From the UHGV virus genome UHGV-0210496: a stretch of DNA of 47,377 nt; one strand, 5' to 3'. The notes below the pieces were generated by a model. It ran no database searches. It was not told the origin of the DNA and saw only the letters and a list, made by a program, of their open reading frames with translations. The DNA is from a virus. The translations under genes were made by a program, and so were the position numbers. This document shows positions 1 through 47,377 of the stretch, piece after piece (within the stretch, counting starts at the first letter, position 1; the number at the start of each line of letters is the position of its first letter).

Positions 1-178
1 ATCGGCTTTCTCCTGTCTGGGCCGTTGACCACACCCTTGAACTTTAGTTCCCCGATATTTTATAGCGCAATCTGCATGTTGAATTTTCCAATGACCGTTT
101 TTCCGCTCAAAATGCCCATTACCTTTTTCAACGTATCCACCGCAACGATAGCAGTAGCCCGGATATTTGTTTCTCATT
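1..178 (-). CDS. Partial small Zn-ribbon protein; C-terminus lies beyond the window start
   Basis: Minus-strand ATG at 178 with AAAGGAG 7 nt upstream. Translates MRNKYPGYCYRCGGYVEKGNGHFERKNGHWKIQHADCAI..., giving CxxC...HxxC spacing. Absent from the ORF track because it is truncated at the window edge. Confidence 0.5.
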
Positions 179-412
179 GTTTTACTCCTTTCGATTTTCT
201 GAGTAATTTGAGTTCAAAATCTTCACCGCCGCGTAAAAATTCCAAAGTGTTCCAAAATCGGTGTATAATCAAAATTTCTTCTGCAATCTGAAAATCTGTG
301 CTAGTTTCGCAAAAATCAGATAGTAAGGATATTTCTATCTTTAGTCCTCCAACTTTAAGCCGATAACGATCTTTTCTTCGTCTGCTCAAATTCCCCACCC
401 CTTCGTTTTTCA

Positions 413-565
413 TCACTGAACCACAGAAATTTTACTAATTTTAAACACTCCCTGAGCGACCATCGCTTGTTCTTCCACATTTTTCTCATTGTAGCCATGC
501 AAATACATTGTTAAGGTCCGACCTTTCCAATCAATGTAAATGACTTTGTACATGTTAAGATCCAT
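413..565 (-). CDS. Small hypothetical early protein, about 50 aa (shortened form of track ORF 413..628)
   Basis: An internal ATG at 565 (MDLNMYKVIYIDWKG...) has AGAGGTG 5 nt upstream and sits 2 nt after the helicase stop. The longer track ORF start has no RBS and overlaps the helicase by 60 nt. Confidence 0.35.
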   Translation of the reverse strand: MDLNMYKVIYIDWKGRTLTMYLHGYNEKNVEEQAMVAQGVFKISKISVVQ

Positions 566-567
566 CA

Positions 568-2169
568 CTACACCTCTAATCCGATAGGAACATAAGTTTC
601 GGGAAAAACAGTGTTTGGTGTACGCCATCCGTTAGATGCAATACGACCGATCATGTTTTTCGCACTATCGAATGACCACATTCCTACGTTCTTAAAGCCA
701 CGTTGTTCAAGTTGGCGGATTTGTTTTGGCGTCGCAAGTCCAGCTTCTTTTCGTTTGTTCAAACGTTCTAAAATCAAACTTGCTTTTCCAGCGTTATCAA
801 TTTGATCAGGTAAAATGCCTAGTTTTTCTAACGCTGACACCTGTTGATCAGACGGTGGTGCCATTTCCCAACCGAAGGATGGTACATAACTTGTAAGGTC
901 TTCGGCTTGAATGGACATTTCAAATTGCAATGGATCCACAAGCTTTTGCTTTCTTCGGCGCATTTCTGCCAATTGTTTTGCTAAGGCTTCCTCACGTTCG
1001 GCAATGACATCTTTTTCGGCTTGCACTTCTGCTTCTTCCAGATCCAATGCCAATCCTTGTTCGCCAGCATCTTCAATGTTCTCAGTCATTTTTTGAGCAA
1101 CCTCATCACTTGTAGCAATCAAGTGTGCTGGATGGCAAAGCTCATGCCGTTCCGTGTGCCAAAGAAAATCAAGCAACAAAATTTCTTCTTTGCCTTCATG
1201 TAATCGAGTTCCACGTCCCACCATTTGACTGTAAAGGGATCGAACTTTTGTAGGACGTAGTACCACGATGCAATCGACGGATGGACAATCCCACCCTTCA
1301 GTTAACAACATCGAGTTACAAAGGACGTTGTATTTGTCATTCTCAAAGTCTTCCAAAACTTCCACACGATCTTTTGAATCACCGTTCACTTCCCCTGCAC
1401 GGAATCCACGTTCATTTAAGATATCTCGGAATTTTTTGCTGGTTTTTACTAATGGTAGAAATACCACTGTTTTTCTATTTGCACAGTGCTTGACCATTTC
1501 ATCAGCGATTTGATAAAGATAGGGATCCAATGCAGTACCTAAATCTCTTGAAGAAAAATCACCGGCTTGTTGTTTCACTGCAGTAAGATCTAACTTTAGA
1601 GGAATAGTTAATGCTTTGATTGGTGACAAAAACCCTTCTTTGATTGCTGCTGGTAAGGTGTATTCATAAGCCAAAGATTCGAAATATGTACCGAGGTTTC
1701 GCATATCGCCACGATCTGGCGTAGCTGTAACTCCTAGTACATTTGAATCCTCGAAATGGCTCAGTACTCTTTGATAACCATCACTAATACAATGATGGGC
1801 TTCATCGATGATGATCGTATCAAAGTAATTAGGCGGAAACTGACTTAATCGCTTCTCACGTTGCATACTCTGAATGGATCCCACTACGACCCGAAAGAAA
1901 CTTCCAAGGCTCGTTTCTTCCGCTTTTTCAACTGCTGTTTTTAGTCCAGTCGACTTTTCTAATTTATCAGAAGCTTGATCCAGTAATTCTCCCCGATGGG
2001 CAAGGACGAGCACGCGCTCGCCCATTCTTACCCGATCTTCGATGACCTTACTGAATACAATTGTTTTTCCGCAGCCAGTAGGCAGTACTAACAACGTACG
2101 TTTTTTGCCTTCCTGCCATTCTTTTTGGATGGAATTACGTGCTTCTTGTTGATAAGGTCTTAATTTCAT
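568..2169 (-). CDS. Phage DEAD/DEAH-box SF2 DNA helicase
   Basis: Walker A LPTGCGKT, DEAH box IIIDEAHH and a helicase C-terminal domain (TEGWDCPSVDCIVVLRPTKS...QMVGRGTR). Last large gene of the leftward early operon. Confidence 0.85.
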   Translation of the reverse strand: MKLRPYQQEARNSIQKEWQEGKKRTLLVLPTGCGKTIVFSKVIEDRVRMGERVLVLAHRGELLDQASDKLEKSTGLKTAVEKAEETSLGSFFRVVVGSIQSMQREKRLSQFPPNYFDTIIIDEAHHCISDGYQRVLSHFEDSNVLGVTATPDRGDMRNLGTYFESLAYEYTLPAAIKEGFLSPIKALTIPLKLDLTAVKQQAGDFSSRDLGTALDPYLYQIADEMVKHCANRKTVVFLPLVKTSKKFRDILNERGFRAGEVNGDSKDRVEVLEDFENDKYNVLCNSMLLTEGWDCPSVDCIVVLRPTKVRSLYSQMVGRGTRLHEGKEEILLLDFLWHTERHELCHPAHLIATSDEVAQKMTENIEDAGEQGLALDLEEAEVQAEKDVIAEREEALAKQLAEMRRRKQKLVDPLQFEMSIQAEDLTSYVPSFGWEMAPPSDQQVSALEKLGILPDQIDNAGKASLILERLNKRKEAGLATPKQIRQLEQRGFKNVGMWSFDSAKNMIGRIASNGWRTPNTVFPETYVPIGLEV

Positions 2170-2188
2170 AGAATTTCCCTTTCTTTGT

Positions 2189-2223
2189 TGGTATAATTTA
2201 AAATAAAAAGGAGCTAAATTTAT
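2189..2223 (+). promoter_or_regulatory. Extended -10 promoter (TGgTATAAT) plus RBS AAGGAG for the DUF4145 gene
   Basis: TGgTATAAT at 2189-2197 and AAGGAG at 2208-2213, 10 nt before the ATG at 2224. No good -35 hexamer, which is consistent with the extended -10 class. Confidence 0.5.
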
Positions 2224-2982
2224 ATGAATAAAAAGATTGCTATTTCTTTTCCTGATGGTTCTAATTCCCCAGTTTACGGTGTTTTCGACCTAAACGAATC
2301 TTGTCCTCATTGTGCTTATCCTATAGAGCCTATTATGCGTGGATGTTATGCTGATAAAATCTTTAGCAATATCTATAATACTGCGGCTGTTGTTTTACAA
2401 TGTCCTCGAAAAGAATGTAGAAGATTCCACATACAAGCTTTTGATTTTACGAAAACCGGAAGAGATAACTACACAATAGAAAGAACCGAAGATTTAATTG
2501 TGTATACGTATAAGCCTCTTTTAAAAAATGATCTTCCAAACGAAATACGGGAGACTTTTCCAGAATTTGACACAATATACAATCAAGCACTCGAAGCTGA
2601 ATCTATTGGCTTAGATCAGATAGCTGGGTTAGGGTTTCGCAAATCATTAGAATTTCTCATAAAGTCATTCGCAATAAAAAGAGATGCTGAATCTGAAGAA
2701 AAAATTAAAACGGAAACACTAAATAACACCATTCAAAATCGTTATAATGATTTACCTAGAATACAGAATCTACTTGAGCTTTCGGCATGGATTGGAAATG
2801 ATGAAGCTCATTTTGTCAGGAAACATAGTTCTCTTGATATTCAGACGATGAAACGTTTTATTAGATCAGCTTCGATGTTCATATCTGGTGAACTTGATTA
2901 CGAATTTTCTGATGCGTACGTGACGGCAGAAAAAGAGAGAATCAAGCAAGAAAAGTTAGCTAAACAAAATCAAGATCAATAA
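2224..2982 (+). CDS. DUF4145-domain protein with N-terminal Zn-ribbon; opposite-strand moron, candidate abortive-infection/defence gene
   Basis: N-terminus CPHC...CPRKEC. The C-terminal half carries the DUF4145 hallmark ...LELSAWIGNDEAHF... after helical segments LEFLIKSFAIK. It is the only plus-strand gene inside the minus-strand early operon. Confidence 0.65.
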   Translation: MNKKIAISFPDGSNSPVYGVFDLNESCPHCAYPIEPIMRGCYADKIFSNIYNTAAVVLQCPRKECRRFHIQAFDFTKTGRDNYTIERTEDLIVYTYKPLLKNDLPNEIRETFPEFDTIYNQALEAESIGLDQIAGLGFRKSLEFLIKSFAIKRDAESEEKIKTETLNNTIQNRYNDLPRIQNLLELSAWIGNDEAHFVRKHSSLDIQTMKRFIRSASMFISGELDYEFSDAYVTAEKERIKQEKLAKQNQDQ

Positions 2983-3190
2983 TTTTATAAAACTCATTCT
3001 CTTTATTGCCGTTGGTAGTGAATCCTTTTTGAATTAGGATTTTCTTTCCCTCGGCTTTTGTTGTTTCATCAGAAGCAACGATTTTTCCTATGACACGTAT
3101 TTTCCAATCACCAAACTCATATATGGGAGGCAGTGGAACAAAAAGTTCCAAATAGCCACCGATAAAATTAATTTTTTTTGATTTATCCAT
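2960..3190 (-). CDS. Hypothetical 76-aa phage protein
   Basis: Track ORF within the early operon. No recognisable motif. Confidence 0.4.
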   Translation of the reverse strand: MDKSKKINFIGGYLELFVPLPPIYEFGDWKIRVIGKIVASDETTKAEGKKILIQKGFTTNGNKENEFYKIIDLDFV

Positions 3191-3201
3191 AATCAGTTCT
3201 C

Positions 3202-3966
3202 CTATGCTAAAATCGTGATCCGCTGAGATTCAACTTCTTCTGCAAGCTGTTCTTTCAAGTACTCACGGATATTTACGATTGCTTGATTGCGCCAAGCGCC
3301 TCCATCGGCTTCAAAAATCGCGGCACGTGGACCATCTTTCATCCGAAATACAAACTGACTAACCGGTTGCTCGACTTCAAGGAATGTCCGATAAGGTGCC
3401 AAATTCACTGGATTCGGTACTTTCACATCCGCTTTACTAGCAAGCCCTTGTTTGATCGCAACTGCTTGGCTAACACCATCGTCGCCAGTCGTTTTTACGT
3501 TGTCTTCGGTCACATTGCCGACTACTTGTAACAAAATCGCACGATCATCAAGATCCGTTATCGTTTTTAGATCCACAAATTTAGATTGAAGCGCAATGTT
3601 GAACGATTCCATATCATAGAATTGGCCAAAGTCGAATCGAGGAACAATTGCTCCCACAGTTGCCAATACTTCCCGTCGACCATCAACTTCTAGCGTCCCC
3701 ATCAATTGAATGCTTGATTCATCTTCAATGTGTAAAATCAATTTTTCTCCTTCACGCTCGATATTTGATTTCACATAATTCACCAATCCACTAAGTGTAT
3801 TGATATGGATATGAGTCTTGGCCAATACTGCATGAGGAAAAATTTCTTCCACAGTACCTGCAGTATTCACAGAAAACAAACGTCCATCATCCATTTCAAC
3901 AATTCTTTCATGCGGTTTTGTTTCCAATTCACTAATAAATTTGATTGCATCTTTTGTTAAGTCCAT
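3202..3966 (-). CDS. Conserved hypothetical phage early protein (254 aa)
   Basis: Long ORF, same strand and tightly packed with the recombination genes. No motif I can name. Confidence 0.55.
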   Translation of the reverse strand: MDLTKDAIKFISELETKPHERIVEMDDGRLFSVNTAGTVEEIFPHAVLAKTHIHINTLSGLVNYVKSNIEREGEKLILHIEDESSIQLMGTLEVDGRREVLATVGAIVPRFDFGQFYDMESFNIALQSKFVDLKTITDLDDRAILLQVVGNVTEDNVKTTGDDGVSQAVAIKQGLASKADVKVPNPVNLAPYRTFLEVEQPVSQFVFRMKDGPRAAIFEADGGAWRNQAIVNIREYLKEQLAEEVESQRITILA

Positions 3967-3970
3967 CTAT

Positions 3971-4399
3971 TTATCCTCTTTTCTTTTGTAGGTCGATTAC
4001 TTGCTGGCGTTTGGCTTCTTCTTTTTCAATGACATCAATTGGTTCCCCAATGTCGGTTTTGGGTTGTCCGTCTTCTGGATCCAAATACGTTTGACCAGGC
4101 ACTGCCGATCGCAACTCATGTGCTTCTACTTTTCCAGTCGAGAGATCCTTTCCTGTGAGAACCGTTGTCGATACACCTTCCACTGGTGCCAATTTCGTTG
4201 TGAAGTCACTGCTTACTGCAATTACTTGCCGTGTGCCGTCTGGTTTAAATTCAAGCTTGATCGTGACAACTCGTTTGGCTTCTGCTGGTGTATTCGGATC
4301 ATGGATATTTTGAAAAACTTTTTGAAGTTCACCATCCAATTTTTCTTGGATGGCGCCTTCCGCTAATTCTGACAACTGCAAATCAATTTCTTTTGACAT
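3971..4399 (-). CDS. Hypothetical phage early protein (142 aa)
   Basis: ORF immediately downstream of the DUF669-like gene. Acidic and Lys-rich. Confidence 0.5.
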   Translation of the reverse strand: MSKEIDLQLSELAEGAIQEKLDGELQKVFQNIHDPNTPAEAKRVVTIKLEFKPDGTRQVIAVSSDFTTKLAPVEGVSTTVLTGKDLSTGKVEAHELRSAVPGQTYLDPEDGQPKTDIGEPIDVIEKEEAKRQQVIDLQKKRG

Positions 4400-4411
4400 A
4401 GGTGATTCCTC

Positions 4412-5029
4412 CTAAAATGCCCCTGGTTGGTAGTTTTGTGCTGGTTGTTGATTAAATCCTTGTTGCGGTTGGTTCGTTACGGGTGATTGAGTATAGTTTT
4501 GTGCTGGTTGTTGATAGTTGTTCGCTGCTGGTTGACCTTGATAATTTGATTGTGGCTGTTGTAACTGCTGAACGATTGCAGGCATTTCTTTGGTCGTGTA
4601 GTAACTTGCGTCACTTGGATAGAACCGATCGACATCATTGTAGGTGTTGTCTTTGTAAGTCCGATTTTTGATCTTAACTGCTCCTTTTGCACCTGTAACT
4701 AGATTCCAATTCATTTGCAAAGGGGCATCTTTTTTCTTTTGACCGATCGAAGCGAAGAATGCTGACAATAAACCTTCTGTTGACGTATGCAGATACAAGT
4801 TATTGAACACAGTTGCTGTCCCTTGCGGAGAGTCAATTTTCAATTCAAGTTTGGCCATATTGCATGCTGGCAATTTAGAATCACCGCTTTTCGGTGTGTA
4901 GCGAGCTCGTTCAAACTTAACGACTTCAAAAATATAATCCCCTGGTGCTAAGACAATACCGCCTTCACTGTCTTGGACAATGGTGTCATCCCATCCTAAT
5001 TCTCGATCTTGTTGAAATTGTTGTGTCAT
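4412..5029 (-). CDS. DUF669/SSB-like ssDNA-binding protein with Gln/Pro-rich C-terminal tail
   Basis: It sits directly downstream of a Sak4-like AAA_24 gene. The C-terminal low-complexity Q/P/N tail ends ...QPGAF, reminiscent of an SSB C-tail. The family assignment is from memory only. Confidence 0.5.
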   Translation of the reverse strand: MTQQFQQDRELGWDDTIVQDSEGGIVLAPGDYIFEVVKFERARYTPKSGDSKLPACNMAKLELKIDSPQGTATVFNNLYLHTSTEGLLSAFFASIGQKKKDAPLQMNWNLVTGAKGAVKIKNRTYKDNTYNDVDRFYPSDASYYTTKEMPAIVQQLQQPQSNYQGQPAANNYQQPAQNYTQSPVTNQPQQGFNQQPAQNYQPGAF

Positions 5030-5041
5030 TGATAGTTCCTC

Positions 5042-6130
5042 CTAAAATTTTTGTTGTTTTCGAATCTCTTGAATCATTGTAAATACTTGTGGCCATGCAG
5101 CGACTAGCACGCCATCGATGTACCCTGGATCATAGTTTTGAATCGGTGTACCTGTTGGGTAATACCCTTTTGATTCTGTCGCAGCCATGATCTCTGCTGG
5201 AATAACATTGTTTGCTTTCATCAGGTCAACAAGGTTTTGCGGAATCCCAGAGTAATCGACTGCTTCTCGATCAAAATTTAGCTCCGTCGTTGTTGGTTGC
5301 GTTTCTTGTGCCGTTTCTGGCTTGCTCACTGGCATTTCTGTTGTTGCTGGTGTATTTGTAGCTAATGGTTGTTCCACTGCTTGCTTAGGGGCGAAAATGT
5401 GTGCGATCCCACTGAAATTCATGTCCAATTCATCCGGTAAGCCAAATCGATTCTTAGCATCCCAAGCTGGATGATGGGTCGTGTACATCACACGTTTTCC
5501 ACCTTGGCCTTTGAATTTTTTACCTTTGTCATCTGCAGCCACTGACAAGGTTTTGTAATTACAAAACAGCACCATGTCCGCCCATTCTTTTGTAAGGGAA
5601 GAAGTTTTTGCAGTCGTTTTATTCCCTAACTTCAATTCCCATCGATCATAAGCACCCATTTCATCCGGTTGTTCAAATTTCACGATCTTTGCATGGGCTG
5701 TCAAAACAACGTTGATCCCCATCTCAGCAACATCAGATAACTTATTTAGAAAACGCCCATATTCTTCTTCAAGCTTAATGAAGCCTTCCCCATACCCAAA
5801 TTGCGTGATACTTGTTTTGTTCCCAGCGGCAACAATGAAATCAATACAAAGCCGCTCTGCCCAGTCCACTGTATCGATTACGATGGTTTGGCATGGCATT
5901 GCTTGCTTCACGAAATCGATTTGTTGCATCAAGATCGACCAGCTTGACGGTTTATCCATTCTGGCTACATCCATATTGTTGGTGCTTCCCTCTGTATCAA
6001 TAAACACAGGATTTGGGAACTGCGACGCGATGGACGTCTTGCCAATCCCTTCTGGTCCATAGATAACGACTTTTTGGGCTTTGGCGATAACTCCTTTGGT
6101 AATGTTCATTAAAATTCTCCTTCCTTCCAC
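5042..6130 (-). CDS. Sak4-like AAA_24 family ATPase (RecA-fold recombination mediator)
   Basis: The N-terminus has the P-loop VVIYGPEGIGKTS followed by ...FIDTEGS..., the typical AAA_24 pattern. A long Thr/Pro linker and a C-terminal domain follow. Confidence 0.75.
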   Translation of the reverse strand: MEGRRILMNITKGVIAKAQKVVIYGPEGIGKTSIASQFPNPVFIDTEGSTNNMDVARMDKPSSWSILMQQIDFVKQAMPCQTIVIDTVDWAERLCIDFIVAAGNKTSITQFGYGEGFIKLEEEYGRFLNKLSDVAEMGINVVLTAHAKIVKFEQPDEMGAYDRWELKLGNKTTAKTSSLTKEWADMVLFCNYKTLSVAADDKGKKFKGQGGKRVMYTTHHPAWDAKNRFGLPDELDMNFSGIAHIFAPKQAVEQPLATNTPATTEMPVSKPETAQETQPTTTELNFDREAVDYSGIPQNLVDLMKANNVIPAEIMAATESKGYYPTGTPIQNYDPGYIDGVLVAAWPQVFTMIQEIRKQQKF

Positions 6131-7449
6131 TTCGGTTGTTGTGGTGATTGCTGAGGTGTAGGTCCGCCCTCAGATGGTGCTAATCTGTTTTCAGTCACAT
6201 AGCCATCTTCAATTATGATTTCGCACTCATCACCTGTTGAAACGCGGGTTGCAATTGCCTGTAGACCTTCTTGTTCCAGCCACTGGCCAAACTCGTTCAA
6301 CGTGACCATGTCCATCTGTTCCAATTTATCCAACAGGATGAAACCGCAATCCGGTTTTAATTTCCTGACGATTGCCGTCGATACTTTTAACTGATCAGAG
6401 CCAGACATGTTGTCCCATTTTTGACCGTTATAGACTAACTCGCCGTCTGTCACAGATAATCCTGGTAATGGTAGTTGCGCATTAGCGAGTAACGCTGCTT
6501 TTTCTTCTCGAATCGAAGTAATGTCGTTTGTCAGAGTATCGTATTGATTCTTGTATTCGTTGGCATCTTCTTCGGCTTTGTCTTTATCTAGATTTGCCCG
6601 GACACGTCGATTGATCTCGTCGACTTCAGCAATATTTTGTTGGAGTTCTTGTGTCGATTCATCTTGCAGGTTTTCAGCAGTCTTTTGCGCTGTTGCCAAG
6701 TCTGCAGATAATCGATTGCATTCAATTTGTTCTTTTTGCAGTTGTGCTTGAAGTTCTTCAATCCTCGTGTTGATTGCTTGGATATTTGATTTCGATTGTT
6801 CCAACTGAAAAGAGATTTGATTGACTTGATTTCGCTTTTGTTGATTCTCACCATTTCTGGCTAAGATCTCTTGTTGTTTGGCAACTAGATCAGCAACTGC
6901 GATCGGCTCTTTAGGTGCTTCTGGGAAATATGGCTGTTCTGCTGCAAACTTTTTCTTCTGATCGGCAATTTGACCAATCGTGTGCCGCTGGTTATATATT
7001 TCTTGCTCCTTGCGTTCCAGTTCAAATAGTTGATCGCCCACACCAATAATCTGCAGGAGGATATTTGCTTTTTCCTTACTTGACGAATCCATAAATTTCG
7101 GTAGATCGATGGCCAACTCTTCGACAAAGCTGTTCAATAAATTCTGTCCAGCTTTTTCTCCATTGGGATCAATGACCTTCAAATCAGAATTCTTACCTTT
7201 GCGTTCAACGACAAGACCGTTGTTCATGACGATATGGAGGTGTGGTGGTGTGACTGATCCTTCTCGATACGCTTGGCTTGGTTTGTATTTATTGCCACCA
7301 AGTCCCCATGCAATGGCATCAATGACACTAGTTTTCCCTTGGTTATTGTTTCCGCCCACGATGGTTAATCCGCTGGCATTCGGTTCAATCTTTACCGCTT
7401 TGACACGTTTAACGTTTTCGATTTCTAATTTGTTGATTTTCACACTCAC
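6109..7449 (-). CDS. SMC/SbcC-like ABC ATPase (AAA_23) with long coiled coil
   Basis: N-terminal Walker A GGNNNQGKTSVIDAI, a central heptad-rich Q/E/K coiled coil, and a C-terminal D-loop/Walker B ILLDKLEQMD. Confidence 0.75.
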   Translation of the reverse strand: MSVKINKLEIENVKRVKAVKIEPNASGLTIVGGNNNQGKTSVIDAIAWGLGGNKYKPSQAYREGSVTPPHLHIVMNNGLVVERKGKNSDLKVIDPNGEKAGQNLLNSFVEELAIDLPKFMDSSSKEKANILLQIIGVGDQLFELERKEQEIYNQRHTIGQIADQKKKFAAEQPYFPEAPKEPIAVADLVAKQQEILARNGENQQKRNQVNQISFQLEQSKSNIQAINTRIEELQAQLQKEQIECNRLSADLATAQKTAENLQDESTQELQQNIAEVDEINRRVRANLDKDKAEEDANEYKNQYDTLTNDITSIREEKAALLANAQLPLPGLSVTDGELVYNGQKWDNMSGSDQLKVSTAIVRKLKPDCGFILLDKLEQMDMVTLNEFGQWLEQEGLQAIATRVSTGDECEIIIEDGYVTENRLAPSEGGPTPQQSPQQPKWKEGEF

Positions 7450-7778
7450 TCGTAATCACCTCGCATAAAACTTTTTAAAATTTCCGGAATATCGTTTAAA
7501 TCATCAGTCACAAATGTATGGCCGATGTTCGTTCCTTCATCGGTCTCCATTTCTTTTAGTGATAAGAGCGCTGCTTTTCGTAAAATTTCGGCTTTTATTG
7601 GACTTTCGTTATCCAAATTTCGCTCCTGCAATGCTAATAACAAACCGATTTCTGGTAGACTGCCAGCGACCATCACTTTTGCTTCTCCTTCTTTTTGCAT
7701 GGTACAAAGTAAAGCAACACCTTCTTTGTGACATTCTTGTTGTAATTCGTCTGCTAAAGCTTGAATTTTTTCGTTCAT
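7446..7778 (-). CDS. Hypothetical acidic phage protein (110 aa)
   Basis: Track ORF. Its stop overlaps the SMC-like gene start (7446-7449). Confidence 0.5.
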   Translation of the reverse strand: MNEKIQALADELQQECHKEGVALLCTMQKEGEAKVMVAGSLPEIGLLLALQERNLDNESPIKAEILRKAALLSLKEMETDEGTNIGHTFVTDDLNDIPEILKSFMRGDYE

Positions 7779-7805
7779 GTGTTAAACTCCTTTTGTATAA
7801 TATAT

Positions 7806-8630
7806 TTATTGTTGGTCTACACTAGCGGGAACTGGTGTAGGCTCTTTTTGTATTTCCGCAATTTTGGTTCCATCTGCTGAGAAGTACGTATGTGTTTCTA
7901 CGCCTGCAAAGATTACAACTGTATGGATCACACGTTCTTCTTTTGATTCAATACTGAGCGATCCGGCAGTCACACTTCTTGATTGCATGGGTTGTTCTGT
8001 TTGCATAGAGTCTTCCTCCTTCTTCGCATATTGGGCAAATCGGGCATTGTTGAATTTTTGCATTGATTGTTTTGATTTCAAGCTGGTAGTTCCGGGTTTT
8101 ACATTGGCAGGGATCCTGCCCTCTTTTCTCAGACGACCAACTTTCTGAACCACTTGCGAATATTGCTTACCAGTCACTTTTGCTAATTCTTCGTAGTTCG
8201 ATACATAACCATTGGAGTCAAATTCGATTGTGTCTAATAAAATGCGTACATCATTGTCTGGCCAACAGCTTAACTTTTGAGATTTAACTCTTCCTGAAGC
8301 TCTAAGTTTTGCGGATTTATTTGAACAAGATCCTTTTGATCGCCCTAGTGCTTCTCCGATTTCCTCATACGAGGCTCCTTGCTTGTACATGGCAATCAAT
8401 CGTTTTTCTTCTGCAAGCGTCCATGGCCTACCATCACTATCAAAAGCAAGTTCCTTTTGAATTTTCGGGAATTTCCCATCTTTTCTCATGTCAGAGATCT
8501 TTTTCGTAACTGCTGAAACTGACCTTCCTAATTTCATTGCTATCTGTTCCGCATTGACAACTTCGTTTGTTTCGGCCATTAGTGCGTTTTTAAGAACGTA
8601 CGCAATTTCTTTTGTCGTCCAAGCGTTCAA
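7806..8630 (-). CDS. DNA-binding protein with three tandem HTH-like repeats
   Basis: Three segments of about 45 aa repeat the pattern ...EIA/EIG/ELAKxxGRSxxxVxxKxxxLRKxGR.. (residues about 8-55, 70-115, 120-170). Confidence 0.55.
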   Translation of the reverse strand: MNAWTTKEIAYVLKNALMAETNEVVNAEQIAMKLGRSVSAVTKKISDMRKDGKFPKIQKELAFDSDGRPWTLAEEKRLIAMYKQGASYEEIGEALGRSKGSCSNKSAKLRASGRVKSQKLSCWPDNDVRILLDTIEFDSNGYVSNYEELAKVTGKQYSQVVQKVGRLRKEGRIPANVKPGTTSLKSKQSMQKFNNARFAQYAKKEEDSMQTEQPMQSRSVTAGSLSIESKEERVIHTVVIFAGVETHTYFSADGTKIAEIQKEPTPVPASVDQQ

Positions 8631-8841
8631 TTTTCCCCCTCCTTAATCTTTTTCGATAAGCAATCTCGTCATACTTGATCAACCACCACATAATCGACAC
8701 CGGCAATGCAATGAGTGCCCAATCAGGTAATTGGCGACTGCTAAACCAAACGCCTAGGAAAAATGTTGTGATCAAGAATGCTGATCTTCGTAAACTTTTC
8801 AAAAAAATCACCTCAATTCTATTTGCCGATTCAATCGGCAT
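8590..8841 (-). CDS. Small putative 2-TM membrane protein
   Basis: Track ORF with hydrophobic segments. It overlaps its neighbours and no RBS was checked. Confidence 0.3.
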   Translation of the reverse strand: MPIESANRIEVIFLKSLRRSAFLITTFFLGVWFSSRQLPDWALIALPVSIMWWLIKYDEIAYRKRLRRGKIERLDDKRNCVRS

Positions 8842-9008
8842 TGATAAAGTAATTCTTGGTACCTTTTGAGATCTCTAACTAGCAAATCTCGTTGAGAATA
8901 GCTCAGTAAGCTTTTTCGATCGTGCAACTGGTCATGGAGGCTGTGTACTCTCTCTTTGGCTAAGGTGTCGATCAGCAACTCTTGTTCAAGTGTGTAGGTC
9001 ATGTTCAC
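8808..9008 (-). CDS. Hypothetical small protein (66 aa)
   Basis: Start overlaps the upstream gene stop (ATGA-type coupling). Confidence 0.4.
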   Translation of the reverse strand: MNMTYTLEQELLIDTLAKERVHSLHDQLHDRKSLLSYSQRDLLVRDLKRYQELLYQCRLNRQIELR

Positions 9009-9289
9009 ACCTCAAAATTCTCAGCTAAGAAATGCTGCAGCGATTCTCTCTCAATCCGAATATCTTGCGGACTCCAAACCTGTATTTTTAATCCCATAGA
9101 AATCCACTTGTTGAGTTTTTTGTCTCCGATACCTAAAACCTGCTTGATAGTTTCTTTGTTTCCATACGGTGGTAGCTCAAGTGTTTTCGTTAGCAATTTC
9201 ATACGTTTTTCAATTTCTGCAGTTGCAATGGTCACAATAGAAAGAGCTATCTGTTTCTGCATCAATTCATCTGGTATATGCAATTCCAT
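9005..9289 (-). CDS. DUF771-like small phage protein (possible excisionase/HTH)
   Basis: Translationally coupled to cro (TAATG overlap at 9289). The C-terminal ...TIKQVLGIGDKKLNKWISMGLK... is HTH-like. Confidence 0.45.
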   Translation of the reverse strand: MELHIPDELMQKQIALSIVTIATAEIEKRMKLLTKTLELPPYGNKETIKQVLGIGDKKLNKWISMGLKIQVWSPQDIRIERESLQHFLAENFEV

Positions 9290-9480
9290 TAATTCGAATC
9301 CTCCTTTAATGCAGCTAAAGCATTTTCGATAGGCTCAATTTGCTTGTCTGGTTTACGTTTACTGTTCATAATATCGGACATGTATGCTCTGGAAATGCCG
9401 ATAGTATCCGCCAACCAATTCTGTGTTTTGTCATACTTAGCCAACTGAATTCTGACTTTTAAGATAAAATCTTGTGACAT
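9289..9480 (-). CDS. cro: Cro-like XRE-family HTH regulator
   Basis: 63 aa. The HTH is QNWLADTIGISRAYMSDIMNSKRKP. RBS AAAGGAAAGGAG precedes the ATG. It sits divergent from the cI-like gene. Confidence 0.75.
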   Translation of the reverse strand: MSQDFILKVRIQLAKYDKTQNWLADTIGISRAYMSDIMNSKRKPDKQIEPIENALAALKEDSN

Positions 9481-9794
9481 ACTATTAATTCTCCTTTCCT
9501 TTATAATTTGTAAGCTAATTAAATTCGCTAATTATTGTTGACAAATATTAAAACTAGTTTTAATATAGAAACATAGTTAAATAAGCACAGAATTATCCCT
9601 TTTAAATCAACATTCTTAGTTTGGCGACGTCGAATTGTTTATTTTTAGTTGGGTGTCTTTCTTATTGCTTGTTAGCTTATTAAATTAGCTTACGAACACA
9701 GTATATTAAATCTAGATTTAATTGTCAACAGTTTTTCATCTATTTTTACATCTAGTTTTAACTGGGGTCGTAGCGATTCTGGAGGATCATTAAT
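9481..9794. promoter_or_regulatory. Genetic switch region with two inverted operator-like sites and candidate face-to-face promoters
   Basis: Site 1 at 9510-9533 reads TAAGCTAA-TTAAA-TTCGCTAA. Site 2 at 9671-9693 reads TTAGCTTA-TTAAA-TTAGCTTA, the reverse-complement orientation. One candidate promoter is plus-strand TTGACA(9539-9544)-17-TAATAT(9562-9567). The other is minus-strand TTGACA (complement of 9723-9728)-17-TATACT (complement of 9700-9705). Confidence 0.5.
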
Positions 9795-10145
9795 ATGACA
9801 GCATTTGATAGGTTAAAATTGCTTTGTGCGAAACAAGGGATTTCTGTAAATGATTTAGAGGAAAAGATCGGAATTGGTAAAAACTCATTGTATTCTTGGA
9901 AAAAGAACATACCCAAGGGCACAAATTTATTAAAAGTTGCTGATTATTTCAATGTATCCACCGATTACTTATTAGGAAGAACTGATAACCCAACAGCAAG
10001 TCTATCTGGTAAACCTCAATTTACAGTAGAAGAAGCACTTGAATCTGTCATGAGTAGTGATGGTAAGCCTTTAACTGAACATGACCGTAAAGTTTTAACT
10101 GGTATTATTGAAGCGTATCTTGAGAATAATTCTGATGCTGAGTAG
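9795..10145 (+). CDS. cI-like XRE-family repressor
   Basis: N-terminal HTH (LKLLCAKQGISVNDLEEKIGIGKNSLYSWKK). GGAGG lies 9 nt upstream. An ImmA gene follows immediately. Confidence 0.8.
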   Translation: MTAFDRLKLLCAKQGISVNDLEEKIGIGKNSLYSWKKNIPKGTNLLKVADYFNVSTDYLLGRTDNPTASLSGKPQFTVEEALESVMSSDGKPLTEHDRKVLTGIIEAYLENNSDAE

Positions 10146-10586
10146 GTGGTTTGTTTGGATTTGGATAATGAAGTAAATCAGATTATAGACGAGCTTGGCG
10201 TCACTATTATGGAAACGCCAAGACTCGATTCTGATGCAAAGTATATTGCTATTATGAACACAATTGTGTTGGATGCTCGCCTGTCTGATCGTGTCAAGCT
10301 GTTAAGACTTCTTCACGAATTAGGACATGCAGCTAAACATAAAAATAATTATGTACTTTATAAACGGACTTTTGCTCTTCATTCTAAAATGGAAAACGAA
10401 GCAGAAGAATTTATGATTGAAAAAATGCTTGAAGTAACATTAGGCAATCCGGAATTTGATCCTGGTTCTTTTAATTATGTAAATTTTTTAGAGAGCTACG
10501 AAATCGAATTGAGATATGAACCATTTGTCAAACAATTCATGACAAAGTACCTCGTCAGACCTAATTCTGACCATATATTTTTTTAA
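10146..10586 (+). CDS. ImmA/IrrE-family zinc metallopeptidase
   Basis: HEXXH motif LLHELGHAAKH. GTG start abuts the cI stop. A ~441-bp gene. Confidence 0.8.
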   Translation: MVCLDLDNEVNQIIDELGVTIMETPRLDSDAKYIAIMNTIVLDARLSDRVKLLRLLHELGHAAKHKNNYVLYKRTFALHSKMENEAEEFMIEKMLEVTLGNPEFDPGSFNYVNFLESYEIELRYEPFVKQFMTKYLVRPNSDHIFF

Positions 10587-10623
10587 CACAAAAGCGAACA
10601 TACATTCGTTTTTTTCGAGAGGA

Positions 10624-10842
10624 GTGACTATTTTGACTGATAAAGAAAAAGAGATTACTGTTGCTGAGTTAATAAATATTTTGAAAGATGCAAACCCAAA
10701 TTCAAAAGTTCTATTCTATGGAACCATCATAAGCAAAAATAGCTTTGTAAGTGTAAAAGCCCCAGTCATTAGCGCGTATATATCAGATGAAAAATATAAC
10801 AATGTGCAAGGAGTGGTAAAGCTCTCAGGAGTACAAGAATAA
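10624..10842 (+). CDS. Hypothetical small protein (about 70 aa)
   Basis: Sits between ImmA and int. Likely start is the in-frame TTG at 10633 after GAGAGGAG. Confidence 0.4.
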   Translation: MTILTDKEKEITVAELINILKDANPNSKVLFYGTIISKNSFVSVKAPVISAYISDEKYNNVQGVVKLSGVQE

Positions 10843-10873
10843 TTATATTATGAATTAGATTGGAGATAAGTAT

Positions 10874-11269
10874 ATGGAAAATATAGAAGTAACAATCCCT
10901 CAAACTTGGAAAGGATTACCGATCAAACTGTCTAAAATTGTAACCACCAAAGATAATCAATTTCTGAACAACGGTGATATCGCAGCTTTTATTCAAATTT
11001 TCGGCGATCCTTCTGACTATATAAAGTCTGGAGATTTATTATGTTTAGAAGCTAATACAAGCGGCTACGATGGACACATTTTTAAGTATGAACCAGTTGT
11101 TGAAATTACAGGCATTAAGCATGTTTTTTCACCTATTTCTCAGTTTATGGAAAGAAAAGAAATCATAGTTGATGATTTATCAAAGGTATCAATTAAGGGA
11201 AAAATTTTGTGTTCATTCAGGGGACTGTCCGAGGGTATTTCATTTTTAACTATGGCACAGGAGGAATAA
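10874..11269 (+). CDS. Hypothetical protein (131 aa) in the lysogeny module
   Basis: ORF immediately upstream of int. Its stop sits 1 nt before the int ATG. Confidence 0.5.
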   Translation: MENIEVTIPQTWKGLPIKLSKIVTTKDNQFLNNGDIAAFIQIFGDPSDYIKSGDLLCLEANTSGYDGHIFKYEPVVEITGIKHVFSPISQFMERKEIIVDDLSKVSIKGKILCSFRGLSEGISFLTMAQEE

Positions 11270-11270
11270 T

Positions 11271-12410
11271 ATGATTAAAGAATATGAAAAAAAAGACGGT
11301 AAAAAATATTGGATGTTTAAAGCTTACTTAGGTGTTGATCCAGCAAGCGGAAAGAAGATTTATACAACAAGGCGTGGTTTTAAAACACAAAAAGAAGCTA
11401 GGATTGCAAAGTCTAGACTTGAATTGCAGGCACAAGATAACAAATATACACCAGAAAAAAATTATACTTTTATAGAGATCCAAAATATGTGGTTTGAAGA
11501 ATATAAAACTACTGTCAGAGAGAGTACCCTATCAAGAGTATCTTTTCTTTTCACTAAAAATATATTTCCTTATTTTGGAAAAAGAAAGATATCCTCATTT
11601 ACTGTCGCATATTGTCAAAAAATCGTTAATAAGTGGAAAGATGAATATTCAACCTATAAAGCATTAAAAACATACACTACTGCGGTTTTTGATTATGCAG
11701 TTCGAATTAATGTTATAAATTCAAATCCCATGAAAGATGTGTACATTTCAAAAGGAAAATATCGAAAAAAAGACGAACGTATTAAGTTTTATGAATCAGA
11801 TGAACTCAAGCAATTTTTGGAAGCTGCTAAACAAGATAAGTTCCCTCTATCCTACCCCTTATTTAGACTTCTGGCTTTTACTGGAATGAGAAAAGGTGAA
11901 GCTTTAGCACTGACTTGGGAGGATATTGATTTTAACAATAAGATGCTAACAATCAACAAAACCATAGCTAGAAACACAAAAAATGAAATCGTGATTAATC
12001 ATCCCAAAACAGAAGCATCGATTAGAGAAATTTCTTTGGATGATACTACAATTGATATCTTAAAAAAATGGCGACAAGATCAAAGAAAGTATTTATTATC
12101 ATTTGGTCACAACTCTCTTAGACCTAATCAGATCATCTTTGCGTCAAAGAACAACAATTATCTGGATCCTCTTAGACCAAATAATATTCAAAAAAGGTTA
12201 TGTAAAGAAAATCAATTAAAGGACATCACCATTCATGGCTTTCGACACACACACTGTAGTTTACTATTTGAAGCTGGATTATCCATACAAGACGTGAAAA
12301 CTAGACTCGGACATTCAGATATACAGACAACCATGAATATATATGCTCATGTAACAAAGAAGCAAAAAGATATCTCAGCAGAAAAGTTTGCTAGATACCT
12401 TAATTTCTAA
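11271..12410 (+). CDS. int: Tyrosine site-specific integrase
   Basis: C-terminal catalytic region ...HGFRHTHCSLLFEAGLSIQDVKTRLGHSDIQTTMNIYAHV... with the R..HxxR..Y pattern. N-terminal SAM-like arm-binding domain. Confidence 0.9.
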   Translation: MIKEYEKKDGKKYWMFKAYLGVDPASGKKIYTTRRGFKTQKEARIAKSRLELQAQDNKYTPEKNYTFIEIQNMWFEEYKTTVRESTLSRVSFLFTKNIFPYFGKRKISSFTVAYCQKIVNKWKDEYSTYKALKTYTTAVFDYAVRINVINSNPMKDVYISKGKYRKKDERIKFYESDELKQFLEAAKQDKFPLSYPLFRLLAFTGMRKGEALALTWEDIDFNNKMLTINKTIARNTKNEIVINHPKTEASIREISLDDTTIDILKKWRQDQRKYLLSFGHNSLRPNQIIFASKNNNYLDPLRPNNIQKRLCKENQLKDITIHGFRHTHCSLLFEAGLSIQDVKTRLGHSDIQTTMNIYAHVTKKQKDISAEKFARYLNF

Positions 12411-12634
12411 AAGTATGGTCAAAAGTATGGTCAATAAAATAAAAAAAGCGCTGAACCCTTTGATAACAAAGGATACAGCACTCGTAAAATTATTTAACTG
12501 TTACCATTATAGACCTCTCTGACCTTCTTCCGTAAAACTTCTCTTCCTATATAATAGCGATCTATATGAATACAATCATCTCAATAAGCGTCAATAATCT
12601 TCTTGTTGTATGGTCAAAGTATGGTCATTTTAAA
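12411..12634. repeat. attP-like region: four direct copies of GTATGGTCA (two tandem pairs) flanking about 170 bp
   Basis: AAGTATGGTCAA x2 at 12411-12434, and GTATGGTCAAAGTATGGTCA at 12609-12627. All four are in the same orientation. They sit immediately 3' of int. Confidence 0.45.
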
Positions 12635-12659
12635 AATGACTTTTATGTTTCGGTTTTTC

Positions 12660-12700
12660 TGGTACAATGAATATATAATTTTACCGAGAGAGGGTTTGAA
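12660..12700 (+). promoter_or_regulatory. Extended -10 promoter (TGgTACAAT) and RBS for the lipoprotein gene
   Basis: TGgTACAAT at 12660-12668. GAGAGAGGG lies before the ATG at 12701. Confidence 0.4.
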
Positions 12701-13264
12701 ATGAAAAAAATAGTTTTGTTGGGATTAGGGATAGTTTTTCTTTCTGGTTGTACATCTAATAATAATGAGACGAGCAATTCTTCTTCACAAGAAAAAGATA
12801 GTGTTAGCACTCCTCACTCAGTTGCTACTACTGTTTCTGAATCATCTTCGGAATCTGAGGCTGCAGGAGTTACTTTTGAAAACACTACTCTTACAACTCC
12901 TGAAGGTATATTTACTTTGACTGGATCTAAAAGTAATGAGAGTGAAGATGGAGACAAGTCTATTTTTGTTACTTTTGATTACAAGAATACGACTGAAGAG
13001 AATCAAAATTTGGAGTTTCTTATTTGGGATTACTTCGATGCTAAACAAATTTTTCCTGATACAACAGAATCTCTTAATTATTTAATGTACATGGATGACT
13101 TTGCATATTATGATTTATACGAGAAAACTCAAGTTGAAATTAATCCTGGCGCAACCGTTCAAGCCGGTTATGGATTTCTACTAAAAGATGCTGACTATCC
13201 TTTAATCATTGATTTTATGGAAGATCCTTCAACCCCTATAGGAAGAATAGAATACGATTATTAA
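12701..13264 (+). CDS. Secreted lipoprotein (DUF4352-like) - candidate superinfection-exclusion/surface protein
   Basis: Signal peptide MKKIVLLGLGIVFLSGC with lipobox LSGC. A Ser/Thr-rich linker precedes a beta-rich domain. Confidence 0.7.
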   Translation: MKKIVLLGLGIVFLSGCTSNNNETSNSSSQEKDSVSTPHSVATTVSESSSESEAAGVTFENTTLTTPEGIFTLTGSKSNESEDGDKSIFVTFDYKNTTEENQNLEFLIWDYFDAKQIFPDTTESLNYLMYMDDFAYYDLYEKTQVEINPGATVQAGYGFLLKDADYPLIIDFMEDPSTPIGRIEYDY

Positions 13265-13270
13265 AATTTC

Positions 13271-13305
13271 AAAGCTCCTACCTTATTTGGTAGAGAGCTT
13301 TTTTT
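13271..13305 (+). terminator. Rho-independent terminator after the lipoprotein gene
   Basis: AAAGCTCCTACC-TTATTT-GGTAGAGAGCTTTTTTT, a stem of about 9 bp with one bulge and a T7 tail. Confidence 0.55.
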
Positions 13306-13318
13306 ATTTTCTGTTCGC

Positions 13319-13347
13319 TTTACAAAACGAACGTTCGTTCGTATAAT
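13319..13347 (+). promoter_or_regulatory. Sigma70-type promoter TTTACA-17-TATAAT whose spacer is a perfect 14-bp palindrome AACGAACGTTCGTT
   Basis: -35 at 13319-13324, palindrome at 13326-13339, -10 at 13342-13347. AAGGAGTG precedes the ATG at 13367. Confidence 0.5.
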
Positions 13348-13366
13348 TCTTGCAAGGAGTGATTGA

Positions 13367-13658
13367 TATGCAAATACCGTTAGCACATCAAAGAACCTAT
13401 GCTTTTGAACGTTACTACTACGAGTTTATCGAAAGAATGGGGCCAGCTCATCTATTATACGATCAATTCGCTAAAACAATGGATAATTTCGGGAAACCCT
13501 ACTTTACGGTACCCTGCAGCTACAGCGGATATCCGGAAGAGCTAGCGTTTGTATTCAAGGTAGAGGGCGAAGATTATTTATTTGATCATGTCAGAACACA
13601 AGATAAAATACTTAGGAAGTACGATCCTAATGAAAAATATAGACCCGGCGGTAACTAA
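13367..13658 (+). CDS. Hypothetical protein (about 97 aa)
   Basis: ATG at 13367 with AAGGAGTG 6 nt upstream. The track ORF 13350..13658 starts slightly earlier. Confidence 0.5.
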
Positions 13659-13659
13659 C

Positions 13660-13926
13660 ATGAATTTAATAGCCATGTATGAACAAGGCTACCTATCTCT
13701 TTATGAGTTTATAAACGCATTTCCCGACTCGATTTCCGAATCACAAGAATACTTATTCGGCTCAAAATGTGTCGAGTTTTATGTTGCTGCCGCATTAGGT
13801 AACACGGACTGTCGCTATTATGTACAAGCTTATGGAGGCGATCAATATGAAAAGGATGAAAGGTGTAGTTTCGAAGATACGTGTGTTGAAGATGAGCAAG
13901 ACCCCTTTGGTGCGGTTTTCGCTTAA
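13660..13926 (+). CDS. Hypothetical protein (about 88 aa)
   Basis: ATG at 13660 directly after the upstream stop (TAACATG). The longer track ORF 13582..13926 overlaps the upstream gene by 77 nt. Confidence 0.35.
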   Translation: MNLIAMYEQGYLSLYEFINAFPDSISESQEYLFGSKCVEFYVAAALGNTDCRYYVQAYGGDQYEKDERCSFEDTCVEDEQDPFGAVFA

Positions 13927-14131
13927 CGAAGTTAACTGCTTGACTGCTGCACACAGTTTGAACTTCTTAGCTGATGTAGACGAAGGAATGCAGATCGTGG
14001 TTGCCGGTGAGTATAATGAACGGAAGCAGTTTGTTGTTAAGAAGTATTCGGTGATTGGAAAAACGAAAATTATGATTGAATTCGAAGCAATGAAAAAGCC
14101 TTCTACTCAAATGAGTAAAGGGCTTTTTTGA
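13847..14131 (+). CDS. Hypothetical protein (about 94 aa)
   Basis: ATG at 13847 with GGAGG 8 nt upstream. It overlaps the previous ORF by about 80 nt in another frame, so one of the two may be spurious. Confidence 0.4.
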   Translation: MKRMKGVVSKIRVLKMSKTPLVRFSLNEVNCLTAAHSLNFLADVDEGMQIVVAGEYNERKQFVVKKYSVIGKTKIMIEFEAMKKPSTQMSKGLF

Positions 14132-14201
14132 CCTTTTAGGATCGAATCTATGATTAGACGGTTATTAGCTTTCTGCTCTGAGCAATTAATCTAAAGATAC
14201 A

Positions 14202-14233
14202 ACCCTACCCACTCTCTGAGTGGGTAGGGTTGA
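14202..14233. terminator. Perfect 13-14 bp inverted repeat between convergent genes (bidirectional terminator candidate)
   Basis: ACAACCCTACCCACTC-TCTG-AGTGGGTAGGGTTG followed by AAAAAAG on the plus strand. The minus-strand reading gives stem + UAUCUUU. Confidence 0.5.
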
Positions 14234-14288
14234 AAAAAGTATGCTCATAGTTTATCACTGAATTAAAATTACAAGTAATCTGAAAAAT

Positions 14289-15749
14289 TTAACTATCTGG
14301 TGTAAAAAAAGTTAGTACAAAAAAATCAAAGAAACCTATTTTTTGTAAAAAAAGTATAACAAAAAAAGCATAACAGCAACCAGAAATTATATTAACATAT
14401 TTTAATTTTTTTATCTCAGGATTTGATATTTTTTTCTCTAAATCACTTATTATATTATCTTCTGTTAAATAAAGTTTGGGATAATAAGTATTCATAATTT
14501 CGACTCTGTTCACATACGTTTGATAGCTTTTAAATTCTCCACTAACAAAATACATAACTAAAAGATATACAGAAAACATTAAAGCTACAAAATATGAAAA
14601 ATTTGAAAAAGATTCATCATTTCGGGAAATAGCCTCGAAAATAAACTTACTCAAAAATATACCAATTACTGAGACTATATTGTTCATTAGGCTTTTCTTT
14701 GTTTCAGATATTTGATTGCTGATTTCCTTTGACATACTAAATTGTTCTTTGATTATCTCTTTCTTTTCTGCAATAAACTTGGTTACTTTTTCATCTACAT
14801 ATAGATCATATTCGCTAATACTTATTTTTAGTAATTTCTCCCAAAAACGTTCATCATAATTGCAATTATTAAATTCCTCTTCCTCAATGCAATCATATAT
14901 TTTGTTTCTTACAATTCTTAGCTTCTCTCTATAACTTGAAGATTCACTAAAAATAAACATATTAATACGTGATATGAACTCATAGCAACTTCCAAGATTA
15001 CCTGTGAGGCTGTTTATGTTTAATTCCTTCACAGCTTGTTTTATTATTAGGAATGAAGTCTGATTTCTGTTATCAAAAATATTTGTCAATGCATTTATCA
15101 TGCACTTTCTCAAAATTTCAGACGTAATTGAACCACTCATACTAACTATAGAAGGTATATAAGATATACTTTTATGATACGCTCTTTGTGTTTGTATAAA
15201 ATTAATATATTCATTATCGATCTTATTATTTTCACTACTAAAACTAAAAATTGAGGAATTAATATTTTGCTTTATAGGACCAACAATTCTAATTTTGTTC
15301 TCTAAGTATTGTAAGTCTGAAATATCTATATAATCAGTTAATTGAATGATTAGCTCAACAAAATTATTCTCCAAACAATACTCAATAACCGGTTTACCTT
15401 CTAAGGGTAAATCAAGATTTTGTATTTTTCTTATTTTTAATCTAACTTCTTCATCATACTCATAGTCTTTTTTTATCTCTGTAATTCTTTCATTTAAATG
15501 TTTATAATCAACAATTTTGGAAGCATCATCTGTTTCAATCAAAAATAGCTGTATACAATCCGATTCATCTAAAAAAGGCTTTGACAAACTGGAAAAAATT
15601 TCTAAATCATCAACTTTAATTGATGCATCCAAAATTTCATCTATTTGAATACGATTGAATGATGACTTAGCAACATTTATTCTTGGTTGAGTATAAGTGA
15701 TGTTTATTTTTTCTAATAAAGAATTAAAAATATTCGCCTCATCATACAT
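14289..15749 (-). CDS. Gene B of an AT-rich two-gene operon: 486-aa protein with a ~340-aa cytoplasmic domain and C-terminal 3-4 TM helices (candidate membrane effector)
   Basis: GGAGA RBS 8 nt before the ATG at 15749, 24 nt after the gene A stop. Hydrophobic helices NNIVSVIGIFLSKFIF, FSYFVALMFSVYLLVMYFVSG and YVNIISGCCYAFFVILFLQKIGFFDFFVLTFF. By eye GC is about 27%, against about 40% for the phage genes. Confidence 0.7.
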   Translation of the reverse strand: MYDEANIFNSLLEKINITYTQPRINVAKSSFNRIQIDEILDASIKVDDLEIFSSLSKPFLDESDCIQLFLIETDDASKIVDYKHLNERITEIKKDYEYDEEVRLKIRKIQNLDLPLEGKPVIEYCLENNFVELIIQLTDYIDISDLQYLENKIRIVGPIKQNINSSIFSFSSENNKIDNEYINFIQTQRAYHKSISYIPSIVSMSGSITSEILRKCMINALTNIFDNRNQTSFLIIKQAVKELNINSLTGNLGSCYEFISRINMFIFSESSSYREKLRIVRNKIYDCIEEEEFNNCNYDERFWEKLLKISISEYDLYVDEKVTKFIAEKKEIIKEQFSMSKEISNQISETKKSLMNNIVSVIGIFLSKFIFEAISRNDESFSNFSYFVALMFSVYLLVMYFVSGEFKSYQTYVNRVEIMNTYYPKLYLTEDNIISDLEKKISNPEIKKLKYVNIISGCCYAFFVILFLQKIGFFDFFVLTFFTPDS

Positions 15750-15773
15750 TCAATTCATCTCCAAGTAATGATT

Positions 15774-16811
15774 TTATCCATGGTTAACCATAGCTTTAGG
15801 AATATCTAATCTAACATAACGATTATCGGTAAGTTCATCAATCTTCACTGTATTGTCATCAACTAACCCTTGCTCAATACTAACCCAAATACTTCTATTT
15901 TCACTGCTTAATCGATATTTCTCACCATTTGTAGGCTGAGATGTAAACGTAGCAGCAGCACTAGGGTTACTTTGTAATATCAAGTTAAAAGTTTCTTTTG
16001 CTAGCGTATCTTCATCCATAGAAGCTTTTTCTAACAAATCATTATTCAATAAAGGATAAATTTCAGTAACAATAGCATTAATAGAAGTTCTTTTTCTCTG
16101 AGACATTATGATATTTAATTGTTTATCAACCGCTTCTAATTCTACTTGATTTTCAACAAAGTCCTTTGCCTTTCTTCTGATAAACCTGTGAGCTAACCGT
16201 GACATAACTTGATCGTCTGCCACTAAAACGCTATTCATAAGGTTGATGAAATAGGTGGATATAGTTTTGTCTTGTTTATCTAAAATCCTTAAATGGAAAT
16301 TATTACCTACAGAATTATCTTCAAAACTATCAATCTTTGATTTATATATAAAAGCACATTTTTGTAAACTATTGCCTAAATCCGGTAACATATTGGGCTG
16401 AATTTTAAACACATTGCCATTCATTTGTATACCTTCATTCAGTTCCATTTTCATTATCGCAAGAAGTTCATCATTCCCAATAAATTCGTCATCAGTAAAT
16501 TTATAAGTAAATACTATAAGAAGAAATGATTTTTTTACAGAGTAATGCATATTCATTTTTAAATGGTCTGCAATTTTCAAAGCAGCTTGTTCGAAATCAT
16601 CTTCTATAAAGCACTTACTACAAGGAATAAAAATATCGCTATTATCTGATCTAAATCTTGCCGCTTTCGAATTCACATCTTTCGTTGATTTTATAATGTG
16701 TTTCTTAAAAAAAACATCAATTTTCGATTCAAATCCCCGCATCACTTCACTCTCACGTGAAATAACTTCCAATTCAGGATCTATTTCAAAAACCTTCAAA
16801 TAATTAATCAT
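15774..16811 (-). CDS. Gene A of the AT-rich operon: 345-aa cytoplasmic protein; tentative NdpA/YejK (NA37) nucleoid-associated-protein-like fold
   Basis: GGAGG RBS 8 nt before the ATG at 16811. The segment KKSFLLIVFTYKF..DEFIGNDELLAIMKME..KIQPNMLPDL recalls the YejK core (GG.VLFCHYRY..EYLLVAVL..INPTHYLDI). NNFHLRILDKQDKTISTYFINLMNS recalls [24 protein letters not shown]. The similarity is from memory, not a search. Confidence 0.65.
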   Translation of the reverse strand: MINYLKVFEIDPELEVISRESEVMRGFESKIDVFFKKHIIKSTKDVNSKAARFRSDNSDIFIPCSKCFIEDDFEQAALKIADHLKMNMHYSVKKSFLLIVFTYKFTDDEFIGNDELLAIMKMELNEGIQMNGNVFKIQPNMLPDLGNSLQKCAFIYKSKIDSFEDNSVGNNFHLRILDKQDKTISTYFINLMNSVLVADDQVMSRLAHRFIRRKAKDFVENQVELEAVDKQLNIIMSQRKRTSINAIVTEIYPLLNNDLLEKASMDEDTLAKETFNLILQSNPSAAATFTSQPTNGEKYRLSSENRSIWVSIEQGLVDDNTVKIDELTDNRYVRLDIPKAMVNHG

Positions 16812-16949
16812 TTAAACAATACCTCCGATTTATCTGCTAACTAAATTAAACCAAAAGGAAGCCCGAAAAACAAGCGTTTTCCAAGACTTCCTATAGCAGA
16901 TATAATCGTATGAGGATTATATGGAAATTATACCAAACATAAGTTCTTA

Positions 16950-16985
16950 TTTCAACGACAAACAACCACTCCCGGAAAGGAGTGG
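16950..16985 (-). terminator. Terminator downstream of the tRNA
   Basis: Hairpin CCACTCC-CGGAAA-GGAGTGG at 16966-16985. On the minus strand it is followed by UUGUUUGUCGUUG. Confidence 0.4.
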
Positions 16986-17037
16986 CACAATTAGATGAAA
17001 AGATTTTTGTAAGGTAACTTATGATCCTAAAAAACAA

Positions 17038-17111
17038 AGTACCTTGTAGGACTTGAACCTACGACCGGACGGTTATGAGCCGTCTGCTCTAACCATCTGA
17101 GCTAAAGGTAC
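17038..17111 (-). tRNA. tRNA with CAU anticodon (Met by anticodon; acceptor and anticodon-stem features suggest lysidine tRNA-Ile2)
   Basis: Manual cloverleaf. Acceptor GTACCTT/AAGGTAC, D-arm GCTC-AGATGGTTA-GAGC, anticodon arm GACGG-CTCATAA-CCGTC (CAT), variable loop CGGTC, T-arm GTAGG-TTCAAGT-CCTAC. G1:C72, so not an initiator. C4:G69, C5:G68 and C29:G41 resemble TilS determinants. Confidence 0.8.
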
Positions 17112-17610
17112 AAAACAACCCACCCTTGGAGAGAGTGGGCTTAAAACAGGGTAAAAAATGTCAGGATATTAGCCCCGGTTAAGGCTATTATCATTCTACA
17201 AGGTATCTTATTTAAATTCAACAAAAATCCACCCTACTATAGTGTAGAGTGGAATTTTCGAAAGAGCAATTACAATAAAATGGATTAGTTGGTATAAATC
17301 CATGATACACTTTAGCATTTTTTATTCAAGAGATTTCTAGCAAAAATATTATCTGATTTTAGAGAGACAAGCTTTTCATTTTGTCATGAATTTACAATTA
17401 TAATATGCTGAAAAACATAGAAATATTTTAGACGATATTCTGAACAATAATATCTATTAAATAAAAATAATGATAAAATAAACAAGAAGAGTGTTAGGCA
17501 CACTTCCCCAAGTTTCCACCGCCTAACTACTCTTCATAAAGTATTGCACGCATCTACTAATTTATAGCATAAACTAAATTACTGCAAGTAAAATGAATAA
17601 GATCTATGTA

Positions 17611-17638
17611 CAAGCCCGCAGAAGCGGGCTATTTTTTA
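17611..17638. terminator. GC-rich hairpin with T6 tail at the endolysin stop (canonical in plus orientation, A-tract plus hairpin in minus orientation)
   Basis: AGCCCGC-AGAA-GCGGGCT at 17613-17630, then ATTTTTT. It overlaps the endolysin stop codon (17636-17638). Confidence 0.5.
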
Positions 17639-18424
17639 TGCTTCTGTTGCTACTTTGCGGAGATACGCAACTTGAACTGGATCTGTGTGAATCCAAGTGT
17701 CATAGCCTGCTTTTTCCATCATCGCTTGGATTTTCTTCAAATCGCCTTCTGATTTCACATGAGTAAATTTGTTTCCTGTCAAAAAGTAAACTTTCGGATC
17801 ATTTTGATTTCTAAATAGTAACATGGTTTCTCCTACTTTCTTTGGTTGAATTTGTGGTGTGTTTGCTTGTGTGTTGTTGCTTGTATTGCTGAAAACTGCG
17901 TTCTTGAATCGTTCGAATTCGCTTGGTTTCGCCACCCAAGGAGCTGGACAGTTTTTGCCTGTCACGTCAAAGTGGCGCCAAATCTTCTCTCTCGTAATAT
18001 GAGGATAAATGGCGATCAATTCTTTGACAGCCTTCACAGCATTTTGGAATGTCTTTTCCGTAATGTTTCCATTCTTGTCTAGGCACATTTCAACACCGAT
18101 CGTTGAATAGTTGGCGTTGCCTATCTTAGAATACAGCGGACGATAGCGTGAACCATCTGCATTGTATTTGCTGATTTCGTTAGCGTGATATGCAACTTCA
18201 TTCAAGGGAATGATACAGAGTGCTTCAATATCATCTATAAACAGTTGAGCAGAAGCATAGGTTCCTTTTAGATTATTAAAATAGTTCTTGTGATTGCGTG
18301 CGGTGCCACCATTGTTGGCGGTGTAGTGCATAACGATACCATCAATACCGTTATTCCTGATACCTGGTCTTGAGTACTCATTAATATTGATATACTCGTA
18401 TTTGATAAAACTCATATCAATCAT
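17636..18424 (-). CDS. Endolysin: N-acetylmuramoyl-L-alanine amidase (Amidase_2/PGRP) plus a C-terminal wall-binding domain
   Basis: ...GIDGIVMHYTANNGGTARNHKNYF... and ...AYHANE... are typical of Amidase_2. A C-terminal domain of about 70 aa follows. It is the last gene of the late operon. Confidence 0.85.
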   Translation of the reverse strand: MIDMSFIKYEYININEYSRPGIRNNGIDGIVMHYTANNGGTARNHKNYFNNLKGTYASAQLFIDDIEALCIIPLNEVAYHANEISKYNADGSRYRPLYSKIGNANYSTIGVEMCLDKNGNITEKTFQNAVKAVKELIAIYPHITREKIWRHFDVTGKNCPAPWVAKPSEFERFKNAVFSNTSNNTQANTPQIQPKKVGETMLLFRNQNDPKVYFLTGNKFTHVKSEGDLKKIQAMMEKAGYDTWIHTDPVQVAYLRKVATEA

Positions 18425-18453
18425 CCTCTCTAAAAAAAGAAGCAGCCAATCGG

Positions 18454-18960
18454 CTACTCCTTCTTTTTTGTAAATTCTTGGCCATCGCCATAGTCTGGAA
18501 CATTTTTACTATCCAGAGCTTGGGTTTCAGATTGGCCATCACCATAATCTATTTTGATTTCTGTTACTTTAGGTTTTGGATTTTCAGTACTATCTTGTAG
18601 CTTAGACAGTCTTTCTTTGACCCAATTTGGAATCGGCACACCTAATTGACCTAAATTTTCAGTGATTGAAATCCCGTAAACTGCGATATAGAAAAAGACG
18701 AATGCAGTCGCAAACGTCTCGAGATTCATAATCTTTAGGTAGGGATAAGCAACAATCACTAAGCAAACGACTAGCATATGCTTAACGATTCCAAGTAAAC
18801 CTTTTGTACTGTTGGCATCTTTAATGAACACCCCTTTGAATAATCCTGTCACAATATCCCCGACCACTACCCATAAAAACAACTGCACATATCCATTTGT
18901 CAGCAATCCTCGAAATTCATTTAGTAACACTCCATTATCAATAATCACCATATTTACCAC
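18454..18960 (-). CDS. Holin (phage_holin_4_1/TcdE-like)
   Basis: Helices LFLWVVVGDIVTGLF and LLGIVKHMLVVCLVIVAYPYL. A hydrophilic C-tail carries a duplicated DYGDGQ motif. It lies immediately upstream of the endolysin. Confidence 0.75.
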   Translation of the reverse strand: MVNMVIIDNGVLLNEFRGLLTNGYVQLFLWVVVGDIVTGLFKGVFIKDANSTKGLLGIVKHMLVVCLVIVAYPYLKIMNLETFATAFVFFYIAVYGISITENLGQLGVPIPNWVKERLSKLQDSTENPKPKVTEIKIDYGDGQSETQALDSKNVPDYGDGQEFTKKKE

Positions 18961-19066
18961 CTTTTCTATTATTTAAGAAAAATTCGATTTCCAAAAAATT
19001 TTTCATTCTAATACCAATCAATTGAACATGTGTCGCATATTTTTCAATAAATTAAAAAGCAACCTT

Positions 19067-19315
19067 CTAAGGCTGCCCTTCTACTTCTTTTAGCAAATCG
19101 TCTTCTACAGTCCAAACCTTCCCCTGAAAACTCTCAATATCACTTCTGCATTCTGTTCGATTTTGTCGATATAAATCTTGATTGACAATTGATTGATTAA
19201 TATTCGTATTTCCTGCACTATCTGTTGTAACATTTGCTGTTAGATAAATTACCTGTTGTCCATTTATTTTTGATTCTCCTGAAATATTGATAGATTTCTT
19301 CGTTTCTAATGCCAT
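19067..19315 (-). CDS. Hypothetical small protein between the tail fibre and holin
   Basis: Track ORF of 82 aa. Confidence 0.4.
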   Translation of the reverse strand: MALETKKSINISGESKINGQQVIYLTANVTTDSAGNTNINQSIVNQDLYRQNRTECRSDIESFQGKVWTVEDDLLKEVEGQP

Positions 19316-19336
19316 AATATTTTCTCCTCCTATTTT

Positions 19337-19780
19337 TTATTCGTTATCTTGGGACTCAAATTCATCCATTAAACGATCGTAAATTTGAGCTTCTTCACCG
19401 GATAACACACCGTCATATTCACTCAATATACGTTGGACTTCTGAAAGATTTTTAGCATACATGCCCCCTTCTACAATAATTTCCTCTTCAAGAAGTATTG
19501 TCTGCTCTCTATTAAAAGCAAAAACATTATCAATTTTTCGATCATTATCCGATTTCAGTTGCCCATTAGAATCGATAAGTTCGAATTTATTCATCAACGT
19601 TTTTTCCTCTTCAGAAAGTTCTAAAAGCGCCTTGTTTAATTGCTTTACAAATTTTGAACGATGCCTACTATCTTTAGGTTTTAAATTCATTCTATCTAAA
19701 AAATTGATCGCTGTTGTTATCTCTTTGTTTTTAAGTTTGATACAAATTTTGTTGTTCATTTTATTCCCCTCACGATGCAT
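19337..19780 (-). CDS. Hypothetical tail-associated protein (147 aa)
   Basis: Track ORF. The sequence looks helical (not computed). Confidence 0.5.
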   Translation of the reverse strand: MHREGNKMNNKICIKLKNKEITTAINFLDRMNLKPKDSRHRSKFVKQLNKALLELSEEEKTLMNKFELIDSNGQLKSDNDRKIDNVFAFNREQTILLEEEIIVEGGMYAKNLSEVQRILSEYDGVLSGEEAQIYDRLMDEFESQDNE

Positions 19781-22700
19781 TTCTTAATTGATTAAATTCA
19801 TTTTGCAAGTTATCTATTCTTAATGCCAACATATCAATATCTTGCGAAGTTTTTTTTGCATGCTCCTGTAATGAAGTAGCTACTAAAGTTATAAAGGAAT
19901 ATTGATCAATCCCTTGACCTTGGATTATTTTTTCGGGAGCCTCATCAAGCACAGGCCCCAATTGATGTTGCAACGTATCAATACGATCATATTCATAAAA
20001 TTTCATTTTTTGCAGAACAGACAGACTATCCTTAAGTAATACCAAATTAGTCTTTAATCTTCGTTCTGAGCTATTGGTAAATGATGCTGCATATACTCCT
20101 GACCAATCAGAATCATTTGTTTTGTGAACGTTTAAACTCGATACATACAAATCAAAGTTGTTCGCTAAGCTTATTCGCTTACCAGTTCTGAAGTTATTTA
20201 GCGTCATACTATTTCCAGAGTAGAGCAATCGTCCGTTTGCACTTGTTGAACCGATGCTGTAAAAGTCGACATACGTGCTATCCCCGGAAAGAGTTAATCC
20301 AGAGTTTCGAAAGTTTCCACTATTGCTAGAACTAGCAGCTATATTTATGCCTTCATTAAAGAAAGCTAGTGCACGTGTTCCGTAACTCGTGTTGACATTA
20401 ACTATACCGTTATAATTGAGTCGGAAACTGTTTGAGGATGTATCAAATCTTAAGTCAACACCATTTAACTGCATATTCCCAGAACCGCTAGATCCATAGA
20501 AAGTTGCAGCACGTATGTTGATTCCCGTTAACTCTCCTGTCGATATGCTACTAGCATTTAAGTTAACAATATTCACATTCGCTGCATTAAGCGTTCCAGT
20601 GGTAATCTTGGTCGCTGAAAGACTACCGATTTTGGCATCTGTGATCGCTGCATCTGCAATCTGTGCAGTGCTAACTGCGAGATTTGCTATCTGCGCTCTA
20701 CCGATAACACCGTCTTCAATATATGTCTGGCCAGTAATTTGGACTTTGTTACCTGCAATCAACACGCCATCTGTCGAGATATTGATTTGATTGATTACAT
20801 CATTTTTAGATACTTTCAAATTGATAGTATCTGACAACTGGGTTATTTGAGACGCAGTTGCTTCTCGATCGGTCACATCAACAATAGATATGTCATCCCA
20901 CCAAACAGTTCCCACTGTATGAGAAGCAGTTAGCGTAATACTCCACTCAAATATATTGGTCCCTGCAGTGTATATTTGTGATTTCTGACTCCATTCTGTT
21001 GATGCCCCATCCCAACCTAGAGCGTTAATTAACGTTCCGTTAGCTTGTCCTATTCTAAGCTTCTGGTTACCAGAAACACCATTTGCATCCGCCGTTGTCT
21101 TATACCAATAACTAACTTCATATTTTCGCCCGGGAACTACTGGAACATTGAGTCTTCTTCCAATCGCTCTTCCCGCAGAACCAGTATTGCTCACAGCTAA
21201 GGACTTAGAACCTGAATGAGAATCATTTGTTGTAATTGTGAACCCCGTAGGTTGTGTCCACCCAACGTAGTCATTCTCAAAACCTCCATTTGATACTAGA
21301 TTTGTTCCTCCGCCATCGATTCGGTTAACAGTTGATACTAAGCCATCAGCCGTTTGCTCAACCTGAGTTGCTTTCGTCAAAGCAGTATTAGCTGTTGTCT
21401 CAACACTTGATATTGTTGTTTTCAAGCCATTCGCAGTTGTTTCGACTTGCGTTGCTTTAGTAAGAGCAGAGTCTGCTGTTGTTTTCGTACTAGCTATTAA
21501 CTGTGTGTGTCCGTCAACTGTTTCTGAGACCTGATTTACTTTTGTAATGGTTTCAGTATTACTAGCTAGAGAACCTCTTTCAACTCCATATTGTATGGCA
21601 TTATATGGCGGCAATTCCGTTATAAAAGGTTGTGTAGCCATGTATTCAATTGTTCCTGCGCCCGCTTTGCTAAATGGTGTCATCCTGAATGCGGTATAGG
21701 TTTGAGACCACTTCATGTAATACCAAACTTCACTAAGAGACTCGCTCGTGGTTACTTCTATAGCTACCAGATCACTAGCTGTAACTAAAGAGGTATCAGA
21801 TATAGATATCTCGAACAAACTGTTTTGTCCCATAGCTGCCTGTTGCTTATGGTTCAAATATATACGGCCAAGAGTAGTCTTGGAATTCCCTGCTCCTGAT
21901 CCAATAAAATCAATACCCACCCGAACATCTTGATACCGAACAGTAAGTTTAGTTTTTGCGATAAGAGTCCATTTTTTTATATTTACATCCGCACTCGAAG
22001 AGGTAGCATAGCTTTGATCAGTAATTTTTGTTGACAATTCCGTTTGTACACTAGATATAGTTCTCGTAAACCCATCAACGGTTGATTCCAAAACGTTCGC
22101 TTTACTCAAAGCGCTGTTTGCTGTTGACGTCACAGTTGCTATTGTTTGTTTTTGGCCATCGACCGTGACGGCTAACTCATTCAGTTTTTTAGTGGTACTT
22201 GTGGCAGTCGATTCAACATCTGTGATCCTTCCAGTTAAACCATTCACTGAGGTTTCAAGCGTTGCTGTTCTACCTTCGACAGCATTCGCCTTATTATAAG
22301 CATCGTTAGCTTTACTACTAATAGAACTAACTGTACCATTGATCGTAGTAACATCGGAAACAAGACCATTAACATCAATTCTTATTGCATCGGCTTTGGA
22401 CTGGGCGGATTTCGCATCTAATTTTGCTTGTTCAGCGACTTCTTTGGCTTGTTCGCCTGCTTGTTTTGCTTCTTCTATAGCTTCTGCGAGTTCAGGGTCA
22501 CCGGCTGATGTGATTTCCATTACCCATTTTAGATTTCCATCAACATTTCGATACACCCAAATTTCAGTGTCCTGTCCATTTGGCTTAAACCAAATGTCAC
22601 CTTCTTTAGGATTGGTTGGTTCGGTTTGATCATAATAGTTTGAGTTCCACTTATTAGCACTTAGAATTGAGTCTAAGTAATCAACTCGTTGACTTAATGG

Positions 22701-23717
22701 TCCTCTGTATTTATAAGTAGCTTGAGAACTTGAATTCGTTGTAGCTTTTGACTCGGCAGTCAAACCTCCATTGAACGTCATACTATATGAAAGATTTGGC
22801 ACCGAGTATCGTTTTCCGTCTTTATCTTCTACATAAAACCAATCTCCAGCTTCTAACGGTGGACACCCTCGCCATTTTAATTCATACGGAAAATAGTTGA
22901 TGTCTTTAACAAGATTCCACATAATGTCTAACAAAGATTGGGTCATCACTTTGTTCTCAAGAATTACTTGCGAACCATTTAGTGAACCCACTCGAATTAC
23001 ATCCGTTTCTTCTTCACCTGTTTTAACAGAAATACCACCAATTCTATAGCTCACTTCATTTTTAGTGAAGCCTTTTAAAAGATAGCTTTCCGGAGTCACC
23101 TCAAATGAAGTAGGTGCAAGTCTTCTTATTTCAAGTTCACCATCTCTATTAAAACTTGCGAATCCTCCTTCAAATTGAGCAATCAACCCAATTGCTTGCC
23201 GATAGGTGTAACCTTCAGGTTCGGCTATAGAGGAAATTCCTAACGATGAAAATGATGCTTGATTTACCTCAACACCCGAAAGATTTGCTATTTCTAAAGC
23301 AACTTCCCTATAAGGTTTTGGATAGGTTAGGTTAGATTCAAAAACACTCTCCATGTACATCATTTTATCGTTAGCAGTTATTGTTGTTTTGTTGCTATTT
23401 CTATCTCGATCGAATTCAGATACGTAGAAATGCCCTAGCTTGGTATATTGATAATCCCCTTCCAGTAATATTGCTAATTCGGGAATTACTTCTATATCTT
23501 CTTTTATACTTTCAATAATTGAAGGAAAAACTATTTTTACAGAGTTCATATATGTGGAACCAATCTGATACGTTTCACCAGATATGCTTCCTGAATCAAA
23601 AGACAATGAGGTAATATCCTCACTGCCATAAGTAGTACCATTAATGTTTACACGAATAGACATTTGCCTTGAGGGCTTCAACCATGCGGCTTTAATTTCG
23701 TCACTAGTTACTAACAC
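19770..23717 (-). CDS. Tail fibre / tail-associated receptor-binding protein (1315 aa) with C-terminal intramolecular-chaperone (peptidase S74-like) domain
   Basis: N-terminal tail-tip-like domain, a central coiled coil (AEAIEEAKQAGEQAKEVAEQAKLDAKSAQSKADA), tandem repeats of about 37 aa (..TANSALSKA..VDG..TISSV..) and a beta-rich lectin-like region. The C-terminal ...SDWSGVYAASFTNSSERRLKTNLVLLKDSLSVLQKMKFYEYDR... resembles endosialidase-type auto-cleaving chaperone domains. Confidence 0.8.
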   Translation of the reverse strand: MLVTSDEIKAAWLKPSRQMSIRVNINGTTYGSEDITSLSFDSGSISGETYQIGSTYMNSVKIVFPSIIESIKEDIEVIPELAILLEGDYQYTKLGHFYVSEFDRDRNSNKTTITANDKMMYMESVFESNLTYPKPYREVALEIANLSGVEVNQASFSSLGISSIAEPEGYTYRQAIGLIAQFEGGFASFNRDGELEIRRLAPTSFEVTPESYLLKGFTKNEVSYRIGGISVKTGEEETDVIRVGSLNGSQVILENKVMTQSLLDIMWNLVKDINYFPYELKWRGCPPLEAGDWFYVEDKDGKRYSVPNLSYSMTFNGGLTAESKATTNSSSQATYKYRGPLSQRVDYLDSILSANKWNSNYYDQTEPTNPKEGDIWFKPNGQDTEIWVYRNVDGNLKWVMEITSAGDPELAEAIEEAKQAGEQAKEVAEQAKLDAKSAQSKADAIRIDVNGLVSDVTTINGTVSSISSKANDAYNKANAVEGRTATLETSVNGLTGRITDVESTATSTTKKLNELAVTVDGQKQTIATVTSTANSALSKANVLESTVDGFTRTISSVQTELSTKITDQSYATSSSADVNIKKWTLIAKTKLTVRYQDVRVGIDFIGSGAGNSKTTLGRIYLNHKQQAAMGQNSLFEISISDTSLVTASDLVAIEVTTSESLSEVWYYMKWSQTYTAFRMTPFSKAGAGTIEYMATQPFITELPPYNAIQYGVERGSLASNTETITKVNQVSETVDGHTQLIASTKTTADSALTKATQVETTANGLKTTISSVETTANTALTKATQVEQTADGLVSTVNRIDGGGTNLVSNGGFENDYVGWTQPTGFTITTNDSHSGSKSLAVSNTGSAGRAIGRRLNVPVVPGRKYEVSYWYKTTADANGVSGNQKLRIGQANGTLINALGWDGASTEWSQKSQIYTAGTNIFEWSITLTASHTVGTVWWDDISIVDVTDREATASQITQLSDTINLKVSKNDVINQINISTDGVLIAGNKVQITGQTYIEDGVIGRAQIANLAVSTAQIADAAITDAKIGSLSATKITTGTLNAANVNIVNLNASSISTGELTGINIRAATFYGSSGSGNMQLNGVDLRFDTSSNSFRLNYNGIVNVNTSYGTRALAFFNEGINIAASSSNSGNFRNSGLTLSGDSTYVDFYSIGSTSANGRLLYSGNSMTLNNFRTGKRISLANNFDLYVSSLNVHKTNDSDWSGVYAASFTNSSERRLKTNLVLLKDSLSVLQKMKFYEYDRIDTLQHQLGPVLDEAPEKIIQGQGIDQYSFITLVATSLQEHAKKTSQDIDMLALRIDNLQNEFNQLRNAS

Positions 23718-23728
23718 ATTTACCTCAC

Positions 23729-24085
23729 CTACCTTTCAATAAAACTCATTGTTAATCCTTCCCATTTAGGCAATTTGTCATGCCAGGAATATGCTGGGGA
23801 GGATCGATCACCCACGTAAAAAGTTTTCGTGACAATACCGCCTTCCATAGGATCTGGATAAGTTACTTCAAAGAAAACAGGCATCACCGCTTTTAAAATT
23901 GGCGAAATTTCTGCGTCAGTCAGTGGTCCCCACTCAAGGTCCATCTTTCTCTTTGTTGTAATATAGTCGCGCACCATGTCTCCTTTAGCATTACGACCAG
24001 AGTCGCCATCAACTCCTTGAATTCCAGCTGTAAACTTTTTAGGAGTTTTGATCGTAACTCCGTTTATTTTTAAATATCCAGCCAT
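23729..24085 (-). CDS. Small tail protein (118 aa; Dit-position, atypically short)
   Basis: Position between the tape measure and the tail fibre. Confidence 0.45.
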   Translation of the reverse strand: MAGYLKINGVTIKTPKKFTAGIQGVDGDSGRNAKGDMVRDYITTKRKMDLEWGPLTDAEISPILKAVMPVFFEVTYPDPMEGGIVTKTFYVGDRSSPAYSWHDKLPKWEGLTMSFIER

Positions 24086-24098
24086 CAGATCAATCCTC

Positions 24099-27000
24099 CT
24101 AAATGTTTAATTCGGTATACCCGAGTTGTTGGTGGTACTTGTTAATTTCTTTAACAGCGATACGACCAAATTCTTTGCCGCCAATATTAATGATAATATC
24201 TCCATTTGGCGCCTGTGTTGGCGTTGCACCCATGGCAGAAATGGCATTCATTAATGTTGTTACCATAGATGATGTAAAGTCTTTCATGCCACCACCTTCA
24301 TAGTTCATTTGGTTATTGTTACTAAACGTACTATTCGACGGTGAGAATGTTGGTGTTTGGAACATTTCTGGCAACATTATGCTTGAGTTGAACATATCAA
24401 GTCCAAGATACTCAACAGCTTGTTGGATTAATTCAGCAGCCCGTTGAGGTTTCTCAAGCGGAATGACCATCTCTTTCTTATTACCTTCACCCATTCGATA
24501 TAGCCCATCTTGAGAAACTAAGCCGCCATTCTCATATCCAACACCTCGATAAGCTGCTGCCAGTGATCCGTACCGACTTAATGCATATCTCATAGAAGCC
24601 AAAATATTCGACATAGGATCCCAAATATTCTTGTTGTACGGGCTTCTTGCATAGGCTCTAAATGTTGGATCAATGACCTGCATCAATCCTTTAGAAGGTG
24701 TGCCATTTTTGGCATTGATATCCCAATTGTTGATAGCGTTAGGGTTACCGTTTGATTCAGTCTTCATTTGGTAAAGCGTGCGATTTGCATTGACTAGTGA
24801 GTAAATACCTAGTTTGTTCAATGCGCTATTGACAGTCGATCGCCATCTTTCTACTGATGAACCATACTGACCAGCAACTGCTGCACCTCCAGATGCACCA
24901 AACGAAGCATTCTTGTCTATGTCACTTGCTCCGAGTGAGCCGTTGATATGCAAATGGTCGTAGTGGTCATTCTGCGGCCATCTTACCCAACTTCCACTTG
25001 ATCCAGTACCGGACATTCCTTTTCGGTCTCGAACTTTACCTTGAGTGATTACATAAGCTACTTTTGAAGCAAAGTTATCAAACACCCAATTCGCTGGAGC
25101 AAAGTATTTCGAAGATCCGTTCATACTTGCTGGATACGCAACGTCAATTGCTTGATGCTTTCCGTGCGAATGTGGGTCACCTGGTCTAAACCCAGAAGTG
25201 ATTCTCATGCCAGGATATCGATCAACGGTTTTTCTAGCGATATCATATAGGTATTTGTATACACCCCAATTTCCCGTTGATCCATCAAACGAACTATTTT
25301 GTGCTTCATATCCTGCGTCGAACTTCGATTTAAACCATTCATAGGAGCCTTCTGCAATCGTACCAACGGAACCTTTCGCCATTGATAGAGCTGGTTCAAC
25401 AGCACCTTTCAAGTTAACGAATTTGGAAATTGCTGCATTCAAAAGCTTCTTAGGATTTGATGCATAAGACCAAATATCCGATGCAATTTCTTTTGCGCCG
25501 TCCCATTTCTCTTTTAACCATTCACCTACGCCATTTGCATAGGCTGGTACACCATACATTGCGGCAGTCTTCGGACCACTCAAGACCGATGTTCCTTTTG
25601 GAAGGTTAACCATCAGATTTCTTTGCGCTGGAAAGATACCAGTACGTCCATCAGGTGTCCGATAAGCTTCTTGATAATTAGATCCTAATCCATCATTTAC
25701 TAAAGCAGGTCCGCCCGGATGATAGCCGGTACCTTTAGCATAAGTAGGAATGGTCCATTTCTTCAGAGCACTATCTCCTGCCCCGACTTTGCTTAATACC
25801 CAGTTGATACCGCTGATAACACCATTGACACCTTTTCCGATAACGCCGACCATGCCATTGAAAATTTTTCCTGCGCCTTCTTTAACTTTCTTAGCACCAT
25901 CTCCAAGACCTTTACCGATTTTTTCACCTAATCCCGTAGCCCAACCAGTTATTTTTTCAAAAGCTTCTGAGGCATTCGTTTTCATAGTATCAAATGATCC
26001 GCCCATGCTTGTTTTCAAGTTAGAGATTGCAGTGCTAGCTTTTTCTCTGGCAGATTCAGCCGATGTCGAAACTTTGTCTCGGATTTCATTCCATCTCTCT
26101 ACAGTATTACTTTTAACATTATTCCATCGATCAGAAACATTATTCCTAAGTTCTTGCAGACGATTTGATGCATTATCCTTAGCAGTTCTTGCTTTGTTTG
26201 ATACATCTGTAGTAAAAGTGTCCCAAGTTTCTTTGGTATTTTTTTTGATGTCACTCCATCTACTACTCACACTGTTCCAGATATCAGAAGCTTTTTCAGT
26301 AACAGTTTTCTTAGCATTGTTCCAAGTATCGCTTGTCCACTTTTGAACATTCCCCCATGTATCAGAAACGAAAGTCATAATACTACCGAACTTTTCATCT
26401 ATGACATCTTTCAATTCACCAATTGCTTTTTTAGGATTCTTAACTGCATTTGCAACTTTTTCCAACACGCCGGCAAGGAATTCAAGTCCTTTAGTCAATG
26501 CATCTAATTGTGTAAGGATCAAAAATTTAGCTACCTGAGATAAGGGAACAATAACCACATCCCAGAACCATTTAAAAATTGGTTTAAACATCTCAATCAC
26601 TTGATTTAAAACTTCCAATGCTGCTGAGAACATATCAAAGTATTTAGGCACATAATCTTCAATGAAAAAGCTTGCCAATGGTAACAAAACATTCTTGTAT
26701 AACCACTCAAGCCCATCACCAACATTTTTCAAGATAGGCCGAATTGATTTGAATAATCCATCTATCGCTTTAAGTAATGGCGTGAAATCAAGGTTTTTTG
26801 CCCACTCTTCAGTGGCTTTTGTCATGCTGTTGATGTTGCCTAACAAATCATCTACTGCATCGAGGATTGTTCCGAAGATTGATTCTCCAACTTTTCCTTC
26901 TTTCCACGCCTTTTTAAGCTGTTCCGCAATATTGCCAATTGTGTTGAAGATATTCGTATAGATTTCAAGGATGTTGGCAGCTATACTTTCTCCACGGCCA

Positions 27001-28994
27001 TCATTCCATGCATTACGAAAAGCAATAGCAATTTCATGCAGCAATTCAAGGATTCGATTCCACATATCAAAGAACGATTGAATCAGTCTTGTTCCTCGTC
27101 CATCATCTTCCCATGCACGTTTGAAAGCACCAGCGATATCACCAATTATGTCAAGTACGTCTGCTAATAAAATCAGGATATTCTCAATGAATAATTGACC
27201 CGTTCCGTTTGTCCAAACTTCCATAAATGACTTACCTATAGCAGAAACCAAACCTATTACTTCACCTAATGCATACTTCCAAGCATCGATCACTCGTTGA
27301 CCTTGATTTTTCCATGCATCCTGAAATGGTTTGAAGAAATCCTTCAACAAGTTTTGGATGTCTCTCATCCATTTAGGTGTTGAATAAGTGCCTGTCGCTG
27401 AACCAAAATCAATGCCAGGAGTTGTAGAATCTTCTTTCTTTTCATCATCCGTATCCATTGTCAGCTTGTTGATTTGGTCAAATCCCATGAGAGATTTTTG
27501 TAGTTTCTTCACTTTCTCATTGGCTTTATTTGCAGAAGACCCAGTATCGTTTAGCGCTTGGATATTGTCATACAACCCACTAGCGCCTTGTTTTGCCGCA
27601 TCATAGGTTGTCCCAAATAGCATCGCAATAAATGAAGCAAGCTGGCCTGTTAGTTGAGCTACTGTACTCATTAACGCATTCAATGCGGGTAAGATTGCCG
27701 TATATATTGGGTAGAATGCCGTCATAAGATTGACTTTAATCTGATTCAACGAAGCGCTGAATTGATCGTTCGTTTTTAACGCCGACATCATACCGCTAGC
27801 TAATTTGGTAATTGCGCCACCTAACAGCTGATAAACGACTAATGAAGGTAACAGATATTTCATCGACTGGCCAAAAGCATTCGTGCTTCCTGTCATTCGA
27901 TTTGTTCCAGCTGTAACTTTGTTGGAATTACTAGAAAATAGACTTCCGAACTTTCCAATAAATCCAATAGAGTTCCTTAAGCCATTTCCGACGCTCCCGA
28001 ATCCGTGTGAAACAGCATTGGACATGCGGTTGAATACACCGCCGTATTTAGAAACAGCTCGCTCAGATTGCTTCAGTCCTGTACCTGTCATACTAGCACC
28101 GCTAGAAGCATTGCCTGTTTGAATGGATGATTGTCCCAAAGCAGAGTTAACTCGTTGCAGAGCCTTTCTCAACGCATCTGCTCTGTCTTCTGTTTGTGCG
28201 TATTCCTTTTGCAAACGATCATTGTCACTTATAAGCTTATTCATCTTGATTGATTGTTTTTGAATCTCTCCGGACGTTTTCAGTGATTGAGGAGTATCTT
28301 CATAATTCTTGAATCCAGATGTAAAGCTGCCAGTTGGCACACGTTGGTCGTTGTACTCCGCCTTCAACGTCCGAATTCGTTTTCGCATCGCCTCAATTTG
28401 GGCTTCGTTTTGACTCATGCCTTTTGTAATGTTGTCCAGTGAAGAAGGAACTGCATCAAGTTCCCGTTTGATGGTATTACCCAATCCCGCTGCTTGATCT
28501 CTAAATTTTGTCATCTGAGCTTGCGCTCGAGCGATTTGTTCATCGTATTTAACGACTTTCCCTGTATCCCCTTGGCTAGATGCCGTTTGTCTTTGCGATT
28601 TTAGATAAGCAACCTTTTCTTGCGCTGCTTTCGCTTGTCCCATCTTGGCGTTGATCTCATTCACCATCGCATCGATTTCCTTGGTCACTTTCGGACGAGC
28701 TTTACGTACACCTGTTGCAAAGTTATCACCAGCCGCTTCAGACGATTGCTTTGTCGATCGTTCAAAGTTTGCTAACGTCTTTTCTAGTGCTTGATTCATT
28801 TTTTCTAGTTGTTTCGTGAAATTGCTAGCGCCTTTTTCAATATCCATATTTTTCTCTGTGCGATCCATTGAGTTACCGGACATTTGTTGGATTCTACTCA
28901 TTGCACCCTCAATTTTTGGCAATACACTTTCTAGGGATTGCTCAACTCGAGCAGTATTGATATCTAATAAGACTTCAAGTGTTTCTAATTCCAT
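24099..28994 (-). CDS. Tail tape measure protein (1631 aa) with C-terminal lytic transglycosylase and peptidase-like domains
   Basis: Long helical protein with W-x-(N/D)-x-(V/A)-K tandem repeats (DTWGNVQKWTSDTWNNAKK...RWSDIKKNTKETWDTF...). SLT-like motif ...GTPSKGLMQVIDPTFRAYA... Metallopeptidase-like ...RITSGFRPGDPHSHGKHQAIDVA... Confidence 0.9.
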   Translation of the reverse strand: MELETLEVLLDINTARVEQSLESVLPKIEGAMSRIQQMSGNSMDRTEKNMDIEKGASNFTKQLEKMNQALEKTLANFERSTKQSSEAAGDNFATGVRKARPKVTKEIDAMVNEINAKMGQAKAAQEKVAYLKSQRQTASSQGDTGKVVKYDEQIARAQAQMTKFRDQAAGLGNTIKRELDAVPSSLDNITKGMSQNEAQIEAMRKRIRTLKAEYNDQRVPTGSFTSGFKNYEDTPQSLKTSGEIQKQSIKMNKLISDNDRLQKEYAQTEDRADALRKALQRVNSALGQSSIQTGNASSGASMTGTGLKQSERAVSKYGGVFNRMSNAVSHGFGSVGNGLRNSIGFIGKFGSLFSSNSNKVTAGTNRMTGSTNAFGQSMKYLLPSLVVYQLLGGAITKLASGMMSALKTNDQFSASLNQIKVNLMTAFYPIYTAILPALNALMSTVAQLTGQLASFIAMLFGTTYDAAKQGASGLYDNIQALNDTGSSANKANEKVKKLQKSLMGFDQINKLTMDTDDEKKEDSTTPGIDFGSATGTYSTPKWMRDIQNLLKDFFKPFQDAWKNQGQRVIDAWKYALGEVIGLVSAIGKSFMEVWTNGTGQLFIENILILLADVLDIIGDIAGAFKRAWEDDGRGTRLIQSFFDMWNRILELLHEIAIAFRNAWNDGRGESIAANILEIYTNIFNTIGNIAEQLKKAWKEGKVGESIFGTILDAVDDLLGNINSMTKATEEWAKNLDFTPLLKAIDGLFKSIRPILKNVGDGLEWLYKNVLLPLASFFIEDYVPKYFDMFSAALEVLNQVIEMFKPIFKWFWDVVIVPLSQVAKFLILTQLDALTKGLEFLAGVLEKVANAVKNPKKAIGELKDVIDEKFGSIMTFVSDTWGNVQKWTSDTWNNAKKTVTEKASDIWNSVSSRWSDIKKNTKETWDTFTTDVSNKARTAKDNASNRLQELRNNVSDRWNNVKSNTVERWNEIRDKVSTSAESAREKASTAISNLKTSMGGSFDTMKTNASEAFEKITGWATGLGEKIGKGLGDGAKKVKEGAGKIFNGMVGVIGKGVNGVISGINWVLSKVGAGDSALKKWTIPTYAKGTGYHPGGPALVNDGLGSNYQEAYRTPDGRTGIFPAQRNLMVNLPKGTSVLSGPKTAAMYGVPAYANGVGEWLKEKWDGAKEIASDIWSYASNPKKLLNAAISKFVNLKGAVEPALSMAKGSVGTIAEGSYEWFKSKFDAGYEAQNSSFDGSTGNWGVYKYLYDIARKTVDRYPGMRITSGFRPGDPHSHGKHQAIDVAYPASMNGSSKYFAPANWVFDNFASKVAYVITQGKVRDRKGMSGTGSSGSWVRWPQNDHYDHLHINGSLGASDIDKNASFGASGGAAVAGQYGSSVERWRSTVNSALNKLGIYSLVNANRTLYQMKTESNGNPNAINNWDINAKNGTPSKGLMQVIDPTFRAYARSPYNKNIWDPMSNILASMRYALSRYGSLAAAYRGVGYENGGLVSQDGLYRMGEGNKKEMVIPLEKPQRAAELIQQAVEYLGLDMFNSSIMLPEMFQTPTFSPSNSTFSNNNQMNYEGGGMKDFTSSMVTTLMNAISAMGATPTQAPNGDIIINIGGKEFGRIAVKEINKYHQQLGYTELNI

Positions 28995-29004
28995 GCTTTC
29001 TCAC

Positions 29005-29379
29005 CTACCTTTCTTCTGTGAGTTTTCTTCTTTCTCTTGTTGCTTTGATAGCCTGCGCTTGGGCCAAGAACATTTCTTGCTCACGCTGCATAGTTTCTTG
29101 CTTTGTTTCTTCCTCCGTCTTCGCTTCCTCAACGGCTTGTTCAATTTGTTTGAGAAATGGATAAGCATCTTCAAATTTTGGAAACTTCTTCGGATCATTA
29201 AATGCAAAAACGGCTAGCCTTTGCTGAGAATAGTCGAATAATGCTTTTTCTTTTAACTCATTCTCCTTGATTTTCTTGTTGGCTTGAACTTGTATCATGA
29301 TTTCTTCAAGCGTCATTCCCCAATATTCAGTGGCAGGGATTCCTGATTCGACAGCTTGCGGGTACATGAATTCAAGCAT
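29005..29379 (-). CDS. Tail assembly chaperone, -1 frame extension (gpT-like part of G/GT)
   Basis: This frame stays open upstream through the stop of ORF 29403..29810. It is in the -1 frame relative to that ORF, with an A6 run at the junction. Confidence 0.55.
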   Translation of the reverse strand: MLEFMYPQAVESGIPATEYWGMTLEEIMIQVQANKKIKENELKEKALFDYSQQRLAVFAFNDPKKFPKFEDAYPFLKQIEQAVEEAKTEEETKQETMQREQEMFLAQAQAIKATRERRKLTEER

Positions 29380-29402
29380 TTCGGATAGATTATCGAAGTT
29401 TT

Positions 29403-29810
29403 TTACAGAAGACTGTCTTCGCTGTTCGTTTGATCCAAAGATTCCCCATCTGTCGCTTCGTTCGCCGTTTCTTTCTTTCCGAAAAAACCAGCTTCATCCA
29501 AGAAGTCATTGATTTCGCCAAATAGATCCATCGTTGTTTTTCCTGATTCAATGTATTGCTCGAACGCATCAACGATTGCTTTATCTGTCACGCCGCTTGT
29601 TTTATTGGCGCCTTGTAAGATAATCAATAAACTGTTGGCTGGTGGTAATTTGATTTCGCCTTGTTTTTTAACAAACAGTCCCATAATCCCTTCATCTAAA
29701 CGCTTTTCGATTGCTAAAATCGATTTACCGTCTAAACGAAGTTGTAAATTTAGCTCTCCTAATTGAAATGATTTAGTGTTTGGCATTTGTACTACGTTGT
29801 TTTTTGACAT
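29403..29810 (-). CDS. Tail assembly chaperone (gpG-like)
   Basis: Position between the major tail protein and the tape measure, with the right size. Confidence 0.65.
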   Translation of the reverse strand: MSKNNVVQMPNTKSFQLGELNLQLRLDGKSILAIEKRLDEGIMGLFVKKQGEIKLPPANSLLIILQGANKTSGVTDKAIVDAFEQYIESGKTTMDLFGEINDFLDEAGFFGKKETANEATDGESLDQTNSEDSLL

Positions 29811-29905
29811 GTATGTTTCCTCCTAATTTATAAAAATAGAGACTAAGGATTATCCCTCAGTCTCTGATTCGTCTGCATTGTCCCCTGTGGTATCTTCAGG
29901 GGTTG

Positions 29906-30325
29906 TTACTCCCCCGGCGCTGGTGCCGGAGTGACATCTGGACCGTCACTTACAACGATACCTAAGTTAAACCCAATCGCTTGGTTAACTTCAGCTCCAT
30001 CAAATTTGTAGTAAGGCTCGCCAGTGAATTCAGCTTTCAATCCGTCTGGATATGTGATCGTCCAAGCCACAGATTTGCCAGTTTCAACCAATGCATGGAC
30101 ATCTCGGAAGTTGTCCCCTTGATAAACGATCGCAAATTCAAAGTTATCTACATCTTCGATACCTTTGATATAAGCTTTCTTTTCTGATCCCAAGTGTGTA
30201 ACATCAACTTTTTCTGGGTCACTGCCCAATGCCGGGATAGATTTAACTGCTGCTACAGTTTTAGTTGTTGCACCATCTTTGTAGGTTAAGACGGTACCTT
30301 TTGATAATAGTCCTGCAAAATCCAT
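29906..30325 (-). CDS. Major tail protein
   Basis: 139 aa, beta-rich, at the canonical position. Confidence 0.65.
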   Translation of the reverse strand: MDFAGLLSKGTVLTYKDGATTKTVAAVKSIPALGSDPEKVDVTHLGSEKKAYIKGIEDVDNFEFAIVYQGDNFRDVHALVETGKSVAWTITYPDGLKAEFTGEPYYKFDGAEVNQAIGFNLGIVVSDGPDVTPAPAPGE

Positions 30326-30337
30326 GTGTAATTCCTC

Positions 30338-30703
30338 CTATTTTTTGTAAACATATTTCGTAACATTATCAACTACAGCTGTTACTTCAACGATGATTCG
30401 CTTTAGATCAGCCGTGTTAGCATCTTTAGCGGTACCAGAAAAACCAATACTACCGAATGTGCTTAAAACACTTTCAGCAATACTGGTCTGGCTTTTGTCT
30501 CCGTATAATTCAACTGTGATTGTCCAATCTGTTTGTAACTCATTACCCAACGAATCAATCTGATGTGGTTTATTGGCTGTCCTATAAATAGCCAATGGGA
30601 ATGTATTCCAAGTTGAAGAATAGTCCGTGACAATCTTTTTAATGTCAGTGACGGCTTGTAATACTTCAACAGTGACTGTCTTCATATTCACTCGTTCCAT
30701 CAC
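30338..30703 (-). CDS. Tail completion / tail terminator-like protein
   Basis: Position and size (121 aa). Confidence 0.55.
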   Translation of the reverse strand: MMERVNMKTVTVEVLQAVTDIKKIVTDYSSTWNTFPLAIYRTANKPHQIDSLGNELQTDWTITVELYGDKSQTSIAESVLSTFGSIGFSGTAKDANTADLKRIIVEVTAVVDNVTKYVYKK

Positions 30704-31251
30704 TTCAACTCCCTTAACTTCCGTTGTACATGCTCTTTGTAGATTTCTGGTGCTTCACCGATCAAATCTACTAAAGAAGGATACAAGAACGGTCGTGCTG
30801 GCTGTCCTTTGGTAATGTAGAAGTCTGTACCTTGAACAGTCACACGAGGAATACCGTATGTAGCTTCCAAATCCACAGCAACATCTTTTGCTGGGATAAA
30901 CCATGCTGTTTGCGAGTAAACTGGTGTAAATCCTTCTGGTAAGTCTTTTTGACTAGCTTCACCGACAGGACCAGTACCAACTTCACGAAATAGCGCTTCT
31001 TGCTTGTCGGACCAGACACGCCCAACAATTTGATTTTGTGCGTTGATCACGACTTCGTTCTTCAAACTACCCAATAATTCTCCACTTGAATATTTCATGC
31101 TAGATGATAACCGCAATTCGGCAGCTTGTTTGATCAACTCGGTGATTTCAAAAGTCGCATCCCACATCGCATCATCTAAAATTTGAGGCAGTGCTTTGGT
31201 TTTTCGACGTAAGCTTTCCAGCCCTTTGATTTCAACTCCCACGATTATCAT
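30700..31251 (-). CDS. HK97 gp10-like head-tail joining protein
   Basis: Position and size (183 aa). Confidence 0.55.
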   Translation of the reverse strand: MIIVGVEIKGLESLRRKTKALPQILDDAMWDATFEITELIKQAAELRLSSSMKYSSGELLGSLKNEVVINAQNQIVGRVWSDKQEALFREVGTGPVGEASQKDLPEGFTPVYSQTAWFIPAKDVAVDLEATYGIPRVTVQGTDFYITKGQPARPFLYPSLVDLIGEAPEIYKEHVQRKLRELK

Positions 31252-31582
31252 TCCTTTCTAGCATAATGTTCTTGTGTGTCGAAAATGTCTGGATAGATTT
31301 GATTGTGAAGTCTGGTTCCTCGTCTTTGCCAACATATACACAAACACCATCTAGTTCGTTTTGCGCCTCGTTAATCGTATCGCCTTGATATTTGCAAGCT
31401 TTCATTGTTTCAAGCTTGCTACCGTAGATCTGAGCGTTTACCGTACCGCTTGCAGCTTGTACATTCATGCTCAACTCAATCGGATCAAACGGGTATGTGA
31501 TTATTTCTTCTGCTTCTTCGTCATGAGTGACTTTTCGTTTTTTTAGGTAGACAATTTGTAAATCGCGTTCCCTAAGCCTCAT
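31232..31582 (-). CDS. Head closure protein
   Basis: Position and size (116 aa). Confidence 0.5.
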   Translation of the reverse strand: MRLRERDLQIVYLKKRKVTHDEEAEEIITYPFDPIELSMNVQAASGTVNAQIYGSKLETMKACKYQGDTINEAQNELDGVCVYVGKDEEPDFTIKSIQTFSTHKNIMLERNDNRGS

Positions 31583-31914
31583 CTGAACGACCTCACTTTT
31601 GCCACTCTGTAGCGATTGAGTTTTGATTGGATTTTTGCAGGAATACCAATTTCAAACGATTGAGATACGCCACCCTCAGCACGAGCGGTTTCTCCTTCGT
31701 TTCCTTCAGTATTTCTGCGGAAGATATACAAATCTTTAACAGAAGATGACATATTGCCCACAAGTACATCACGATTGCAATAATCCAAGGCATCATACAT
31801 TGCATCTTTGATATCATCTTTCAAAACTTCGACGGACGTTGGATTCGTGATAGAAAACTTACGCCCTAGTTCGACAGCAAGCGTATCTAGGGCGATTTGA
31901 TTTTGTTCCTTCAT
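31579..31914 (-). CDS. Head-tail connector (gp6-like)
   Basis: Position and size (111 aa). Confidence 0.55.
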   Translation of the reverse strand: MKEQNQIALDTLAVELGRKFSITNPTSVEVLKDDIKDAMYDALDYCNRDVLVGNMSSSVKDLYIFRRNTEGNEGETARAEGGVSQSFEIGIPAKIQSKLNRYRVAKVRSFR

Positions 31915-31927
31915 AAGCTATCACTCC

Positions 31928-32188
31928 TTACAAAGTTACTTGATTGTCATTCATCAACTGAATCAATGCATCACGATCAGCCTCTTCAGGAATTTCAACC
32001 TTTGCAGCTTCAAGCGCCTTACGTAAAGTTGCTTCTTTAACACCTTTGAACGGCACATTTTCGATTTCTTCGATTTTATCAAACAAATCATCATTCATAT
32101 GATCGCCTTCGATGATTAATTCTTCACCTGAACCATAACGTTTCCCCGCATAGAATACGGGGATATCTTTTACTTTGACTTTAAACAT
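31928..32188 (-). CDS. Hypothetical head protein (86 aa)
   Basis: Track ORF downstream of the capsid gene. Confidence 0.45.
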   Translation of the reverse strand: MFKVKVKDIPVFYAGKRYGSGEELIIEGDHMNDDLFDKIEEIENVPFKGVKEATLRKALEAAKVEIPEEADRDALIQLMNDNQVTL

Positions 32189-32199
32189 GGTTTTTCCTC

Positions 32200-33222
32200 C
32201 TATGCGATTGGTTGTGCTTGGAACACTTCATCAGCAGCTGCAAATGAAGGCAATGCAGTTGCGACAGCTTTCGTCCAAGTTCCGACAGGATCACGCGTTT
32301 CATCGTAAACAGATGCCAATACATTGCTGACAAGCGTAGTATCAACCGCTGGATCCCGAGTCAAACGAGTTTCTTCTGCAGTAGGACCATATAGCGTTTC
32401 ACCCAACAAATCATCATTGAACATTGCGAATTTGTTTTCAGGGAAATATTTCTTTGTTGTATACGTTCCGTCAGCTTGCTGTACTTTATATTTCTCGTCA
32501 TAAGTACGAATTACTGGATAGCTATGAGTTTCCATGAATGCATCCAAGTCAGCTTGTGAAACTACACGCCCAGAATCTTTACCGAAGATTGCAGCAATGA
32601 TTTTAGGATGGGTAGCAAGCGCACGATAGATTTTCCGAGAAGTGAGCGCACGAGTTGGCTTAGTATCCAATGCATCAATCCAGCGTTCGATATCAGCTAA
32701 TGGATCAGAATTTTCGTTCGTCCAAACGTTCGTACCAGTCAAGGCTTCTTTGTGTTCAGTAGGAACATGGTAATCAAGCGTGAAGTTCAATCCATTTTCT
32801 TTAACCGTAACTTGACCAGAGGCTAATACTTCCATACGCATAGCTTCCACACGAGCACGTACACCTTGCACTAATGAATCGATATCATTGTAGACTTGAC
32901 CTACTAGATATGCTTGTTCTGCAGGCGTGCGTGGATTTTCCAATGCAATGATGTCTGTTTCTTTTAATTGCATTTTGCGTTTGATCAAGCTCAATTCCAA
33001 CTCTTGCTTGTTAGCAATACGGCTTCCGATTTCCGCCTCAGTATCGAAGTCGTGGATAGATGCTGCGATAGGGATACGACTACCACCGCTTAATTGATCC
33101 AATTTCAAAGAAGGTTGTTTGCGTTCAGGGAAAAGAGATTCACCTAGCAAAGGTTTATATTCGCGATCACGAACATAGTTTAAAACTTCATTTTGTGCAA
33201 ATAATTCCATAATTGTTGGCAT
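32200..33222 (-). CDS. Major capsid protein
   Basis: 340 aa at the canonical position after the scaffold. Confidence 0.8.
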   Translation of the reverse strand: MPTIMELFAQNEVLNYVRDREYKPLLGESLFPERKQPSLKLDQLSGGSRIPIAASIHDFDTEAEIGSRIANKQELELSLIKRKMQLKETDIIALENPRTPAEQAYLVGQVYNDIDSLVQGVRARVEAMRMEVLASGQVTVKENGLNFTLDYHVPTEHKEALTGTNVWTNENSDPLADIERWIDALDTKPTRALTSRKIYRALATHPKIIAAIFGKDSGRVVSQADLDAFMETHSYPVIRTYDEKYKVQQADGTYTTKKYFPENKFAMFNDDLLGETLYGPTAEETRLTRDPAVDTTLVSNVLASVYDETRDPVGTWTKAVATALPSFAAADEVFQAQPIA

Positions 33223-33244
33223 GTTTGTTTCCTCCTAATTTCTT

Positions 33245-33571
33245 TTATTCTCCGCCGCCAGTGGCTACTTTTGGTTTTTTGTTAGCATCGAAGAAAGTGA
33301 TATTCTTTAATGCAGTGATTGCAGCATCCGTTGGGGCTTCTGGCAAACGGTCAGCTAGCACATAGCCGCCTACAAGAATCGCTACTGGTTGCGAGCCTGT
33401 ATCATCATCCACAGTTACTGAATTAAATACAATACCTAAAGCTGTACTATCGTTAGCTGGATAGATTTCACCAGCTTCGAAAGATTTATCAGCTTGATAG
33501 GTAAAGTTTTGGAACGTTGCGCTAGCTAAGAAGTTTAACTGCTCAGCTGTCTTGATTGGTTTTACATACAT
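33245..33571 (-). CDS. Small head protein (108 aa; possible decoration protein)
   Basis: Lies between the scaffold and the major capsid gene. Confidence 0.45.
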   Translation of the reverse strand: MYVKPIKTAEQLNFLASATFQNFTYQADKSFEAGEIYPANDSTALGIVFNSVTVDDDTGSQPVAILVGGYVLADRLPEAPTDAAITALKNITFFDANKKPKVATGGGE

Positions 33572-33590
33572 TTGTGTTTCCTCCTATTTT

Positions 33591-34268
33591 TTATTTCCAA
33601 AAGGTATCATTGTCTGCTTTTGTACGACTGTTTGCATTTTTAGCAAATTGGCTACCAATAGACTCATCTGCAGAACCGCCACTGTTTCCAGCGGGATTTC
33701 CAGCAGATGCTGCTAACCGTTTATTCACGGCAGTTTCAACAGAAGAACGGAAAGATTTTTCTATGGCTTCGATGGATTTGCTACACGCTTCTGCATCTGT
33801 CAACACAACAACATCAATTAGTTCTTTAGGTAGCTCTTTTTCAGCTAATTGTTCCAACGATTGCGCACGTAGCTCACGTCTAGTAATATCTGCTTCACGT
33901 TGTGCCAATGCTTCATCCTGTTGTTGCTTTTCCAATGCTAACCGTTGTTCTTCGTTCATCTTGGCAAGCTTTTCACCTTCGCTTTTAGCTTCAGCAATAC
34001 GCTTTTCTGATTCTGTCTGCCATTTAGATTGTGCAGTTTCAATGGCTTTAGAGATACGCTTATCAACTACAGAATCAAATTCCGATTGGTTAGCAAAAGA
34101 AATTGGTTTATCTTCTCCACCGGTTGAACCATCACCAGTTCCAGAACCATCGCCGCCTCCATCGCTACCATCACCAGCTCCATCTGCAAAATACTGCAAT
34201 TTCATTTTCATCAAAGGTTCACGAGTGAGACTTGTTACAAAGCTATTCATCATTTTTTTATTTTTCAT
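33591..34268 (-). CDS. Scaffolding protein
   Basis: Start is the ATG at 34268 with GGAGGAAG upstream; the track ORF starts earlier. Gly/Asp-rich N-terminus, then a coiled coil (...EKRIAEAKSEGEKLAKMNEEQRLALEKQQQDEALAQREADITRRELRAQSLEQLAEKE...). Confidence 0.7.
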   Translation of the reverse strand: MKNKKMMNSFVTSLTREPLMKMKLQYFADGAGDGSDGGGDGSGTGDGSTGGEDKPISFANQSEFDSVVDKRISKAIETAQSKWQTESEKRIAEAKSEGEKLAKMNEEQRLALEKQQQDEALAQREADITRRELRAQSLEQLAEKELPKELIDVVVLTDAEACSKSIEAIEKSFRSSVETAVNKRLAASAGNPAGNSGGSADESIGSQFAKNANSRTKADNDTFWK

Positions 34269-34415
34269 TTTCTTCCTCCGTCCCATACACCTCAAAAAGA
34301 GTATAAAAATAGTGCCCCATGCACGCTTTCGCCCACACACGACACTTACCATTTTTATCATTTTTGACACGCACACGATTTGATGTACTCACTTAATTTA
34401 TAAAGCCCCAAGTAG

Positions 34416-35486
34416 TCAATGGGCTATAGAGTGATTTTTGAAAAGTTTGTCAAAGTTACTTGTTTTTCGACCGTTTTCTGCAATGATTGTCTTTTCTAAT
34501 TTCAATCGCAAATCCCTTCTTAAATCGTTTTCCCCACCGCTTTTTGTAAATGGTTTAAGTTCATCAATGCCCACCTTTTTTATCGGCATGTCAAAGTGTT
34601 GATTCACTCTAAAATCTCTTTCATTTCCAAAAAAGTTGGACCCCACAAGTTCTATTCCTAAACCCACGCCTCGTTCGATGAACAAAGCGTTGATTAAAAT
34701 AACCATGAACTCTTCTGAAGATATTTGAGCGCGCAAAATACCGATGTAGTTGTAATAATCATCAGATTCTAATGTATTATTATCCAACCTTTTGTTCAAG
34801 CTTTTCAAAATCCTATGCAAAATTTTGAAATACGGACCTAAACTACTGTAAACACTTTTGTACTGTTCGTTGATTATTTTCAAAGACGTATCTTCTTTTG
34901 TAACCTTATTTCCTAAACTGGGTTCATATGGTTTTTCTTCTTCAAATTTTGGGCCTTCGCTTCTCATGGTTCTTATTATGCTATTTCCTAAAACTGGGAT
35001 TGGAATATAACCGTAGTCATTTATAAAATCATTTCCCGAATCATTGTATATAGCATTTGAATAAAGCTTTTCAAATATTTTTTCTTTTTTAACCACGGAT
35101 TGCTGTTTACTGAATAATTCTAGCAGATTATAGAACTCTCTATTCGCATCATCGATATTCTTCCTATCTATACCGGCTTTTTTATCGGCTTCGTATTTCT
35201 CTCTGTTCTCTTGTTGTATTTCGAGTGTATTTTTAAAAACGCGATAGGTTAGAATCGGACCTATCAAAGACAAGTAAATTTTCAACAGTTCACTTCTACT
35301 TAAATTAATTTTCATACTATCAACTTTAGTATGAAGAACTACAGAATAATAGATATCACCAATATACGGCAAAATGACAATTGTTACTAGAGCAACTCCA
35401 ATGACCACTAATAATTTCCAGTTTTTTGAAAAAATTTGTAAAATAATACTCTTAGTTTCTTTTTCTTCTTTACTCACATTTATCAC
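34416..35486 (-). CDS. AT-rich moron: 356-aa protein with N-terminal TM helix (candidate abortive-infection protein)
   Basis: N-terminal ...WKLLVVIGVALVTIVILPYIG... Helical, low-GC. Inserted between MuF and the scaffold. Confidence 0.6.
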   Translation of the reverse strand: MINVSKEEKETKSIILQIFSKNWKLLVVIGVALVTIVILPYIGDIYYSVVLHTKVDSMKINLSRSELLKIYLSLIGPILTYRVFKNTLEIQQENREKYEADKKAGIDRKNIDDANREFYNLLELFSKQQSVVKKEKIFEKLYSNAIYNDSGNDFINDYGYIPIPVLGNSIIRTMRSEGPKFEEEKPYEPSLGNKVTKEDTSLKIINEQYKSVYSSLGPYFKILHRILKSLNKRLDNNTLESDDYYNYIGILRAQISSEEFMVILINALFIERGVGLGIELVGSNFFGNERDFRVNQHFDMPIKKVGIDELKPFTKSGGENDLRRDLRLKLEKTIIAENGRKTSNFDKLFKNHSIAH

Positions 35487-35545
35487 TCCTTTTACTAAAT
35501 AGTAGCAAAGGAGTGGACAAAAAAATATATATAATTTAAAACTTT

Positions 35546-35863
35546 CTAAGAGTTAATACATTTGTTTTCAAACTTCTTGTAAGCATCGAAATAAAATTCT
35601 TTCTTGTCACCGTTATAAGTAACCTCATAGTACATGCCGTCAAAAAGAGTGGTACTTAACAAAGCTTTGTTGTTTTGCAAGACCTTAACATTCCAAGCGA
35701 CAAATACATCAAATTCCGGAACGTTATCACTTTTATCTAAGTGTTCTAATGCATAATCCTTAACTAGTTCCCGGCATTTCGCAATAAATAATTTTTCATC
35801 CATGATTATTCCTCTTTTCTTATGTTTTACTATTTCACGCATAGCTGCGAGATATTGGATCAC
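35546..35863 (-). CDS. Hypothetical small protein (possible immunity-type protein)
   Basis: Track ORF. The real start is probably the internal MDEKLF... Confidence 0.4.
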   Translation of the reverse strand: MIQYLAAMREIVKHKKRGIIMDEKLFIAKCRELVKDYALEHLDKSDNVPEFDVFVAWNVKVLQNNKALLSTTLFDGMYYEVTYNGDKKEFYFDAYKKFENKCINS

Positions 35864-35871
35864 GCGTCCTT

Positions 35872-36036
35872 TCAGCCACTATCTAACTTCTTAAACTGGT
35901 CGAATTCGACGGGTTTAGAATCAGGAGATTTCTTTTCTCTAATCGAATCCCAACCGATTTTCAGAATAGCAACTGTGATTACAAGAGACAGTGCAGCTAG
36001 AGGTACACCTACTAAAAACACCACAAAAGTCATTAA
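35872..36036 (-). CDS. Single-TM peptide of about 54 aa
   Basis: GAGGAGGTG RBS, then a TTG/ATG start. Sequence LMTFVVFLVGVPLAALSLVITVAILKIGWDSIREKK... Confidence 0.4.
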   Translation of the reverse strand, partial: LMTFVVFLVGVPLAALSLVITVAILKIGWDSIREKKSPDSKPVEFDQFKKLDSG

Positions 36037-36104
36037 CAATCTAATCACCTCCTCAAATTTTAGGTACAAAAATAGCACCTAATCAAATAAATGATTGGAT
36101 GCTA

Positions 36105-47377: not shown

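Follow-up and report, generated by a model that had tools for sequence, protein, structure and literature searches.

Which function does a low-GC pair of genes serve in the genome of a temperate phage, in a slot between the lysis genes and the integrase? UHGV-0210496 is a complete temperate Enterococcus phage genome, and the window analysed here (the whole stretch of 47,377 nt) is, for its remainder, a circularly permuted phage genome with helicase, primase, terminase and tail genes. The pair, genes A and B, is located between endolysin and integrase in the post-lysis cargo slot, where a sequence-only reading of this DNA had placed it, and beyond the pair the slot continues with DUF5960/DUF5067 genes, integrase, ImmA and an HTH repressor. 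The tRNA and terminator previously described on one flank were also found. The landmarks of the slot are as follows:

18454-18960: holin, at the start of the slot order
17636-18424: Amidase_2 endolysin, after the holin and followed by the A-B pair
17038-17111, minus strand: tRNA-Met(CAT), upstream of gene A
16986-16965: terminator-like hairpin after tRNA-Met(CAT)
11271-12410: integrase

The tRNA-Met was considered as a component of the system and rejected, since its position upstream of A is limited to close relatives; in E. hirae it lies downstream of B, and other loci lack it. Gene A (30.5% GC) and gene B (25.6%) fall below the late genes (39%; 17636-45796), in line with the earlier by-eye estimate of ~27% versus 40% for the phage surroundings. 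The 14-16 kb bins constitute the GC minimum of the window (27.8-28.0%), and the entire lysogeny/cargo region (9-17 kb), at 31-38%, is also below the remaining window.

Genes A and B are co-directional on the minus strand, with A first, a 24-nt gap between them, and a single promoter and a single terminator flanking the pair. An ORF check agreed with the sizes, orientation and spacing given before, and the GGAGG/GGAGA ribosome-binding sites noted ahead of both genes were located at 16826-16822 and 15762-15758. The perfect hairpin assigned to the far end of the operon exists as well, but with 15 pairs at 14200-14232 instead of 14 bp at 14202-14233. The operon comprises:

16927-16955, minus strand: sigma-70-type operon promoter (TTGAAA, 17-nt spacer, TATAAT, extended TG)
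16822-16826, minus strand: gene A ribosome-binding site GGAGG, paired in the predicted leader fold
15774-16811, minus strand: gene A, 345 aa, cytoplasmic; divergent NA37/YejK-type nucleoid-associated protein by profile similarity, proposed sensor
15758-15762, minus strand: gene B ribosome-binding site GGAGA, 8 nt ahead of the ATG
14289-15749, minus strand: gene B, 486 aa
14200-14232, minus strand: operon-ending terminator-like hairpin (15-bp perfect stem, 3-nt loop), scoring as a minus-strand terminator

The promoter is the top promoter-like site within 14000-17700 (11/12 matches plus TG), and its extended -10 is retained across orthologous loci. It is a constitutive-type promoter belonging to the operon itself. 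Full-length homologues of A (n=17) and B (n=8), at 34-96% identity, identify both as real genes and not chance ORFs.

Between the promoter and gene A lies a structured leader with the following predicted elements:

16812-16920, minus strand: structured 5' leader RNA, ~110 nt, upstream of A and hiding its ribosome-binding site
16920-16912 with 16826-16816, minus strand: outer helix, anti-SD AUAAUCCUC with the SD region
16902-16894 with 16839-16831, minus strand: middle helix P1
16892-16856, minus strand: inner terminator-like hairpin P2
16855-16840, minus strand: conserved single strand UUUUGGUUUAAUU...

The leader fold (MFE -37.9 kcal/mol, z -5.3) is predicted in the same form from 17 other leaders. 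Covariation backs this fold: double changes affect 13/23 pairs, compared to 6.5+-1.6 in shuffles (0/500), and in the alignment of 21 sequences 86.9% of cells are paired versus 37-54% when slid. No Rfam family matched the leader, and two of 26 viral leader-pattern matches (L039, L043) were dismissed as chance occurrences inside coding sequence. In related phages the leader heads Kiwa, PDC-M66 and unknown cassettes, several of which lack annotation and pair a cytoplasmic protein with a TM protein. By sequestering the ribosome-binding site of A, and through its terminator-like hairpin, the leader would probably impose low or conditional expression.

Scanned directly, neither A nor B had a significant match in Pfam, PADLOC, NCBIfam or PHROGs, and neither the A nor the B profile matched PDB sequences. 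For A in particular, strong divergence explains why PF04245 in the Pfam scan, as well as the NCBIfam and PADLOC models, returned nothing at E<=1. Of the 53 relatives detected by the A profile, 39 match PF04245 (best E 1e-56), and hhalign aligns the A family with the NA37-matching relatives over 325 columns (probability 100%, E 5e-57). The NCBI record of a protein identical to A bears the name 'nucleoid-associated protein', and the structure of A is modelled as a YejK-type DNA-clamp fold, with 10% sequence identity to E. coli YejK/NdpA (PDB 9be2). On profile evidence, then, A is a member of the NA37/YejK nucleoid-associated protein superfamily, which bears out its initial description as YejK/NdpA-like. 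Hydropathy likewise agrees that the protein, acidic overall (pI 5.4), is devoid of TM segments. By analogy with nucleoid-associated proteins (NAPs), A would bind DNA on the nucleoid.

Gene B encodes a large cytoplasmic domain followed by a membrane part, as had been recognised, with two to three C-terminal hydrophobic segments:

14694-15749, minus strand: gene B cytoplasmic N-terminal domain, aa 1-352, net charge -14, pI 4.9
14289-14693, minus strand: gene B membrane part, aa 353-486 plus stop codon, 2-3 hydrophobic segments, proposed effector

Net charge over the first 150 aa is -16. The N-terminal domain, which we propose may mimic DNA, evolves faster than any other part of the pair; the structure model reaches pLDDT 80-90 across aa 20-220, and no fold match for the domain was found in PDB or BFVD. 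The hydrophobic segments lie at about 353-376, 380-406 and 449-483, preceded by a highly conserved juxtamembrane helix, EKKEIIKEQFSMSKEI (aa 328-343), that leads into them from the cytoplasmic side, and invariant columns concentrate at aa 313-450. An acidic N-terminal domain followed by C-terminal TM segments is kept in 8/8 partner proteins examined (net charge -7 to -22).

The two genes show strict pairing and co-divergence. In all contexts examined, down to 23% identity in a Clostridiaceae MAG, a B-like gene comes after an A-like gene, the intergenic gap measuring 0-29 nt across seven other loci, and the pairwise identities of A and B correlate (r = 0.93); the co-occurrence check suggested by the sequence-only reading thus found the homologues travelling together at every locus. 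The partners in the Clostridiaceae locus and next to a second NAP type share the architecture of B and show weak similarity to its family (probabilities 15-17%). The distribution of the pair is patchy, it moves between phages and between slots, and a scan of species-representative genomes found 2 loci. A candidate Rosetta-stone fusion of A and B (P0016) was rejected: it derives from an A-B locus by an in-frame internal deletion of ~1 kb, which took parts of both genes and left the TM part of B with no intact A beside it.

The slot that holds the pair is a carrier of known defence systems, with complete Kiwa systems and PDC-M66 sitting behind the same promoter-leader in related phages. At other loci the A-B pair adjoins AbiH (L024), adjoins a PLD-helicase-DUF3427 and NUDIX pair (L023), or lies within a repressor/ImmA lysogeny module (L014), and an Abi_alpha/PDC-S47 gene is present elsewhere in the same phage as the pair studied here. 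The DUF5067 lipoprotein and DUF5960 cargo neighbours carry no defence annotation, and PADLOC recognises neither A nor B. These last observations would be expected if the pair had a lysogenic-conversion or housekeeping role, in which a phage NAP anchored to a membrane protein, or under its control, organises or silences prophage or host DNA at the membrane, or modulates host physiology. Stand-alone NA37 proteins such as YejK have no known defence role. About half of NAPs lie in operons of unknown role, with ~8% linked to defence (bioRxiv 10.64898/2026.04.06.716658). We nevertheless consider a non-defence role unlikely: two independent studies report phage protection by NAP+TM operons (bioRxiv 10.64898/2026.04.06.716658; PMC13092281), the patchy, low-GC and mobile character of the pair is typical of defence cargo, and Kiwa and PDC-M66 are its alternatives in the same slot.

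The defence idea put forward in the sequence-only reading is therefore supported, but the system would not be novel, as A-B fits a class described in 2026. In type II PANGU (Pag2A + Pag2B; Li et al., 2026 preprint, bioRxiv 10.64898/2026.04.06.716658), a nucleoid protein detects the damage that a phage inflicts on the genome and switches on a membrane effector, resulting in abortive infection. Both genes are required, and Pag2A departs from the nucleoid upon T4 infection and binds the acidic domain of Pag2B with a KD of 19 nM (bioRxiv 10.64898/2026.04.06.716658). Independently, DefensePredictor validated the YejK-domain E. coli system D390/DS-1 (PMC13092281). The logic of a DNA sensor coupled to a membrane effector, as first suggested for this locus, has hence been demonstrated for NAP+TM operons elsewhere (bioRxiv 10.64898/2026.04.06.716658; PMC13092281), and would extend to A-B by analogy. 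We favour, with moderate confidence, a reading of A-B as an anti-phage module of the type II PANGU kind, carried by the prophage and expressed in the lysogen.

In such a module, A, with its YejK/NA37 fold, would sit on the host chromosome of the uninfected lysogen until a superinfecting phage, by degrading or remodelling the nucleoid, set it free. Free A would then bind the acidic, putatively DNA-mimicking cytoplasmic N-terminal domain of B, and B, anchored via its C-terminal TM helices, would compromise the membrane, so that the infected cell would cease to support phage growth (abortive infection). The DNA binding and release of A, the binding of A to B, membrane damage by B and the resulting phage resistance are extrapolated here from the published PANGU and DS-1 experiments. 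Such a sensor has to be plentiful on the nucleoid, and a leader concealing the ribosome-binding site sits uneasily with this need.

The leader is structured and is associated with variable cargo; its regulatory role is our proposal. It is conceivable, if somewhat doubtful, that A-B is one interchangeable cassette of an undescribed prophage defence slot, headed by a conserved promoter and a ~110-nt structured leader acting as a shared signal-responsive riboregulator. The leader might in that case silence diverse toxic defence operons (NAP+TM, Kiwa, PDC-M66 and several unknown cytoplasmic + TM pairs) until a common cue such as infection, temperature, or an RNA or protein signal, and an alternative leader hairpin could serve as the switch.

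Tight predicted cis-repression by the leader, together with the tight spacing of the two genes and the conserved TM hairpins of the membrane protein, would also suit a prophage-stabilising toxin-antitoxin or addiction module, with B as membrane toxin and A as neutralising partner. The natural deletion derivative is ambivalent in this respect: it has lost parts of both genes together, as such a module would predict, but, were B constitutively toxic, its retention of the B TM part without an intact A would kill the cell. Moreover, antitoxins are typically much smaller than A, for which a DNA-clamp fold is predicted, and in type II PANGU neither gene is toxic alone, the NAP being an activator and not an antitoxin (bioRxiv 10.64898/2026.04.06.716658). 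We regard an addiction module as very improbable.

The presence of Kiwa in the same leader-headed slot, with KwaB as cytoplasmic DNA binder and KwaA as TM protein, suggests a further scheme in which the flow of information is reversed. B would here be a membrane sensor of adsorption, injection or membrane perturbation, and A an effector clamp that, once released by B, covers the DNA of the incoming phage to stop its replication or late transcription, with no requirement for cell death. The predicted DNA-clamp fold of A and the concentration of conservation in the membrane-proximal region of B are compatible with this scheme, and the PANGU authors suggest in one passage that PagB might be a sensor licensing PagA (bioRxiv 10.64898/2026.04.06.716658). 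Relocalisation of the type II PANGU NAP off the nucleoid and the abortive phenotype favour instead the NAP as sensor (bioRxiv 10.64898/2026.04.06.716658), and the large acidic domain of B resembles a ligand for a DNA-binding protein and not a periplasmic or membrane sensor. Reversed flow also finds no backing in homology, as A and KwaB, and B and KwaA, lack any sequence or fold relationship, and we consider it rather unlikely. The kwaB-like relationship that the sequence-only reading wished to see checked is rejected: no KwaB/DUF4868 match was obtained in A or its 53 relatives with Pfam and PADLOC models, whereas the same PADLOC models pick up true KwaB in neighbouring loci with E-values of 1e-116 or below. 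Similarly, PADLOC found no KwaA match in B, a 486-aa protein with a 350-aa cytoplasmic domain, and detected true KwaA in another locus at E 3e-69.

If the preferred PANGU-type reading is confirmed, NAP-sensor defence would extend to temperate Enterococcus phages as lysogenic-conversion cargo, and A-B would provide a second lineage for asking how a NAP activates a TM effector in type II PANGU. The effector core is likely to reside in the conserved membrane-proximal helix and TM hairpin, and the interface in the fast-evolving acidic domain, which diverges in step with its NAP. Because such a NAP escapes current Pfam, NCBIfam and PADLOC models, surveys using them probably undercount the class, and the leader-headed slot offers a practical route to new defence systems. 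Prophage cargo of this type can decide which lytic phages work against enterococci, a matter of relevance to phage therapy.

Among known systems, E. coli YejK is a stand-alone chromosomal housekeeping NAP, while A is phage cargo strictly paired with B. Lambda RexAB is prophage-encoded and lysogen-expressed, and consists of a cytoplasmic DNA-binding sensor, RexA, and a membrane effector, RexB, that depolarises the cell. Unlike the A-B proteins, RexA folds like RdgC and not like NA37, and RexB forms a small 4-TM channel; neither A nor B gave any significant PADLOC match that would indicate similarity to RexAB. Kiwa and A-B are both pairs of a cytoplasmic DNA-binding protein (predicted, in the case of A) and a membrane protein, and share promoter-leader and slot in related phages, which makes the Kiwa comparison apt as a positional alternative and not as homology; KwaA, a 4-TM protein, is small (~200 aa) and lacks the large cytoplasmic domain of B.

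Composed of a zinc-finger+YejK NAP (WP_000355468.1) and a TM partner (WP_000150292.1) (PMC13092281), D390/DS-1 has the gene order NAP then partner, and the partner carries an acidic N-terminal domain (net -9) and C-terminal hydrophobic segments, as does B. Single-sequence comparisons with the D390 proteins were uninformative, and only family-versus-family profiles gave signal. A broad A-type profile matches the D390 NAP at E 2e-11, and the B family, its membrane region included, aligns with the D390-partner family by hhalign over 231 collinear columns (score 41.4, E 2e-4, probability 45%), compared to a best score of 25.4 among 82 reversed or shuffled controls. In both families, conservation is highest in the helix that runs into the first TM segment, and D390-partner genes come after NA37 genes beside BstA. 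Homology between B and the D390 partner is borderline on this profile evidence: B is 82 aa longer, its first ~215 aa have no counterpart, and the match covers its C-terminal 55%. A, for its part, lacks the N-terminal zinc ribbon of the D390 NAP, and the hosts are Enterobacteria for D390/DS-1 and Enterococcus for A-B.

A-B differs from type II PANGU in being borne by an Enterococcus prophage, in a post-lysis slot and behind a structured leader that sequesters the ribosome-binding site, and in the divergence of A, which goes far beyond that of typical NA37 proteins and hides it from Pfam. The likeness between the two is drawn from described architecture and not from Pag2A/Pag2B sequence. Both are bicistronic operons with the NAP gene first and a gap under 40 bp, in which the first protein is of YejK/NA37 type and the second joins an acidic cytoplasmic N-terminal domain to a C-terminal TM domain, and both are associated with mobile elements and defence genes; type II PANGU occurs in Pseudomonadota and also in Bacillota.

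The A-B pair and its flanking elements are arranged as follows in the window:

14200-14232, minus strand: hairpin 3' of gene B with a 15-bp perfect stem, scoring as a minus-strand terminator
14289..15749, minus strand: gene B, 486 aa
15762-15758, minus strand: ribosome-binding site of B, GGAGA
15774..16811, minus strand: gene A, 345 aa
16826-16822, minus strand: ribosome-binding site of A, GGAGG
16812-16955, minus strand: promoter plus leader of ~110 nt
16955-16927, minus strand: promoter-like site (TTGAAA, 17-nt spacer, TATAAT, extended TG), ~116 nt upstream of A
16986-16965: terminator-like hairpin of the tRNA-Met, upstream of A-B
17038-17111, minus strand: complete tRNA-Met(CAT) gene, between the endolysin and the pair

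This layout bears out the sequence-only reading, which had described two co-directional ORFs 24 nt apart with GGAGG/GGAGA ribosome-binding sites, flanked by a hairpin on one side and a tRNA plus terminator on the other. The lower GC content noted there is also real (30.5% for A and 25.6% for B, versus 39% for the late genes), with the GC minimum of the window falling in the 14-16 kb bins. Pfam annotation of the neighbors yielded the order holin, Amidase_2 endolysin, tRNA, A-B, DUF5960 and DUF5067 genes (on the other strand), integrase, ImmA and HTH repressor, placing A-B in the post-lysis cargo slot between endolysin and integrase, as proposed. Replication, terminase and tail genes occupy the rest of the window and wrap around its ends, so that the window represents a complete, circularly permuted temperate-phage genome. 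Enterococcus casseliflavus genomes carry an A protein identical to that of the window.

Between hairpin and integrase (12701-14131, plus strand) lie two small overlapping ORFs, a DUF5067 lipoprotein-like gene and the DUF5960 gene, the last of which has counterparts beside A-B in L002 and L019. Stretches of 73-83 nt resembling the tRNA-Met occur in Enterococcus, Listeria, Bacillus and Latilactobacillus phage records, and in E. hirae (L019, 11840-11913) a tRNA-Met is located downstream of B, adjoining the host tmRNA gene. The tRNA-Met could be phage-encoded or attachment-site-related. Two further low-GC ORFs are located within the replication module, on the opposite strand. An Abi_alpha (PF14337) gene (45854-46738, plus strand) matches the PADLOC candidate system PDC-S47 (E 1e-41) and is a second defense-type moron of this phage, while a 252-aa ORF (2224-2982, plus strand; 34.9% GC), which has no Pfam or PADLOC match, may be another.

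Gene A had no match at E≤1 in family libraries (Pfam, PADLOC, NCBIfam, PHROGs). A profile built from 16 homologs and searched against 1.8 billion proteins recovered 136 cluster representatives, mostly of 340-360 aa. Because Pfam NA37 (PF04245) was found in 39 of 53 sampled relatives (best E 1e-56), and profile-profile comparison aligned the A family to these relatives with 100% probability (E 5e-57, 325 columns), A is a highly divergent NA37/YejK-fold protein, and the tentative YejK/NdpA likeness first noticed from the sequence is confirmed. The KwaB-like relationship flagged for checking is ruled out, since neither A nor its sampled relatives match KwaB/DUF4868 (Pfam, PADLOC).

Gene B matched nothing in the same four libraries, and neither PDB nor BFVD contains a fold matching its predicted model. 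In the model a cytoplasmic alpha/beta domain (pLDDT 80-90 for aa 20-220) leads into a long helix and low-confidence C-terminal helices; with hydropathy segments at aa 353-376, 380-406 and 449-483, this agrees with the large cytoplasmic N-domain and C-terminal transmembrane (TM) layout initially described. The N-domain is acidic (net charge -14, pI 4.9). Invariant residues cluster at aa 313-450, a stretch that takes in the juxtamembrane helix EKKEIIKEQFSMSKEI and the first TM hairpin.

In all fetched loci an A-like gene (345-376 aa) precedes a B-like gene (475-512 aa) with a gap of 0-29 nt, so that the homologs do co-occur as a pair, and every B-like partner combines an acidic N-domain (net -7 to -22) with C-terminal TM segments. 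Several different phages carry the pair behind their endolysin (L001, L003, L007, L009, L010-13, L019), but its context varies: it lies between repressor and ImmA/integrase in L014/L015 (A identity 34%), after holin and amidase in a Clostridiaceae MAG (A identity 23%), next to AbiH in L024 and, outside any visible prophage, next to a PLD-helicase-DUF3427 and NUDIX pair in L023. Pairwise identities of A and B rise and fall together (r = 0.93); A averages 47% identity, whereas B averages 41% in its C-part and 23% in its N-part. A rival reading of this co-diverging pair is a toxin-antitoxin module. An apparent A-B fusion (P0016; L017 8001-9533, Candidatus Enterococcus testudinis; 510 aa) starts with ~170 codons from the 5' end of A and continues into the final ~330 of B; it was rejected as a true fusion, being an in-frame ~1 kb deletion derivative. 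This copy is decayed, yet its leader is ~91% identical to that of the window.

The promoter-like site upstream of A has the best such score in the region. Together with the leader it is kept in L007, L009, L011, L017, L019, L023, L024, L028-L053, L054 and L055, and the leader is conserved among loci whose A proteins are only 43-69% identical. The predicted fold of the leader (-37.9 kcal/mol, z -5.3) has three tiers. In the outer helix the GGAGG ribosome-binding site is base-paired with AUAAUCCUC; the middle one is a long-range helix formed by UAUAUCUGCUA and UAGCAGAUA; the third is a terminator-like hairpin, behind which UUUUGGUUUAAUU is conserved as a single strand. Like folds were found in seven orthologous leaders, and the structure is supported by covariation, with double changes at 13 of 23 pairs (6.5±1.6 when shuffled, 0/500; 5-6 when slid). 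A wider set of 21 diverse leaders has 86.9% of its cells paired, compared with 37-54% when slid, and double changes in 36 cells (versus 11.5±3.6, 0/500). That G-U pairs are common points to a sense-strand RNA. The outer and middle helices compete with an alternative hairpin (AUAAUC...GAUUAU), and an Rfam search gave no match to the leader.

A pattern search for the leader gave matches in 26 viral contigs, of which two are fortuitous. Behind the leader an A-like gene is present in only two cases, once with a B-like gene following it. Complete Kiwa systems (KwaB E 1e-116 to 1e-134; KwaA E 4e-49 to 3e-69) occupy this position in L036 (leader 4389-4413, minus strand), L041 (8963-8987), L047 (6108-6132), L051 and L052, with KwaB first and KwaA second, opposite to the canonical kwaA-kwaB order. 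Other cargo includes PDC-M66A, a typical NA37 gene and several unannotated pairs in which a cytoplasmic protein is combined with a small multi-TM one. A recurrent pair of this type (307-321 aa, cytoplasmic, and 143-157 aa with ~four TM segments; L040, L046, L053, and L054 4148-5555, where it corresponds to gp34/gp33 of Enterococcus phage EG-TP1) is without a PADLOC match and is a candidate unknown defense pair. Directly behind the leader of L028, L031 and L035 lies a second, more divergent NAP-like gene (338-343 aa; NA37-type profile probability 96.6%) with a 523-aa acidic partner that has two C-terminal TM blocks, weak likeness to B (probability 17%) and the A-B architecture.

The anti-SD pairs with each cargo's own ribosome-binding site in all 10 alternative leaders folded, and conservation ends directly behind TAGCAGATA, the point of the cassette junction. 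In most contigs the distance from the lysis genes down to the leader is 1.2-3 kb; the order in EG-TP1 is holin, endolysin, leader and cargo, with the integrase further on, and in vB_ElaS_B1578 the leader comes after ArpU. A record labeled 'Acinetobacter phage D2SVT' yields hits equal in identity and E-value to those of Enterococcus phage vB_ElaS_B1578 (hits H10/H11 and H14/H15; PQ554527.1 versus PQ283533.1), and the former's host label looks doubtful. The variable, leader-headed defense slot is the most novel element of the locus. A NAP paired with a membrane protein might serve a non-defense role, but the presence of Kiwa and other cargo behind the same leader places A-B in a genuine defense hotspot and strengthens the defense reading.

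The folds and architecture of A and B, their pairing and co-divergence, and their genomic context are observed here. By analogy with published NAP+TM systems, we propose that A would bind DNA and coat the nucleoid, that phage-induced genome damage would release and relocalize it upon infection, and that freed A would bind the acidic domain of B, which would then damage the membrane and abort the infection, conferring phage resistance. A rival, Kiwa-like scheme reverses this flow, with B as the sensor and A as a DNA-binding effector.

The proposed release of A onto B parallels PANGU, operons of a YejK-like NAP and an effector described in a 2026 preprint (10.64898/2026.04.06.716658). Type II PANGU couples the NAP Pag2A to Pag2B, a protein with a C-terminal TM domain behind an acidic N-domain termed "DNA-mimicking". 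According to the preprint, neither gene is dispensable and the phenotype is one of abortive infection; upon T4 infection the NAP moves off the nucleoid, it binds the acidic domain with a KD of 19 nM, and the route of effector activation is left unexplained (10.64898/2026.04.06.716658). A YejK-domain system of E. coli was validated independently by DefensePredictor (PMC13092281); it consists of a zinc-finger-NA37 protein of 391 aa and, encoded next, a 404-aa partner (supplement of PMC13092281). A broad A-type profile matches the NAP of this system (E 2e-11). Relatives of the 404-aa partner are likewise encoded after a NAP-sized gene in other genera. In Serratia that gene is of the NA37 type, with BstA alongside; in Pseudoalteromonas it encodes 387 aa and has no Pfam match. 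Aligning a 10-member B family to a 24-member partner family with hhalign gave a score of 41.4 (probability 45%, E 2e-4) across 231 collinear columns, from B 216-468 and partner 122-385, against a best score of 25.4 among 82 reversed or shuffled controls. Homology of B to the validated partner is no more than plausible.

The initial interpretation is thus partly supported: its DNA-sensor and membrane-effector logic was right and now has published experimental precedent (10.64898/2026.04.06.716658, PMC13092281), but the system is not of a novel kind, the NAP+TM class having already been described (10.64898/2026.04.06.716658). The architecture match of A-B to the published NAP+TM systems is complete, with type II PANGU sharing the order of a YejK-like NAP and an acidic N-domain/C-terminal TM protein. 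Because effector homology, at an hhalign probability of 45%, is only plausible, we keep the assignment broad rather than strictly type II: A-B is filed by architecture in the PANGU-like NAP+TM class, as a new and highly divergent member carried by a prophage.

Follow-up and report, generated by a model that had tools for sequence, protein, structure and literature searches.

A putative tRNA-Ile2 gene in the moron hotspot of a temperate Enterococcus siphovirus

Introduction

The virus genome UHGV-0210496, analysed here over its whole length of 47,377 nt (the window), carries a tRNA gene with the anticodon CAT beside an AT-rich pair of genes, and its placement raises the question of which amino acid such a tRNA would carry and what a phage would gain from it. 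The original prediction took it for a likely lysidine-type tRNA-Ile2 reading AUA, rather than a tRNA-Met, and proposed that it would serve exactly the ATA-rich genes of the adjacent operon and the Abi-like morons. In this study, we address the isotype of the tRNA, its relation to phage integration, the signals that bracket it, the codon usage of its putative clients and its history among related phages.

Results

Identification and structure of the tRNA gene

The sole tRNA gene called by ARAGORN in the window lies at 17038-17111 on the minus strand. It is 74 nt long (GUACCUUUAGCUCAGAUGGUUAGAGCAGACGGCUCAUAACCGUCCGGUCGUAGGUUCAAGUCCUACAAGGUACU), has the anticodon CAT and the discriminator U73, encodes no CCA, and matches Rfam RF00005 over its full length (67.9 bits, E 8.8e-13). 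A CAU-anticodon tRNA had been predicted within 16950-17111, and the gene was found there with every base pair that the prediction had named. In the remainder of this interval (16950-17037), the 3' trailer is accompanied by a hairpin resembling a terminator (16965-16986) and by the -35 edge of the putative cargo promoter, and a relaxed Rfam scan of 16800-17700 gave no credible match other than the tRNA. Two features, the discriminator U73 and the missing CCA, had been passed over in silence by the earlier description.

By direct reading, the acceptor stem consists of G1:C72, U2:A71, A3:U70, C4:G69, C5:G68, U6:A67 and U7:A66, and the inner pairs include U12:A23, C11:G24 and C29:G41, with C29-G30-G31 facing C39-C40-G41. 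The anticodon (C34 A35 U36; 17075-17077, minus strand; tRNA position 35 in the ARAGORN output) lies within the loop CUCAUAA (C32-U33-C34-A35-U36-A37-A38), where C34 is the expected target of the lysidine synthetase TilS. None of the 14 aligned family members, among them E. coli tRNA-Ile(CAT) and ileZ of phage 933W, departs from this loop, which is also that of a chromosomal Exiguobacterium gene. Across these 14 members, 99% of the cells were paired and 10 pairs were altered on both sides, a degree of covariation matched by none of 500 shuffles. Besides U73, all other invariant and identity positions are intact, U6:A67 being a compensated pair.

Isotype of the tRNA

An ordinary elongator tRNA-Met reading AUG has some annotation in its favour, given that ARAGORN names the gene tRNA-Met (from the anticodon alone), that the homologues of phIS3501 and vB_ElaS_B1578 were deposited as tRNA-Met, and that in E. 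coli CAU tRNA-Ile2 can be charged with methionine while it is unmodified (PMC9976931); however, the comparisons with genes of both isotypes make this identity very improbable. The global identity of the phage tRNA was 78-84% to E. coli tRNA-Ile(CAT), but 59.5% to the elongator Met genes metT/metU and 51% to the initiator metV. A chromosomal Exiguobacterium tRNA, 92% identical to the phage tRNA, is located just after a tRNA that is 65% identical to it and was classed as elongator-Met-like by structure (C3:G70, no A11:U24), a BLAST of this neighbour against E. coli giving weak tRNA-Arg matches only; identity to Ile(CAT) genes thus spans 78-92%. In a scan of genome contigs with a 44-mer from the tRNA, matches came from Exiguobacterium only.

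Individual positions point in the same direction. It has been reported that A3/U70 completely discriminates Ile(CAT) from Met and fMet, which carry C3:G70, that G3/A3 or C70/U70 mark Ile(CAT), and that C4:G69/C5:G68 are frequent in Ile(CAT) (PMC1635315); the phage pair 3:70 is A3:U70, that is, not C:G. C32/A38 agree with Ile(CAT) genes, while the Bacillales Met-like tRNA has U32/C38. None of the initiator features sought by direct reading under the criteria of PMC1635315 (a C1xA72 mismatch, A11:U24, G29-31/C39-41) was found, and the argument that G1:C72 excludes an initiator holds. Existing labels agree as well: PGAP gave tRNA-Ile on 12 of 12 rows sampled evenly down a ranking of 6040 matching E. 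coli records, the examples fetched among these records having the anticodon CAT, and the tRNA of Enterococcus phage 4995_1, 92% identical, is labelled tRNA-Ile by tRNAscan-SE in PGAP. Four of the six differences from the latter (U6, A67, A57 and U20a) agree with E. coli tRNA-Ile(CAT).

In E. coli, recognition by TilS is dominated by C4:G69 and C5:G68; TilS determinants are species-dependent, the BcTilS enzyme using 3:70 and 4:69 (PMC11947777; PMC12514573), and tilS has been reported from nearly all bacteria (PMC11947777). Both E. coli pairs are found in the phage tRNA, although the rule of that enzyme may not be the Enterococcus rule. The three pairs originally proposed as TilS determinants therefore have to be divided, since C4:G69 and C5:G68 are supported as such, but C29:G41 is documented as a determinant of isoleucyl-tRNA synthetase (IleRS) and not of TilS (PMC9976931). 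Judged by its sequence, the gene is of the tRNA-Ile2 type, a putative TilS substrate and not a tRNA-Met, as had been predicted. This bears on annotation, as ARAGORN and several deposited phage records say tRNA-Met for a family of at least 113 IMG/VR contigs that should be called tRNA-Ile2.

Integration site and host

A tyrosine integrase (Pfam PF00589 and arm-binding domains) is encoded at 11271-12410 on the plus strand, followed by attP (12412-12627, plus strand), in which arm-type repeats AGTATGGTCA at 12412, 12424, 12607 (one mismatch) and 12618 flank a core ending at 12504. The stretch TTATTTAACTGTTAC at 12490-12504 corresponds to the last codons of host rplL, supplied by the phage. In three lysogen contigs (L035, L037 and L038), identity with the window extends as far as 12504, beyond which host rplL-rplJ-rplA-rplK follow, with host proteins named after the Enterococcus casseliflavus/gallinarum group. 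This temperate siphovirus has the Enterococcus casseliflavus group as its host and inserts at the 3' end of rplL.

A connection between the phage tRNA and integration could take three forms: a host tRNA bordering the prophage, an attP copy of a target tRNA, or a compensating copy in tRNA-dependent lysogeny. The homologue does lie near a record end in several prophage-derived records, int and the tRNA point towards each other in the manner of classical tRNA-att arrangements, and tRNA-dependent lysogeny, in which a host tRNA gene of matching isotype overlaps attB and is not rebuilt upon integration, exists in actinobacteriophages (Guerrero-Bustamante and Hatfull 2024; PMC10865867). Against this, the attL junction with rplL at 12504 refutes such a role for the window phage, the att core lies away from the tRNA and between its own arm repeats, and the window contains no further copy of the tRNA 3' end even with 3 mismatches allowed. 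Since attB is the rplL 3' end and the last rplL codons come from the phage, tRNA-dependent lysogeny was rejected, and homologous tRNAs are also internal in virion-derived or induced phage genomes. A tie between the tRNA and integration is thus hardly credible. With integration taking place at the rplL 3' end, the tRNA, 4.5 kb inside the phage from the attachment site, is internal cargo; the int-proximal repeats noted in the original prediction do exist, 4.6 kb from the tRNA, and its view that the tRNA is not the obvious attB half-site agrees with this.

Two further arrangements were considered and rejected. The window is not an integrated prophage, its gene order being the attP (circular) form with ends that do not overlap, while other contigs show both attP and attL forms; and the cargo is not an integrase-type island inserted in the phage tRNA, as it has neither an integrase nor a direct repeat.

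Signals around the tRNA gene

The features described here are on the minus strand. The last late gene upstream of it encodes an endolysin (17636-18424; Amidase_2, Pfam PF01510, 6e-17), and a terminator-like hairpin with a T-run at 17228-17253 (10-pair stem, tail TTTTTGTT) likely ends the late/lysis transcript. A predicted sigma-70-type promoter, TTGAAT-17-TAGAAT (17193-17221; 9/12 in a consensus scan), is a candidate for driving the tRNA from about 82 nt upstream; the E. faecium phage homologue has TTGACA-18-TAAAAT about 125 nt upstream of its own tRNA. Between the predicted promoter and the tRNA, a leader hairpin (17117-17141), whose U-rich tail GTTTTG abuts the tRNA 5' end, may be a weak terminator/attenuator or a leader structure, and its terminator-like form counts against expression of the tRNA from this promoter. 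The terminator-like hairpin at 16965-16986, 52 nt after the tRNA, would close the cassette with the stem GCCACTC/GAGTGG, a sequence that recurs as the stem of the terminator behind the homologous tRNA of three Enterococcus phages. A strong promoter-like site (16927-16955; TTGAAA-17-TG-TATAAT, 11/12) then precedes the AT-rich cargo operon. Bracketed in this way by promoter-like and terminator-like sites, the tRNA looks like a self-contained promoter-tRNA-terminator cassette.

ATA codon usage

The cargo (14289-16811, minus strand) encodes proteins of 345 aa (GC 30.5%) and 486 aa (GC 25.6%) that had no match in Pfam, PHROG, PADLOC, NCBIfam or PDB sequences. The 345-aa protein is named 'nucleoid-associated protein' in NCBI sources, and its single-sequence AlphaFold2 model was unusable (pLDDT 33). 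ATA makes up 41 of 831 cargo codons (49.3/1000) versus 13.7/1000 in other phage genes (odds ratio 3.7, p 5e-11), which bears out the claim that the cargo is rich in this codon, and the same can be said of the Abi-like morons. An AbiC-like moron inside the structural module (34416-35486, minus strand; PADLOC AbiC 5e-87; GC 32%) has 39/1000 and is likely a further client of an AUA decoder; a TIR-like effector moron (41236-42114, minus strand; PADLOC TIR effector 1.5e-10; GC 32%) has 41/1000, and a candidate defence gene of family PDC-S47 (45854-46738, plus strand; PADLOC 1.1e-41; GC 32%) has 37/1000. ATA thus ranges over 30-64/1000 in the low-GC accessory genes (the two cargo genes, AbiC-like, TIR-like and PDC-S47), and reaches 28/1000 in the tail fibre gene (GC 39%).

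Phage-wide, ATA stands at 15.8/1000 versus 3.9/1000 in 14 host-flank genes (odds ratio 4.0, p 1.7e-7), a host baseline of 2533 codons only, many of them from ribosomal protein genes; as a share of Ile codons it is 22% in the phage versus 5.6% in the host-flank genes. Across all genes ATA falls as GC rises (Spearman -0.73), and the ATA/Ile ratio of the cargo (0.32-0.47) is about what base composition predicts (A3 share 0.37-0.41). The ATA excess of the cargo tracks its low GC and is common to the other defence-like morons, and the codon and base-composition comparison gave no evidence of co-adaptation between the tRNA and the adjacent cargo.

The tRNA in a variable moron hotspot

Homologues of the tRNA are carried by 113 phage contigs of IMG/VR, where they occupy a variable hotspot of morons and defence genes that follows the lysin gene; a lysin is upstream of the tRNA in 70 of these contigs. 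The flanks shift right at the tRNA borders, where the adjoining 40-mers take 44 distinct forms upstream and 47 downstream, and 242 protein clusters occur within 4 kb of the related tRNAs. These distributions suggest that the tRNA is an older conserved resident of the hotspot, which was probably not acquired for the cargo now adjacent to it. The proposal that it serves exactly these genes was therefore too specific: members of the family occupy this site in many phages whose cargo is unrelated, the present cargo has a putative promoter to itself and is separated from the tRNA by a terminator-like hairpin, and its ATA richness follows low GC.

Its setting among defence and counter-defence-type morons also brings to mind a counter-defence spare, which would stand in for a host tRNA lost to cleavage or depletion in the infected cell, as through the action of an anticodon nuclease; a passage of PMC10688831 cites the proposal that phage tRNAs sustain translation while the host machinery is degraded. 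However, the phage has just one tRNA, which belongs to a minor isotype and shares its anticodon loop with the chromosomal versions, showing no escape changes, and the ATA excess in phage genes offers a simpler explanation, so that this role appears highly unlikely.

The discriminator base U73

A73 is found in 111 of the 113 related viral tRNAs and in all chromosomal and E. coli examples, while U73 is confined among the viral relatives to the window lineage. A metagenome scan gave one relative, L155, which is the closest in the acceptor stem: it has the same stem, but A73 and a different 3' flank, which would place the breakpoint exactly after C72. In the window lineage, by this comparison, the sequence from position 73 on appears to have been replaced, leaving U73 instead of A73.

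A37 and A38 are said, after Nureki et al. 1994, to be IleRS elements. Other IleRS determinants are A73 (strong), C4:G69, U12:A23 and C29:G41 (PMC9976931). Within this combined set, C4:G69, U12:A23, C29:G41, A37 and A38 are present in the phage tRNA and A73 is replaced by U73. Because A73 is a strong IleRS identity element, the charging efficiency of the tRNA is uncertain; U73 may lower isoleucylation, and it would reduce certainty on efficient charging but not on the ancestry of the gene.

The same observations allow a less favourable view, in which the gene is of the Ile2 type but functionally crippled by U73, A73 having been lost with the acquisition of what now lies downstream (trailer and AT-rich cargo), and would persist mainly as a 74-bp recombination anchor in the moron hotspot with little decoding. 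The restriction of U73 to a single lineage, the A73 and different 3' flank of L155, the strength of A73 as a determinant and the change of flanks at the tRNA borders are all compatible with such a course. On the other hand, the remaining invariant and identity positions are intact, with U6:A67 compensated, the downstream terminator retains the family stem, and the identical tRNA sequence recurs in at least 5 independent samples; we regard a crippled tRNA as unlikely, while giving it some weight.

Discussion

Taken together, we consider it probable that 17038-17111 is a phage-encoded copy of the minor tRNA-Ile2, an older resident of the hotspot that would be expressed as an autonomous cassette, lysidinylated and charged with isoleucine, and would add AUA decoding. 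Transcription would run from the predicted promoter (17221-17193) to the terminator (16986-16965), and maturation would involve RNase P, 3' processing and CCA addition, the last being needed because no CCA is encoded. Host TilS would then read C4:G69/C5:G68 and convert C34 to lysidine, as E. coli and Geobacillus work suggests, and IleRS would charge the LAU form with isoleucine for the reading of AUA. The benefit to the phage is likely extra AUA-decoding capacity. If the tRNA is functional, a lysogen could translate ATA-rich accessory genes that are otherwise limited by scarce host tRNA-Ile2, including the AbiC-like, TIR-like and PDC-S47 defence candidates and the AT-rich operon, and this would be one route by which AT-rich foreign genes become expressible after transfer.

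A broader reading, which we put forward tentatively as a possibility below even chance by some way, joins this role to the history of the locus. The 74-bp tRNA-Ile2 cassette would be a conserved anchor of the moron and defence hotspot in temperate phages of Enterococcus and related Lactobacillales, kept for the AUA capacity that lysogens need to express defence cargo that is very AT-rich and came by horizontal transfer into a host of about 40-42% GC, and a cargo exchange would have cut exactly after C72, leaving a natural U73 variant of the tRNA that synthetases might recognize differently, with both IleRS and MetRS charging it less well, for instance. The U73 variant also offers a natural test of the weight of the discriminator for TilS, IleRS and MetRS in Enterococcus.

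A phage-borne tRNA that decodes AUA is an already known kind of phage feature, its logic being established for ileZ-stx of 933W and proposed for Latilactobacillus curvatus prophages, and the finding of a phage tRNA-Ile2 leaves current understanding unchanged. The tRNA-Ile of phage T4, a virulent phage with an eight-tRNA cluster, is a phage-encoded reader of AUA, a codon that the host seldom uses and the phage uses often. Phage 933W, compared here from its sequence record, carries ileZ-argN-argO upstream of stx2AB and resembles the window phage in being temperate and in having a tRNA-Ile with anticodon CAT that is bracketed by rho-independent terminators (terminator-like hairpins in the window phage) and immediately upstream of ATA-rich accessory cargo: stxA2 has 15 ATA in 319 codons (47/1000), and the cargo here 41 in 831. 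The two tRNAs share the acceptor residues C4 C5 U6 U7 and the CUCAUAA loop, but ileZ has A73 and an encoded CCA, where the window tRNA has U73 and no CCA. The 933W genes are three rare-codon tRNAs in a Q-antiterminated late transcript of a Gram-negative lambdoid phage, whereas the window phage is a Gram-positive siphovirus with a single tRNA after the lysin gene.

Among chromosomal genes, the Exiguobacterium tRNA-Ile2 is nearly identical to the phage tRNA in the anticodon arm, variable loop and T arm. Chromosomal tRNA-Ile2 in general (E. coli ileX/ileY; Bacillales) shares C4:G69, C5:G68, U12:A23 and C29:G41 with it, the phage tRNA differing by U2:A71 for G2:C71 and U6:A67 for C6:G67, both compensated, and by U73 for A73.

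The L. curvatus prophages agree with the window phage in host order (Lactobacillales), temperate siphovirus type and proposed role: they carry tRNA-Ile2(CAU), and ATA makes up 15.7% of their Ile codons versus 4.3% in their hosts (PMC10688831). The tRNA of L. curvatus phage TMW 1.1365 P3 is 92% identical to the window tRNA over the full 74 nt (94.5% over the megablast match), but it lies upstream of int in the lysogeny module, while the window tRNA follows the lysin gene at a distance of 4.5 kb from attP, and the L. curvatus tRNA-Ile2 genes have A73, unlike the window tRNA. The tRNA(CAU) family of Enterococcus prophages (for example 4995_1, vB_ElaS_B1578 and EH-TP1, and the 113 IMG/VR contigs) shares the core sequence, the terminator stem and the position after the lysis cassette and before cargo and int. 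From this family the window lineage differs by U6:A67, A16, A57 and U73, by its other immediate flanks, and by its host, which belongs to the E. casseliflavus group, whereas the family has E. faecium, E. hirae and other recorded hosts.

Identity of the tRNA gene

The sole tRNA gene of the 47.4-kb window was called by ARAGORN at 17038-17111 on the minus strand with anticodon CAT, and its 74 nt (GUACCUUUAGCUCAGAUGGUUAGAGCAGACGGCUCAUAACCGUCCGGUCGUAGGUUCAAGUCCUACAAGGUACU) are matched end to end by the Rfam tRNA model (67.9 bits, E 8.8e-13). The acceptor stem consists of G1:C72, U2:A71, A3:U70, C4:G69, C5:G68, U6:A67 and U7:A66, the D stem contains U12:A23 and the anticodon stem C29:G41, and the anticodon loop reads CUCAUAA. 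Position 73, the discriminator, is U, and the gene does not encode the 3' CCA; the original prediction mentions neither of these two features. Our reading of the sequence recovered every base-pair feature cited in the original prediction. An initiator, dismissed there on the paired G1:C72, is excluded, as the gene has no 1x72 mismatch, no A11:U24 and no three G:C pairs at 29-31/39-41.

Several independent lines favour tRNA-Ile2 over the tRNA-Met suggested by the anticodon. Against 5,426 complete E. coli genomes, 12 matching records sampled at even steps through the ranking were all tRNA-Ile by PGAP annotation, the fetched examples having anticodon CAT, and global identity of the window tRNA was 78-84% to E. 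coli tRNA-Ile(CAT), 59.5% to elongator metT/metU and 51% to initiator metV. Seventeen Exiguobacterium-type genomes contain an exact 44-mer from these arms (anticodon and T); in them the matching tRNA (92% identical to ours) follows, at a distance of a few bases, another tRNA that has the features of an elongator Met (65% identical). The only other match at the site in a relaxed Rfam scan was to the 'Plastid-ycf2' 5'UTR model on the strand opposite the tRNA (17037-17111, plus), with 30 bits, below the gathering score. This model presumably overlaps the plastid trnI-CAU gene, which probably explains the match; if so, the match is an incidental, weak extra hint for Ile(CAU).

The homologue in Enterococcus phage 4995_1, 92% identical, is annotated as tRNA-Ile by tRNAscan-SE in PGAP, and tRNAscan-SE 2.0 has dedicated models for Ile2, Met and fMet, with misclassification in about 1.2% of bacterial genomes (PMC8450103). 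According to Silva et al. (PMC1635315), A3 or U70 distinguishes tRNA-Ile(CAT) from elongator and initiator tRNA-Met alike, and tRNA-Ile(CAT) often has C4:G69 and C5:G68. The same two pairs dominate substrate identity for E. coli TilS (PMC11947777; PMC12514573), in agreement with their proposed role as lysidine synthetase determinants, but C29:G41, credited with the same role, is documented as a determinant for IleRS and not for TilS (PMC9976931). The matches, identities, homologues and published discriminators all agree, and we regard the Ile2 type of this gene as almost certain.

Some members of this tRNA family have been deposited as tRNA-Met with 'codon recognized: AUG' (phIS3501, JQ062992.1 / NC_019502.1; PQ283533.1), and the ARAGORN output reads likewise. 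Judged by their Ile2-type acceptor stem and the same anticodon arm, the labels in phIS3501 and PQ283533.1 are probably mis-annotations.

Structural conservation and the discriminator base

A degenerate 39-mer from the tRNA core matched 113 IMG/VR viral contigs, whose tRNAs fall into 26 sequence variants. When 14 distinct members were aligned, among them the E. coli gene, 933W ileZ, one copy each from a Bacillus and a Latilactobacillus phage, and the chromosomal Exiguobacterium gene, the cloverleaf was 99% paired with 10 pairs changed on both sides, none of the shuffles or slid registers came close to this pairing, and U12:A23 and C29:G41 were invariant; the family is under selection for tRNA structure.

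Position 73 is A in 111 of the 113 viral copies and G in one, and U73 occurs only in the window lineage (contig L027, 98% identical to the window over 13 kb). The metagenome relative L155 has exactly the acceptor stem of the window, but A73 and then a different 3' flank, and its anticodon stem carries two compensated changes with C29:G41 kept, so the sequence replacement in the window lineage starts exactly after C72. The identical U73 sequence was found in at least five independent assemblies, which rules out a sequencing error. The discriminator is listed as a strong determinant of isoleucine identity, and the Ile, Met and Val systems have A73 in common (PMC9976931); U73 is therefore the main reason to doubt full tRNA function.

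Three independent short-read assemblies (Logan contigs L006, L007 and L008) break exactly at window position 17084, inside the tRNA, as would be expected if the samples held a second tRNA-Ile2 copy, in the host or a second prophage, sharing positions ~27-57 and having G, not A, at T-loop position 57. A contig deposited as 'Listeria phage LM 4-11-1' (OR846730.1) has two Ile2-type copies 2 kb apart (1330-1403 and 3341-3414), possibly a duplicated cassette; each copy has a single substitution, G53 to A or G46 to A, expected to weaken a conserved position.

ATA codon usage

The adjacent AT-rich operon (14289-16811) was proposed to be rich in ATA, and the codon count bears this out: its two genes have 49.3 ATA per 1000 codons (41/831; 0.42 of Ile codons) versus 13.7 per 1000 (0.20) in all other phage genes (odds ratio 3.7, p 5e-11). 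The phage as a whole has 15.8 per 1000 (0.22 of Ile codons) versus 3.9 per 1000 (0.056) in fourteen host-flank genes (odds ratio 4.0, p 1.7e-7), a small sample in which many genes encode ribosomal proteins.

The further suggestion that the tRNA supplies a decoder for exactly these genes is too narrow, since the enrichment is not specific to the operon adjoining the tRNA and tracks GC content. Across the phage, ATA frequency drops as gene GC rises (Spearman -0.73, p 9e-9). In the cargo, ATA makes up the same share of Ile codons as A does of third positions, and genes below 35% GC, a quarter of the codons, hold 54% of all phage ATA codons. Four scattered low-GC morons each have 37-41 ATA per 1000 codons: an AbiC homologue inside the head-tail module (34416-35486, minus strand; PADLOC 5e-87), a TIR-like protein adjoining the packaging genes (41236-42114, minus; PADLOC 1.5e-10), the PDC-S47 candidate defence protein beside the primase (45854-46738, plus; PADLOC about 1e-41), these three below 35% GC, and an unassigned 252-aa gene (2224-2982, plus). 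A further 37 ATA codons come from the tail fibre gene (39% GC). In two related Enterococcus phages, lysogeny and moron genes near the tRNA have 23-44 ATA per 1000 versus 0-3 in lysis genes. Judged from sequence, it seems fairly likely that the tRNA acts as an AUA decoder to the benefit of ATA-rich phage and moron genes, a confidence lowered by U73.

The tRNA lies inside the prophage

The window genes are those of a temperate siphovirus in circular (attP) order, with no terminal overlap: early genes (568-9480, minus), repressor, ImmA-type protease and integrase (9795-12410, plus), three small genes (12701-14131, plus), the two-gene operon and the tRNA (both minus), endolysin and holin (17636-18960, minus), tail, head and packaging genes up to ~43.3 kb (minus) and a primase (43574-45796, minus). 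Exact protein matches traced this phage to several assemblies, and in three contigs (L035, L037 and L038) the sequence beyond the integrase passes, at window position 12504, into host rplL-rplJ-rplA-rplK-...-nusG-secE, whose proteins the sources assign to the Enterococcus casseliflavus/gallinarum/innesii group. Read on the opposite strand, the junction TTATTTAACTGTTAC gives the final codons of rplL and its stop codon, so the phage integrates into the 3' end of rplL (L7/L12) and rebuilds the gene. Four copies of AGTATGGTCA at 12412, 12424, 12607 and 12618 flank the att core (attP region 12412-12627), placed as arm-type integrase sites would be; neither attR nor an empty attB was seen.

This junction places the tRNA 4.5 kb inside the prophage, which rules it out as a bordering host gene, and no second copy of its 3' end exists in the window even at 3 mismatches. 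The expectation that it is not an att half-site is thereby upheld, and tRNA-dependent lysogeny (as defined in PMC10865867) is likewise ruled out by integration into rplL. That the tRNA is phage cargo unrelated to att is, in our view, virtually certain.

In 'Acinetobacter' phage D2SVT (PQ554527.1), the tRNA and repressor-cro identities are the same as in Enterococcus phage vB_ElaS_B1578 (PQ283533.1), and the host label of D2SVT looks doubtful.

Predicted transcription signals and a variable neighbourhood

All on the minus strand, a terminator-like hairpin (17253-17228) is followed by a predicted promoter TTGAAT-17-TAGAAT (17221-17193), a ~75-nt leader with a second hairpin (17141-17117), which may attenuate expression and has a U-rich tail abutting the 5' end of the tRNA, the tRNA, a 52-nt trailer, a third hairpin with a T-run (16986-16965) and a strong predicted extended -10 promoter for the cargo (16955-16927); the non-tRNA part of the interval originally noted (16950-17037) is thus trailer, hairpin and the edge of this promoter. 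The common Enterococcus phage version has a TTGACA-18-TAAAAT site ~125 nt upstream of the tRNA and a terminator with the same GCCACTC/GAGTGG stem ~77 nt downstream. With such predicted flanking signals, the tRNA seems to form a small transcription unit of its own, distinct from that of the cargo. The three hairpins and that at 14200-14232 have a common CCACTC...GAGTGG/GGGTGG stem, also the terminator 3' of the homologous tRNA in Enterococcus phages (L001, 5924-5907; L002, 5926-5909), reflecting either common descent or a preferred terminator design.

The operon (345 aa and 486 aa; 26-30% GC) has its own strong predicted promoter and a bidirectional terminator (14200-14232) and was found only in E. 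casseliflavus/gallinarum prophages. Searches of Pfam, PHROGs, PADLOC, NCBIfam and PDB sequences gave no match for its proteins, and the name 'nucleoid-associated protein' given to the 345-aa protein by NCBI sources was not reproduced here; the operon may be a new accessory or defence system.

The ~490 nt that separate the lysin stop codon from the tRNA cassette (17146-17635) have no ORF of at least 50 aa and no credible Rfam match, and hold a plus-strand promoter-like site (17381-17409) and terminator (17613-17630); they may give rise to a small non-coding or antisense RNA, or be what is left of a gene.

Around the 113 viral tRNAs, the 40-nt flanks take 44 upstream and 47 downstream forms, ORFs within 4 kb fall into 242 clusters, and 70 contigs have a lysin cluster upstream of the tRNA. 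When the 148 largest clusters were scanned with Pfam and PADLOC, they yielded functions of the phage core and of mobile elements (holins, integrases, IS transposases) and the defence families AbiD (three clusters), PDC-S22, PD-Lambda-1, PDC-M24, PDC-S57, PD-T4-9, RmrA, CapH/CapP and SocA/Panacea. Low-GC flank ORFs average 31.5 ATA per 1000 versus 8.4 at 36% GC or more. The tRNA is thus a long-standing occupant of a moron hotspot that lies between the lysis genes and the att/int end, and the AT-rich operon found beside it here is one neighbour among many that can replace each other.

Comparison with known systems

The closest analogue is 933W, whose record annotates ileZ (tRNA-Ile; anticodon CAT confirmed here) with argN and argO, with terminators before and after the three, directly upstream of stx2AB; 15 of the 319 codons of stxA2 are ATA. 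The tRNA-Ile of T4, which reads AUA, is a further phage precedent. In Latilactobacillus curvatus prophages, 7 of 10 tRNA-Ile genes have the CAU anticodon and are Ile2 by tRNAscan-SE 2.0, ATA use is higher in phages than in hosts, tilS is present in hosts, and the same codon-offset hypothesis has already been proposed (PMC10688831); one phage of that study has a tRNA 92% identical to ours. The window tRNA was correctly identified and, given these precedents, is a kind of feature already known, with only the U73 variant and the tRNA-anchored defence hotspot going slightly beyond the published picture.
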